This document shows positions 1-64,000 of a stretch of 64,000 bases of DNA, one piece after another. The notes beneath the pieces were generated by a model. It saw only the letters and a program-made list of their open reading frames with translations, was not told where the DNA came from and did no database searches. This stretch comes from Nemertoderma westbladi (Eukaryota; Animalia; Xenacoelomorpha), in assembly GCA_032718475.1 (NCBI GenBank), contig JAUCBJ010006695.1:134288-198287 (forward strand). Direction: 5' to 3'. Within the stretch, counting starts at the first letter, position 1. Each line of letters opens with the position of its first letter. The position numbers were made by a program, and so were the translations under genes.

Positions 1-214
1 TAGGTATGTTGCTACATAGTCGGATCCCAAGTGGGGTTTCTCATCGGGCTTTAATGTGGATCAGTTGGCGAAAATCTTTAAAAGTTACTTACGAATGAAT
101 TTTTCATTACAGACAGACAAGCGGACAGAACGACCGACTGGAGATGAAATTTTGCCCTATTTTTACTAATTGCAATTGTGCGCTAAGGCTTGCCCTGACT
201 GCGTGACTCGTCCC

Positions 215-450
215 ACAGAACACCAAACTCTCCAACCAACTACACCTAACTTTGACTCACTTTCACCCAACTACACTCCACTTCCACCCAACTCTCACCC
301 AACTACACCCAACTTTCAGCCAACTACCCCCAACAACACCCAACTTTCACCCAACTACACCCAATTCTCCACCCAACTACACCCAACTATCACCCAACTA
401 CAGTACACTCAACATTGTCTCACTTCCACCCAACTACACTTACCTTTCAC
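215..450 (+). repeat. Degenerate ~10-bp minisatellite (CCCAACTACA-like)
   Basis: Repeated cccaactaca/cccaactttca units; an inverted array of the same unit lies at ~1780-1980. Confidence 0.85.
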
Positions 451-774
451 CACTTTCTCGCAGGTCAGGATTTTTGAAAATAAAAAATTATAAAGCAAAT
501 TATAAAATTGTCAAAAACCATACAAATCCTAATCTACGTCGCTTTTTTGGATGTGAAGATGAGTAGGACATACAGTACAATATATCTAATGTTTAGTTCT
601 GAGGCATAACAGCGAGAACATGCGAGCCACGTAGTAAAGGCGAGCCTTAACGCACTATGATAATTAGTAAATACTGGAAAATTTATTTCGAGTTATTATC
701 ATATTCGAGTTAGTGAAATATTGAAACGAGGGACCGAAGTGAGATAAAAGTACATTATACACTATAATACGTTG

Positions 775-902
775 TTTTATTGTTAAATTTCTTGATTACT
801 TAACGCTCGTCTATGGACGAGCCGCAAATAATCCATCTATCTACTGTATTTACGGCTTGTCCAAGGACAAGCGTTAAGTAATTCAGAAATTTAACAATAA
901 AA
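775..902. repeat. Imperfect palindrome / MITE-like hairpin
   Basis: ttttattgttaaatttc...ttacttaacgctcgtc pairs with gacaagcgttaagtaa...gaaatttaacaataaaa. Confidence 0.75.
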
Positions 903-1774
903 TATTATAATTATCCTTTTTGTATCATATTACAAGAAAGATTGTAACATAGTCTTTATTTTCAACAGTTTTATTCTAAACTTCGTGGCCTTTATATTAA
1001 TTTGATCTTATCTTTCGTTTATTATTTTGGTTCCATGATAAATTTATTATTCGCCTATATTATACAGAAAGTACTTTATTTTCTAACCATTAAGATTGGA
1101 TCAGGGAGCCAAATGGAGTGTAAACTTGATACATGTAAAATGTAATGAGAAATGTAAAAAGTTCTAAAATTATTTCTGTTGTTTCGTTAAAAATTAATTA
1201 ATACAGTATAAAGGCCATAAAGTTTAAGATAAAGAAGCTGAAAATAATGTTACAGTTTATTTTCTTGTATTCTATGATACATAAAGGATAATTACATTAT
1301 TATAATTTCATTAAACATACTGTATAATATAGAACTTATGTCCATTAACTTTGTACGAATTATCTGCATTGCTATTCCCACAGCAGAAGTTTCCAATAAT
1401 GCGATTTCGTCGTTAAGGCTGTGAAGGTGACCCTCCTGTGTATCAATACCGTTTTCATTTTCACCGCAATCCCACAGCGCCAGTTTAGTTTGTACTGTAG
1501 CTTTAGTTTGGAGTTTTGATGCGTGGTATGTGTAGACATCTATAGGTATCTGGATCGTTCGTCAATAGTCTCTGTGTCTCTCCTTTGTATATTTATTGCT
1601 AAATTCATCAATTATTCTAGAATCAACCTGCAATAAAAATAAAATGTTAGTTAGTTATTTTCATAATTGCAGGACAGTGATGGCAAAATACAGCACGAGT
1701 ACATGCAACTTTTAAAAGTTCATATCTCAGCAATTCCTCAAAGAAGTTCAGAGTTTGTTACTGTACATGTTTGG

Positions 1775-1980
1775 TGTAAGTTGGATGCTGTTGTGTTGAA
1801 CGTGAAGTTGGGTGTATTTGCAGAGTTGGGTGTAGATGGGTGGTATAGTTGGGTGTAGTTGGTGAAAGTTGGGTGTAGCTGTGTAGTTGGGTGGTAGTTG
1901 GGTGAAAGTTGGGTGTAGTTGGGTGAAAGTTGGGTGTAGTTGGGTGTAGTTGTGTGAAAGTTGGGTGTAGTTGGGTGATT
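1775..1980 (-). repeat. Inverted copy of the CCCAACTACA minisatellite
   Basis: gttgggtgta/gttgggtgaaa units, reverse complement of 215-450. Confidence 0.85.
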
Positions 1981-2400
1981 AGGCTGACCCTCCAGTTGTT
2001 TACTGGTCAACCACACACACACACACACCCCTGCACTAAGTGCTCCAAAGAGGCCAACCATTCATTGGTTCGATTTTGACACTTTATTATTGTAATTGGT
2101 AGGGGGAAATTTGAAATTTAATGAAATTCAATCGACCTATTGTTGATGTTGCGGTACCGGTATTAGTTTTATATTGCAGGTATTATTATCGCTTCCGGTC
2201 CGGCGTCTATGCTCTACCCTGCAGATACTAAAACTACAGTAATGCTGCAATTTTTGTTTGTTATTCCGATTTCTCGTTATGTTTTGTACTCAGTGTGGAG
2301 TAAATCTCGTCGATTCTGCGAAATTATGTCACCAGTGTGGAACAAAAGTTGTAGGTATCGGCAATGAATCATTTACAGGTGCTGCTACCAGCTACCAAAC

Positions 2401-2645
2401 GGCGGGGTAGCTCAGTTGGTTGAGCGCCGGGCCTGCAATCTATTGGTTGTAGGTTCAGCCCCGCCAGGGTCCACTCAGCCTTTCATCCACTGGGGTCGAT
2501 GAAATGAGTACCAGTTAAATAACTGGGAGCAAATCTTGGGATAGGAGTAGCACCCACCCCTACCCTCGGGTAGTAGCTATCGAAAGAGGAGCCTTCGGGC
2601 CGCCTCCGGCTTCGGCCAACTGTTTGCTTTTTGTTTTTTGCTTGC
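2401..2645 (+). mobile_element. tRNA-derived SINE
   Basis: Head ggcggggtagctcagttggttgagcg (A box), anticodon-like loop ctGCAat, ggttcagcc (degenerate B box), core ctcagcctttcatcc...ggtcgatgaaatgagtacc, T-rich tail. Confidence 0.75.
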
Positions 2646-2711
2646 TACCGGTACTCTACTCATCAATCATCACCCATGTCGTTTACCGAATATCTCTCAA
2701 CCAAGAAACGA

Positions 2712-2887
2712 GGACAACAACCACACACACAACTGGACAACCACACACACAACTGGACAACCACACACACAACTGGACAACCACACACACAACTGGACAA
2801 CCACACACACAACTGGACGGCCACACACACAACTGGACAACCACACACACACAACTGGACAACCACACACAAAACTGGACAACCACC
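2712..2887 (+). repeat. 20-bp minisatellite (GGACAACCACACACACAACT)n, ~8 copies
   Basis: Direct tandem units; source of several spurious ORFs. Confidence 0.9.
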
Positions 2888-3576
2888 TAAAATGAAAAAT
2901 GATGTGTGTGTGGTTGTCTGGCCACTTTGGGCTTCCGTACTAATGTAAGAAATTTTGTGGAATTTTGGACCTTTGCCATTGGCCAGCCAGAAGGGCCAAT
3001 GGTGAATGGTAATGTCCAAAATGCCACAAAATTGCTTAGATTTTAGAGCCTTATGACTTAGGGTTAGGGATACATGACAGGTTTAATTCTGTAATTAGGG
3101 TTTCGGGCCGTCATTTCACTTTGAATTATAGGGTTTCGGACCGCCACTCTCGAAATCTGGTGTGAAAATGATCTGTGGGGGGGGTAGGGGCATTTCATTT
3201 GGTGCTAGGCGAAAATGCCGGGGGGGGGGGGGGGGGGTGGGCATTCCGCGCGGGGGACATTTTCGCCTGTGACACTGTCGTACTGCCATACTCTAATAAC
3301 AATCTTGCCATCTTTATCTGTATTTATATTTTAAAAAATTATTTTCTTATAAGCACGGCATGGGCCTACTACAGTAAACAACAGGCCTATCCCAGTATAT
3401 CACAGCTTATCAGGGAGTCAGGGTCAACCATACTAGACTTGAATTGCTCCGAATTTACATCAGTACGTGGTTTACAATTACTGAAACAAATTAGGCCTAC
3501 CTAAAATTACCTAAAAACAAAATGTTTATAATATCCGAATATGTATAAGTATTTATCTTGGTGCAATGCAGACGAG

Positions 3577-5347
3577 TAGTGTCTACATCATTGTCCCGAA
3601 TAGGGTGTTTCCCTTAACTTCTATGGGGCTTTCTATTATTCCTAACTGTCCCAAATACGTTGTGTAATGATTTCCAACCTGTCCAATATAGGGGCATCCA
3701 ATCAAATCATCATATGAGCCAACTCCTCATCATCGGACCAATACCAACATTCCTAAAGTTAAGCATCTCCCTTATTGGCTATATAATGTAAAGGTTAATG
3801 GAAAATTCCACTGATATATAATCCAAGTGTCAACTACGAATCCGGGGCTCATTATAACAACCTATACTGGACCGAGCAACGTATTTGGGACAAGAGCAGG
3901 TTGAGGTATATGGACAGTGGAAATTTCCATTCTAAATAAGGTCATTTGGAATACATGTTCCCTAGTTATTTATGGTTAAAGATATACTATGGGTGCCTTG
4001 CAAATGGCCTGTAAGACTGTGATGCATTATAGGCTATAGTGTCATTATAGTCACATTATTTCATTTCATGTTGTGCAATTTATTCATGTTTGCAATTTAT
4101 TCATGTTGTGCAATTTATTCATGTGGTGCAATTTATTGATTTATAATAAATCTAAATACATTCGTATAATAATAATTAATTGACAATCAAATTAGTGATA
4201 CCGCACCCTCATCCCCCAGACTCATCTTCATCCGAAATAGTTCTTACTAAGTCTTAAATTTGCCTCAAATAGGTTGTTATTGTCCCATATAGGGTGTTAG
4301 TGTCCCATATAGTTTGATTGTGCCCAAAATAGCCTGTGGCTTTAAAAAATTATTTCAAATAGTTTATAAATGTAAAGGAATACTGAAAAGAATATCGACT
4401 TCATTCATAACCCATATAGGGTGTTTTTGTTCCAAATAGCGTGTGACTTCCTCAAAATGAGTTCAAATGGTTTCTAAATGTCATGGAATACTCAAAAGAA
4501 TATAGAATTCACTACCATAACTTTAATTTCAATTTGTCCCAAATAGGTTGTTTTCATACCATATAGGGTGTTTGTGTCCCATATAGGGTGTGAATTGCTT
4601 ATAATGATTTCAAATAGTTTCTAAATGTAATGGAATACTCAAAATAACATAGAATTCACTACCATAGCTTTAATTTCAATTTGTCCCAAATAGGTTGTTT
4701 ATGTCCCATATAGGGTGTTTGTGTCCCATATAGGGTGTTTGTATCCCGAATAGTGTGTGACTTTCTCAAAATGACTTTACATAGTTTATAAATATAATGG
4801 AATACTAAAAAGGATATATAATTCACTATCAGAATTTAGATTTAATAATTTAGAAACTTTTTAAAATCATTATAAGAAATTTACACACTATTTAGGACAC
4901 AACCACCCTATATTGGACATAAACAACCTATTTGGGACAAATTTAAATGAAAGCTATGGTAGTGGATTTTATATTCTTTTGAGTATTCCATTACATTTAG
5001 AAACTATTTGAAATCATTATAAGCAATTAATACCCTATAAGGGACACAAACACCCTATATGGGACAAAAACAACCTATTTGGGACAAATTTAAATTAATT
5101 AAAGTTATGATAGTGAATTCTATTTTCTTTTGAGTATTTACATTATATTTATAAACTATGTTAAATCATTTTGCGAAAGTCACACGCTATTTGAGACAAA
5201 AACACCCTATATGGGACACAAACACCCTATATGGGACACAAACACCCTATATGGGACATAAACAACCTATTTGGAACAAATTGGAATTAAAGCTATGATT
5301 ATGAAGTCGATATTATTTTCAGTATTCCTTTACATTCATAAACTATT
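3577..5347. mobile_element. Foldback / long-TIR non-autonomous DNA element, left part (interrupted by element A)
   Basis: 3577 onward (tagtgtctacatcattgtcc...) is the reverse complement of 24047-24718; internal tgtcccatatagggtgtt units switch orientation near 4850. Confidence 0.8.
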
Positions 5348-6628
5348 TGTACGCGCTTTTGAAGACCTTTAGCAGTTTGACCTGCCAAAATTTATATGTC
5401 TTTTGGTTTATAAATATACTTTAGAAGAAGACAAATATTTTATACCAATAAACACAACATTAGCAGAAGCCAGCCTAGTGCGCGTCCATTCACCCGCTGG
5501 ATAATCCCGGGAGACTGGATTCTGTCGGCTTAAATTATTATTGCAGTGAAGCTTACGGTATTGTATTATTCGATTGATCGTTAATAATTAATTTCTGACT
5601 AATATTATTTACTTTCGGGAAATATTAACAGTTCCTTTAGGACGTGGCGCTCTATCTAGGTAAACAGAGATATGACTTATACTAATCACAATGGTAAGTC
5701 GGTAAGGCTTAAGATTCACGTATGAGGCGCATTCTTTAGGAAATGCTTAGTTATCAATCACAATCATGCACACTACCGGTAACACACAATACTGCTCACT
5801 AATTTGCCGACAGTCAATGAATTTTATCATATATAAAGAGAATAGCAACGGACCAATGTAGTGCTTATCAAATAGCATTAAATTCACTACAAACCACAAT
5901 AATATAAGTCGCAATCGCTATATATAACCCGTCTCTCTAACCTGTAGTGTATCAAGAAAATTGGGAAATTTGGGTTCTTTATATATGTTCTCCAAATAAT
6001 ATTCAACCAAACACAATAGTAAACAGCAGTATAATAATGTATATTGAACCGATAATATAAAAACAGAAACCAGTTGATATGAATTGAATTGCATTGAAGT
6101 GATAAGAATTGTTGTTGATAACAGTCATACGCTCTATAATTTTAGCCTACTAATGTTTCTTATAAAAGTATGAAACGAATTGATTCTAGAGCCGTTGTTC
6201 CTGGCCTAGACAGCAATAACAACAAAGTATCAAGAAAAAACTGTAAGACTGAACACACTCCTTATGATCGACCGAAAAGCTACACGTCGACAGGAAAAAT
6301 CTCTCTGATTGGTTCAAGCCAAACAAAGAACCATGCGTCCAATGGCTGTTTCCATGTCAGCAACCAGCTGTTAGATGTCGTAATATGAATCATCACGGCT
6401 AAGCTATGAAGGGTATTTGTCACATTGCAGGTTTTTTGTCTTACCATGTCCGCTAAAACACGTATATAGCAGAATGACTTTTATGTCCGTTAAAACACCT
6501 GTAACGGTACCTTGAGGGCGAGGGGAATATTTATACAGTTAGAGAACCTTTTTAGAGTATTCCAGCGCCTGGGGGGAAACTGGATTGCGAAGCAAAGGGG
6601 CCAGTTATATCCCACAGAAGCTTTTACA
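5348..6628 (-). repeat. 3' LTR of element A
   Basis: Direct repeat of 22766-24046 (offset 17418); only 2 substitutions noticed by eye; preceded on the minus strand by a short purine tract gggagcgg. Confidence 0.97.
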
Positions 6629-6706
6629 CCGCTCCCAGAAAATGGGATTTGAGTCTATAAAATATACAAAATCACAGTTTCTAATATACGTAAATACTCT
6701 AAACAG

Positions 6707-9700
6707 TTAGTCTTTCTTGCGCGGACGGCGTTTACGCAGTTTTTTAAAGCTAGCAAGAGTCCTTTTCTCTTTGGGGCGAGCCACTTTACAAGGAGGGCTA
6801 TAACTCCTGGGTGAAGGGTGCAATATGATTGCATCAGAGGGTGTAGGATTATGGTCGGTGTATCCGCCAGTCGAAGTACCGGGTTGATTGACGTCAACGT
6901 CAGGTGAGAGGGGTCTAACGGCTTTGAGAGCTCGTTTCAAGACAGCCGCTCTTACGGGTCCTTTACGAGTGGTCTGAACGAGGGCCGTGGGTGGACCATA
7001 GGCAGTTAGAAACTTCCGGGGTTTAATGGTCCTTTCCAACTCGCGTTCGCGGGCTCGGTATTCGTAAGGCCTTCGATGTACTTCCTGCAACTCGGGATGT
7101 GAGTTAACAAACAAGTCTCCATAGTCCGGATCCTGACGGATATAATTGATTAAGTTATAGGAATGAAGGTCGCTAGGATTAACACTCCTGAGAAATTTGC
7201 GTACGAATTTAGTTGAAATACATTCTCCGACGCGCTTCAGTAGCTCGTAACTCGATATGCGTGATTTCTGTTCAACAGAAGCGAATAGATAAGGATGGAA
7301 CGCATAAACTCCTTCGTAAGCGCGTCCGGGATAATAGCGATGGCGCGAATCACAATGTAAATCAGCGTTCGCTTCCCAAGCTCTGATGTAACGCAGTGTG
7401 ATCATTTCATCTACGCTTTCTAAATCGTGATTAAAAGGGCAGTCGAAACTAGCATGTCCCTTTAGTTGACAATGGTGACATTGAGTCATAAATTGAGGGC
7501 AAACCGCAAAGATATGCAGGTTATTGAGTCTGCAATATGCGCAATAAATTTCCATAGTTGGTTGTTCTTGGAAATAGGAACAGCGGACGTTGGTGTCCAT
7601 GGGAGTATCGTGGTCTCTCGAGGCGCATAACTGACAACGTTGCCTAGAAACATAGTTGGCATGGCGATAATCGTACGCCGTGAGACACTGTGGGCCTTGA
7701 TACCATTCTATGATGTAATCGTTGTCGCTGGTCCGGGGCGCGATAGGCTGAATCTCTTCAGATTCTAGACATATTGGTTCGTCTTCCAAGTGCATAGCTG
7801 AAGTGGGTGTGTCTGTCTCTTCAGGTGGACCTATCGTCTGAATTTCCACAACAGAGTAACCTGTGGGGATTCGAGGTCTTTGTATAACTGAGGAGTGCAA
7901 GTTCGATATACAAATCTCTTGGAAAATGGCGAATCCAGCGCTATCCAACTTCTCTGCAGCTGAGTTTCTTAGGCTGAGTTTGGTCAAAGCGCGGTCTTTA
8001 AATTGGCTATCCACGTTGCGAAACGGGGTTAAAAATCGCCGGAAACATTCGAAACGGATGAATTTATTATGTTCATCTAGCTTGGCGAGTTTGGTCCCAA
8101 GTATTAATGGATGGGCACGTATAGTACGACTGCACACATCGGCTAGCCAACCGGCAAGTGCGGTGTTTTCAAAGATCGTGTATATAGCTAAGGAGGGACG
8201 GAGTGGAACACTCATGAAGCTATACACGGCGCCAGGTGCGGTCAATGGTCCATCAAAGTATAATCGAGAATAATGGTCTCCGTATACCTGTTGATAGTTA
8301 ATGGGATTTCCGACCTTGAAATTCCATCCGTATTCCTGAAAGGCAAGATGTCCGATGGAAGTTCGTTGCACCTTGGTAATGTTGCTAGACGTATTAGCAT
8401 ACATGGTGCGGAAGAAACCTCGACCTTCTGCCCAGGGAGCAATCAGCTGAGTATCAACGAAAGGGTATGGAATGTCCTCCATATTCCGAAAGTCGTTTTG
8501 GAGATCTCCATAAACAGCTGAGCCGATTTTAAGGATTCTTTTGTTGAACAACATCTCGAGTACGGGCTGGGGTAACATCGATCCATCGATGCCCATGGCC
8601 GGTTTGCGTTCGGTGTCAATGACGTAACGCTGCGCGAGTTCGAATTGTCCATGTCGGAGATTCTTTTGTGTTTCGGTGAGAGTTTCAAAAGAATAATCAA
8701 TCAAGTCGGAACACGCTCGAGTAAACACGTGGGTAGAACCAGCTAATCCGCGGATGTGGATCATGCGCGTAGTTCCTAGCTCTCCGACCGGAACGCTACC
8801 TTCATTATCGTAGGTGACAACTCCATACATCTCAATAACATTAAGAGTTTCATTCCACTCCTTGGTGGCGTTCTCTAGGGTCATCCCTACTGGATGCCAC
8901 AAGGTGGCGCATTGGTTAGCGTCAGGGAGATCACTATACTTCATATGCCGAGTGGTATACGTCTCCACATTTCCAAATCTTTGTATTTTCTCTTCTTCAA
9001 ATAATACATCTAGATTCCAATGGACTAATCGAGTTTTAATAAATCCATCGAGGTTATAAGGAGGTTCTATATCTTTCTCGATTCGAGAAATGTTATATGG
9101 TTTTCTAAATGAGTTTACCTTTACTAACTGATCCAGATGTTTCTGCAATTGTTCAAGTTCGACAATGTCGAGAGGATTTATTAGTGGTAGAAACTTTAAA
9201 TCATGTGTCGGGTCTTCTGGTTTTACCATATAATATTGGGTCAGATTAACGTAATAAGGGTGGTCTTTAATCCCGTAAAACGAGTTCTGTAAAGGTCTAG
9301 CGCGTATGTTGACATCGTGTACCATACGACGGACAAGATCCGCTCGATTGTCCGGAGGTTCAACGAGTATACCGTCAACACGAGCGGCCTCGATCGGCGG
9401 ACGCTGTAACATAGGGGCGTCAGCGATGAGGTTTTGCGATCCTGTACTGATATCAACCGGTTGAGGTTGTATCGTCGCGAAGAGCTTGTCTCCGAAATGT
9501 GGAATCATAGAGGGACGACGAACGGTTTTAGAGTAGAGGTCCGTCATGAGGATTTGAGCTTCAGGTTGGGCTAAAGCGGCTTCTTCTCTTTCTTCCAGTT
9601 TCGTGTGTTTCTCTTCGATTAGATTTTCTTCCGCTTGTCTCTGTAAGCGTTCATCTAAAAATTCTTGTAGAGAATACGTGCGTCCAAGCTCGATGTCTTC

Positions 9701-10960
9701 CTCGAGGTTTTGGATTTCTCTATCGAACTGTGGCAAGGCTAACTCCTTCACCGATTGGACTTGTTGTTGTAATTTACGTTTCTCTAAACAATCTTGTGTC
9801 CCCTTTCCGATTTTCTGTCGAATGGCGTCTAAAGCGTTTCTTATAACACTCTCCTCGACTTCCGTGGCGGGTTGTATCGGGTTTAATCCTGGACGATTGT
9901 AAGGATCAAAGGGCGATATTAGCTGCCTGCGTCCCAATCCGGCTAAGTAGGATGGGCGGATGTCTAACGAACCCACTACCGGAGCACCACCGATTAGTTG
10001 TTCGGGTAACACTAAGTCTTTGAACAGGGAATATAGTTCGGGAGGATCAGTGATACTGTTAGGATCAAGAGTTTGAGGTCTCACTAGGGAATGAGGAGGC
10101 CTGACCGAGTATTCCGGAACTCTGATCATGGGTTTATTCAGTGATCGTTTAAGACGAGCGATCGTGGGTGGTATGTCGAACAGGTTTCGCTCGAAACTCC
10201 CGTAAGTGTAACGCGTAAAACTATGTTTAGCGCAACGTCTCCGCGGATGTTTATGTCTTTCAGTTTGTTGGTTAGGTCTAGGACATTCGTCACAATAATA
10301 CCAAAGAAGTACGTCCTGTAGAGGAAACGCGGGTGTTCGTTCTCCAGTTTTGCAGTATTCTTCCATTTGTTCAAAACTATCCGGGATAACAGGTAGTGGA
10401 CGATCGGCGGTAAGATACATCATAGTGAAATAGAGCCGTTTAAGTTCTAACACAGGGTCGTGATGTATACCTTGAGGATATCGAGTCTCTAAGTTCTGCT
10501 GACTAGCGACATTGAGATAGGTTTCTCTCAAAAACTCTAAGTATTCGTTGAAGTCGATGCGTTTATCCGGTTCTTCAACGTTTTCTCTTTCCAGTCTATT
10601 ACGAATAGAATTTTCGTGATCTATTCTCGGTTTATCGTTACGACTCCACTGGGTATGATATTTAAATAGAACCATTTCCCTTTCTGTATCTTTATCGTCC
10701 GTATCATGTAAATCGATAGGATGGCCGGTCGTTAGGAAGTCCATATACGTACCATTATGATTCGTATAGCGAGTGGTGAATTTTCGATAGTCCAATTCAC
10801 GCGCAAGTTGCTCTTGGGACATCGGCGGTTCGATATAACGACCATCGTCCTCCGTAATGGTTGGATCGGCTTCACCGCGTATTAAGCTATCCACAAATGC
10901 TTGTAAAGGTAGAGTATATCGCTCCCTAATACCAAGATCATCTTCTATTAACTCCATCAT
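6707..10960 (-). CDS. Element A accessory ORF2, 1417 aa: unknown N-terminal region with a Cys/His cluster and coiled coil, DEDDy 3'-5' exonuclease-like domain, three CCHC-type zinc knuckles, basic C-terminal tail
   Basis: Intact ORF. VVTYDNEG (D718/E720, ExoI-like), LFNKRILKIGSAVYGD (D819, ExoII-like), FVDTQ, PLRPSLAIYTIFE (Y927/E931, ExoIII-like); CQLC..H..C, CAYC..H..C, CHHCQLKGHASFDC; KKLRKRRPRKKD. Confidence 0.85.
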   Translation of the reverse strand: MMELIEDDLGIRERYTLPLQAFVDSLIRGEADPTITEDDGRYIEPPMSQEQLARELDYRKFTTRYTNHNGTYMDFLTTGHPIDLHDTDDKDTEREMVLFKYHTQWSRNDKPRIDHENSIRNRLERENVEEPDKRIDFNEYLEFLRETYLNVASQQNLETRYPQGIHHDPVLELKRLYFTMMYLTADRPLPVIPDSFEQMEEYCKTGERTPAFPLQDVLLWYYCDECPRPNQQTERHKHPRRRCAKHSFTRYTYGSFERNLFDIPPTIARLKRSLNKPMIRVPEYSVRPPHSLVRPQTLDPNSITDPPELYSLFKDLVLPEQLIGGAPVVGSLDIRPSYLAGLGRRQLISPFDPYNRPGLNPIQPATEVEESVIRNALDAIRQKIGKGTQDCLEKRKLQQQVQSVKELALPQFDREIQNLEEDIELGRTYSLQEFLDERLQRQAEENLIEEKHTKLEEREEAALAQPEAQILMTDLYSKTVRRPSMIPHFGDKLFATIQPQPVDISTGSQNLIADAPMLQRPPIEAARVDGILVEPPDNRADLVRRMVHDVNIRARPLQNSFYGIKDHPYYVNLTQYYMVKPEDPTHDLKFLPLINPLDIVELEQLQKHLDQLVKVNSFRKPYNISRIEKDIEPPYNLDGFIKTRLVHWNLDVLFEEEKIQRFGNVETYTTRHMKYSDLPDANQCATLWHPVGMTLENATKEWNETLNVIEMYGVVTYDNEGSVPVGELGTTRMIHIRGLAGSTHVFTRACSDLIDYSFETLTETQKNLRHGQFELAQRYVIDTERKPAMGIDGSMLPQPVLEMLFNKRILKIGSAVYGDLQNDFRNMEDIPYPFVDTQLIAPWAEGRGFFRTMYANTSSNITKVQRTSIGHLAFQEYGWNFKVGNPINYQQVYGDHYSRLYFDGPLTAPGAVYSFMSVPLRPSLAIYTIFENTALAGWLADVCSRTIRAHPLILGTKLAKLDEHNKFIRFECFRRFLTPFRNVDSQFKDRALTKLSLRNSAAEKLDSAGFAIFQEICISNLHSSVIQRPRIPTGYSVVEIQTIGPPEETDTPTSAMHLEDEPICLESEEIQPIAPRTSDNDYIIEWYQGPQCLTAYDYRHANYVSRQRCQLCASRDHDTPMDTNVRCSYFQEQPTMEIYCAYCRLNNLHIFAVCPQFMTQCHHCQLKGHASFDCPFNHDLESVDEMITLRYIRAWEANADLHCDSRHRYYPGRAYEGVYAFHPYLFASVEQKSRISSYELLKRVGECISTKFVRKFLRSVNPSDLHSYNLINYIRQDPDYGDLFVNSHPELQEVHRRPYEYRARERELERTIKPRKFLTAYGPPTALVQTTRKGPVRAAVLKRALKAVRPLSPDVDVNQPGTSTGGYTDHNPTPSDAIILHPSPRSYSPPCKVARPKEKRTLASFKKLRKRRPRKKD

Positions 10961-12581
10961 ATCTGCTATCTGAGTTTATTAATATCAAATAAGTTTGTAT
11001 TTAGGCGAGCGGGCGTCGCTGCCTACTTTTCTTTGCCCCCGGACAGTGGGATTCTCAGCGCTGATGTACCGTCGTCGCGGTGTTTACGCCAACATGTAGC
11101 AACAGCACGACAACGATAACCGGCACAAGTCACTCCACTGTCCGTCCCAAAGGCTTGGATCCACTTAGGTTCTTTCTATAGGAGAGTTGGGCTATTTTTA
11201 CAATTGCGACTAGCTACGGTAAACATACTTTAGCAGTAACATTCACCTATAAACGCACAAATTCCACACAACTGTCAACAACTGCACACACACAGGCCAT
11301 TTGTCCGTTAGTCAGTGCCTTCCAGAATGTCACTTTATTACTGTGTATCCTTGGATACTAACAGTGTGCTATGTATTCTCTATGCTAGGCAATGGGACAA
11401 GCTTTCTATTGTTCTTTTAACTTGCTTCTAATTCTAGCGTGGGTGTTGCTATGGTGACATTATGGAATGCTAGCGGTAGAATTAGGGTAATTCTCATGCA
11501 TACAGATCTGGGATGCTATTTAATAATAATTCTTTAATTGTCAATATCCTCTCTATGCATGATTTTGTTAATTTTATCGGCTATTGACTATATGTTGGAG
11601 ATTCTCGCACTCTAATACACTCAACAGGATGAATCTCCGCTCCCATGATCTATTAATTAATGGAATTTTGGGAATGTTATAAATTGTACAAAATGACAAT
11701 TTATGAAATTCATGTAAAAATATGAATTTAAATTTATTCCCGTGAATTTTATTATTTGATGTTAAAATTGACACAATTTGATTCCAGAGCAGGTCTGGGG
11801 ACATAGGATCCTTAATTCTATGAAATTTGTCTTTTAAGAGTATCGGGAAGTGCTACGATATCTTAATCGACTAGAATTGTTAACGGATCTGAATTTTACA
11901 GATTTTAATAAATATTAAATTAATATTTAAGATGGGCACCGATTTATTCCAGAACTTGTCTGGTGACGTTAACCACTGATTCTAGAATTTGTCTTTCAAG
12001 TATATCGGTGGATGCCGCGATATCTTAATCGACTAGAATTACAGATGGTCAAAAGGTTTAACAGATTTATTTGCGTTTTACGCTACTGTTATATGGACAT
12101 CACGCTACTATATGTATTATTTAATATAAGGTAGAAGAGCAATATCGCACGAAGCAATGTCAGTGTGAAGAGGCAAGTCGTTTCCAAGGTCTACCCAGAG
12201 CTTGGTTTAGCCGAGACACGAGGATCTGAACTTTGCATTCCTAATACTCTGCCTACCGATAATACTTGAACATAGTAGTGGCTTTATTGTACTTTAAGAA
12301 GTACGGACATTTCATCTTACTGTAGTCACGTCTTTATAATATGATACGGACAGTAAGGAAAGAGAAAAATTATTTCTCGCCGTCGCACTAAATATATTAT
12401 AAGTAATTACGTACGTAATAAACACTAATATATTGCACTAATCTACTAAATAATCACTAAAATAACATTCTACTAAATAAAATTGAATAAAAACGATTAT
12501 AATAAAGTACATAATAAAGTTCACATATAAAAATATAACAAATAGATAAAATAATATAGTCATACACCCACTCCAGACGTA

Positions 12582-15500
12582 TCACGTTAGGGAGTCCCTA
12601 GATGTTTGAGGTATTAGGGAGGTGGTCGTGGGAAGAGTGTCTTGCCTTCCATAGTTCCCGGAGAGTTCTCTGTCTCTTTCCAGTAAACATAAACGACCAA
12701 CTGGGCGATTGAGTTGTTGCGTCTCAAAGATGATGCCTGGTTTCTTGAAGTTACGCCGCATGACGATGAGTTCTACTGAGCGTACTAAACCATCATCTGA
12801 AATGTGTGTCTCGATGATACGACCTGTCTGCCACCGTTTACGCGGGAGGTCTGGATCTACAATAAGCACCATATCTCCGGCGCTGACGTTTTCTTGCTGC
12901 GCAAACCACTTAGTTCGAAGTTGTAGCGTGGGCAGATAATGTTTCTCGAAATGGTCAGCGAAACGACGGGATAGCAACTGCATAAGTTGCCAAGTTCGAC
13001 GGCAGTATTCGTCTCCGTCGGCAATCTCCGATCGTGGGAGCATGGCTACGGGTTTCTTCAGTAGGAAGTGCGCGGGTGTTAGCGCTTCCAGGGAATCGGG
13101 ACTCGATGAGACTGGCATAAGCGGTCTCTCGTTGAGATAGGCAGCGATTTCCTCCATTGACGTCCGCAAAAGTTCGTCGGTGAGATACGCGCGGCATGGC
13201 ACTATAAAGTGAAATGCGGTTTTGACACTTCGAATTAATCTCTCCCAACTTCCTCCCCACCAAGGGGCGTCGGCAGCGTTGAAGGTTCAGCTAGACGCTG
13301 TTATCCTTAGCTGGTCGTCCACCTGTCTTTGGTTCCAGTCCCTCACGTAAGCCTGTATCTCGTTGTTGGCACCTATGAAGTTCGTTCCTTTATCCGATCT
13401 CATGGTATTACTCATCCCGAAGCGAGCGATCTGTCGTCGTAAACTTAAGACGAAGCTGTTAGTAGATAGATCGTTCACCATATCGAGATGGATGGCTCTA
13501 CAAGTCATGCACACGAAGATGACACACCATCTCTTGACTATAGTCCTCGCACGATATACTTCAATAGGGCCAAATAAATCTACACCAGTATTAGTAAAAG
13601 GTGGTTCATAGAAGCTTACTCGTTCCCTAGGTAATTCTGCCTCTCGCTGTGTTAAAGGCCTACTGAATGCTTTCCTACAGGGTATGCAGTTCCTAAGAAC
13701 TTGGTTCAGAGCTCTACGGGGTTTATCAAAATAATAGCGAGTTCGAATTTCGCTAAGAATTCGTTCTCTACCAGCATGGTAAAGTTTACCGTGAACGTCT
13801 ACAATCATCTTGATTTGTACTTCAAGATTTCTAATAAGTATGGGGAATTTGGTGTCAAAGGATACGGGCGCGTTGGTGAGTCTTCCTCCAACACGTATTA
13901 ACCCATCTATCATTGTGCTCGAGAATCGATCCCTTAAGCGCATCTGTGGATTTCTCAACAACAGGAAGTACTTTTCGGAATCCTCATAGCATTGCAGGAG
14001 TCTCAGTATCTGTTTATTTGTTTCTTCATACTCCTGGTGACTAATTTTCTCTTTTAGAAAACGATCAGATATCCTATATTTGGGTAAATTCTTAATAACA
14101 TGAACTTGTGCAGATGTCAATGGAGCGTGATCACTAATGGTCTTCGTCCTGGAGTAGTGATGATGAAAACATCGTCTTAAATATGTGACGGCTTTACAGA
14201 GCCGATTCCAGGAACTGTAATGATGCATTGCTCTCTGCAGCATGGGTGAGATTCCTTGCGAGACGTCTGGTATTCCAGATTTCCAATCTCTATCTCTAAT
14301 TTCCACAACAGACTTATTTGTGTTGAGGGATTGTGGATCCGAAACATCATTCCCGGAAGTGTGTAATACGGATAGATCGATAGTCGGTTTAAATAACTTC
14401 GATTTACTCGCCCGGGTTTTAGGTTTGACTGTCTCCGTTCCCTTGGCTTGTCTAATCTCTGCCGTAGTAAGGTGAGGAGGCCATTCATCTTCTTCCTTGC
14501 TCAGGAAGTCGGGTCCACCCAACCAATCTGGAGTATCTATCAGTTCCTGTGGAGTTGCTCCCCTGGAGGCGATATCGGCTGGATTAATTGTACCAGGGCA
14601 ATGTCTCCATTGATCTATCTTTGTGCGACTAAGAATAATAGCTACTCGGTTAGTAACAAAAACGCTAAACTGACAGACTTCATTGGTGAGATACTCCAAC
14701 ACGAGTAAAGCGTCGGTCCAATAAACCGTTTTCTCCAGTGGATAGTCGATTTGTTCCGTTACGTTCCGGCCGATGGCTGTAGCGTATAAAGCCGCCTTTA
14801 ACTCCGCTCGAGGAACCTTTAGCTTGTTGTTAATCAATGCCTTAGAGGTAACCAAGGCGACTTTGATTCCATCCGGAGTTTCGACTCGCAGATATGCTAC
14901 TATACCTATTCCCATGTCGCTGGCGTCTCCAAACACATGGAGTTGATAGGAATACGTAGGAAGAACATGGCCAAAATATGCACGGGAAATTATAAAGTTC
15001 TCGATGGCAGGTAGAGAATCTTCCCATTTCATCCATTTCTTCAACAATTCTCCCTTAAGCGGATCGTCCCATGAGTGGTTTTCAAGCCACATCTGTTGTA
15101 CTAAACTCCGAGCAATCAATATAACTGGGCTAATAAATCCCAAATGGGTCGAAATAAGTGCTCAGGATACTTAAACAAATCCGTTTGGTCCGAACTGGAT
15201 TATCTCGCTGTTTCAACTGAAAAAACAGGATGTCTCTTTCAGTGTCCCACTTCAAGCCTAGCGTCTTGGTTTCAGGAAGATCGTCCTTTATTAAGTCTAG
15301 GTCTTTCGCTCCGCGATCTTCTACCGGTATGGCTTCCAGAAACTCACGGGAGTTGCTAGTGAATTTCGTCAGTCGAAATCCACCTCTTTTCAAACACTCT
15401 ACCGTTCCTTTCGCGACAGCTATGGCTTCTTCTACTGATGGAAGGGACCTTAAATTGTCGTCCATGTATATATTGCGTTTTATGTTGTCTATCACTTCTT

Positions 15501-18500
15501 TGGAGAAGGAGTCTCAGTTGTCATTCGCAGTGGTTCGCACCATGGAGCAGGCATTGGAAGGGCTTGATATGATCCCAAAAGCCTGGATGGTCATCCAGTA
15601 CTCTACCGGTTTCTGGTTGAGGTCTCCTTCAGGCCACCACAGAAATCTCAGGCTATCTCTATCTCTATCCAGCGCCTTGACTTGTAAGAACATTCCTTCG
15701 ATATCAGAGGCGAACGCGATGGAATATTGTCTTAATCTTAATAGTATTCCCAACAAAGATTGGAGTAAGTTGGGTCCTGGTAACAACTCGGAATTGAGGG
15801 ATTGGCCCATATATAGAGCAGAGCCATCAAATACGACTCGTACTTCATGGGGTTTACCGGGTTTGGGAACGTAATGATGTGTTAAATAATACGTTCTCTC
15901 AGTCACTGGTGTTCCTTCCGGTACTCGCTCCGCGTATCCCTTTGTTATAAATTTCTTCAGCTGAGTTTGGTACATTTCTTTCGCTGAAGCATTAGCTGTA
16001 AGTCGTCGATATAATTGAGCGATTCTTTTCTCTGCCAAGGGTCTGTTATTTATAAATCTAGGTTCTCGTTTTCGAAATGGTAGGCCGATTTCATACCTAC
16101 CTTGGTCCTTTAAAAAACGTGTAGTTGTTTCCTGGATTTGCTTGGCTCTTTCTTCTTCTATCGATAGAGCCTTATCTTATGAATTGGGCTCTACCAGTTC
16201 CTGAGTAAAGAATCGTACAGCTAGTTCGTCCCGAGTTCTAGCGTTGTAGCGCTCTATCTCATCGTTTAGTTCGTCATTGTAAGCGATGGGTTCCGATGGG
16301 TGAATCAGTTGACATAGGTTCACCTGACTTTTCCAATTTTGGTTTTCTGTAAGTAGGTCGATTGTGTTCTCTTCATCGAAGAGTTGGTAGATGTCGTCAT
16401 TATCTGAGGAGTATGGTGTTCCCTCAGTTAGTTCGTCCACCTCACTGCTCTCCACTTCCCAATCGTGTACTTGGTATGTGGGTTCTTGTGGCATTCTCTC
16501 TTCGAGAGTCCTGCGGGAAGGGCCAGTAAAGTACCAACCTACTCTAGTTCTTACTGCATAGGTTTGCAGTGGCTGTGGTTGAGCAGGCCGTTTCTCCAAT
16601 GTTTCAAGCGCCTCATGCGCGTTCTGGCCGATGAGGATTTGCACTCCAGGATAATCTGTCTGGAATCGAGGTATCTCAAGATGTTGGATGCTCTCATCCT
16701 CGTCCCAATTATAAAGGTCTGCTTGAGTAGTAGCGAAGTTCTTTATAGCCACCATTTTTACCGACCTTATACCTTGTGTTCCTAACTTATCCTGGGGGGT
16801 GGACAACACACCTACATAGTAATCTGCCGTTAAGGTAGATTTCCAAACCTGCATAATTCCTGACATATTCAATTTAGTCCGGAATTTGGGTTGTCCAGCA
16901 AAGATATCCTCGGCTAATTCTTGATCGATGAATGTTCCTGTGCTGCCAGAGTCAAGGAGGGCGTTCACTATGTAACTTTTATTAAGACCATGAACTCTTA
17001 CCTGCACCACAGGAAATTCTCTGATTCCTACGTTGGAAGTTGGAGCTTTCCAAGATGGTTGTTTGGCAAAAGTAGTTGGGGGAAACTCATCGTTGGTGAC
17101 CTTTTCATAAGTAAGTGCTCGATACACTGCGGTATTGATTAGATAACAGGATTCGTTGGCGTCGGAGAATTCGTCAGTATAGAATCCTTCCATCTCAGAC
17201 TCCTGATCAGTGTCATTTACATCACTGAATTGGACATGTAGTTCGGGCTCACTTACCTGACTCTGTTTGTCTCGTTCGAACTCACTGTGTAACAAGATGT
17301 GATGTTTCGCGCCACACTTTGCACACTTTATGTCGGAGTAACAGGTTCGCCGTTGGTGTCCTGGTCTGAGGCAATTATAGCATAACCGCTTGTCCCACAC
17401 AACTGCACGTCTGTCTACAAGGGATTTCTTTAGAAATTCAGCACACGTACTCAAACGGTGGGTCCCGTCGCACAGCGCACAGTTAGGTTTTATGTTACTC
17501 ACTTTACCTTGGGTAACTTGATGCACTCTCGTTCTTTCTTCGGGTTTTCTTCGGTGCATTCTGTTAGGAGACTGAGGAGGGGTCTTGGCAACCTGTTCTC
17601 TCCTATCGTTGTTTCGAGCCTTGTATTTACTTACATCTTTTGAGGTTTTGTCGACGTAGTAAGATCGCTCAGTATCTTTCCCGCTGTCCTCTTCTTGAGA
17701 AACTTGGCTTTCGCCGTCGTCAGTGTAACACACCGGTGTTATTCTTCTCCTAGAAGCGGGTTTCTCACTTACCTTATTTTCCGATGTTTTCTCTCTGGAC
17801 TGCTTGATGAGTTGTAGTTTTACCTCACCATCTAAGAAGGACATGAGATCAGCCATGGTAGGACTTCGTCGTTGTTGTTCATTCATGTACAACACTTTCT
17901 TGTCCCAGCGTGTACATACTCCACCCTTTGGTAAAGTAGAGACTACGGCTCCAATAACCATTGAACTCTGATATTCATGAGACTTACCCAACCAGTCCAA
18001 TTGTCTACAGATCTCCTGAATTTCATCGGAAAACTCTATAATCCCGCTACTAAGGAAGTGTCGGGGGGCTACTAATTTTGCATACAAATACTTAGCTATG
18101 TTATCCTTGTTACCATACCTGATGTTTAATGTATCCCATACTTGTCTTAATCCTTCTGGATGTCCAATAAACTTTAACGCCATTAACTTGGGAGGTCCTT
18201 CCAAGCACTTGATGAGGAACCTAAGTTTCTCTCCGTTAGATAGCACAGAGTTCTGTATGCTGTCTTTGTAATATTCGTTGAAAGGTAACCATTTCATCTC
18301 ATCTCCATTGAATTTGACGATCTCTCCCACTTTGACCGCTTGGCGGGCTTCTGTTCTAGCCATCTGCCGCGTAAAGCTTTCTTGGGCCATCGTGTTATTT
18401 AATATCGAATTATCGGTATATAAATTTCTCGGATCAGTATCAGGTCTATAGGGAATATCATTAATAACAGGTCTATAATCACCCTTAATAGGGTTTGCTA

Positions 18501-20604
18501 TAGGAGTTTCTACTTCACTAGCAGTATAGATGCGTGTAGGTTCCACACCTTGCGCATGTAAGACTTCAGACCTAACAGGTTGACACAATGTTACAGGGGG
18601 TATTGGTATTCCCTTTTGTATATTGACTAATTTGTCGCGTTCTAGCGCGATACTTTGCTGCACTTCTTGCAATTCGGCCCTACTTTCCCTTACTGTTCCC
18701 TTAAGCTGGTGGACAGTCTCCTGCATCTGTCCGAGCAGGAGATTCATCCCCCGCCGTCCCTCCTCTACCCACTCAACCGCCGAAGCGGGAGTCGCCAACA
18801 TTGTAGCGGGCTGACGTGGGATGACGGGAGACAAATCTTTGATTTCTCTCTCAGCTTCCAGGACAGGAATGTTCTCATGGACTGTTCTACCGGGTACAGG
18901 CAGTGTAGTACTGTGTAAAGGGAACTTAGAGTTAAGCTCTGGAAGTACAGGGGTCTCTAGCACAGGTGTGACTTTGGGAACGACAGGCCTAATTATTTCA
19001 GGCTCATCAACTATTGTAGGGAGTCTTTTGACCTGAATAGTTTGGTATATGGGTTCCGTACTCGCTAAGTCTGTGCTAGCTAATTGTCTTCTAACAGCTG
19101 GGGGCAAATCAGGCAATTTGTGACGATGAGATGTTTTTCTACGCCTGCTTAGACGAGATCTATTTCCTCCGCCTTCAGGATCGGTGGTTTCACTTTCTTC
19201 CGAGGATGTGTATCCCTGGCGTTTGGGAGTAGATTTTCTCATCATCTGCATGTGACTAGCAGTTAACTGTTTATTTATGTTGTCTTGCGTCTCTTGCAGA
19301 TTTTCCAACTCCAGTTGGGTAGTCTGCTCAAACGCTCTCCGTTCTGCTTCTGCCACTGCTCTTTCCGCCTTTGCTTCTGCCGCCGCTGCTTTTCTTTCTA
19401 CTTCTGCTTCTGCCGTAGCCGCCGCCTTTTGTTCCTCTATCCGTCTTTTCTTTACTTTTTCTTCTTGGACTCTAGCGAGGCGGAGTTTTTCATCAAATTC
19501 TGCTTGGTTAGCAGCTAACATTTCAGCATCGATTGAATCTAACACACGCTGGGTTCCTTCACTATTGGGGGAAAGTCCAGACAGCCGTCTCCTCAATTCT
19601 TCGTCTCCTAGGAATCGCTGATAGTCGGACAGATAAATGTCTATGGCGTCTCTCGCTCGTGGTTTCTCTGAGGTCTCTTCGCCTTCCACTTGAGAAAGGG
19701 TGGCATCGGTTGGTTCTTCATAAGTTAGTCTCTCAGACAGCTGTGATTTCCACTGGTCTGTTTCTTGGATTTGGAGACCTATCCGCTGGAACTAAGTTTT
19801 GACAGCAACCTGCAGTGACGTGTCCTGTCTTCTTTTGGAAGTTTCCTCAAAAGCTGATAGGATTAGTCGAATGCGTAGGGTTCTTTCGCGTACTTGATAT
19901 AGCAGTTCTTCCTGCTCTTGAGGTCCTTGGGGTTGTCGAAACAGTTGTTCTTCTAATCTCTCTAAGGAGCCGAAGAATCCCTGCACATATCCTGCTGCCG
20001 ACCTCTTCCAAACAGCTGGATCCATCGTATCTTTTGCCACTCCCATCCTGTGTATATCTTCCCAAGTAGCCTCGGACAGATCCAACGGGAGTCCGGGTCC
20101 GGGAAAGTTCCATTGTGACTCGACAATAGACATCAATTCTTCCCTGGCGTATCCCGCATAATTATCTTGGGTCGCTCGCTTATTTCTCGCCCAATCTGCT
20201 TGATGTTCCTCCACCGCAATCAATATAGTTGTTAGCACTGCGGCAGGAAGGGTGAGAAGGGGGTCCGAGTAGGCTTTAGACGTCATCTGCAATCCACGTT
20301 CGGGGGTCAGTTCGACAGTATCCGAACTACTGGAGCTATCTGATCGCTGGGAACAAGTTTCTTGACTAGGCTGTTGCTGCTGTGGGACAGCTGCTTCCTG
20401 GTTCCGTTTGACTTGAGCCCGAGTGCCGATGATGGACCTACGGTGTTGGATTAGCTTAGGGTCCGATATCACTACTGGAGGGATGACTTTTCTTTCAGTA
20501 GGAGGTGAGCTGAACTCCTTTCTTAATCGCTCAACACTCCTATCTGTGTCACAGATGGTTGTATCGATTAGGCTGTCTGACAGGGTTTGCTGAGTGTCAG
20601 ACAT
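12582..20604 (-). pseudogene. Element A gag-pol polyprotein, disrupted
   Basis: Gag IVKFNGDEMKW, CALCDGTHRLSTC/CYNCLRPGHQRRTC/CAKCGAKHHILLH; protease LLDSGS; RT SDIEGMFLQV, YMDD; RNase H FGDAS, PRAEL, WTDA; integrase GVDLFGP, SDKGTNF, WERLI. In-frame stops at 19792, 16177, 15514 and 13287, frameshift near 15143. Confidence 0.95.
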
Positions 20605-21944
20605 GTTTAGCTATACAGTTGAATGCTTACTGCTATAGTTACAGTTAAAGCAAGTCTGGTAATTCAGTATGACCGTTGGCCTAGTACCGGTAATTTATTG
20701 CAGTATATTAGAATACCGGTATGCGCTTATAATATATATATAAGTATTGTAAACTAGGTTTGTCACAGAGTACCGGTATATAATTTTAGCACAAATATAT
20801 ATAAATATATAATAGGCCTATCGTGAATACCGGTATACAGCTTACACTTATAGTATATATAAGTATAATTATGAACTAGAATTATTACAGAATACCGGTA
20901 TGATTTCAGCTCAAATTTATAGAAATAAATATAATAAGCCTATGATAAATACCGGTATGTCAATTATTTTAGAATAATTGATTTTCTGAATATTTAGGGT
21001 TACTTGGTTACTTCAACTTACCTTATTACCGTTATTTAAGCAGTAGTCCAACTGAATTTTAGACCTAGTTGTTGTATGGCAGGCCTACTATTTATAAATC
21101 GTTTGAATTGATTTATAATAGATATATACCCGTTTAAAATGGGTTTTGTCAATATCTGAAATAAATGTTATTATTTCTGGGGGTCACTACACAGAAGCTG
21201 TGCGCTCTCAGTGAAGTGCTATTTATTGGACACTAAAACTGATAATTCTAATTTACCTAAGTTACTTAATACTACAAATTACTTACGATACGGGTGAGAT
21301 TAAATCTCTAGTTAAACACAACAAAAAATTATTACGTACGAATTTTTTAGGGTAATTTTACAAGAAGTCTACAAACCAGTCTAACAAAGGGTTAGAATTC
21401 TGGTTATTACAACGGACAGGGTACTACGGTATTTGAAAATAATAAGTAGTAGTAAATACACTGCGCTGTCCAGATAGGAAAATACCACCGCCTGACGACC
21501 TATAGCCGTATCGCTATAGGTACTACGTTATGTATCACGGAGTGTTCCTACCTGGAAGTTAATTACCGCGGACTACCAGATCCAGCGTGCCTATTAACCA
21601 CTTTACAACACAAATATACTGCCTACACACTAATTACTTTCGGAAAGCACTGTACACTAAACCCTAAATTAGGTACAAGTACTGGTACAACAAATAATCA
21701 GTAGTTAAATATACTTGAACAGTTAAAAGAACCACGGCATCTGCTGGAGTGACCAGAGCACAAAGTCACCAGTCTTGTCCTACACCAAGCAGCCCGTGTA
21801 GTACCGGGGTTAATTTAACTATAACTGTATGTGTAACAAACACAATTACTGTAGGAATGAACTTGGGGACATGAATGTTGCGAATAATCGCATAAACTCT
21901 GAATAATAAATATTACGCTACCCGTACAGAATACTCAAACTAAT

Positions 21945-22425
21945 ACAAACCAAAACGCTGGCAGACTACCACCAAGCCTAAATAAACTACTGTATGTGCA
22001 GATTCCAAAACGGTTAGTTAGTATGCGTTCTAACACGGTAGTACGACTTATTCTTTAAGAGGGGATTGACCTTACAGTTATGACTGCCCCAACTTACTAA
22101 CTGGCACTTTATCAGACAAACTCTACACAAGCAGCAATCTCTTCAGACCTAATAATAGCTAGACAACAGTCCAGCCTACAAAATATCTGAGTAATAACTA
22201 TTACGGTACCTGAACAGACCACACAAACAAACACAAGCCAAAACGCTGGCAGAATACTGTCAAGCCTAAATAAACTACAGTATGTGCAGATTCCAAAATT
22301 GTTAGTTAGTATGCGTTCTAACACGGTAGTACGACTTATTCTTTAAGAGGGGATTGACCTTACAGCAATGGCTGCCCCAACTTACTAACTGGCACTCTAT
22401 CGGACAAACTCCACACACGCCGTAA
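21945..22425 (-). repeat. ~290-bp-period duplication in the 5' leader of element A
   Basis: aaaacgctggcaga...gcctaaataaactac...aagaggggattgaccttacag...ctgccccaacttactaactggcac occurs twice; also duplicated in element B (~30415-30880). Confidence 0.85.
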
Positions 22426-22754
22426 TCTCTCCAAACCCAACAACAATCTGACAACAGTCCGGCCTACAATTATCTGAACAATCTGAGCAGACTTACACGT
22501 CTTCAGCTCAATATTAACTTACATGTAAATAAAACCGACAGAAATAAGTAAAATCTCAATAAAAAACCAGGGCTGCAGTCCCTGATTAAATACTAAGACC
22601 TACCGGTATACAATAATCAAAATCGAATAATACTAATGTACTTGTACTGGAAGTACCGGTTGGGACAGTTGGGCCTACTGACCTACAGAAGTACCGGTTC
22701 AGGTTTACCGGTCGACCGGTACTTTCAACTTTATTGCTTACTGCAATAAAGTCA

Positions 22755-22765
22755 ATGACTGTTAT
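22755..22765 (-). promoter_or_regulatory. Primer-binding-site position of element A (ATAACAGTCAT), complementary to LTR site 23536-23546
   Basis: Directly abuts the 5' LTR end; no TGG; exact 11-nt complement inside the LTR. Confidence 0.8.
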
Positions 22766-24046
22766 TGTACGCGCTTTTGAAGACCTTTAGCAGTTTAACC
22801 TGCCAAAATTTATATGTCTTTTGGTTTATAAATATACTTTAGAAGAAGACAAATATTTTATACCAATAAACACAACATTAGCAGAAGCCAGCCTAGTGCG
22901 CGTCCATTCACCCGCTGGATAATCCCGGGAGACTGGATTCTGTCGGCTTAAATTATTATTGCAGTGAAGCTTACGGTATTGTATTATTCGATTGATCGTT
23001 AATAATTAATTTCTGACTAATATTATTTACTTTCGGGAAATATTAACAGTTCCTTTAGGACGTGGCGCTCTATCTAGGTAAACAGAGATATGACTTATAC
23101 TAATCACAACGGTAAGTCGGTAAGGCTTAAGATTCACGTATGAGGCGCATTCTTTAGGAAATGCTTAGTTATCAATCACAATCATGCACACTACCGGTAA
23201 CACACAATACTGCTCACTAATTTGCCGACAGTCAATGAATTTTATCATATATAAAGAGAATAGCAACGGACCAATGTAGTGCTTATCAAATAGCATTAAA
23301 TTCACTACAAACCACAATAATATAAGTCGCAATCGCTATATATAACCCGTCTCTCTAACCTGTAGTGTATCAAGAAAATTGGGAAATTTGGGTTCTTTAT
23401 ATATGTTCTCCAAATAATATTCAACCAAACACAATAGTAAACAGCAGTATAATAATGTATATTGAACCGATAATATAAAAACAGAAACCAGTTGATATGA
23501 ATTGAATTGCATTGAAGTGATAAGAATTGTTGTTGATAACAGTCATACGCTCTATAATTTTAGCCTACTAATGTTTCTTATAAAAGTATGAAACGAATTG
23601 ATTCTAGAGCCGTTGTTCCTGGCCTAGACAGCAATAACAACAAAGTATCAAGAAAAAACTGTAAGACTGAACACACTCCTTATGATCGACCGAAAAGCTA
23701 CACGTCGACAGGAAAAATCTCTCTGATTGGTTCAAGCCAAACAAAGAACCATGCGTCCAATGGCTGTTTCCATGTCAGCAACCAGCTGTTAGATGTCGTA
23801 ATATGAATCATCACGGCTAAGCTATGAAGGGTATTTGTCACATTGCAGGTTTTTTGTCTTACCATGTCCGCTAAAACACGTATATAGCAGAATGACTTTT
23901 ATGTCCGTTAAAACACCTGTAACGGTACCTTGAGGGCGAGGGGAATATTTATACAGTTAGAGAACCTTTTTAGAGTATTCCAGCGCCTGGGGGGAAACTG
24001 GATTGCGAAGCAAAGGGGCCAGTTATATCCCACAGAAGCTTTTACA
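22766..24046 (-). repeat. 5' LTR of element A
   Basis: Minus strand reads TGTAAAAGC...CGCGTACA; direct repeat of 5348-6628. Confidence 0.97.
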
Positions 24047-24718
24047 CTATTTGAAATAATTTTGATAAAGCCATAGGCTATTTTGGACACAATCAACCTA
24101 TATGGGAGACAAACATCCTATATGGGACTCTAACAACCTATTTGAGGCAAATTTAAGACTTATTAAGGACTATTTCGGATGAAGTTGAGTCTGGGGGAGG
24201 AGGGTGCGATAACACTAATTTGATTGTCATTTAATTATTATTATACGAATGTATTTAGATTTATTATAAATGAATAAATTGCACCACATGAATAAATTGC
24301 ACATGAAAAATTGCACAACATGTATAAATTGTACAACATGAAATGAAATAATGTGACTATGATGACACTATAGCCTATAATGCATCACAGTCTTACAGGC
24401 ATTTGCAAGGCACCTACAGTATATCTTTAACTTTAATTTTCCATTAACCTTTACATTATATAGCCAATAAGGGAGATGCCTAACTTTAGGAATGGTACAA
24501 AAGTAAGGGGGGTGGGGTCTTTCTTTTGTACCCGTTTTGTACCAGGGGTTGGTATTGGTCCGATGATGAGGAGTTGGCTCATATGATGATTTGATTGGAT
24601 GCCCCTATCTGGACAGGTTGGAAATCATTACACAACGTATTTGGGACAGGTAGGAATAATAGAAAGCCCTATAGAAGTGAAGGGAAACACCCTATTCTGG
24701 ACAATGATGTAGATACTA
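24047..24718. mobile_element. Foldback element, right part
   Basis: Reverse complement of ~3577-4360; ends ...tgatgtagatacta, possible TA TSD. Confidence 0.8.
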
Positions 24719-24947
24719 TTGATGCAGACTGTATAACAGAACGTGTATATTACATTAGGTACCGTACTTACAGCATGCATGTACATTACCTGTAAACTCT
24801 GAAACTCAATAATTGGAGATAATAGCGAGTCTTCAGTCATCATATTGAAATTTCATTTTGCTGTAATTTTGTCCTAATCATGGATTATCTTTATTTGTGT
24901 CATCTGTGTGTGTATGTATGACTTTTGAGATATATTTTTATTGCAGA

Positions 24948-25180
24948 TAGGGGGGAAACTGGACGCAATAAAAATTAATCCCTCTCCAGGGGAAATTCGA
25001 CGCAAATAACAGATGATTACTCTCAAAAATAAAACTGTAACATGTTCTATTGTGTTTAGTTTATTATTGTTTTGGTTAAACTAATTTGCCATTATTTGCC
25101 ACTAACCTGCACCTTTCCCTAAATTGAGAATTTAACATTGAGGCGGGATATTAATTCACCAAGGTGGGTTTTGCGTTGAG
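24948..25180 (+). repeat. Dispersed repeat with related copies at ~39790-39990 and ~49930-50005
   Basis: Shared gggg(a)act..acgcaataaaaattaatc...aggggaaat.gacgc..acag.tgattact motif. Confidence 0.55.
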
Positions 25181-25639
25181 TTCCCCCCTTTCTCTTTTAT
25201 TGATACTGGTGTAATTAAACTAAACTAAATGTGGAAGGTATGTAGGCAAATACGCTGGATCGGCGAATTTTCCACAATGTACGCGGAAGATACCGGAACA
25301 TTTTAAAATTGTTTATTCACTTTAATTCAGTAGTGCGTACCATGCGCTGCAACTGCACGCCACAAGAACAATGACAAGGTGAGATGTTAAGGCCTACAGT
25401 ACAATAACAGACAGCCTACCGGTACCAGGCAGAGAGGAGCCAGGAGCAACAGAGTAGCAAGCAACCCAGAATGCTTCAGTAGAAATGGAAACTGATCTTG
25501 CATCAGCAGTTGGCCTACACCAAGTGTATGTCGCAATTTCATGTACGCTGGATTACAATGCGAAATGAAAAACTAGAGGGAGCCCAAAGGCTCCTCTGCT
25601 CATTGGAGCAGGTTGCTTTTGTAGTGTTGCTCTTTTTGT

Positions 25640-26060
25640 AAATTCCAAGAAGACCAAAATCATGACAGTCAACCTAGACAGCCCTCAAGAAAGTAGTACC
25701 AGTACTCTTATATGGGAGTCCTTATATGGGCTCTAACTGCAGAGATACCAAATCTCTGGATGGCACTTTCATAAGAATGCTGCGCCGGGTTCATTATGTC
25801 AAGTACAATGAACACATCTCCAATCAGACTCTATACAACATTGGAGGTGTTCCATTAATCTCCCCTAGCTTAACACTTGAATGGAACCACCTCCGTGTTG
25901 CAGGTCATTGCTTTCACCATGAGGACCATAGTCAGTGCATAATCTTGTGCTTTGGCGCCCTCATGGAGCGAATAAGCATGGTGGACAGCCCATGGCTTTC
26001 TTGAGATGCATCTTAAAGGACACTGGCCTTGAAAATGCGGATGACCTAGCAAATGTCATG
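25640..26060 (+). mobile_element. Degraded non-LTR retrotransposon (RTE-like) 3' fragment
   Basis: LDGTFIRMLRRV...HISNQTLY...LRVAGHCF resembles the C-terminal part of LINE RT ORFs; related remnant at ~53825-53925. Confidence 0.6.
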
Positions 26061-26214
26061 ATAATATATATATAATGCAACTGCAATGCTGCATGCCGAT
26101 CGTAGTAGTAGTAGTAGTTGTACAAATATATATATGTGAACTTCAAGTTCTTGTAAGAATTCACTCTAAATATCCATTATACCGTATTATATTATTATAT
26201 GAATATTCGAATAT

Positions 26215-26415
26215 TATATGAGTACCAGTAATATATTTCTCATACTACTCATATGATTATATGAGTAGTATATTTCTCATACTACTCATATGATTATATG
26301 AGTAGTATATTTCTCATACTACTCTTGATTTTATGTATATTTCTCATACTACTCATATGATTATATGAGTAGTATATTTCTATTACTACTCATATGATTA
26401 TATGAGTAGTATATT
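26215..26415. repeat. 36-bp tandem repeat with internal palindrome (atactactcatatgattatatgagtagtat)
   Basis: About 5 units visible. Confidence 0.85.
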
Positions 26416-26963
26416 CACCTTCCACAGCTTTTTCTCTAATGCGAACATGAACACCCAATTGAGCTGCGAAAACTATTAAGAACCCTTTTTGTAACACAGT
26501 AGTAATGACTCGAAAAACACACAAATATTATCTGATGGTTAGTTACAACAAGGGTTAGTTACAACAAGCGTAAACACAATACTTAGTTCAATTTCAAATT
26601 TCAAATTTTAATTTTATTTTCCTTTTAACAATTTCCTAGATTGCATACAATCTGGTGATGGTGATGACGGAGTAGCAGACAATAGCGTAACTAGTGTTAC
26701 TTTAGTTCTTCTGACATTCTAGAGGAGATCATACAGGCGACGTGTAGCAGATCTTGATCTTCATATGCTGGATGAAGTCTCCATGAATGCTATTGGAGTT
26801 GCAATTAAGAATTAACTAACCCAAAGGGAATTATTAAAATTACATCTGTAATCATATAATCAATCAATGACAATATTCAAAATTCTTTCTTATGTAGAAA
26901 TTTGTATTCATTGATCAACTAATCCTGTGTAGTTATTTCGTATGGTGTAGTATATAGTGCACA

Positions 26964-28436
26964 ATGGATATTATCGCCATTTTAATATTCTTTATTGCCT
27001 CGATTTCAAGCTATATATGTTATTATCATTTTACTAAAAACACCTTAGGAAACCGCAGACCCCCATCACCAAGTGGTGTGCCAATCCTGGGCAATTTGAT
27101 CAGTGCATGGAGGTCCAAACATTCACTGGTTATGACTTATTGGAAGTGGAGTAAAGAATTATCCTCCAATGTTATTCGGGTGCGTGTCCCAGGCCAAAAT
27201 ATAATAGTACTGAATTCCCTGCCAGTGATTCGACAAGCATATATCGAGAAAAGCAATCTGCTCTCTGGGCGCACAAGTCTCATCACTGAAAGAGGAATTT
27301 TATTGTCCACAGGACCTATATGGTACCATCAAAGGAAGTTATTCATGTCAGTTATGCGACAATTCTATCTTGGGAAAATATCATTCGAGCAACGTGTTGC
27401 GGAAGAAGCGACCTACCTTTGCCATTGGATGGCGGACCAAGAAGGTTCTCCCTTTGACCCCTTTATGATGTTCAGCAAATCAGTTTCTAATATCATCAGT
27501 GGAATTGTATTTGGAAATCGTTTCGAATATGATGATCCTGAGTTTATATATCTCCTACAACTGGTACACCAATCAGTTCGTATTTTCGTATTGCTCTATG
27601 CTCTTCCAAAGTTCATTGTTGATGCCTTGGTTGGTGACAATGCCAATCCCCACAAACTGTTTGCAAACATGGCTCAAGTTTGTCAGAAACATATAGTTCA
27701 TCATTGGGAGACCATCGATTATTCCTCCACTCCCAGGGATTACATAGATGCGCATCTCATGGAAGAGAAGAAGTATTTAAATTCTCTAGATACCAAAACC
27801 GCTGACTACTACAATGATTTGAATCTTTCCGAATCAATTAGAGACCTCTTCCTTGCAGGCAGTGAGACCACAAGTAGCGCACTCTACTGGTTCATACTAA
27901 TTCTAGCCAGTCATCCTGATGTTCAGAGTAAATGTCAAGGTCTCCTAGATTCCGAGGTTGGCAGAGACCGACTTCCAAATCTCACCGACCTCTCCAAATT
28001 ACCATATTACGAAGCTTGTCTACTGGAGGTTCTTCGATATGGGGTTATCCTGCCCTCGGATATCAGTCGTAAAGTCCCACGTGATGTGACTATCGATTCT
28101 TTCACTATCCTGCCTAGTGATGTGGTCTTGATGAATATATGGGCCCTGCTGAGAGACCCTGCTGTCTGGGCCAGGCCTACAGAATTCTACCCAGAACATT
28201 TCCTGACAGCAGATGGGTCGGCGGTGATCAAACCCGATCACTTCCTTCCATTTGGAGTTGGGGCGAGGTCTTGTGCTGGTCAGCGATTGGCTATCATGGA
28301 GTTTCGGATATTTAGTAGCCATTTGATCCACTCGTTCACTTTTGTGGGAGAGGGAGAACTTCAATTGGGGGAAGTAGAACATGGTGGAACACGAATTCCT
28401 AAATCTTATAAAATTCGTGCTAATTTGAGGTTCTAA
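26964..28436 (+). CDS. Cytochrome P450, clan-2-like, intronless, 490 aa (copy 1)
   Basis: N-terminal hydrophobic anchor, PPSPSGVPILGNL, WYHQR, AGSETT, EVLR, PEHF, heme motif FGVGARSCAG. Confidence 0.96.
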   Translation: MDIIAILIFFIASISSYICYYHFTKNTLGNRRPPSPSGVPILGNLISAWRSKHSLVMTYWKWSKELSSNVIRVRVPGQNIIVLNSLPVIRQAYIEKSNLLSGRTSLITERGILLSTGPIWYHQRKLFMSVMRQFYLGKISFEQRVAEEATYLCHWMADQEGSPFDPFMMFSKSVSNIISGIVFGNRFEYDDPEFIYLLQLVHQSVRIFVLLYALPKFIVDALVGDNANPHKLFANMAQVCQKHIVHHWETIDYSSTPRDYIDAHLMEEKKYLNSLDTKTADYYNDLNLSESIRDLFLAGSETTSSALYWFILILASHPDVQSKCQGLLDSEVGRDRLPNLTDLSKLPYYEACLLEVLRYGVILPSDISRKVPRDVTIDSFTILPSDVVLMNIWALLRDPAVWARPTEFYPEHFLTADGSAVIKPDHFLPFGVGARSCAGQRLAIMEFRIFSSHLIHSFTFVGEGELQLGEVEHGGTRIPKSYKIRANLRF

Positions 28437-28793
28437 TATTTTATTTTAATAATTATATCACACTTTACGCTATTCAATTATAAGGCGATCCCATTTCATA
28501 AACATTAAGTATAATAAGTAATAACAAAGCGAGTTCCATAAAGTAAATTGAATTTATTAATATTTTTGGTCCATTTTTGACTGTCATTTTCTTATAATAA
28601 TTACAATTGGCAGTGGTATACCGTGAATTGTACTGCATAACTACATGTTGAGTCGTTCCCAGTCAACAATACTCAACTTTTTTTAATCCCAAGGACACTG
28701 CCCCGCCCCCATACCGCTAGGTTGTTCTCACTCAACGGTGTACTGCTGCCCATTTGGTACACTGCGGTTTGCAGTTTCGTTGTCTACGAATAT

Positions 28794-29985
28794 TGTAAAA
28801 GCTTTTGTGGGATAACTGATTCGTTTGCTTTGCTAACCAGTTCCCCCCAGTCGCTGAATACTCTAAAAAGGGATCTATAGCTAAAATAGTGCAAGCTACC
28901 AGCTTATTGGCTGAGGGGCTGTACGAAGGTATCTGGGTTCTGCTCGATCGGCCAACCAGCTTAGGGAGGTTGCCTCAGCCATGCTGTCCGTATCGGCCAA
29001 TAGAATTTGAGTGGGCGTTGATTTTGACCTATCCCAGAGCTACTGAACTGAATTTCCTATCTGTATGCTCATCCTCTGTGTTGGACGGGAGCTTCGGGGA
29101 ATAAGGGTAGTTGGTATCCTCGTATAGTCATGTAGTCACATGTTTCTGTTGTTGTGTTCCCATTTTTCGCCATAACACCGGCTTTTGGAACAACTCTAGC
29201 AAAAACTGCTTAGATTATAGAAAGTATAACTGTTACCGGCGGTACTTACCAACTAATCGGCACACGGCACGGACTTTAATTACTAATCATATTGTTTGTA
29301 CTGCTATTTACCATCAGTTATTAATTGTATCGATTTGTTGATGAAATATTGTCATTTGGAGAATATTGATAAATCACCCAAATTTCCCAATTTTCTTGAT
29401 ACACTACAGGTTAGAGAGACAGGCTATATATAACAATTGCGATTTATATCAATGTGGTGTGTATTGAATCTAATGTTATTTAGTAGACACTACCTGAGTC
29501 AATTGCTGTTCTCTTTATGTGTGATCAAATATACTGACGGTCGGCAGAATAGTGTGCATGATTGTGAGTGTGACTGGTAACAAAGCATTTCCTAAAGAAT
29601 GCGCCTTATACTTTAATCATAAGCCCTATCGTTGCGTTTAGTATAAGTCCTAGCTCTGTTTAAATAGATAGAGCGCCACGTCCTAAAGGAACTGTTAATA
29701 TTTCCCGAAAGTTAATAATATCTGTCAGAAATTACATATTAGCGATCAATCGAATAATACAGTAGGTTTACACTGCAACCTTACACTGCAATAATAAAAT
29801 CTAAGCATCCGAATTCAGCCTCCCGGGTGTATCCATCGGGTGAATGATCGCGCATGGGCTGGCTTCGGCTAATGTTTTGTTTATTAGCATAAAAATATTG
29901 TCGTATGCTAAAGGTGTGTTAATTAACTAAAAGACATATAAATTTTGGCAGGTTAAACTGCTAAAGGTCTTCAAAAGCGCGAACA
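28794..29985 (+). repeat. 5' LTR of element B
   Basis: TGTAAAAGC...CGCGAACA; direct repeat at offset 9791 with ~2 substitutions noticed. Confidence 0.97.
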
Positions 29986-29997
29986 GTAACAGTTATA
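29986..29997 (+). promoter_or_regulatory. Primer-binding-site position of element B (GTAACAGTTATA), complementary to LTR site 29225-29236
   Basis: Abuts the LTR end; exact 12-nt complement TATAACTGTTAC inside the LTR; no TGG. Confidence 0.8.
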
Positions 29998-32238
29998 AAT
30001 CTTATTGCAGTAAGCAATAAGGTTGCAAAATACCGTAGTGACCGGTAAATCTGAACCGGTACTTCTGTAGGTCAGTAGGCCCAACTGCCAGAACCGGTAC
30101 TGCTGTAGGTCCGTAGGTCCAACTGCCAGAACCGGTACTTCTGTAGGTCTGTAGGCCCAACTGTCCTAACCGGTACTGCTGTATCAGTACATTAGTATTA
30201 TTCGAATTTGATTAGTGTATACCGGTAGGTCTTAGTACTTAATCAGGGACTGCAGCCCTGAATTTTTATTGAGATTCTACTTATTTCTGTCGGTTTTATT
30301 TACTAGTAGGCTAATATTGAGCAGAAGGCGTGTGACCCTGCTCAGATTGTTCAGATAATTGTAGGCTGAGCTGCTGTCTGACTGTTGTTGGGTTTGGAGA
30401 GATTACGGCGTGTGTAGAGTTTGTCTGATAAAGTGCCGTTAGTAAGTTGGGGCAGCCATATGCTGTAAGGTCAATCCCCTCTTAAAGAATAAGTCGTACT
30501 ACCGTGTTAGAACGCATACTAACTAACTATTTCAGAATCTGCATATACTGTAGTTTATTTAGGCTTGATCGTAGTCTGCCAGCGTTTTAGCCTGTGTTTG
30601 TTTGTGTGGTCTGTTCAGGTACCGTAATAGTTATTACTCAGATATTTTGTAGGCTGGATTGTTGTCTAGCTATTATTAGGTCTGAAGAGATTGCTGTGTG
30701 TGTGGAGTTTGTCTGATAAAGTGCTGTTAGTAAGTTGGGGCAGCCATATGCTGTAAGGTCAATCCCCTCTTAAAGAATAAGTCGTACTACCGTGTTAGAA
30801 CGCATACTAACTAACCATTTCAGAATCTACACGTACGGTAGTTTATTTAGGCTTGGTGGTAGTCTGCCAGCGTTTAGTTTGTATTTGTTTGAGTATTCTG
30901 TATGGGTAGCGTAATATTTATTATTCAGAGTTTATGCGATTATTCGCAACATTCATGTCCCCAAGTTTATTCCTACAGTAATTGTGCTTGTTATACATAC
31001 CGTTATAGTTAAATTAACCCCGGTACTACACGGGCTGCTTGGCGTAGGACAAGACTGGTGACTTTGTGCTCTGGTCACTCCAGCAGATGCCGTGGTTCTT
31101 TTAACTGTTCAAGTATATTTAACTACTGATTATTTGTTGTACCGGTACTTGTACCTAATTTAGGGTTTAGTGTACAGTGCTTTCCGAAGTAATTAGTGTG
31201 TAGGCAGTATATTTGTGTTGTAAAGTGGTTGATAGGCACATTCGTTAGCTCTATTAACTTCTGGGTAGGAACACTCCGTGATACATAACGTAGTACCTAT
31301 AGCGATACGGTTATAGGTCGTCAGGCGGTGGTATTTTCCTATCTGGACAGTGCAATATATTTACTGCTACTTATTATTTCAAATACCGTAGTACCCTGTC
31401 CGTTGTAATAACCAGAAATCTAACCCTTTGTTAGGCTGGTTTGTAGACTTCCTGTAAAATTACCCTAAAAATTTCGTACGTAATATTTTTGTTGTGTTTT
31501 AATTAGAGAATTAATCTCACCCGTATCGTAAGTAATTTGTAGTATTAAGTAACTTAGGTAAATTAGAATTATCTGTTTTAGTGTCAAATAAGTAGCACTT
31601 CACTGAGAGCGCACAGCTTTTGTGTAGTGATTACTTCCCAGAAATAATAACATTTATTTCAAATATTGACAAAACCCATTTTAAACGGGTATATAAATAT
31701 TATAAATCAACTCAAACGATTTATAAATAGTAGGCCTGCCATACAACAACTAGGTCTCCATATCAGTTGGACTACTGCTTAAATAACGGTAATAAAGTAA
31801 GTAAAGTAACCAAGTAACCCTAACATTCAGAAATTCAATTATTTTAAAATAATTGACATACCGGTATTTACAATAGGCTTATTATATTTATTCGATAAAT
31901 TTAGGCTGAAATCATACCGGTACTCTGTAATTAATTCTAGTCCAGAATTATACTTATATACTATAAGTGTAAGCTGCATACCGGTATTCACGATAGGCCT
32001 ATTATATATTTATATATATTTGTGCTAAAATTATATACCGGTACTCTGTGACAAATCTAGTCTGTAATAATACTTATATATATACTATAAGCATACCGGT
32101 ATTCTAATATATTGTATATATATCACGTTACACCGAGTAACGGTATCGGTAATTAATCGCTAGGCTTGCAGTGATACTGAATTACTAGACTTGCTTTAAC
32201 TGTAATATAGCAGTAGGCATTCAACTGTACAAACAAAA

Positions 32239-35200
32239 ATGTCTGACACAAAACGGGCACTGTCAGATAGTCTTTTGGAAGGTGTTAGAATGAGTCTTAG
32301 ACTTGGACAGGGTCTTGAAAGGAAGATGGCAGAGGCAATGGCAACAGCAGAAGCGAAAAGAAAGGCGGCAGAGGCAATGGCAACAGCAGAAGCGGAAAGA
32401 AAGGCGGCAGAGACAATGGCAACAGCAGAAGCGGAAAGAAAGGCGGCAGAGGCAATGGCAACAGTAGAAGCGGAAAGAAAGATAGAGACACCTGTACTCC
32501 CAGAACCTGCCTATAAATTCCCTTTGTACAGTACTAAACTACCTGTGCCCAGTAGGACTGTTCCCGAGTCCGAACCCGTCCTGGACGCCGAGCGAGATAT
32601 CAAGAATTTATCGCCCGTCGTCTCTCGCTCGCCCGCTACTACGTTGGCGACTCCCGCTTCGGCGGTTGAGTGGGTAGCTGAGGGACGACGGGAGATGGGT
32701 CTCCTTCTCGAGCAGCTGAGGGAACACTGTTTGTGCTCCTCTCAGCAGGTCCGGGAAATGGAAGAGACTGTCCAGCAGCTCAAGGGAACAGTAAGGGAAA
32801 GTAGGTTAGAGTTGCAAAAGGTGCAGCAAAGTATCGCGTTAGAACGCGATAAATTAGTCAATTTACAAAAGGGTATACCACCACCCCCTGTAACAATGTG
32901 TCAACCCGTTAGGTCTGAAGTATCTCATGCGCAAGGTGTGGAGCCTACACGCATCTATACTGCTAGTGAAGTAGAAACTCCTATAGTAAACCCTATTCAG
33001 GGTGATTATAAACCTGTTGATAATAATATTCCATATAGACCTGATCATAATCCGAGAAATTTATATACCGATAATTCTATATTCAATAATACGATGGCTC
33101 AAGAAAGTTTTACGCGTCAAATGGCTAGAACCGAAGCCCGTCAAGCGGTAAGGGTTGGAGAGATCGTCAAGTTCAATGGAGATGAGATGAAATGGTTACC
33201 TTTTAATGAATATTACAAAGATAACATACAGAATTCTGTGCTATCTAACGGAGAGAAACTCAGATACCTCATTGAATGCTTGGAAGGACCTCCCAAGTTA
33301 ATGGCATTAAAGTTTATTGGACATCCAGATGGATTAAGACAAGTTTGGGATACATTAAACATCAGGTATGGTAACAAGGATAACATAGCTAAGTATTTGT
33401 ATGCAAAATTAGTAGCCCCCCGACACTTCCTTAGTAGCGGGATTATAGAGTTTTCCGATGAGATTCAAGAGATCTGTAGACAACTGGACTGGTTAGGTAA
33501 GTCGCATGAATATCAGAGTTCCATGGTCATTGGAGCCGTAGTCTCTACTTTACCAAAGGGTGGAGTATGTACGCGCTGGGACAAGAAAGTGTTGTACATG
33601 AATGAACAACAACGACGAAGTCCTACCATGGCTGATCTCATGTCCTTCTTAGATAGTGAAGTAAAATTACAACTCATAAGGCAGTCCAGAGAGAAAACAT
33701 CGGAAAATAAGGTAAGTGAGAAACCCGTTTCTAGGAGAAAGATAATACCAGTGTGTTATACTGACGACGGCGAAAGCCAAGCTTCTCAAGAAGAGGACAG
33801 CGGGAAAGACACAGCAAAATCTTACTATGACAACAAGACCTATAAAGACGTAAGTAAATACAAGTCTCGAACCAGTGACAGGAGAGAACAGGTAACAACA
33901 ACTCCTCCTACGTCTCCTAAGAGAATTCACGGAAGAAAGCCCGAAGAAAGAACGAGAGTGCAGAACGTTAACCAAGTTAAGGTGAGTAACATCAAACCAA
34001 AATGTGCGCTGTGCGACGGGCCCCACCGTTTGAGTGCGTGTGCTGAATTTCTAAAGAAATCCCTTGTAGACAGACGTACAGTCCTGTGGAATAAGCGGTT
34101 ATGCTATAATTGCCTCAGATCAGGACACCAACGGCGAACCTGTTACTCCGACATAAAGTGTGCAAAGTGTGGCGCGAAACATCACATCTTGTTACACAGT
34201 GAGTTCGAACGAGACAAACTGAGTCAGGTAAGTGAGCCCGAACTACATGTCCAATTCAGTGATGTAAACGACACTGATCAAGAATCTGAGATGGAAGGAT
34301 TCTATACTGATGAATTCTCCGACGCCAACGAATCCTGTTATCTAATCAATACCGCAGTGTATCGAGCACTTACTCATGAAAAGGACACCAACAATGAGTT
34401 TCCCCCAACTACTTTTGCCAAACAACCATCTTGGAAAGCTCCAACTTCCAACGTAGGAATCAGAGAATTTCCTGTAGTGCAGGTAAGAGTTCACGGTCTT
34501 AACAAAAGTTACATAGTGAACGCCCTCCTTGACTCCGGCAGCACAGGAACATTCATCGATCAAGAACTAGCCGAAGATATCTTTGCTGGACAACCCAAGT
34601 TCCGGACTAAATTGAATATGTCAGGAATTATGCAGGTTTGGAAATCTACCCTAACGGCAGACTACTATGTAGGTGTGTTGTCCACCCCCCAGGATAAATT
34701 AGGAGCACAAGGTATAAGGTCGGTAAAAATGGTGGCTATAAAGAACTTCGCTACTACCCAAGCAGACCTTTATAATTGGGACGAGGATGAGAGCATCCAA
34801 CATCTTAAGATACCTCGATCCCAGACAGATTATCCTGGAGTGCAAATACTCATCGGCCAAAACGCGCATGAGGCGCTCGAGACATTGGAGAAACGGCCTG
34901 CTCAACCGCAGCCACTACAAACCTATGCGGTAAGAACTAGAGTAGGTTGGTACTTCACTGGCCCTTCCCGTAGAACTCTCAAAGAGAGATTACCTCAACA
35001 ACAGGTATACCAAGTAAAGGGGGAAGTGGAGAGCAGTGATGTGGACGATCCAACTGAGGGAACACCATACTCCTCAGATAATGACGATATTAACTCCAAT
35101 GTAGATCAATGGAGACATTGCCTTGGGACGATTAATCCAGCCGACATCGATTCCAGAGGAGCAACTCCTCAAGAACTGATAGATACTCCAGGCTGGTTAG

Positions 35201-35433
35201 GTGGATCCGACTCCTTAAGTAAAGAAGAAGAAGAATGGCCTCCTCATCTTACCACGGCAGAAATTAGACAGGCCAAGGGAGCGGAGAAAGTAACACAACA
35301 ACTCAATCGCCCAGCTAGTCGTTTATGTTTACTGGAAAGAGACCGAAAACTGTCCGGAAACTATGGAAGGCAAGATACTCTTCCTACGGCCGCTTCCCTG
35401 GTCCGACGAATGTCTGGGGACTCCATAACGTAA
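32239..35433 (+). CDS. Element B Gag-protease ORF (1064 aa) fused in frame to short RNase H-region and integrase-tail remnants
   Basis: Same Gag knuckles and LLDSGS as A; after DNDDI it jumps to DQWRHC...NPAD, then to TQQLNRP...; no YxDD and no DDE core. Confidence 0.93.
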   Translation: MSDTKRALSDSLLEGVRMSLRLGQGLERKMAEAMATAEAKRKAAEAMATAEAERKAAETMATAEAERKAAEAMATVEAERKIETPVLPEPAYKFPLYSTKLPVPSRTVPESEPVLDAERDIKNLSPVVSRSPATTLATPASAVEWVAEGRREMGLLLEQLREHCLCSSQQVREMEETVQQLKGTVRESRLELQKVQQSIALERDKLVNLQKGIPPPPVTMCQPVRSEVSHAQGVEPTRIYTASEVETPIVNPIQGDYKPVDNNIPYRPDHNPRNLYTDNSIFNNTMAQESFTRQMARTEARQAVRVGEIVKFNGDEMKWLPFNEYYKDNIQNSVLSNGEKLRYLIECLEGPPKLMALKFIGHPDGLRQVWDTLNIRYGNKDNIAKYLYAKLVAPRHFLSSGIIEFSDEIQEICRQLDWLGKSHEYQSSMVIGAVVSTLPKGGVCTRWDKKVLYMNEQQRRSPTMADLMSFLDSEVKLQLIRQSREKTSENKVSEKPVSRRKIIPVCYTDDGESQASQEEDSGKDTAKSYYDNKTYKDVSKYKSRTSDRREQVTTTPPTSPKRIHGRKPEERTRVQNVNQVKVSNIKPKCALCDGPHRLSACAEFLKKSLVDRRTVLWNKRLCYNCLRSGHQRRTCYSDIKCAKCGAKHHILLHSEFERDKLSQVSEPELHVQFSDVNDTDQESEMEGFYTDEFSDANESCYLINTAVYRALTHEKDTNNEFPPTTFAKQPSWKAPTSNVGIREFPVVQVRVHGLNKSYIVNALLDSGSTGTFIDQELAEDIFAGQPKFRTKLNMSGIMQVWKSTLTADYYVGVLSTPQDKLGAQGIRSVKMVAIKNFATTQADLYNWDEDESIQHLKIPRSQTDYPGVQILIGQNAHEALETLEKRPAQPQPLQTYAVRTRVGWYFTGPSRRTLKERLPQQQVYQVKGEVESSDVDDPTEGTPYSSDNDDINSNVDQWRHCLGTINPADIDSRGATPQELIDTPGWLGGSDSLSKEEEEWPPHLTTAEIRQAKGAEKVTQQLNRPASRLCLLERDRKLSGNYGRQDTLPTAASLVRRMSGDSIT

Positions 35434-37058
35434 TAACATATGGAGTGGGTGTGTGACTATATCATTTTATATTTGTTTTTTATTTTATATTTATGTATGT
35501 ATTATTACGTAATTTTATTATAATCGTTTTCTTTAATTTTATTTAGTAGAATGTTATTTTAGCGATTATTTAGTAGATTAGTGCAATATATTAGTGTTTA
35601 TTACGTAAGTAATTACTTATAATATATATTTAGTGCGACGGCGAGAAATAATTCTTTTTCTCTTTCCTTACTGTCCGTATCATATTATAAATACGTGACT
35701 ACAGTAAGATGACATGTCAGTACTTATTAAAGTACAATAAAGCCACTACTATATTCAAGTATTATTGGTAGGCAGAGTATTAGGAATGCAAAGTTCAGAT
35801 CCTCGTGTCTCGGCTAAACCAAGCTCTGGGTAGACCTTGGAAACGACTTGCCTCTTCACACTGACATTGCTTCGTGCGATATTGCTCTTCTACCTTATAA
35901 CAAATAATACATATAGTAGCGTGATGTCCCTCTAACAGTAGCGTAAAACGCAAATAAATCTGTTAAATCTTTTGACCATCTGTAATTCTAGTCGATTAAG
36001 ATATCGTGGCACCCACCGATATACTTGAAAGACAAATTCTAGAATCAGTGGTTAACGTCCCCAGACAAGTTCTGGAATAAATCGGTGCCCATCTTAAATA
36101 TTAATTTAATATTTATTAAAATCTGTAAATTTCAGATCCTTTAAAATTTCTAGTCAATTAAGATATCGCAGCACTTACCGATACTCTTAGAAGGACTATT
36201 TTATAGAATTAAGGATCCTAAGTCCCCAGATATGCTCTGGAATAAAATTTGTGTCAATTTAACATCAAATAATAAAATTCACGGGAATAAATTTAAATTC
36301 ATATTCAAATGAATTTCATAAATTGTCATTTTGTGCAATTTATAACATTCCCAAAATTCCAGTAATTAATAGATCATGGGAGCGGAGATTCATATTGAGT
36401 GTACTAGAGTGCGAGAATCTCCAACATATAGTCAATAGCCGATAAAATTTATAAAATCATGCATAAAGAGGATATTGACAATTAAAGAATTACTATTAAA
36501 TAGCATCCCAGATCTGTATGCATGAGAATTACCCTAATTCTACCGCTAGTTTTCCATAATGTCACCATGGCAACACCCACGCTAGAATTAGAAGCAAGTT
36601 AAAGGAACAATAAAAAGCTTGCCCCATTGCGTAGCATAAGAGTATACATAGCGCACTATTAGTATCCAAGGATACATAGTAATAACGTGACATTCTGGAA
36701 GACACTGACTAACGGACAAATGGCCTGCATGTGTGCAGTAAGTAATGATTGTATGGAATTTGTGCGTTTATAGGTGAATGTTACTACTAAAGTGTGTTTA
36801 CAGTAGCTAATCGCAATTGTAAAGTAGCCCTAACTCTACCGAGATAACCTCAAGTGGATTCAAGCCTTTGGGACGGACAGTGGTGGGACTTGTGCCGGTT
36901 ATTGTTGTCGTGCTGTTGCTACATGTTGGCGTAAACACCGCGACAACGGTACATCGGCGCTGAGAAACCCACTGTCCGGGGGCAAAGACTAGTAGGCAGC
37001 GACGCCCACTTGCCTAAATATTGACTCATACTAATATTAATAAACTCAGATAGCAGAT

Positions 37059-38506
37059 ATGACGGAATTAATAGAAGATGATCTTGGTATCAGGGAACGA
37101 TATACTCTACCTTTACAAGCATTTGTGGATAGCTTGATACGCGGTGAAGCCGATCCAACCATTACGGAGGACGATGGTCGTTATATCGAACCGCCGATGT
37201 CCCAAGAGCAACTTACGCGTGAATTGGACTATCGAAAATTAACCGCTCGCTATACGCATCGTAATGGTACGTATATGGACTTCCTAACTACCGGCCATCC
37301 TATCGATTTACATGATACGGACGATGTATACCCCGAAAGGGAAATGGTTCTATTTAAATATCATACCCAGCGGAGTCGTAACGATAAACCGAGAATAGAT
37401 CACGAAAATTATATTCGTAACAGACTGGGAAGACGAACCAATATGCCTAGAATCTGAGGAGATTCAGCCTTTCGCGCCCGGAACAACGACAACGATTACC
37501 TCCTTGAATGGTATCAAGGTCCACAGTGTCTCACTGCGTACGATTATCGCCATGCCAACTATGTTTCTCGGCAACGTTGTCGGTTATGCGCATCGAGAGA
37601 CCATGTTACGCCCATGGACACAAACGTCCGCTGTTCCTATTTCCACGAACAACCGACGATGGAAATTTATTGCGCGTATTACCGACTCAATAACTTGCAC
37701 ATTTTTGCGGTTTGCCCTCAATTTATGACTCAATGTCACCATTGTCAACTAAAGGGACGCGCCAGTTTCGATTGCCCTTTTTAGTCACGATTTGGAAAGC
37801 GTAGATGAAATGATCACACTACGTTACATCAGAGCTTGGGAAGCGAACGCTGATTTACATTGTGATTCGCGCCATCGTTATTATCCTGGACGCGCTTACG
37901 AAGGAGTTTATGCGTTCCATCCTTATCTATTCGCTTCTGTCGAACAGAAATCACGCATATCGAGTTACGAACTACTGAAGCGCGTCGGAGAATGTATTTC
38001 AACCAAATTCGTACGCAAATTTCTCAGGAGGGTTAATCCTAGCAACCTTCATTCCTATAACTTATCAGTTATATCCGTCAGGACCCGGACTATGGAGACT
38101 TATTTGTTAACTCATACCCCGAGTTACAGGAAGTATATCGACGGCCTTACGAATACCGAGCCCGCGAACGCGAGTTGGAAAGGACCATTAAACCCCGGAG
38201 GTTTCTAGCGGCCTATGGTCCACCCACGGCCCTCGTTCAGACCACTCGTAAAGGACCCGTAAGAGCGGCTGTCTTAAAACGAGCTCTCAAAGCCGTTAGA
38301 CCCCTCTCCCCGACGTTGATATCAATCAACCCGGTACTTCGACTGGCGGATACACCGACCATAATCCTACACCCTCTGATGCAATCATATTGCACCCTTC
38401 ACCCAGGAGTTATAGCCCTCCTTGTAAAGTGGCTCGCCCCAAAGAGAAAAAGACTCTGGCTAGCTTTAAAAAACTGCGTAAACGCCGTCCGCGTAAGAAA
38501 GATTAA
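37059..38506 (+). pseudogene. Element B remnant of ORF2 (exonuclease domain deleted, knuckle region frameshifted)
   Basis: First ~125 codons match ORF2 of A, then a jump to EDEPICLESEEIQP; several frameshifts; knuckle substitutions C>Y and H>R. Confidence 0.92.
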
Positions 38507-38584
38507 CTGTTTAGAGTATTTACGTATATTAGAAACTGTGATTTTGTATATTTTATAGACTTAAATCCCATTTTCTGGGAGCGG

Positions 38585-39776
38585 TGTAAAAGCTTTTGTG
38601 GGATAACTGATTCGTTTGCTTTGCTAACCAGTTCCCCCCAGTCGCTGAATACTCTAAAAAGGGATCTATAGCTAAAATAGTGCAAGCTACCAGCTTATTG
38701 GCTGAGGGGCTGTACGAAGGTATCTGGGTTCTGCTCGATCGGCCAACCAGCTTAGGGAGGTTGCCTCAGCCATGTTGTCCGTATCGGCCAATAGAATTTG
38801 AGTGGGCGTTGATTTTGACCTATCCCAGAGCTACTGAACTGAATTTCCTATCTGTATGCTCATCCTCTGTGTTGGACGGGAGCTTCGGGGAATAAGGGTA
38901 GTTGGTATCCTCGTATAGTCATGTAGTCACATGTTTCTGTTGTTGTGTTCCCATTTTTCGCCATAACACCGGCTTTTGGAACAACTCTAGCAAAAACTGC
39001 TTAGATTATAGAAAGTATAACTGTTACCGGCGGTACTTACCAACTAATCGGCACACGGCACGGACTTTAATTACTAATCATATTGTTTGTACTGCTATTT
39101 ACCGTCAGTTATTAATTGTATCGATTTGTTGATGAAATATTGTCATTTGGAGAATATTGATAAATCACCCAAATTTCCCAATTTTCTTGATACACTACAG
39201 GTTAGAGAGACAGGCTATATATAACAATTGCGATTTATATCAATGTGGTGTGTATTGAATCTAATGTTATTTAGTAGACACTACCTGAGTCAATTGCTGT
39301 TCTCTTTATGTGTGATCAAATATACTGACGGTCGGCAGAATAGTGTGCATGATTGTGAGTGTGACTGGTAACAAAGCATTTCCTAAAGAATGCGCCTTAT
39401 ACTTTAATCATAAGCCCTATCGTTGCGTTTAGTATAAGTCCTAGCTCTGTTTAAATAGATAGAGCGCCACGTCCTAAAGGAACTGTTAATATTTCCCGAA
39501 AGTTAATAATATCTGTCAGAAATTACATATTAGCGATCAATCGAATAATACAGTAGGTTTACACTGCAACCTTACACTGCAATAATAAAATCTAAGCATC
39601 CGAATTCAGCCTCCCGGGTGTATCCATCGGGTGAATGATCGCGCATGGGCTGGCTTCGGCTAATGTTTTGTTTATTAGCATAAAAATATTGTCGTATGCT
39701 AAAGGTGTGTTAATTAACTAAAAGACATATAAATTTTGGCAGGTTAAACTGCTAAAGGTCTTCAAAAGCGCGAACA
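38585..39776 (+). repeat. 3' LTR of element B
   Basis: Direct repeat of 28794-29985, preceded by purine tract gggagcgg. Confidence 0.97.
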
Positions 39777-41386
39777 AATATACCATTAAGGATAGTGGGG
39801 ACTTTCTACGCAATCAAAATTAATCTCTGTCAAGGGGAATATCGATTCCAACAGCTGATTTCTCCAGTAATATAACTGTACCTTGTTCTATTATTTAGGT
39901 GAGACTAACCTGCCACTGTGATCTGTTCCTTTCCCTTAATTAATATTTTAACATTGGGTAGAGATATTAATTTGCTGACCTGCGCTTTTGGGTCAACACG
40001 GAAAGGTTCTCAGGCCACTGGGTCTCAGGACTCTCAGGGTCACTGACCACCATATTATAACATGAAATATTCCTTTTTACGTTATGTAAGAATACACGTT
40101 CCCACTTTTATATTTATTTCATAAAAACAATAATAATGGTCATATAATACTATTATTGTAATAACACATCCTTGTCTTGTGTTATTAGTTTTGCAAATAA
40201 AATGCTTCTGGCAAGGCTTCTGGCAAGCTATTCTATATGAAAAATACTGGCTCAAGCCCTGCAGAAAAATACATTTACTGACATTATAACAGACAATGGT
40301 AACTCAAATTATGGGTTTAGCGCATCCGTCAAACTAGATAATGTTTAGAATAAGTAGAGTGTATCTATTAATTTCTGCCAACTAGGGCCATCGTCAGGAT
40401 AAACAATATCAGACTGAATGATAAAAAAAATTACACATAATATTGGCGAGGGCTATATAATTTATGACAATGGCGTACTGTAGCAGGATTCGGTAGAACG
40501 CTTTCGGTGGATGTTCCTAGCACATCTGTCTTAGCTTAGCACATAGCCTCGCCCAACCAAACATTTGTTGCTTCCTCAACTTCCGGTGCGGCAGTTGACC
40601 TAGAAGGCTCCTCAACGATAACACCTCATCCCTAGAAATGGCGGACTACAACACAACCAGTAACTCACCAACCTTAATTGAATAGCAAACTCCACTATAT
40701 AACACACGGTTCGAAGGACCATGTCCTTGCTAAAACATTCAAGACATTGTGGGGTGTGAAATTGGAAATTAGGATTCAATGTTGGGGTGGAAACCTAAGG
40801 GTGATGATAATAAAGCCACACTGTATGGGATGTCGGGGACGTGGGGACTACAGAGCCAATAGCGTGAGGCCAATAGCTGACAATGTGACTGAGTTGTAAA
40901 ATATTTTGAAAATGTTGTACAGTATGATGCTTCAGTAATATAAAGTTATAAAATACGGCCGTATATTTACTTACTTGATTATGGTTTACCATAATAGGGT
41001 TGGTGCGCGAAAAATTTTGGGATAGAAACAATTGAAGAAGGGGTTAAGGAAGGTGCCCTGATTCCAGTGGCGGCGTATGTTTTTGTAAAAACACGAGGAA
41101 TTGGTCGAAATGGCTGGTTTACTTGCTCCTTTGTGGAGGGGGATTTTCGATCCATTCAAATATACATTCAATTTCAATCATTTTACACATATGGGTTATA
41201 TCAATTTATATCGGCGAGTCTTGCGCGTCTTTTGACACCTAAATTAATCAAATTCATGCTGTTGAAAATTGATAAAATGCTGTTCACAATTGCAAACTCG
41301 GCAGATTGCCTGACCTGTATGCAAGCTCTCAGCCCTATTAGCCTATTGCAGTATCTGAGTATTAGTATTGCAGCTTTCTTCATTAA

Positions 41387-41481
41387 GTTGGGTTTACCGG
41401 TGACCGGTACACAATTTAGAATAACATTTTATACTATAAAATGTTATTATAAATTGTGTACCGGTCACCGGTAAACCCAAC
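41387..41481. repeat. Near-perfect 95-bp palindrome (micro-MITE-like)
   Basis: gttgggtttaccggtgaccggtacacaattta...taaattgtgtaccggtcaccggtaaacccaac. Confidence 0.9.
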
Positions 41482-41759
41482 AATATTATTTAGTATTTAT
41501 AGTAGCTACCAATTAATATACAGTACAGTAGTAGCGTTGTAACAGTAAAATAGACCCCCCCTCCCCGGAAAATGTGCCCGGGGGCTTTTTTCCTATGAAA
41601 AAATGCCCCCCCCCGGGCAAATTCTCATAGGAATAAATGTCCCCCGTAGGAAATTATGCACCCCACCCTCCCCCCCCCCCCCTTAATTAAACTATTTTAT
41701 TGAAGACTGTCTCACTCTAGAAAGAGACACAATACCAACACCAACCTCCGAAGGTTCCA

Positions 41760-42032
41760 CCTTGGTGTAGTGGTTGCATTGAATTCACATCTCCTGTAGG
41801 TTGTGCGTTCGATCCTCACATGGGCCAGGGCAGTTTTCGTTTCGGCACGAATGCTTTAAAGGGACCAGCCAGGGCCTGCCTTGCATCCTTAAGTGGTAGC
41901 TAAATGAGTACTGGAGTTTCCTCTGGGGAGTAAAGTTCTGAGGGGACCGCACTGGAAATAAGTCGTCAGACTTTGTGCGTAATCCCTGGCCTAGTGGCCG
42001 AAGAAAATTTACTTTACTTTTTAGTTTTACTT
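41760..42032 (+). mobile_element. Second tRNA-derived SINE
   Basis: tggtgtagtgg (A box), gttcgatcc (B box), core gccttgcatccttaagtggtagctaaatgagtac, (tttac)n tail. Confidence 0.7.
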
Positions 42033-42234
42033 AACCGTTACTTTGGGGACCGTTGTATGAAACACTTTTATATATACCGCTTATTTTATGAAATTAACTT
42101 TTAAATTTCAATGTCATTTATCTTTGTTTTGGCTTTTTAATTTTTGTATGCAATAGGTTTTATAGTGTAGTAAGAGTAAAGTAACAGTAAAATAAATTCA
42201 TTTACAGCCAATTATAAGATAATTATTATTAAAA

Positions 42235-42578
42235 GATCGTATCATGATGGAATCAGAGTCTACCACCATTATATCGAGTATAAGGAACAATATGCATTCT
42301 TTTTCAGTTTCTAGTTGCCATGGCAACCAGTAACCTTGGCTAAAAACAAGATACATATTAGGCGCAGCGTTTTTAAATCAACCTCTACCCCCACTATATC
42401 GAGTATAAGGAAAAATATGCAATATATATATTTTACTTTCTAGAAGCCATGGCAACGCGTCAGAATTGTTAATAAAGTGTCTTTAATGCCATGGCAACTA
42501 GAAACTGAAAAAGAATGCATATTGTTCCTTATATGTGATATAATGGTGGTAGACTCTGATTCCATCATGATACGATCA
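42235..42578. repeat. ~90-bp-arm inverted repeat within a CCATGGCAAC-rich DNA-element remnant
   Basis: gatcgtatcatgatggaatcagagtctaccacc... pairs with ...ggtggtagactctgattccatcatgatacgatc. Confidence 0.85.
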
Positions 42579-43594
42579 CTGAATACGCATTACAAAGCCC
42601 GTTACTATGGACATTGTCAATATTGCTATCTTTGAAGGTCGTTTTCGCATGGTTGCTATGGTATTTTCAAAAAAACGAAATATGCCATTAATTTCTTCAT
42701 ATCCAAAATATTAATCTGCTATAAATTTTAAATTGTCATATTTACTATAAGAGCTGTTGCTATGGCAATTTTCTCCGTTGCTATGTTTAAGACCCCCTAA
42801 TTAACGAGCGCAACCATTTGGTGAAGTCTACCCAAATTTTTTTAAATGTCCTAAGCATGCACTAAACATCTATGTAGGGTAGCCGAGTCATATATAAAAT
42901 TCCTACGGGGCCATAGGCTGGAGCCTGTACTATTATGAACTATGGGGAATACCATAATGAAATACAAATACGTGTACTAAGTTTCCATGACAACCAAATT
43001 AATCTAAACTTAAACCAAATCTAAGTAAGGATACTGGCTTTCAGAAGATACCTTGAAATCGTATTTTCGTCCGCATTTCAGCGAGTTATTAAAAATTAAA
43101 TTGTATCAAATTTTGCGGGACACCCTGTCCACAAAGTTACCCACGCAATATTTTCATTAATGGAATTTCCCATCAGCGGTAATGTAAATGTGTTATTTAA
43201 GTTACCGGTAATTAAGTGGCTGTTTTGACGCTATCTACCTAACTTAATTAAACATAGAACAGTTAATTAATTAGGTTGATTAGTTTAACATGTGGCTGTT
43301 AGTTGTCTCATTGTTCTCTATTTGTTATTCTGATTCAGAACAAACTTTGAACCGGAATTTGTCCCACCAAGGTAAACCAATTTTCTATCATAAAATACAC
43401 TAATAATGATATGAGAGCAACATAAAAAAATTTTTTTTTTGTTTTAAATGTAATTCATAATATAATAATTATAATGTGTATTTAAAATAATTGAATATTA
43501 TGTAATTTACCCCTATGTTAATTTATCGGAGTACCTCTGGAATATAGCTTACTGGTACCTGTCAGCCTGTAGACCAGGTTATAGAGGGGTGTAA

Positions 43595-43740
43595 ACGCTG
43601 TGCCGACAGTGTCGGCATAACGTTGTGCCGACAGTATCGGCGTTACGTTGTGCCGGCAGTGTCGGCGTTACGTTGTGCCGACAGTATCGGCGTAACGTTG
43701 TGCCGACAGTGTCGGCGTTACATTTTGCCGTCAGTGTGCC
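43595..43740 (+). repeat. 24-bp minisatellite (ACGTTGTGCCGACAGTGTCGGCGT-like)
   Basis: About 6 tandem units, each with a small gccgac/gtcggc hairpin. Confidence 0.88.
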
Positions 43741-44039
43741 TGGCTAAAATCTAAATAGGAGACTGTTGTATAAGTGATAAGACTGTAGGGTAAATGATTT
43801 TTATAACCGCTGACTGTGAACGACCCAACAAGTAGTTGTGCGGTACACCGCGCGGTTTACCGCAGCCTATTGAAAAAATGTTAAAAAAATTAATGTAAAT
43901 TCCTGTTGAATTCGCATTCGGCAGATAGACAATAATTTACCGCAACGGTACCGCAGGGTGTGAGCGGGCTCCGGGTAGTGTACTGCTGGTGTGTACTTCA
44001 ATACCGCTAGACCATTATGTACAAAGGTACTTTAAAACT

Positions 44040-45030
44040 GATAGCTCTACTGGTGTTAATAATGTGCCTCTGAGGTCTTTAAGATAAGATAATGCCTTCA
44101 ACTCATCCACCCTATCCTTGTAGACTAAGTAGGCTGACACCGTTTCCAAATAAGGTAATTATCCTGTACTGTGTCATAGTGTGAAATTAGTCCTATCTCA
44201 ATTGCTGCAAAATATTGTAAAAAGACTCTTGTGTGGGAATCAGAATGGGTTTCGTAAAGGTAGAGTTACCTTTAAGCCCATTCTTGCATTTATAAAGATT
44301 ATTGAAGGCGTATCCCAAAGAAATACAGGCGTTTGGCTGTCATCTATGTGGATTTCTTCAAGGCCTTTGATTCTGTGTCATGCCCAAATGTAGCATGATC
44401 CAAAATCCATCAGGCATATGGGATTACCAATTATATCATCAATGGAATCAGAACCGTTTTTGACGGTTACATGACCTTTGTCTCTACAACAGATGGAGAT
44501 ACAGTCCCATTTGAGGTTCTCTGGGATGCCCTGCAAGGAATATATATATTAGCATCTTTATTCTTGTGGTGGACTATGTGCCGTGATCATCTCTCGATAT
44601 TCACATTGCAGATGGGGTGGAAATATCTCCTCCATTAGGTAGCTATATAGAACAATTTATAGAACAATTTATAGCCAAGCAGAACATCTAACCGATCTTG
44701 ATTTTGCTGATGATCTTGGTTTAATGTGAGATACATTAGAGGGATCAAGTTCCCACAGGAATCATATGGACTCAGGCCAGCAGAAAGTTGATAATTATAT
44801 CATTCAATCGCTGAATGGTCTCAGGTCTGTAGAATGAGTTCTGCTACCTTGGATCATGGGCTCGAAGTCTGGTGAAGAACCCCGCATTCGCAAACGAAAA
44901 GCCTGCTCTACCAATTACCAGCTATCCGGAACCTGGAGGTGCTGTGATATGTAATGCTCTTTAAGGGTACTCCTTTTCTGTGTAGCAATGCAGCCTTTGC
45001 TGCTTCATGTAACAGCGAAATGGAACTGTA
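44040..45030 (+). mobile_element. Degraded LINE reverse transcriptase remnant
   Basis: NQNGFRKGR, VDFFKAFDSV and LDFADDL motifs spread over broken frames. Confidence 0.75.
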
Positions 45031-45540
45031 ACCTGTGCTAATGACATTCTTGTATTGTTTTGTTAGAATATTGTGCCACTGGAACCTTCTCCTTTGCCAT
45101 AATATTAATAATTGATAAATCGATTAAAAATTGATAAAAATTCAATGAGATGGGATTTGCGACAAGTTTCCTTCCCCCCTGTCTCGAATTATGATAGATT
45201 CCCCAAAGTGCATATTAAGTTAGCATAATTGTATGAGAAGTGTTCGAGTGCAGCCTACTAAACAGCTTTGAAGCCTCTTCTCATCTTTACTTGCAAGACA
45301 TTAGCAGGGGGGGGGGGGGGGGGGGTTGACGTGTAGCAGTTCAGAATACTACTGAGTTGAAATTAACAAACCCAAAGAGAATAATAAATTTGTCACTGTA
45401 TCTCATAATCAAAAAGACAAAAATTATATAGTATATTGTACCAAATTTCTTTCAAATATAGATTTATATATATCGTTTGATTGACTAATCCTGTATAGTT
45501 ATTTCATATATGTCGTTCATGGAATAGTATATACAGTAGA

Positions 45541-47013
45541 ATGGATATTATCGCCATTTTAATATTCTTTATTGCCTCGATTTCAAGCTATATATGTTAT
45601 TATCATTTTACTAAAAACACCTTAGGAAACCCCAGACCCCCATCACCAAGTGGTGTGCCAATCCTGGGCAATTTAATCAGTGCATGGAGGTCCAAACATT
45701 CACTGGTTATGACTTATTGGAAGTGGAGTAAAGAATTATCCTCCAATGTTATTCGGGTGCGTGTCCCAGGCCAAAATATAATAGTACTGAATTCCCTACC
45801 TGTGATTCGACAAGCGTATATCGAACAAAGCAATCTGTTCTCTGGGCGCACAAGTCTCATCACTAAAAGAGGAATTATAATGTCCACGGGACCTATATGG
45901 TACCATCAAAGGAAGTTATTCATGTCAGTGATGCGGCATTTCTATCTTGGGAAAATATCATTTGAGCAACGTGTTGCGGAAGAAGCGACCTACCTATGCC
46001 GCTGGATGGAGGATGAAGAAGGTTCTCCCTTTGACCCCTTTGTGATGTTCAGCAAATCAGTTTCTAATATTATCAGTGGAATTGTATTTGGAAATCGTTT
46101 CGAATATGATGATCCTGAGTTTATATATCTCCTACATCTGGTACACCGATCTGTTCGTATTTTCGTATTGCTCTATGCCCTTCCAAAGTTCATTGTTGAT
46201 GCCTTCGTTGGTGACAATTCCAATCCCCACAAACTGTTTGCAAACATGGCTCAAGTTTGTCAGAAACATATAGTTCATCATCGGGAGACCATCGATTATT
46301 CCTCCACTCCCAGGGATTACATAGATGCGCATCTCATGGAAGAGAAGAAGTATTTAGATTCTCTAGATACCAAAACCGCTGACTACTACAATGATTTGAA
46401 TCTTTCCGAATCAATTAGAGACCTCTTCCTTGCAGGCAGTGAGACCACAAGTAGCGCACTCTACTGGTTCATACTAATTCTAGCCACTCATCCTGATGTT
46501 CAGAGTAAATGTCAAAGTCTCCTAGATTCCGAGGTTGGCAGAGACCGACTACCAAATCTCACCGACCTTTCCAAGATACCATATTACGAAGCTTGTTTGC
46601 TGGAGGTTCTTCGATATAGCGTAATCTTGCCATTGGATATCAGTCGTAAAGTCCCACGTGACGTAACTATCGATTCTTTTACTATCCTGCCTACTGATGC
46701 GGTCGTGATAAATATTTGGGCCCTGCTGAGAGACCCTGCTGTCTGGGCCAGGCCTACAGAATTTTACCCAGAACATTTCCTGACAGCAGATGGGTCGGCG
46801 GTGATCAAACCCGATCATTTCCTTCCATTTGGAGTTGGGGCGAGGTCTTGTGCTGGTCAGCGATTGGCTACCATGGAGTTTCGGATATTTAGCAGCCATT
46901 TGATCCACTCGTTCACTTTTGTGGGGGAGGGAGAAATGCAGTTGGGGGAAGTCGAACACGGTGGAACACGAATTCCTAAATCATATAAAATTCGTGCTAT
47001 TTCAAGGTTCTAA
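45541..47013 (+). CDS. Cytochrome P450, clan-2-like, intronless, 490 aa (copy 2)
   Basis: Same motifs as copy 1; about 30 aa differences counted by eye (~94% identity). Confidence 0.96.
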   Translation: MDIIAILIFFIASISSYICYYHFTKNTLGNPRPPSPSGVPILGNLISAWRSKHSLVMTYWKWSKELSSNVIRVRVPGQNIIVLNSLPVIRQAYIEQSNLFSGRTSLITKRGIIMSTGPIWYHQRKLFMSVMRHFYLGKISFEQRVAEEATYLCRWMEDEEGSPFDPFVMFSKSVSNIISGIVFGNRFEYDDPEFIYLLHLVHRSVRIFVLLYALPKFIVDAFVGDNSNPHKLFANMAQVCQKHIVHHRETIDYSSTPRDYIDAHLMEEKKYLDSLDTKTADYYNDLNLSESIRDLFLAGSETTSSALYWFILILATHPDVQSKCQSLLDSEVGRDRLPNLTDLSKIPYYEACLLEVLRYSVILPLDISRKVPRDVTIDSFTILPTDAVVINIWALLRDPAVWARPTEFYPEHFLTADGSAVIKPDHFLPFGVGARSCAGQRLATMEFRIFSSHLIHSFTFVGEGEMQLGEVEHGGTRIPKSYKIRAISRF

Positions 47014-48884
47014 TATATTTTACTTTTAATAATTATATAACACTTTACGCTATTAGAATCATAAAACATCCCATTTCAAAAACATTAATTGTAATCAGTA
47101 ATAAGTAGCTCCATAAAGTAAATTGAATTTTATATTAGGCCTATACTCGAATTGCTAGAAAGGAATTGTTCTCATTTGTTCTCACCTGCTTTTCTAACGT
47201 AAATGAAAATAACTTTAATTAAATATACATATACATATAATATGTGATATTATGATCTCAAATATCAATAATATATTTCGAGCATTTATTTCAAATTTTT
47301 TTGATGCACGCGTCAACTTCGTATTGAAATCTTATATTTATTCTTTGAGAACTATTCAACATTTACGTGTGTGGTTTTTCATACATAACTGTTCGTCGTC
47401 ATGTACAATCTGTATTCTACACCATTATTAACATTGTTTACAACATTGCCTAGCATCAACTTGCGTTGTACCAGAATCTTATTGGCTGTTATCCTCTTAT
47501 TTTAGCTCTCACCTCCTCATTGGTTACACTCGTTTGATTATACATTATAATAAGTGCTGTGTCTTTATGTGATAACCTAAGCCCAACTAACTATAACATC
47601 TGAGGCAATTAAATGTTTAGGTTCGTATTAGTCAATATGGATCTGTAAATTTTCACCGTGTTCATACATTTTCACCGTGTTGCGCATATATTCACACATA
47701 AGTGAGCACTCCTACCGTGTGGTAGGTATCCCAAGGCAAAGATAGTGTTCACAGACTAAAACATATCGAACCTAATTTAAGCAGATGCATAAGTTACGGC
47801 TTGGGGACAATTGTTTGTTTATTGTCAGCCCATCTGTAAAAGCCTTGACTAATTTCGAAAGTGATCGACTAAACCGCTAATTTAAATTATTAATATATTA
47901 ATATAAAGTCGAATCTTCAATGCGTTGCATTGTGAGCACATCTGAAATGGAGACTCTCCTCCAATATTTTTGAATGCTTGAAACTGGTACATCAATCATC
48001 TGCTGGTCAGAATCAATATTCACTCTCAGAATATCGTTAAAGCTTTGTAAATAATTAATTTCATCCCAAAAATAGCCATCCTCATTGGGAGTGTAGGGAG
48101 TGTATCACATTCTAATGTGATACACTCCCTTAATAGTTTATTCTAATCATTTAATTTTTGTAATTGTATTACATACATATATTATATATAATAGATAATA
48201 ATATATCGCAATTACAATATTATATATCAATACCGGTACTATTGATAAACAACCGCGACCTCTATACTAACAGCAGAACTGTTGAACAGACCAATACTAT
48301 CAATAAGTATATTTTGTGATTCAGTGTCGGTCTGCTACAGTAACTACCCCATGTACCCTATATATTTATTATACCTTTTTTTTTACATTTTTCTTTCTTT
48401 ATTGTGGGACGAGCCACGAAAGTAAGCGAGCTTAGCATACAGGTACCCCTAACTCAATTGGTGTGTCTGTTATTTGCTCTGTCCTTCTGTCGTGTTCAAT
48501 TTTAAACGTTAATAACTCAGTCAAATATCGATGAAATCTATCCAAACTTGGTACACTGTACACATGTATAGTCTGGCAAAAGTTTAGAAATTTTCCAAGT
48601 TGAATTTGCGTGGGGTCTTCGTGTACCACCTGCTGTGTAACTGTCATGCAATTATAATAAATTAATCTATCCAAAATTATAAGCCTGTCGCTAGGAGACT
48701 GCAGGATATACACCGTACTGCTGTTGCTGTAGGTGGTAGGCCTAACAGTCTAGGCTGGTTGTCAGGGTGGTACTGCTGTACTGCAGTATTAGCGACTATT
48801 CAGCCAGTAGACATATCATGTACGGTACCGTAATCTTATTAAACAGATGTTTAGCAGTACCGGTACTGGTGCAGGGGTACCGTA

Positions 48885-49029
48885 ACCGCAACCGTACCTG
48901 TACTGCTGTCCGCAACCGTACCTGTACTGCTGTCCGCAACCGTACCTGTACTGCTGTCCGCAACCGTACCTGTACTGCTGTCCGCAACCGTACCTGTACT
49001 GCTGTCCGCAACCGTACCTGTACTGCTGT
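48885..49029 (+). repeat. 24-bp perfect minisatellite (CCGCAACCGTACCTGTACTGCTGT) x6
   Basis: Tandem identical units with no spacers. Confidence 0.93.
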
Positions 49030-52000
49030 AGGTTACTGGTGCCGTCTTCAGGTCGTTAGCGCCACCCACCCATCGGCTCGGCAGCAGCAACCATGGAAGT
49101 TTTGATATTATGCGGACTTACAGACTTAACAGCTTAAGGAATGGTGCAAGTGGAAATGAAACGGACTGACAGATTCTCAGGTTGTACCAGCTGACCTTTA
49201 TTCCATGTTCCGGTACCCACTATGCACTAACTGCACTCACTTCCTATCACAGCAACGTGTTGGAATTGTACTTTAAACAACTCGCCATCAAGGCCACCAC
49301 CTCTGTCTGTCGCAGTGTCGTTGGCGACCTGGGCTTTTGGTGTATCGCTACTGCGCTAGCGCTACAGGTAAACTGGACAACCGAGGAGCTACAGTAGGAC
49401 TGGAGAATGCATGAAACTTTTTGAGAGTAGTTTGGCTGTGAACTTCTATGACATCGATGCCAAGCTGCCAATGCGAAAGTTTTTTAAAGTAATTCACTGC
49501 CATCACCCGGTGTCCGCCACGGCCGCACGTTTGCCTTGACACGTTTGCCTTGACATGTTGCCCTTGAGGCCTTGACACTGCTCCGTGCTTCCGGCTCGGC
49601 TGCTCGGGTGCAACAGCTGCACAGCCACACATTAACTCACGCTCATGTTTATTTTCACCCAAACTGCCAAATCCCTGCGGCGTATTCTGTCGAAGGGCGT
49701 TGAACTGCACCCGTAACGGTAGGCTGATGCCGGTACAGTACACAGAATCTATTCGAAGCAAGTGAAAGTCTTAAGTGAAGTGAGATCGGATGGATCATTC
49801 TATAGTTAAGTTATAGTGTTAGTGTCCAGCCAGCCAGTAGTGGTGTCTGCCTGTCACAGTGTCACCCACGTGGTAATAAAGACTTTGGTACATATTGACT
49901 GATATGATAGGGAGAAGGACAGGTGGGGAGGGGGGGGGGGGACTTTCGATGCAATAAAAAGTCATCCCTATCCAGGGGAAATCAATGCCAAACAGCTGAT
50001 TACTATATTTGTTATATTGACTTTAGTGGGGGCCCAAACCCTAATTAAGATTAGATCGATGTAATGTCATTGTATTGTTTTTTTTGTTATAGTATGTATA
50101 CTATAGGTCGTTAATAAATTAAAATATTTATTTATTTATTCTATTGTTGAATAAATATATTAGTTGAATAATAACTATATACGTCATTGTTTATAAAATA
50201 GCACTTTATTTATAGCGTTACGGCACGAGTGATTTTGAATAAAATGAAATTTTGTATTAACCTCGCTACGCTCGGGTAATAAAATATTGAGTCTAGTGAA
50301 AATAATGTTCTACATTATTTACCATGAAATAAATAATTATAAAGTGCTAATTATGAACAATGGCGAATCTAATTTTATTTATTTGTGGGGAATTATTTGT
50401 AATTATGCCATGAAACATTCTAGAGCAACGTAATAATGACGCGGTGACATACTGGAGCAATAGGCTGCCACTGGAGAGCCAAAGGCTCGACAGAGTCTTA
50501 TGAGGAATAAATAATGCAGCCTTTTTAACGGAACATGAGAAACCAACATAAACACCAAAGTAAAACCTCATAAGATAGCATTATGGTGTACCCCCTGTCA
50601 AGTAGGCACTTTGCTTTGATCTTTTTTAGGTCGATTTTTAAAGGATTTTTCCAGAAGAACGGCGAAAGCTAGAACGATTCTGCTTGCGCGATCTGGTAGA
50701 TGGCCCTAGCGCGATAGCTGGGAGTTTTTGTGGAAAAAATCTGTTAATTAATTAATTAGTAATTAGCGATTAAAGATTTCTAATTGATTTTTCTCGAAAA
50801 GTATTTGGTTTTTCCCCTAGCAACGGTGTTTTTTTTTGTTCATCTCGGTAAGATCTAAAAAAAGTTCAGTCATCGCTATGGCCCACCTATTACTGTTAAT
50901 TAGTACTAATTAGCCGAAAACTAATTAGCGTCGTAACTCGAAAACACTAAGAGCTATGAAAAAACGTAACATCACAAAGTTGTTCGGAATTTTATTCTAC
51001 ACAAAAAAGTCTTTGGCGCCGATGCGGTATCTCCTACCGTTAATTAGTAATTAACTAATTACTTAATTACCTAATTGGCGGGGGGGGGGGGCTTTGCCCC
51101 CCCGCCCCCCAAATCCTTATTCACAAGGTGTACCAAAGCGGTTTACTATTTTACAAATGATAATTACTCTAAAATCTTTTGAATCGAACTAATTAACGAT
51201 TTTACTAATTAGTAAAGTTTCCCAAATTAATTAATAATTTATCCAATCCGGCTGCATTATTAATACAGCTGATTCATCAGCCTGGTTTGATGAACTTGAT
51301 GAAATCATAAAGTCAGTAGTTGCTGTATGCCATTACTGACTAAAACTATATACCAAACACCTCTTGCCGGTAGCTTCCTCCACAGTCTGTAGTGAGCACC
51401 GGTGCAGGTATGGTAGGCCTACATGTAGGGCATATATAGTGGAGGTTCTTTTGGCAGATAGGCCTAGTCAAAACGTTACATCAGATGCCGTATTTTAGTC
51501 AAAACGTACCCTATCTTCATATAGTTGAGTATTGTGAATACAGGAATGTCCAAGTACTCCTGTACTTAGTATACCCATCTGCCCATGTACAGTAACTGGC
51601 TGACAGTTACCCTTAGTTTGTAGGCTATAGATGATTGACATTTCTAGCAATGTTCTTAACGTAGGCATTTTACTGGAAGTTATTAATACCATAGTTTACC
51701 CCAAAAAAACTAAAATTACCCAAATCGCACCAAATCAAAATAAATCTTATAACAGCAACACGGGCTATCTGACGATATGGATTAGATCAATGTAGCGGAT
51801 AGTGACCATTGAAGGGCTTCTTATGCATGCAAAGGAAAATATGATCAGACCCAAATCACACAGTCAGACCTGATCTTTTGCTGATCAAATACCGGTAGGT
51901 GACTTTGCTGATATGCAGTAACATTTTATGGTATAATTTGATGCGAAAATGTTTTGGCCAGTACTCTGAACCTTCCATTGGGGTCTCAGGTCACGCGCCT

Positions 52001-54289
52001 ACCGTGGTCACTGTATCTGGCACCTGATTGGCTCAAATATTCAAACGCTGAAAACTTACCTAGGCCTTGACAATTAGTGATAAGATTTTATGCGAATATG
52101 TTTTGGATGGTGTTCTGGATCTCGCGTTGAGGTCCCAAGTCACCCCCATACCGTGGTCATCAGATACGGCGCCTGATTGGCTAATTCTTTGAACGACGAT
52201 AACTCGAGTTTGCTTCACTTTGGGATGAAGTTTGAAAGCTAAGAATATTATCTGGAGTATGCCCTAACACACTGACGATGTTTTATAGCTGTTGGATTGT
52301 CGGGTTTTGCTACGTGGTCTATGATTGGTTAATTTTTTGAAAGGCTATATCTCAAGAAGTATTCACTTTGGAATGATGAAGTTTATTTTTAAATGTTCTC
52401 TAGAGTGTTTCCGATCCCACTAAAGACATCCAATTGCTGTATGACTACCGGTTTCACGCTTTTGATTGTTTGAATATGCATGAAAATTTTGCATATAATA
52501 TATCAAGAAGAATTAATTTTTGCACAAGGAAATAATACTTACAATGCTCTCTGACATGTCTGGTGTATTTTAAAATCACTGGGGTTGAACAATTGTAATT
52601 GGAATACACCTTCATGAGTTTTCTTTGTGATTTTAGAGCTTTAAAGGTTCAATATTAAATTTTGTATTAAATAATTATTTTTGTGTTATTTGTTAATATG
52701 AGTATATTTCTGTATTTGCTGGTATTATATTTTGGGTGTTTTCTTTTGTTATTAGTTTTGGTATTAATTATTTTTTATTAATCCAGGGAATATCCTTATT
52801 AACTCTGGGTCCTCACTCGTTAATTCAGGGACCACCCTCGATAGCTCTGGGTCCACCCTCCTTAATTGAAAACCACCTTTGTCAATTCAACAAATTTGAA
52901 TAATTTTTTTTTATTATAAGGTTTTCCAAGGTGCTGAATTAAAAGATTGAAAATGGTTTTAAATGGCCTGCTTTTATTGTAATTCCATTTCGTGTGATGT
53001 GTTTCGTGCCACAAATTTTTAAAGTATAAATAATATTCCCCCCCCCCCCCCCCCCAGCCCCACCAAAAAAAATGTTTCATTTAACATATATTTACAATAA
53101 CTAATTGTTGTGGAATACTGTATATATTATTATTGATGACTACTGATTCGTATGCATGGTTGAAAATTTTGCACATAATTTCAAGAAGAATTCACTTTAG
53201 TGCAAATAATTATAATTTATATAATGTTGTCTGGTATCTCTGGTGTGTTCCAAAAGACCTCCACTTCCACCACCTTATGGTTATATGTTACTTCCACAAA
53301 TAATAATACACAAGTATTATAAATTGGGGAGGGGGGGGGGGGGGGTTATGCGCCTGTCGATTTATACGAATCGACAGGCGCAACAAAAGTATTTGGAATA
53401 TTATGCCCATGTATACTTATATATATGTAAGCCTTCAAGTATAAACAAAACGGGACCTTAACAAAATCAAGGTAGGCATTTGTTATTTTCCATCAGCAAC
53501 ATGGGTTTTAACTTTTAACTTTACATGGCATTAATAATACTGTAATATTCTAGAACAATACCACATGGCCAACGCCGTCGGCCATGCGCTCGCACGGCGC
53601 AAATGCTCCATTTGCGCTCTCCACCTGGATGTAAACTGGAAATACATAGTAAATGTATGGCATAGGGACATACTGAGAAATAATGTCGCACTGCGATGTA
53701 ATGTTAGAAAATATGTCGCCCGGGCGAGTAGGCAGTGCGAAATTCATTCCATACAAATAAATGAAAAGGGATATGAATTTCATCAATATTAAAGTGATTA
53801 ATTAATTAAGTTCAAGTGTTCGGAACCCCATGCTCCATTATGAGAGAGAGGATAGCAGCCCATGACTTTCTTGGGAGGCCTCTTACTAAGGGCCGCTGGT
53901 CTTGAAGATGCGGATCATCTCGCGGGAGTAATGGAATTGTGGCCGCGCATTTTTGTCGATAAGCCGGCATAGCATTTTAATGCACAATTGTGGATTGCAT
54001 GGATTGCTTATTTTGGCTCTCGTGCTGCCGAAGGCCCAACAACGTTGTCTTTAGTGTCCACCTCAAATAGATCAACATTATCGGCTGCTTTAATTTTTAC
54101 CCCTCCCGATGATACAGTAGAAGTATCTTTGGTCCCATTCCTCTAATTCAAACTCATTACAAAGATTCACGCCCTCCTTTACATTTGCAATCGCCTTTAA
54201 GATTAATAATCTAGAAGAACAACAAACATACAACCCTGAAATCCTATAATAATTAATATAATATACGTATATATATATATATAACTGGA

Positions 54290-54574
54290 TATATTTGTAA
54301 GCATAAAATAATAAATAAATAAAATATTATTTTAAATAAACCTAGATCGACCTCAGAAAAAATTAATATATTACTTTATATACACCTTTATCTACATATA
54401 TTACATTTATCTTTATTACATAAGTAATGATTGTATATTTATTATATTATATTTTTCGCGTGCATTATTTACTGCTCATATAAGATAAAGTAATATATGC
54501 ATTTTTTCTGAGGTCGATCTAGGTTTATTTAAAATAATATTATATTTATTTATTATTTTATGCTTACAAATATA
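54290..54574. repeat. MITE-like inverted repeat
   Basis: tttgtaagcataaaa...cctagatcgacctcagaaaa pairs with ttttctgaggtcgatctagg...ttttatgcttacaaa. Confidence 0.8.
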
Positions 54575-54676
54575 TATACACTAAACCGGATCCCTTATCC
54601 CATGGCGGTTTCTTATATATTCAAGTAATATACCTTCCTACAATAATTTATATATAACTGGATATATACGTATATA

Positions 54677-55324
54677 TAAGAATAGTGGTGTTTTGAAAAA
54701 CAACTGACGTTCAATCACTTAAAAATTTTTTTCTATTTTATCTATTTCTATTTTCTTTTCTTTATCTTTTTCAATCAAATAGGGGATACTGTATTTTACA
54801 AAAATTGGAGACTTCGGTGTGTAAAGTATCTACTGTCGTAGTTACATTTTTGCATATGTGTTTCGCCGGGATTTTGCTCATCAGCTACACTAACCCGTGC
54901 AGAAAAATGAGTGAACGCTTCATGATTTTGCGTGTCATCCTTGCGCAGTTTATTGTTTATAATAACTGTGGGAGAATGGGGATTTCACCTCGGTTATCCA
55001 ATGTAGTGTAGTGTTGATTTTTAAGGAAATGATTGCTTATTTGATCTGGAATGCAATGCTATTTTGTTTGCATTTGTGTGTTGCAGGTTTTAGGTGTAGT
55101 TAGTTTGATTAACATGTGTCCTGCACGGGTTAGTGTAGCTGATGAGCGCCGGCGGCGAAGCACATAATGTCACACATGTAGAGACTTTTCACACCGAGGT
55201 CTCTAATTTTTTGTAAAATATCGCCTATTCGAATAAGATAAAGATATTTATCGAAAGCTCAATAAAAAAAAACATTTTTTAAGTGATTGAACGTCAGTTG
55301 ATTTTCAAAGCACAAATATTCTTT
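54677..55324. mobile_element. MITE-like element with long imperfect TIRs
   Basis: caactgacgttcaatcacttaaaaa / tttttaagtgattgaacgtcagttg and gctcatcagctacactaacccgtgcag / ctgcacgggttagtgtagctgatgagc. Confidence 0.75.
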
Positions 55325-55852
55325 ATTGCAGTTAACTGGCTCTCGCACCCTACAGTTATACTTTTTTATTATTAATATTCTACGTATATATTTATTTATA
55401 AAGTTGTAAATAAAGTTGAATAATGTAGTTTAATTAACGATCTGGTTATGCATTTCGTAAAACTCTTCAGAATGAGTGACACTCATTTAATGATTATTTG
55501 TTACTATAGATTTCCCCATACTTGTAATTTTTCATATATTTAGTACAGTGGAATTATTTAACCTATGTTCTGAAGAGTTTTACGAATTGCAATGCCAGCA
55601 GGTCAAACTGACATTATTCAAATGTATTTTCAACATTCCGAAGATTAGCCAGAACCACTATTGATTTAAAATTATTATAATTATTTATATATATATATAC
55701 ATATATAAATAATTATATTATTTTTGCCTGAATAAAAAGTTCTCACGTCACAAATGTCAATTTTTTAAAATTTTGAAAAATAACAATGATGACGTCATAC
55801 ATTTTGACTGACTGCTACAATGTTAGCTACAATGTCCCACAAACAGAAATAC

Positions 55853-57213
55853 GGATAGGTCTAATTAAGGACAATACTGTTGTATTGAGGACAACAGTCA
55901 AAAAGACATACCAACAGTCAGAAAAACTCACCAACAGTCAGAAAACAGTCCCAGATAGTCTACCAACAGTTAAGAGATTCAAAAAAATTCCGATTATCTA
56001 AATGGGGCTCCTTAAATTCGAAATAATCAAAATCATATCAGATGATATCCGTAACTAAGGAAATTACTTTATTCTGTACTATACAGCAGTAGGCCTAGGC
56101 CTACCGAACCGATACACTTGTCTGGTTGTTATCACAGTATTACAGTATTATTACTGTATTATGGAATCCGGGAACGGCAAGGACAACAGGACGACGTTGG
56201 TCTAGATTAGTTTGCGGTACCGACACAAGTCAACACACTGACCCATTTCTAAATTTTTTAAATATGTCAATCCCTCTGCCTCATTCCACCTGTATTTTAA
56301 TCGTTCACCAATCCGTTCTGTTTGTATTTTAAATAATATTCATCGCCCGCTGTATTTTGAATTTCACTGGGACCCTTATGGAAACGCGGTTCACCGCATA
56401 AGGCTATCCCTCCATTTTAACGTTTGCAATTGGTACAGCTCATTAAGACTATTTTTAAACTTTTAATTAGGTAATCATAAATCGTGCTGATTAGACAAGC
56501 CTGATATCATAGACGTTCACTACACAGCTACACTATTTTCAGTTACATTTTTATTTACTTTCAGTTTGATCAGTAGGCCCTATCTATTACTTAATTAATT
56601 AAATACAGTAGTAACTACACGTCCATTATACACTATTATATATTATTTACCAGTTCCTTATTTCAGTGTTTAATATGTAAATTGTTTTATATTGTTAATC
56701 TGGAAAAAAATATCAATCAATCAATCAATAACGGATAAAGCGCTTTGGGAGCGAATACATTTCTGTGGGATACATTTCCGCATATTATCCAAGTTGATGG
56801 CGATAACCTTCCTATCAGTTGAAATACAGTGTCACAACATATTGCACAATGTTTGAATGTGTTGACTTGTGTCGGTACCGCAAGCTAAACTAGACCAACG
56901 TCCTTGCCGTTCCCGTTCCCGGATCCCATAGCCTAATACTGTGTTAACAACTGTATCAGTTCGGTAGGCCAACTGCAGTACAGTACAGAATGACGTACCG
57001 GTAATTTCCTTTTACGGATATCAGCTGATATGATTTTGATTATTTCGAATTTAAGGAACCCCATTTAGATAATCGGAATTTTTTTGAATCCCTTGACTGT
57101 TGGTAGACTATCTGGGACTGTTTTCTGACTGTTGGTGGGTTTTTCTGACTGTTGGTAGGTCTTTTTGACTGTTGTCCTCAATACAACAGTATTGCCCTTA
57201 ATTAGACCTATCC
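55853..57213. mobile_element. Non-autonomous Mutator (MULE)-like element, ~380-bp TIRs, 9-bp TSD
   Basis: GGATAGGTCTAATTAAGG...CCTTAATTAGACCTATCC flanked by CAGAAATAC at 55844-55852 and 57214-57222. Confidence 0.88.
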
Positions 57214-57552
57214 CAGAAATACGTTTTCATTGTTAGTAAGTTAAAGACACTGTAATTAAACCACTATATCCTTAAATCTAAGAAAGATATTGAAACCGTT
57301 TGAAGTATTTAAATTCACCAATAAAGTTTGCCTATCACACTTTTGACTCACGGTGTTGCTTGCTGCCCCAATTTCCAATTGGAATTTCCCATGGTGGCAC
57401 TAACAACTGTTCTAAGTCTGACAACTGCTAAGTCTGACAACTGCTAAGTCTAACAACTGTTAACACTGTTCCATCATTCCCTATCCTAAAAATCTAGTTA
57501 TTTCCTCTGTTTTCTGTTTACATGTCATCTACATTTGTACAGTAGGATTACA

Positions 57553-59192
57553 TTATCCTACGATATTTGCTTTCACTTTATATCTAATCTTATGTTGTGA
57601 GTTTTTCCGTACTAGCATTAAACGATGATGAGTGTTTCCCGTGATGTGCCTTGCAATGCGTCCAGGACATATATTATCAATAATCATTTCACGAATAGTT
57701 GGTTCCCAGATAATAAGAATAACTGGGTCCAGCAGACAATTGAGTTTACATACACAATTCGCGGTTACTAAGACTGCTCTTATAGTATCCGAACATATAT
57801 CCAAAGTTTCACTGTCGTAAAGAATCTGCATAAAAGATGGAATAACCCAGCAAATTATGTTGACAAGAGTTATAAGTAAAACAGGACGAGCGTATCTCAT
57901 CTCGATCAATAACGTTGAAATAATTGAATTCTTCCTTCCTTCTCGATTTGGAATCCCGTTGACGTGGTATATCTTTTCCTAAAACAAAAATTGTGAACAA
58001 TTTAATTTTTCGTAGATAATTGTAATTTGATGTGTAATTTTGGGTACTTTTGGGATTGCGATTTATTGTTATTTATTGTGACTTGACAGACCGGTATCAA
58101 AATTCGTTACTATCAATTAATCATTGGCGTCATAGAGAGGCCAAATAATATGCTATCGTATGCAAAACCAAATTCAGGGTGGGCAGACAATTTACTTGTG
58201 ATAAGTAATGCGTTCTTTGCGATAATTTTTTGTTGAATGCACCAGATTTTCTACGAAACATACTGTATGAGGTTTCTGTTGAAACACGACTGCCTTACAC
58301 TGTAATCATACAGCCATTGAAACTGTCTACCGAATGAGTTAGGAATGGACCCAGCTGGCCTGGCTACCTACCACTAAGTTTAGTAATTAATTTACCAATA
58401 AAATTATATAGTCTAAGTAACTTGAACTTAATATGACTACAGTACAGTTACGGTCTCTCGCAATGTAATATTATAAAGTGCTTATTTGTTACAACAACTT
58501 ACATTTGATGTCTCTTTTGGTTTCAAATTCGATATTGCTTTAAATATTCGAAAATATATTCCAATGGACAATAATATAGAAGTAATAGAGACACATAGCC
58601 AAATATTAATGTGGACAATGGTAATAATAGACCAAATCGACTTCTTCATATTCACTTGATTTCTTACTGTTTCATTCATATTACAATATCTTTCTTCAGT
58701 AAATGTTTTGGGGTCTTCATTAGCCTTTTGTGTTGCGTAATATTGCAATAAAGAACACAAAACTCCGTCGGTAACAGCTATGATCCATAATACAACAAGC
58801 GAGTTACGAACCGTCGAGTGCGTCACAATAAGGTGATAACGAAACGGTTTAATTATATACATATATCTGTCAAAAGCTACAAATAGTATGCTTATGACAC
58901 TCCCTATCTGGTTGCATTGTAACAGAAACCATTGCAACCCTATAATTATCTGCACGGCTAACGCATCTTTATTATCTTTCTCAAAGTAATAATTAATGTA
59001 TAATGAGACATATAAACCACAAAGTATATCGCTGAATAGTAGACTTAATATAAAACTGTCTCTAAGTTCCCAACATTTCCGTCTTTTGATCAACATCAAG
59101 GCCATAATGAAACTGCAAGTTATAATACCCGATATGCCTATTGAAATTGTAATTGGAACAGCTGTATGCCAAACTTTTATGTCCGCCGCCAT
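57553..59192 (-). CDS. Class A (rhodopsin-like) GPCR, two exons 59192-58503 and 57978-57553, ~371 aa
   Basis: LLFSD (TM2), AFDRY...PFRY (TM3), ICWVIP (TM6), NCLLDPVI (TM7); GTAAGT donor at 58502 and ttttgttttAG acceptor at 57979 join the two ORFs in phase 0. Confidence 0.88.
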
Positions 59193-59299
59193 ATTTTATT
59201 ATCAAACAATGTCGTTGTTAAGACTTATCTTTCTTTAGCAAAAAATTATTTGCAAATGTGAAACGGTTTTAAAATATCGATAACGGCCAACAATAACTA

Positions 59300-59378
59300 A
59301 TAACTAGGGGCTGTAACACTAGGGGCGGTAACACTAGGGGCTGTAACACTAGGGGCTGTAACACTAGGGGCGATAACT
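59300..59378 (+). repeat. 15-bp minisatellite (ACTAGGGGCTGTAAC) x5, just upstream of the GPCR start
   Basis: Tandem units visible. Confidence 0.85.
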
Positions 59379-59799
59379 CTTAAAAGTATCTCATATTTTC
59401 GATCCAATTTTCGATGTCCTGTCCGTATAAATATATAACGGGGAATTAAAAACGACTTCGATTAATTGCTTTGTAAACATAATAATAATAAAAGAATAGT
59501 ATGTTGAACAAGCGACGAAGTAACGACCTATAATCTTTGGTTCAACCGATGTCTGTCTGTCTGTCATTCGGTCGATCTGTTGTCTGTCTACCAGTTGGTC
59601 TGTCTGTCGGTGAATATCTGTCTGTCAGTCTATATGTCTGTGTCGGGGGGATGTAGGGGGGTGGGGGGTTACAACAGTTACACCAATAATATATTTATTT
59701 TTTTTTATTTAAATTATTTTAGGTTTATTTTCTGCAGAAGTCGGGCCAGTGATCCAATGAAAACTTATATATTTATTGTTGAAGGGTGCAGACACGTTA

Positions 59800-60110
59800 A
59801 ATAACGTATTAAATAAAATTAAACTAATATATAGTATTAAATGTTATATGGATTCCAGTAGGTGCCTTTTGAGATGCTTGGAAAATATTTGTTTTGATTT
59901 TTTCATTTTGATTTCTAGAGGGATAGAATTCCACACAAGAGGGCCTCGAAAACTCATAGTTTGTTGACTTGAAACTAATCTTACAAAAGGAGTGTAATAA
60001 TTACTAGCAGCTACAGATCGAGTATTATAGTTATGGATAGAAGACGTTAAATTAAATAGGTTTAGAGTAGACGGAGGCAAATCAATAAGTTTATAATGTA
60101 ATTCGTACAT
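59800..60110 (-). mobile_element. CR1/L2-like LINE 3' fragment
   Basis: HNYNTRS...FRGPLVWNSIP...FSKHLK is typical of L2/CR1 ORF2 C-termini. Confidence 0.7.
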
Positions 60111-60195
60111 GAACAGACCACATTGTGACGATAAAGTTGATCTAATGGAAGGATACGTAACTTTTTGTAAATTAGTAAAGAGGATGAGCGGTAGT

Positions 60196-60338
60196 CAGGT
60201 ACCACCGGCACCAGGTACTACCCGGCACCAGGTACCACCCGGCACCAGGTACCATCCTGCACCAGATACTATCTGGCACCAGGTACCACCCGGCACCAGG
60301 TACCACCCGCCACCAGGTATTATCCGGCACCAGGTAAT
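60196..60338 (+). repeat. ~18-bp minisatellite (CCGGCACCAGGTACCACC-like)
   Basis: About 7 degenerate units. Confidence 0.85.
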
Positions 60339-61119
60339 ACCGTAGTATTGAGTGCCTAGGGAACACGCGTACTACCGCAATATATTTTTGAGGTATTATT
60401 AGCTGCCTGTTACACCGGTACAGTATGCATTATAGGTTAGATAAAAGGTCCCCATCGTATTAACTAAGTTAGTATGCAGGTAAAGTGAAAGAATTCAAAA
60501 CAAAAACAATGTTGCAATATATAATATAACATATTATTGCAATTAAATTACCGAACATTGATTTTAGTAATAAATTGTCGGCCACTGGGTATCGCTCTTT
60601 GAATGACAATACAGCTGCGGTTTAATATTCCGTGGACATTTATTCGTCGTAAACCGTCGCCTTTCATTGATAAAGTACATACTATTACACTTCAATGAAA
60701 TGATTCACCATTACCACATACTATTGCGAAAGCGTAAATCAATCATCGACCACAACTTGCTTTCTCGTATAAACAAGAAGCCACTGATGCGAAGTTATTC
60801 TACAGTATGTCAATACTCAGTATATACAGGAGGGGCGTCGCAGCCACCTCTGGGACCCATGTGCGGCAGGGCCAATGTGGGCACAGACCATTTTCCCAAC
60901 GACGTAGATTACATGTTCATCGAAAAAATAAAGAAAAAATATAATAATAAAATATAAGATTAATAAATTCGACAATTAATTATTGTATTGCAACTGTGAA
61001 CATGATAATATTTTGAGGCATCGTAAATGCACAAGAACAGTGATTAATTAGAACCACCGCAATAATTCCAAATGCTGGATTCTTGCGCCCCCCTCCCCAG
61101 ATTTATATATTACTGACGG

Positions 61120-61277
61120 TGTAACAGGCTGAGATAACTCCCCACCAAAATGACTCCCCAGTGTTCTCAGCCTAGGCTGAGAACACTCCCCAGATTTATC
61201 CCTAGATTTCTTAATTAACGGAAAGGAGCAGGTTACTGGGGAGTCATTTCAAGAGGGAGTTATCTCAGCCTTGTACA
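61120..61277. mobile_element. Small MITE-like element
   Basis: aggctgagataactccc...aaatgactccccagt / actggggagtcatttc...gggagttatctcagcct. Confidence 0.7.
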
Positions 61278-61974
61278 ATGTACAACGGCCATTCCAGTGA
61301 CAATGGGCTAGCGCGGAAAGGTCATTTTCAAGGTTTAACCATTTCCACCCTGAATTATGTTCCACGCCAATCAAAAATATTTCAAATGCATTTCTGTACT
61401 AAATAGGTAATAATTAGAAAACAAATTAAAAAAAATCATTTTTTACGGAATGCCAGACTGTATACAATTTTTATACATTAGTTGTTGAACTCATGAATAC
61501 ACCATGTCCTGGAATATAGTGTCGTTATTCTGGTACATGACCCCCCCCCCCCCCCCCCCCTCAAATTGTTCTACAAATCTTAATGAGATTGCATGAAATT
61601 TGAAACAGAGATAGTTTCACCTCCCGACCACTGACTGGGTGAGCCAGAATTTTTATTTTCGCTTTCTATTCTTTAGCTACAAGTTTTTGAAAATAGTGTC
61701 TCCGGCGGAATTGCACCAGTTAGACCACAGTTATTCTTCAACCTTATTATGATTTGTTAGTACTAATTTAAAGCTAGTCGTGCAAGGATTCCAAAAATGT
61801 AAAAACATTTGAATTTGGTAGAGAAATAGCTGAGATATGGGCGTTCGAAAGTTGCATGTATTTGCTTCCCCTGCACGCCATTTATTCTATTTAATAAATA
61901 CATCATATTCTGGAACATTTTGTTTATCCCGTACGTAGCTGGGCAACAATGCAATGCTTCTTTAAACATACTAT

Positions 61975-62148
61975 TATATACCATACTATACTATATATAT
62001 ATATACTATACCATATATACTATATATATATATACTATACCATATATACTATATATATATATACTATACCATATATACTATATATATATATACTATACCA
62101 TATATACTATATATATATATACTATACCATATATACTATATATATATG
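61975..62148 (+). repeat. 29-bp AT-rich minisatellite (TATATATATATATACTATACCATATATAC-like)
   Basis: About 5-6 tandem units. Confidence 0.88.
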
Positions 62149-62191
62149 TTATACTTCTTAAAATATTTAAGTACCTATGTAGAAAGAAACA

Positions 62192-62675
62192 ATGAGTGCT
62201 GGCAGCAGTAGCAGTACTGATACACCATGGCCGGAAAGTATCACAAAAAACGCACTGAAAAAAAAGCGAGATTAAGGAATATCGAGACGAATCTCTTAGT
62301 ACAGATTCCGATTCGGACAACCGAAAGGATGGAAGAAGAACCCACCGAAACAGAAAACATTTCGCGCATAAAATAGCGCTAAGGAAAGGCGAAATCGAGG
62401 ACGAATCACCAGCAGACGAGGCGTCAGCTACGTGATCGGAGAATGAGACGCCAACTCTATTCAAAATCGATAAGAATAGATTCGCTTCGGTCCGTGAAGA
62501 TATCAACGAAAATATATCCATTGATATCTCGGAATATCGCGTACGGAACGGTAAGCCATGGGGGAAGATTTCAAGAAAAATGAGGGGCATAGAGTTGACG
62601 TTAGGTCAATGGGAACGTCTTAAAAGCAACATTAAAAATATCGATAGGGAAATACGAAAAATACGAAACAAGTAG
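62192..62675 (+). pseudogene. PC4/SUB1-like ssDNA-binding protein, disrupted
   Basis: 62460-62675 translates FKIDKNRFASVREDINENISIDISEYRVRNGKPWGKISRKMRGIELTLGQWERLKSNIKNIDREIRKIRNK*, matching the PC4 core pattern; upstream STDSDSD acidic tract; TGA at 62433 and a frameshift in an A8 run near 62260. Confidence 0.8.
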
Positions 62676-64000
62676 TTGGAGAGAAGCTGCAGTTCTACAA
62701 AGCGACAGAAGAAGTGTGTGCGTGAGAATCAACAACGGCTAATTGGGTATATGTAGTAACACTTAACTTTTAAGTACGTCTTAACGTACGTCTTTGGTTC
62801 CATTTCCACGATAAAGAACCAAGTTTTATCAGAAAATACAATAATTTACTATTTACTATATAAACATAAATACATAAACAAAATGTTCTAGAATATAGTG
62901 TTTTTATTTAATAGAATAAAATAGCCTCGCGCAGGTGCAAAACCATGAAACTTTTGAACGCTCATAAAAAAAAGCGTTCTATTTCTACCAACAAATCGCG
63001 ATAAGGTTCATGAATAAACTGCAGTGTAACTGGTGAAATAGCACTGGAGACACCCTTTTCAAACACTTGTAGCTAAAGATTGAAAGCAAAAATAAAAATT
63101 CTGGCTCACCCAGTACGGAGGAGGCAGGTGAAACTAACTGTTTCAAATTTCATGCTATCTCATTAAGATTTGTAGAAAAATTTGGGAGGGTGGTCCAGGT
63201 ACCTCAATAACGACACTATATTCCAGGACATGGTGTATGTCATGTGACTAAGTGGGCAACGCGATGCAGAATCGATGTTTTTTACAAATGGATGGCCACG
63301 AGAAAGGGACCTTATGCCGCCGGAGGTCGATTTTGAGTTTTGGGCCTAATAGATGCAGAATTTTCCAGAGATTTTAACAAAAAAATCGGTGTCTCAATGT
63401 CTATTTCCAAAAAAAGTTATAGCGATTTATGTGAAGGTTAATCGGGTAGCTCTTTTCAAAATAATTTTGTTTTTAAAAAATGGAAAAGATTAATAATATC
63501 ATAGCAATTCTTACTATAGTTAGGCAGGACAATGTTATTCGGCATTTTACACAACTTATTTTAACACTTTGAAACTAAATTGTTAACGAACTATTTATAA
63601 AATATTTTTTTTTTGCAAAATTTTCAAAAAGACATGTAACCAAAACAAATTTTTTTTCAAAAAAAGTTCTCAAATTTACAAAATTTAAAATGATATTACT
63701 TCCTGTAATTAGGTCTTCCCTAGCTATATTGAATATCAGAACCAATTTGAATTTTCCCTCATCGATTTATACATTTCTAAGGTGCAATAGGCTATGTGGA
63801 TGGAAAAGGAAAAGGGTGGGAAAGGAAAAGGGGTTATTATTTAAGCAGAAAAACTAGATACATTTCAGTACAAATCTTTCGCCCTACAAAGGCTACAAAG
63901 GTAAAAAATGCAGTCCACAAAACCTGATGTATACAATTTATTGTAAACAATGACTTTGGAAAGCCACCACAAAGTCAGATAAGCATTAAAAAAGTAATTG

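What the first reader, a model, noticed from the sequence alone, without database searches (positions are those of the whole stretch)
6707..10960. Extra 1417-aa ORF in the env position encodes a DEDDy exonuclease-like domain plus three zinc knuckles
Seen: an intact sense ORF between pol and the 3' LTR with no signal peptide or transmembrane anchor. It has D-x-E (718/720), KIG-x5-D (819), a DTQ motif and PL-x6-Y-x3-E (927/931, E in place of the usual D) at ~8130-8860, CCHC-type knuckles at 7439-7636 and an NLS-like basic tail. Known: this motif order and spacing is that of the RNase D/WRN-exo/EXD/Mut-7 group, some members of which act in small-RNA pathways; from memory, DEDDy ORFs have been reported in bdelloid rotifer retroelements. 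Inference: a captured RNA-binding nuclease that could counter piRNA/siRNA silencing, trim the self-primer 3' end, or proofread an unusually long genome. Its co-occurrence with the self-priming signature suggests a distinct replication system.
Basis: partly seen in the sequence, partly recalled or inferred. Interest (0 to 1): 0.85.

Follow-up and report, generated by a model that had tools for sequence, protein, structure and literature searches.

The report
Retrotransposon carrying its own exonuclease gene
An unusually long (18.7 kb) BEL/Pao jumping gene carries an intact, conserved extra gene whose middle part is related to RNase D/WRN-type exonucleases and which likely binds and trims RNA ends, and its primer site pairs with its own LTR, so it likely primes itself; neither feature turned up for this family in our literature searches.

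Summary
An unbroken 1417-aa ORF3 (10960..6707, minus strand) lies between pol and the 3' LTR of an 18.7-kb BEL/Pao element. A DEDDy profile hits aa 795-844 (14.5 bits; best of 1000 shuffles 2.2), RNase D is NCBIfam's top hit, and 24 of 30 Atlas hits carry PF01612. Only the Exo II/DTQ core is statistically secure. D718/E720 is the preferred Exo I site (9 of 12 alignments); Y927/E931 is weak (3 of 12), so catalysis is unproven. Only one of the three knuckles has canonical spacing. ORF3 is under purifying selection (dN/dS 0.155; 32 of 40 shown variants silent). The primer site pairs with the element's own LTR (11 and 12 nt in two copies, two compensatory changes), as in Tf1. No homolog of ORF3 was found. 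This copy's gag-pol is broken; a neighbouring copy lacks the exonuclease part. DEDDy ORF3s are published for bdelloid Ty3/gypsy elements; I found no report for BEL/Pao. Most likely role: a trans-acting RNA 3'-end nuclease against small-RNA silencing (about 0.35). A link to self-priming is unsupported. Verdict: new variant of a known kind.

The parts
6707..10960 (-). ORF3, 1417 aa, unbroken
   Evidence: dN/dS 0.155 over aa 1058-1417 and 0.46 over aa 1-125 against copy 2
8126..8878 (-). DEDDy-type exonuclease domain, about aa 695-945, with two insertions of about 40 aa
   Evidence: limits approximate
8429..8578 (-). Statistically secure core, aa 795-844: Exo II (KIG-x5-D819) and DTQ; aligns to RNase D rows with almost no gap
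8801..8809 (-). Likely Exo I D718-x-E720
   Evidence: 9 of 12 unforced alignments; best block site but 48 of 150 shuffles as good
8168..8206 (-). Candidate Exo III PL-x6-Y927-x3-E931 (Glu where the family has Asp)
   Evidence: 3 of 12 alignments; 35 of 150 shuffles as good; pLDDT under 50
7439..7636 (-). Three Cys/His knuckles, aa 1109-1174: one canonical, one near-canonical, one long
6710..6745 (-). Basic C-terminal tail, NLS-like (inferred from composition)
8879..10960 (-). N-terminal about 690 aa of unknown kind: Cys/His cluster aa 223-246, Pro-rich stretch, charged low-Pro stretch aa 366-470 (possible coiled coil)
   Evidence: no hit; composition
22766..24046 (-). 5' LTR, 1281 bp, TG..CA; target duplication AATAG
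5348..6628 (-). 3' LTR, 2 differences from the 5' LTR
22755..22765 (-). Primer-binding site, 11 nt, directly after the LTR, no TGG start, complementary to the LTR
23536..23546 (-). Candidate self-primer in the LTR (would be the transcript's 5' end; start site not shown)
22725..22755 (-). 13-bp hairpin next to the primer site, 11-bp in copy 2
   Evidence: z -3.4 and -2.5 for the 101-nt stretches
16177..20604 (-). gag-protease (DUF1759, knuckles, Asp protease), one in-frame stop inside and one at its end
12582..16176 (-). pol: RT, RNase H (Peptidase_A17), integrase, DUF5641; two in-frame stops and a frameshift near 15130-15160
6629..6637 (-). Polypurine-tract-like 9-mer before the 3' LTR; second copy at 11637-11645
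28794..39776 (+). Copy 2: 11-kb deletion derivative, LTRs 2 of 1192 different, open 1064-aa gag-protease frame, no RT/integrase, ORF3 lacking about aa 126-1057 and frameshifted

Best explanation
ORF3 is an intact, conserved accessory gene of a BEL/Pao retrotransposon whose middle domain is related to RNase D/WRN-type exonucleases, and it likely works in trans as a zinc-knuckle-guided 3'-to-5' RNA nuclease that would blunt the host's small-RNA silencing of the element. Shown: frame, position, DEDDy-related core, knuckles, purifying selection. Inferred, step by step: (1) it is made from its own spliced or internally started message, since it lies 1.6 kb behind pol; (2) the basic tail takes it to the nucleus; (3) the knuckles hold single-stranded RNA and feed its 3' end to the DEDDy site, as in trypanosome RNase D; (4) D718, E720, D819 and E931 bind the metals; (5) the substrates are small silencing RNAs or their precursors. 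The fold I put at 0.95, an active site at about 0.55, the anti-silencing target at about 0.35 overall. Self-priming is likely a separate property, carried out by the RT's RNase H as in Tf1.
For: Fold: profile hit 14.5 bits, E 7.6e-7 for one sequence, best of 1000 shuffles 2.2; hhalign 41.8 against a best of 22.7 in 150 shuffles; RNase D (TIGR01388) is the top NCBIfam hit, E 0.047 whole protein, 0.0086 domain; 24 of 30 Atlas hits in PF01612-bearing clusters at 0.92. Constraint: dN/dS 0.155, Fisher p 4e-12, gag-protease 0.22; 32 of 40 shown variant sites in the domain silent against at most 0.29 expected, 11 silent and 1 conservative in aa 713-736, none at the four acidic residues or Y927. Architecture: TbRND has a DEDD domain plus four CCHC knuckles that raise RNA binding and cleavage (PMC7797062, passages). 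Accessory DEDDy ORFs recur in unrelated retroelements, including Athena elements, which argues for a role not tied to one priming chemistry; that paper names Mut-7, EXD1 and Maelstrom as silencing-pathway relatives (PMC5408684).
Against: No substrate, localisation or expression data. Exo III is unresolved: Y927/E931 in 3 of 12 alignments, WRN-heavy alignments put Exo I at aa 759-763 without its first Asp and Exo III near 893-895, split profiles of Exo I and Exo III found nothing significant, and the C-terminal half of the domain has pLDDT under 50. The fourth acid would be Glu. Pfam and PDB sequence searches gave no exonuclease hit. Only 40 of 100 variant sites were shown, the best supported ones. 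In bdelloids DEDDy ORF3 showed no clear link to copy number and the elements still draw small RNAs (PMC5408684). Host and its small-RNA pathways are unknown.
Confidence: 0.35

Rival explanations
1. The domain is a catalytically weak or dead DEDDy fold used as an RNA-binding adaptor (like EXD1, Egalitarian or Maelstrom), which with the knuckles binds, moves or shields the element's RNA or decoys host silencing factors.
For: Exo III divergent and unplaced, Glu for Asp, two insertions; one alignment register lacks the first Asp; inactive DEDD derivatives in piRNA biogenesis are named in PMC5408684.
Against: Four acidic residues and a Tyr occur in canonical order, with gap-free spacing F-x3-PL-x6-Y-x3-E at Exo III; silent changes cluster round D718/E720; bdelloid ORF3s also carry a D-to-E change and are read as possibly active.
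Confidence: 0.27
2. An active nuclease that processes the element's own RNA 3' ends (transcript maturation, turnover of defective or spliced RNAs) and has nothing to do with host silencing.
For: Same fold and selection evidence; this is the first role proposed for bdelloid ORF3s (PMC5408684); RNase D-type enzymes trim structured RNA.
Against: Most BEL/Pao elements manage with one to three genes and host capping and polyadenylation (PMC8742986); no step is known to need it.
Confidence: 0.17
3. ORF3 matures the self-primer: after the RNA loop is cut, it trims an unpaired 3' overhang back to the 11-12-bp primer duplex.
For: Both features sit in one element and both depart from the family profile; single-strand-specific 3' trimmers stop at duplexes (own knowledge).
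Against: Tf1/sushi, Tcn1 and TAR elements are described as self-priming with no extra nuclease mentioned (PMC4600332, PMC6317226, bioRxiv 2022.12.06.519325; passages); the cited Levin 1996 title assigns the cut to RNase H; DEDDy ORFs also occur in Athena elements; the basic tail fits the nucleus better than the particle (inference).
Confidence: 0.12
4. ORF3 proofreads or edits cDNA for an unusually long genome.
For: 18.7 kb against 4.2-10 kb for the family (PMC8742986, PMC3118150); WRN/EXD2-type relatives act on DNA; ORF3 falls among WRN/EXD-type rows (long branch).
Against: Separate gene with RNA-type knuckles and no sign of packaging; a quarter of the length is ORF3 itself; long LTR elements without such a gene exist (Ogre; recalled, not checked).
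Confidence: 0.06
5. ORF3 is passively carried host cargo with no use to the element.
For: No function shown; copy 2 moved recently without the domain.
Against: Purifying selection between element copies as strong as on gag; no close cellular homolog found; no introns.
Confidence: 0.03

Closest known systems
DEDDy ORF3 of bdelloid Juno and Vesta (Ty3/gypsy) elements and Athena/Terminon retroelements (PMC5408684)
   Same: Separate ORF in the env position, RNase D-like DEDDy domain, no TM segment, one D-to-E change in the acid set, function untested.
   Different: Here the carrier is BEL/Pao; the protein is 1417 aa with three knuckles, an unknown 690-aa N-terminus and a basic tail; the change would be in Exo III (DEDE) whereas the paper writes DEED.
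Trypanosoma brucei RNase D (TbRND; PDB 7c42/7c45; PMC7797062)
   Same: DEDD exonuclease domain followed by tandem CCHC knuckles; model for how knuckles feed RNA to the site.
   Different: Cellular mitochondrial gRNA trimmer, four regular knuckles about 30 aa after the domain; here three irregular knuckles about 160 aa after it. No direct sequence hit.
RNase D / WRN-exo / EXD2 / Mut-7 (PF01612, TIGR01388)
   Same: Exo II KIG-x5-D and DTQ blocks, predicted strand-helix order over aa 695-850.
   Different: Far below curated cut-offs (15 bits against 299 for TIGR01388; no Pfam hit); two insertions; Exo III atypical; subfamily not assignable.
Tf1/sushi self-priming Ty3/gypsy elements (PMC4600332; bioRxiv 2022.12.06.519325), also Tcn1 and TAR (PMC6317226)
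   Same: Primer site next to the 5' LTR complementary to a stretch inside the LTR, no tRNA-type site.
   Different: BEL/Pao pol; pairing partner lies 770 nt upstream of the primer site; transcription start and three-duplex 'pretzel' not shown.
Belpaoviridae / BEL-Pao (PMC8742986, PMC3118150)
   Same: gag-PR-RT-RH-IN order, DUF1759, Peptidase_A17, DUF5641, TG..CA LTRs, 5-bp target duplication.
   Different: 18.7 kb against 4.2-10 kb; no 18-nt tRNA primer site; third gene is not env-like.

Membership tests
BEL/Pao (Belpaoviridae) | LTR-flanked gag-pol in PR-RT-RH-IN order with BEL-specific domains | tested here: met
   DUF1759 E 4e-12, Peptidase_A17 E 2e-23, Integrase_H2C2, DUF5641 E 3e-21 in that order; YMDD RT motif in the translation
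BEL/Pao (Belpaoviridae) | 18-nt primer site complementary to host tRNA-Arg or -Gly (typical, per ICTV profile) | tested here: not met
   site begins ATAAC/GTAAC, not TGG, and pairs with the LTR; host tRNA set not available
BEL/Pao (Belpaoviridae) | Placement in a named clade by RT/RH/IN phylogeny | not tested
   no reference set fetched
DEDDy exonucleases (PF01612/RNase D group) | Exo II Asp and DTQ block in RNase H-like fold | tested here: met
DEDDy exonucleases (PF01612/RNase D group) | Exo I D-x-E on the first strand | tested here: inconclusive
   D718/E720 in 9 of 12 alignments and on a predicted strand, but not significant alone; rival register
DEDDy exonucleases (PF01612/RNase D group) | Exo III Y-x3-D | tested here: inconclusive
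   best site reads Y-x3-E (927/931); 3 of 12 alignments; pLDDT under 50
DEDDy exonucleases (PF01612/RNase D group) | Curated family score | tested here: not met
   no Pfam hit; TIGR01388 15.4 bits against cut-off 299
DEDDy exonucleases (PF01612/RNase D group) | Two-metal 3'-to-5' exonuclease activity | not testable with these tools
   needs an assay
Bdelloid retroelement DEDDy ORF pool | Clusters with Juno/Vesta/Athena DEDDy ORFs | not testable with these tools
   none of those proteins was returned
Tf1-type self-priming | Primer site complementary to an LTR stretch | tested here: met
   11 and 12 nt, two compensatory pairs, chance 14 and 5 of 20000; pair probabilities 0.84-1.0 over nt 2-11 in a fold that assumes this start
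Tf1-type self-priming | That stretch is the transcript's 5' end and is cut by RNase H | not testable with these tools
   no raw RNA reads available
env-like ORF3 | Signal peptide, TM anchor, viral glycoprotein homology | tested here: not met
   hydropathy maximum 1.2; no Pfam glycoprotein hit

The most novel reading that the evidence does not exclude
A giant, tRNA-independent BEL/Pao lineage that encodes its own active DEDE exoribonuclease: either the first retrotransposon-encoded nuclease that destroys or mis-trims host piRNA/siRNA, or a dedicated primer-maturing enzyme that makes its self-priming a second, two-enzyme route to starting reverse transcription. Copies with dead gag-pol but intact ORF3 and copies with open gag but dead ORF3 would share parts in trans.
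Probability: 0.2. Interest if true: 0.85.

Novelty: new variant of a known kind. Interest (0 to 1): 0.62.

Why it matters
DEDDy accessory genes in retroelements were described in bdelloid rotifers and their function is open. An intact, selected version in a different LTR superfamily, fused to RNA-type knuckles, suggests repeated recruitment of the same fold and offers a clonable protein for the open question whether animal retrotransposons encode suppressors of small-RNA silencing. The self-complementary primer site, backed by compensatory changes, would extend tRNA-independent priming to BEL/Pao, which the ICTV profile lists as tRNA-primed, and the element is nearly twice the family's stated maximum length.

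Tried and rejected
No whole genome is held, so copy number, autonomous copies and host paralogs were not examined. Homolog searches for ORF3 found none: aa 640-1240 among 779-2480-aa proteins (0 of 3081 candidates) and shorter ones (0 of 2970), viral contigs, metagenome contigs, plasmids (one E 8 match), exact look-up (0 of 4), earlier findings (none). The full HMMER search of cluster representatives never ran, so absence of relatives is not shown. PDB sequence searches gave nothing for the domain and only a faint Air2 knuckle match, E 9.4. Single-sequence AlphaFold failed (pLDDT 31; no fold match). The second model used 47 bacterial DEDDy rows covering only aa 695-843: its matches (EXD2 Z 11.2, rmsd 4.8, 114 aligned, model range 1-158; Foldseek best E 1.6e-3) are partly circular and do not reach Exo III. 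Split profiles for Exo I and Exo III were not significant. The tree (54 rows, 108 columns; a hand-picked 53 of the 111 aligned reference rows) left ORF3 on a 3.77 branch. Atlas found no usable hit for aa 130-690. No RNA holder listed; run X1 is only guessed to be RNA, so nothing is said on expression. Intact ORF3 beside five breaks in gag-pol is not significant by itself (P 0.12). An alternative genetic code was rejected: the in-frame stops are TAG, TAA, TGA and TGA. An env role was rejected. Literature searches for DEDDy/exonuclease ORFs in BEL/Pao and for self-priming in BEL/Pao returned no such report in the listings or in the passages read; subscription journals, Repbase and GyDB were not searchable, and the sequence supplements of PMC3118150 and PMC5408684 were not opened and may hold relatives.


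Full report
Setting. The finding lies in an LTR element on the minus strand, 24046 to 5348, 18.7 kb. Its LTRs are 1281 bp, TG..CA, differ at 2 sites and are flanked by the 5-bp duplication AATAG. Pfam gives DUF1759, Peptidase_A17, Integrase_H2C2 and DUF5641 in gag-PR-RT-RH-IN order, which makes it BEL/Pao. The ICTV profile gives 4.2-10 kb and an 18-nt tRNA primer site for the family (PMC8742986, whole text; length also in PMC3118150, passages). The gag-pol region of this copy carries four in-frame stops of three kinds and a frameshift; about 0.3 stops would be expected from the LTR age, so the copy was probably not autonomous when it inserted. A second copy on the plus strand (28794-39776) has an open gag-protease frame but lacks RT, integrase and about aa 126-1057 of ORF3. 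No genome is held; the host is taken to be an animal from the family's range.

Observation. ORF3 runs 10960..6707, 1417 aa, unbroken. The knuckles are one canonical, one with a five-residue and one with a nine-residue spacer.

Is it a DEDDy domain? Pfam and PDB sequence search gave no exonuclease hit, and no homolog was found. Four other tests agree. The Atlas returned 24 of 30 hits in PF01612-bearing clusters at 0.92 with 165 shared features; the two best rows were unnamed clusters, and shuffled proteins reach 0.9 in 4-10 of 100 cases by the tool's own note. NCBIfam's best hit is RNase D, E 0.047 for the whole protein and 0.0086 for the domain, far below the cut-off. A profile of 63 WRN/EXD/RNase D-type domains, kept at under 55% identity from 119 domains, hits aa 795-844 at 14.5 bits; the best of 1000 shuffles scored 2.2, and hhalign scored 41.8 against a best of 22.7 in 150 shuffles. 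With 111 mixed reference rows the Exo II block and the DTQ block each beat 150 of 150 shuffles. The relationship is secure for this core.

The catalytic set is less secure. The best Exo I site is 714-721 (D718, E720) and the best Exo III site 914-935 (Y927, E931), but 48 and 35 of 150 shuffles do as well, and split profiles found neither. Unforced MAFFT runs put Exo I on D718/E720 in 9 of 12 and Exo III on Y927/E931 in 3 of 12; WRN-heavy sets choose another register with no first Asp. AlphaFold failed on the single sequence. With 47 bacterial rows covering aa 695-843 it gave pLDDT 82-93 over aa 795-844, strands at 714-725, 729-738 and 779-782, and under 50 for nearly all of aa 848-955; the structural matches are all DEDD-fold nucleases, best EXD2 at Z 11.2, rmsd 4.8, 114 aligned, but they are partly built in by the alignment and stop before Exo III. 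A tree could not place the domain. So: DEDDy-related, shown; active DEDE site, plausible and unproven.

Selection. Against copy 2, dN/dS is 0.155 over aa 1058-1417 (p 4e-12), 0.46 over aa 1-125 (p 0.10) and 0.22 for gag-protease; copy 2's ORF3 is already decaying, so constraint is if anything underestimated. In run X1, 789 contigs cover all 30 bins of the element. Twelve cover the exonuclease region with no indel listed; of 100 variant sites 40 were shown, and 32 of these are silent against at most 29% expected; none touches D718, E720, D819, Y927 or E931. The shown sites are the best-supported ones, which may favour silent changes.

Self-priming. Directly after the 5' LTR stand 11 nt complementary to LTR positions 23546-23536; in copy 2, 12 nt complementary to 29225-29236. 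Two pairs differ between the copies on both sides, and chance is 14 and 5 in 20000. A fold from that position to the primer site keeps the duplex with high probability. This is the Tf1 arrangement (PMC4600332, PMC6317226, bioRxiv 2022.12.06.519325; passages). Two copies of one family give one comparison, and the transcription start is not shown.

How it likely works. ORF3 lies 1.6 kb behind pol, so it likely has its own message; ORF3s are usually made from spliced RNA (PMC5408684). Domain plus tandem knuckles matches TbRND, where the knuckles raise RNA binding and cleavage (PMC7797062, passages). I take the protein to be a trans-acting RNA 3'-end nuclease with a nuclear signal, most likely aimed at small-RNA silencing (0.35). 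Rivals: inactive RNA-binding adaptor (0.27), processing of the element's own RNA (0.17), primer trimming (0.12), proofreading (0.06), passive cargo (0.03). The primer link is weak because self-priming is described for other groups without an extra nuclease and DEDDy ORFs also sit in Athena elements. All steps after fold and selection are inference.

Comparison with what is known. PMC5408684 (parts 1-3 of 5 and figure legends read; figures and supplement not seen) reports RNase D-like DEDDy ORF3s, with DEDD changed to DEED, in Juno and Vesta Ty3/gypsy elements and in Athena elements, function untested; PMC6431247 and PMC6338049 (passages) repeat this. PMC13524379 (passages) has no mention of exonuclease, DEDD or self-priming. 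Searches for a BEL/Pao case of either feature showed none in listings or passages; the library lacks most subscription papers and Repbase, so this is not proof of absence. Searches served for analogues. Earlier findings of the scan had nothing.

Verdict. Real and selected; the kind (DEDDy ORF3 in an LTR element) is known, the carrier superfamily, the size, the knuckle fusion and the self-complementary primer site appear new. New variant of a known kind, interest 0.62; most novel reading probability 0.2, interest 0.85.

Noticed in passing
window 12582-20604 (-): gag-pol of copy 1 has four in-frame stops and one frameshift although its LTRs differ at 2 of 1281 sites; about 0.3 stops would be expected after insertion (P 3e-4 for four), so it was probably moved in trans or its LTRs were homogenised.
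   Followed up: partly
window 28794-39776 (+): Copy 2 is a deletion derivative with an open 1064-aa gag-protease frame; two of its deletion joints (7786-10591 and 14617-16394 in copy 1 coordinates) also stand in contigs of run X1, so it is a spreading non-autonomous subfamily.
   Followed up: partly
window 11637-11645 and 36377-36385: The 9-mer just before the 3' LTR recurs once between pol and ORF3 in both copies (4 matches against 0.11 expected): a candidate central polypurine tract for a long genome.
   Followed up: partly
window 10961-12581 vs 35434-37058: The 1.6-kb non-coding spacer is 91% identical between the copies while silent sites diverge by dS about 0.1-0.2; it may hold an internal promoter or splice signals; one acceptor-like site at 11176.
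   Followed up: no
window 23546-24046 vs 28794-29225: The LTR part upstream of the candidate self-primer is largely unalignable between the two copies (35-53% in 150-column bins after the first) while the far end is 81-96% alike: U3-like replacement, consistent with a start near the self-primer.
   Followed up: partly
window 21891-22466 and 30351-30929: Two tandem copies of a 288-bp unit in the 2-kb leader of both elements.
   Followed up: no
window 3975-5349 and 24040-24431: Copy 1 is inserted in a palindromic, 20-bp-repeat-rich element that looks like a MITE.
   Followed up: no
window 26964-28436 and 45541-47013 (+): Two intronless 490-aa ORFs that read like cytochrome P450s by eye, 94% identical, flanking copy 2; GPCR-like ORFs at 57553-59192 (not scanned).
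   Followed up: no
window 8168-8248 (-): The Exo III region reads as two 14-residue units (PL-x6-Y at 905 and 919), a possible internal duplication of which only the second ends in an acid.
   Followed up: no

Follow-up and report, generated by a model that had tools for sequence, protein, structure and literature searches.

Two defective BEL/Pao retrotransposons with primer-binding positions complementary to their own LTRs: probable priming by LTR-derived RNA

The window, that is, the whole 64-kb stretch of DNA analysed here, carries two recently inserted, defective BEL/Pao copies, element A on the minus strand and element B on the plus strand. The 5' LTR (22766..24046, minus strand) and 3' LTR (5348..6628, minus strand) of A are both 1281 bp long, have TG..CA ends and show two mismatches; they are flanked by the target duplication AATAG (24051-24047 and 5347-5343). 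The gag-protease reading frame (16177..19791, minus strand) encodes DUF1759, zinc knuckles and a DSG protease motif, and an additional 272-aa piece lies upstream of it (19792-20610, minus strand). The reverse transcriptase region (15133..16176, minus strand) includes YMDD but is broken: stops occur in frame at 16179 and 15516, and the frame changes near 15133-15161. RNase H (Peptidase_A17), the integrase zinc finger and core, and DUF5641 follow (12582..15161, minus strand), with an in-frame stop at 13289. Downstream of pol, A encodes an extra reading frame of 1422 aa (6707..10975, minus strand). Element B has LTRs of 1192 bp with TG..CA ends (5' LTR, 28794..29985; 3' LTR, 38585..39776; both plus strand) and two mismatches between them, within the target duplication AATAT (28789-28793 and 39777-39781). 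It retains a gag-protease reading frame with DUF1759 (32206..35433, plus strand). Most of its pol is deleted and B is therefore non-autonomous; the counterpart of the extra frame of A is deleted and broken.

The Pao-type domains of both elements support the BEL/Pao identity that had been proposed for them. The domain order is DUF1759, Peptidase_A17 (E 5.5e-30), Integrase_H2C2 and DUF5641, YMDD is seen, and PF05380 is carried by 120 of the 120 homologues among the matches listed; Pfam RT models gave no match to the two RT pieces of A. Direct LTRs with TG..CA ends and 5-bp target duplications, a criterion of BEL/Pao, are found in A and B, whereas a tRNA-complementary PBS, a described trait of the group, is absent from both. 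We treat this PBS as a descriptive trait and BEL/Pao as delimited by Pol. In the ICTV profile of Belpaoviridae, genomes measure 4.2-10 kb and the PBS has 18 nt for tRNA-Arg or tRNA-Gly; the replication of BEL/Pao is said there to be poorly understood, with tRNA priming as the assumption (PMC8742986). A and B resemble Belpaoviridae (Semotivirus) in domain set and order, LTRs and 5-bp target duplication; they differ by having no tRNA-type PBS, and A by its total span of 18.7 kb versus 4.2-10 kb (PMC8742986).

The primer-binding positions of A (22755..22765, minus strand, 11 nt) and B (29986..29997, plus strand, 12 nt) directly adjoin the LTR (spacer 0). As stated in the original prediction, neither begins with TGG, and no TGG occurs at or near the LTR end. 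The 11 nt of A, read from 22765 to 22755 and thus from the first post-LTR base, are the exact reverse complement of 23546-23536, a candidate self-primer in the 5' LTR (23536..23546, minus strand) with a second copy in the 3' LTR (6118-6128). Likewise, the 12 nt of B are the exact complement of a candidate self-primer at 29225..29236 (plus strand), with a second copy at 39016-39027. All coordinates first given for the primer-binding positions and partner sites proved correct. A complement in the own LTR was found for 7 of the 16,126 internal 11-mers of A and for 2 of the 8,588 internal 12-mers of B. Shuffled LTRs contained the observed match in 23 of 20,000 cases for A (11 nt) and in 8 of 20,000 for B (12 nt). 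The chance of the match is thus about 1 in 900 for A and 1 in 2,500 for B, two figures that are not independent since the elements are related.

The 11-mers of A and B do differ at two sites, PBS positions 1 and 9, each mirrored in the partner. The claim of compensatory covariation stands as far as this mirroring goes, but there are only two pairs in two elements, both changes are transitions and G-U intermediates are possible. The longest exact complement between the PBS of A and the LTR of B, or between the PBS of B and the LTR of A, is 6 nt; the LTR site of A can pair with the PBS of B through two G-U pairs, which, with only two pairs to count, weakens the covariation evidence from the window alone. 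PBS positions 2-8 are the same in both elements, with no variant of at least 1% listed in contigs of the window's family. Elsewhere the PBS varies among these contigs: the base of B is the commonest state at position 9, where it makes the 11-mer nearly palindromic, and additional PBS types precede the same hairpin (their partner sites lie outside what is visible there). A tRNA-primed PBS is reset to the tRNA sequence every cycle, and such variation within the family is unlike a site of that kind. The window contains no tRNA genes.

The candidate primer belongs to a conserved island (A, 23536..23558, minus strand; B, 29214-29236). As proposed, this island is shared by A and B; however, it lies inside a poorly alignable LTR stretch (approximately 23965-23421 in A), with divergence on both sides, and not at its edge. 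A possible transcription start at 23546 (A) and 29226 (B), as first proposed, is supported only indirectly: the match ends in the same column in the two elements, one base aside, T|A occurs there in both, and the match lengths of relatives cluster at 10-13 nt. A TATA-like word is found 36 nt upstream of the 11-mer in A; between 25 and 35 nt upstream, B and most relatives have none. Further along the LTR, the two elements share an identical block of 45 nt (A, 23349..23393, minus strand; B, 29376-29420); pyrimidine-rich and then CAG|GT, it appears splice-site-like. A splice-junction primer was rejected for A and B because their match is contiguous. For self-priming, Tf1 needs hairpins next to its primer helix (U5 stem), and A and B similarly have predicted conserved hairpins on both sides of the PBS. 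The one near the LTR end has 9 bp and is identical in the two elements (A, 22785..22808, minus strand; B, 29943-29966). The other, of 11 bp, lies directly 3' of the PBS (A, 22727..22753, minus strand; B, 29998..30024, plus strand), and its stem is kept between A and B through one double-sided and two one-sided changes. The candidate primer is about 750-770 nt from the LTR end. Predicted folding from the 11-mer to beyond the PBS, taking the 11-mer as the RNA 5' end, brings the two sites together across about 780 nt; in A as in B, 10 of the 11 positions are paired with a probability of 0.8-1.0. An Rfam scan gave 12 sub-threshold hits, none of them in the LTRs.

A self-complementary PBS, with unrelated letters, was also found in 19 of the 22 distinct distant BEL/Pao families scored in public contigs. 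The perfect complement is 10-16 nt long in these families, mostly 10-13 nt, and starts 0-5 nt from a CA end. In seven of them it is contiguous; in the other 12 it forms only once the LTR is joined at a GT..AG junction. One of the three non-matching families has a tRNA-type site and two have neither; L021 and L067 gave no match. For each positive family, the observed length was reached in 0-3 of 40 shuffles. For L012, L029, L031, L047 and L070 (four families), where the LTR end is set by a second LTR or flank, it was reached in 0, 0, 1, 0 and 13 of 1,000 shuffles, respectively; for most relatives it was the match that decided where the LTR end was placed. Of 80 loci, 48 were without an LTR pair, the repeats of L025, L062, L071 and L077 are not LTRs, and L033 and L043 were left out of scoring since their LTR end or leader was unreadable. 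The candidate primer ends with A plus a pyrimidine in 18 of the 19 tabulated elements (A and B included) and is directly followed by C in 14 of these 19; neither feature was a search criterion. In one contig set, guessed to derive from RNA, no joint fell at a candidate splice site, and joints also occurred in a DNA run or were deletions.

The best pol homologues are about 30-40% identical and the gag-protease homologues 23-37%. In a FastTree analysis of RNase H-integrase (89 rows of BEL/Pao only, without outgroups or named clade references), A lies outside the clade holding most relatives, on a long branch of 1.42 and in an unsupported position. Hence, with this pol identity, the relatives support the trait by analogy and not by close descent. 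A BEL query of viral contigs returned no close relatives, and a search for an LTR-end pattern in genome and viral contigs gave no matches. The best P450 hits were to fish CYP2, at 34%.

The self-priming initially proposed is supported by a match whose register is set by the LTR end, by changes mirrored between the two sites and by the occurrence of the trait in 19 of 22 other families. We estimate a probability of about 0.8 that LTR-derived RNA primes reverse transcription in A and B, as in Tf1. An LTR-derived RNA of 11-12 nt would pair with the PBS and prime minus-strand DNA in place of a host tRNA. Plus-strand synthesis would then copy the primer into the new PBS, and any primer mutation would be carried along by this copying, which could account for perfect, wobble-free matches. 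Copying of both defective elements would depend on an intact helper elsewhere in the genome, acting in trans. A broader reading seems to us slightly favoured: tRNA-free self-priming may be the rule in a large part of BEL/Pao, with a very short cap-proximal exon being spliced by the host to build the primer in many families and intron loss leading to the contiguous form. The trait of the window's deep-branching lineage would then be ancestral or have had multiple origins.

The pairing could instead be purely structural, a long-range LTR-leader helix acting in packaging, dimer formation or translation control while something else primes. The two conserved hairpins flanking the PBS, the near-palindromic 11-mer obtained with the commonest base at position 9 and the bulged extension of the pairing beyond the match in L031 and L070 all fit such a role. 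We nevertheless hold it to be unlikely, since the helix of all positive families is perfectly Watson-Crick and begins within 0-5 nt of the LTR end, a register that a structural helix does not need any more than the shared A plus pyrimidine end, and since A and B offer no alternative primer site (TGG). Chance is hardly credible: the sequence is AT-rich and A and B are not independent, but the shuffles, the mirroring of both changes and the trait in 19 of 22 other families all speak against it.

The core shared by A and B presumably resembles the tRNA-Asn anticodon loop. A host tRNA half or another small RNA might thus prime, the LTR site being a by-product or decoy. One outside RNA carrying the 11-mer of A could, with two G-U pairs, fit both PBSs, and copia lineages offer a known case of half-tRNA priming (PMC6317226). 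This explanation, which we regard as very unlikely, does not account for the LTR site of B tracking its PBS at both positions, for the further PBS types before the same hairpin or for 19 unrelated PBS sequences that each match their own LTR. Binding of one transcription factor to both sites in opposite orientations appears highly improbable. The 7-nt core at positions 2-8, which we take to fit an Ovo/Myb-type motif, is identical in A and B with no listed variant reaching 1%, and the LTR site is located in a promoter-like island; however, such binding explains neither why changes at positions 1 and 9 are mirrored nor the match at 10-12, and some relatives match only across a GT..AG junction, so that the match is not in their DNA. 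The unrelated letters of the 19 families, each with an own-LTR match, argue against a tRNA fragment and a protein-binding motif alike.

Known self-priming elements include Tf1/Tf2 (Schizosaccharomyces pombe), Tj1 (S. japonicus) and the Tf1/sushi and Tcn1 groups, all Ty3/gypsy chromoviruses; their PBS adjoins the 5' LTR, has about 11 nt complementary to the LTR and comes without a tRNA site (PMC4600332, PMC5341516, PMC6317226). A (11 nt) and B (12 nt), with spacer 0, show what PMC6317226 uses as its working definition, namely at least 10 nt complementary to the LTR at 0-5 nt from it. Furthermore, the first five PBS bases are the same in Tf1 and A, and Tf1 copies its own PBS into the cDNA end (PMC11042837). 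In contrast to Tf1, A and B have Pao-type domains and no chromodomain match, and are therefore BEL/Pao and not gypsy or Tf1/sushi members; their candidate primer is about 750-770 nt from the LTR end; and start site and cleavage are demonstrated for Tf1, whereas A and B are known from sequence alone. A splice-junction primer, as seen in 12 BEL/Pao relatives, was not found described for Tf1-type systems in the accessible parts of these sources. Self-priming has likewise been predicted from sequence in a second LTR superfamily, the TAR/Houba/Osr-1 Ty1/copia lineage, which differs from A and B in its copia domain order and plant hosts (PMC6317226). The copia case shows that the trait arose more than once and makes a third case less strange.

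BEL/Pao is one of the three LTR retrotransposon superfamilies of animals. C. elegans Cer elements may have a self-encoded tRNA-like primer, of which our literature search gave no confirmation. That search found no report of BEL/Pao self-priming, although subscription papers, Repbase and GyDB may hold a precedent; the accessible parts of PMC3118150, PMC6238403, PMC554778 and PMC9094657 contain nothing on priming (primer, PBS or tRNA). If true, self-priming would correct the tRNA-primed description of BEL/Pao, would be a mechanism common to all three LTR superfamilies and would explain 'PBS-less' elements in annotation. Moreover, a splicing-dependent primer would tie replication to RNA processing, a new control point for hosts.

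The extra frame of A after pol gave no match among solved structures, and its structure prediction reached a pLDDT of only 28. A resemblance to a DEDD-type 3'-5' exonuclease fold in the middle of the frame, with Cys/His knuckles behind it, is a lead only (atlas score of 0.89, and E 4e-7 for a single relative). Primer trimming by this frame was set aside: the first acidic position of the motif seems to be substituted, and the relatives that were scored measure 6-7 kb and lack a long extra frame. The bdelloid LTR elements Juno and Vesta carry an ORF3 with a DEDDy exonuclease (PMC5408684). Although its first acidic position is apparently replaced and the exonuclease resemblance is a lead only, the 1422-aa frame of A is similarly a post-pol addition with a DEDD-type resemblance.

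Elements A (minus strand) and B (plus strand) are two related LTR elements lying in opposite orientation within the window. The LTRs of A (24046-22766 and 6628-5348) have 1281 bp and those of B (28794-29985 and 38585-39776) have 1192 bp, with 2 mismatches within each pair, and the target duplications flanking them are AATAG and AATAT, respectively. The domain order in A is that of BEL/Pao elements (DUF1759, Peptidase_A17, Integrase_H2C2, DUF5641), and its reverse transcriptase has the YMDD motif; PF05380 (Pao family) is present in every one of the 120 homologues listed for the RNase H-integrase piece of A (about 27-42% identity). Since the LTRs of each pair are nearly identical while the coding region of A has in-frame stops (16179, 15516 and 13289) and shifts frame near 15133-15161 and B lacks most of pol, both elements are young but defective. 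They were probably copied in trans, which implies that their cis signals would have been functional recently. The leader of both contains a 288-bp tandem duplication (21891-22477 and 30351-30929). A is inserted in a fold-back element rich in tandem repeats (3577-5365 and 24040-24718), whose arms, now separated by A, have an inverted match of 92-96%.

Neither element has TGG at the primer-binding position (PBS) directly after the 5' LTR. As originally noted, the sequence beginning there is the exact complement of a site in the element's own LTR, over 11 nt in A (22765-22755 versus 23546-23536) and 12 nt in B (29986-29997 versus 29225-29236). This self-match is a real feature: among 20,000 shuffled LTRs, it was reached 23 times for A and 8 times for B. 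The proposed compensatory covariation stands insofar as both differences between the 11-mers of A and B (PBS positions 1 and 9) are mirrored in the LTR partner, the exact cross-match between elements being 6 nt. However, both changes are transitions and the LTR site of A can pair with the PBS of B via two G-U pairs, so that the two elements alone are compatible with one outside primer. The LTR site belongs to a conserved 23-nt island, which lies inside about 550 nt without blastn alignment between A and B and not at its edge as had been proposed. For the 5' half of the island, which contains TTATAG followed by GTAT, three roles are conceivable: TATA-like word, acceptor or donor. The unalignable part spans 23965-23421 versus 28871-29345, pol-side and LTR-end identity being 80-94%; this suggests that the promoter part of the LTR turns over quickly or is exchanged. 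A 45-nt splice-site-like block is the same in both LTR types (23349-23393, minus strand; 29376-29420, plus strand), and a second CAG|GT is located 34 nt upstream of the LTR end.

Complementarity was also checked in 80 distant BEL/Pao loci from metagenome contigs, whose sequence is independent of the window. Direct repeats were found in 32 of them and were of LTR type in 28; removal of same-family records (L013, L029, L036, L042) and unreadable ones (L033, L043) left 22 families. A perfect PBS complement of 10-16 nt, 0-5 nt from the CA end, was found in 19 of these 22 families with unrelated sequences, which is no rate for all BEL/Pao elements since the locus-finding patterns were drawn from an alignment dominated by a single 67-row clade. 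The self-match is contiguous in seven families (L010, L020, L022, L050, L053, L070, L080). In 12 others (L004, L012, L027, L031, L044, L047, L056, L061, L063, L074, L076, L078), it exists only across the exon-exon joint of a predicted canonical GT..AG intron in the LTR (donor GTAAG, GTGAG or GTAAA; acceptor AG). Per positive family, 0-3 of 40 shuffles gave a match as long as the observed one. The result holds in the four families with an independently fixed LTR end (0-13 of 1,000 shuffles); in the remaining positive families, the LTR end was picked by the match itself. L007 has no self-match and carries a TGG tRNA-type site, and neither type of site was found in L021 and L067. Sites of the TGG type also occur in L009 and L065. 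The candidate primer ends in A+pyrimidine in 18 of 19 tabulated elements (A and B included) and is followed by C in 14 of these 19, neither being a search criterion. The leader of L050, which groups with tRNA-type elements, has a 14-nt LTR match and an adjacent second one of 12 nt.

A FastTree phylogeny based on RNase H-integrase (89 rows, 548 columns, L076 left out) placed all 14 junction-type rows, five of six labelled contiguous rows and L080 (unlabelled in the tree) in the 67-row clade (support 100); three TGG-type rows and L050 fall outside. A is also outside, on a long branch (1.42) with unsupported placement. In two places, a junction-type family is closely related to a contiguous one (L063 with L070, L044 with L053), a pattern compatible with intron loss or gain.

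It is therefore likely (probability about 0.8) that A and B use LTR-derived RNA as the primer of minus-strand synthesis: the candidate primer would anneal to the PBS and start minus-strand DNA. According to the accessible text of PMC5341516, the Tf1/Tf2 self-primer, located in R, anneals to the PBS and is released by the element's reverse transcriptase; A and B resemble these elements in having a PBS complementary to their own LTR site. In Tf1, the cDNA end carries a single-stranded DNA copy of the PBS (accessible text of PMC11042837). By such copying, a mutation in the primer would reach the PBS too, leaving matches that are exact and free of wobble pairs, as observed. The predicted fold from the 11-mer to beyond the PBS, with an assumed start point, pairs the two sites over about 780 nt; a predicted 9-bp hairpin upstream of the LTR end has the same sequence in both elements, and an 11-bp hairpin predicted immediately 3' of the PBS persists despite one double-sided change. 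A purely structural helix would account for pairing but would not require the fixed register and shared 3' end. The sites may also resemble a tRNA half, which would prime, or a transcription-factor motif present at both sites. However, neither can account for the mirrored LTR site of B, for 19 unrelated self-matching sites or for matches that exist only after splicing.

Under self-priming, the primer may be the extreme 5' terminus of the RNA, and we consider a start site at the 11-mer about as likely as not. Similar match length across families points toward such a primer, and a cap-proximal exon would explain why the first part of the junction matches is only 4-9 nt, only the 5' copy presumably being spliced. 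Two observations speak against it: in L031 and L070 pairing extends further, with bulges, and B and most relatives have no TATA-like word at 25-35 nt upstream.

Contigs from four public runs were surveyed for the window family, which is large and varied given 10,590 (X1) and 2,665 (X3) contigs matching the LTR. Summed depth, which is no copy number, was 137,675 (X1) and 72,177 (X3) in the bin with the island and its upstream flank, the 11-mer not being isolated, and 501 and 681 in the adjoining downstream bin. At PBS position 9, B's state, the sole alternative letter at ≥1% anywhere in the PBS, represents 73% of depth in X1 and 100% in X3; its position-1 change is not among variants ≥1% in the run contigs. 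At least two more PBS types precede the same hairpin at loose ends (one X4 contig; 11 X1 and five X3 contigs). Since their LTR partners are outside view, they indicate PBS drift and not covariation.

According to the ICTV profile, BEL/Pao elements use host tRNA-Arg or tRNA-Gly as primer (PMC8742986). The accessible text of PMC6317226 and PMC4600332 reports that Tf1/sushi and Tcn1 elements (gypsy) are self-priming and gives a corresponding prediction for TAR (copia). No PBS is present in GalEa elements of fungi, which reportedly also have no self-match to the LTR (PMC5445492, accessible text), and the accessible parts of PMC3601003 and PMC13524379 contain nothing about BEL/Pao priming. The suspected lack of precedent for BEL/Pao self-priming thus agrees with the literature searched, most subscription papers, repeat databases and supplements lying outside it. 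A known mechanism would now extend to a superfamily in which self-priming was not described.

A also carries, 3' of pol, a 1422-aa frame (6707-10975, minus strand) that is intact though gag-pol is broken, with an exonuclease-like middle, Cys/His knuckles and a basic C-terminus. It has no match in Pfam or among solved structures; atlas clusters DNA_pol_A_exo1 and zf-CCHC (0.89) provide a lead, and the one relative found (E 4e-7) itself weakly matches the same families. DEDDy ORF3s occur in bdelloid LTR elements (PMC5408684, accessible text). A general role in priming is unlikely since the scored relatives lack this frame.

Two uninterrupted cytochrome P450 frames of 492 and 504 aa (26958-28436 and 45499-47013, plus strand) share about 91% DNA identity, their best matches being fish CYP2 at 34%; B is inserted about 360 nt past the first. 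A 7TM receptor fragment of the Rhodopsin family (Pfam 7tm_1) is found at 58482-59195 (minus strand).
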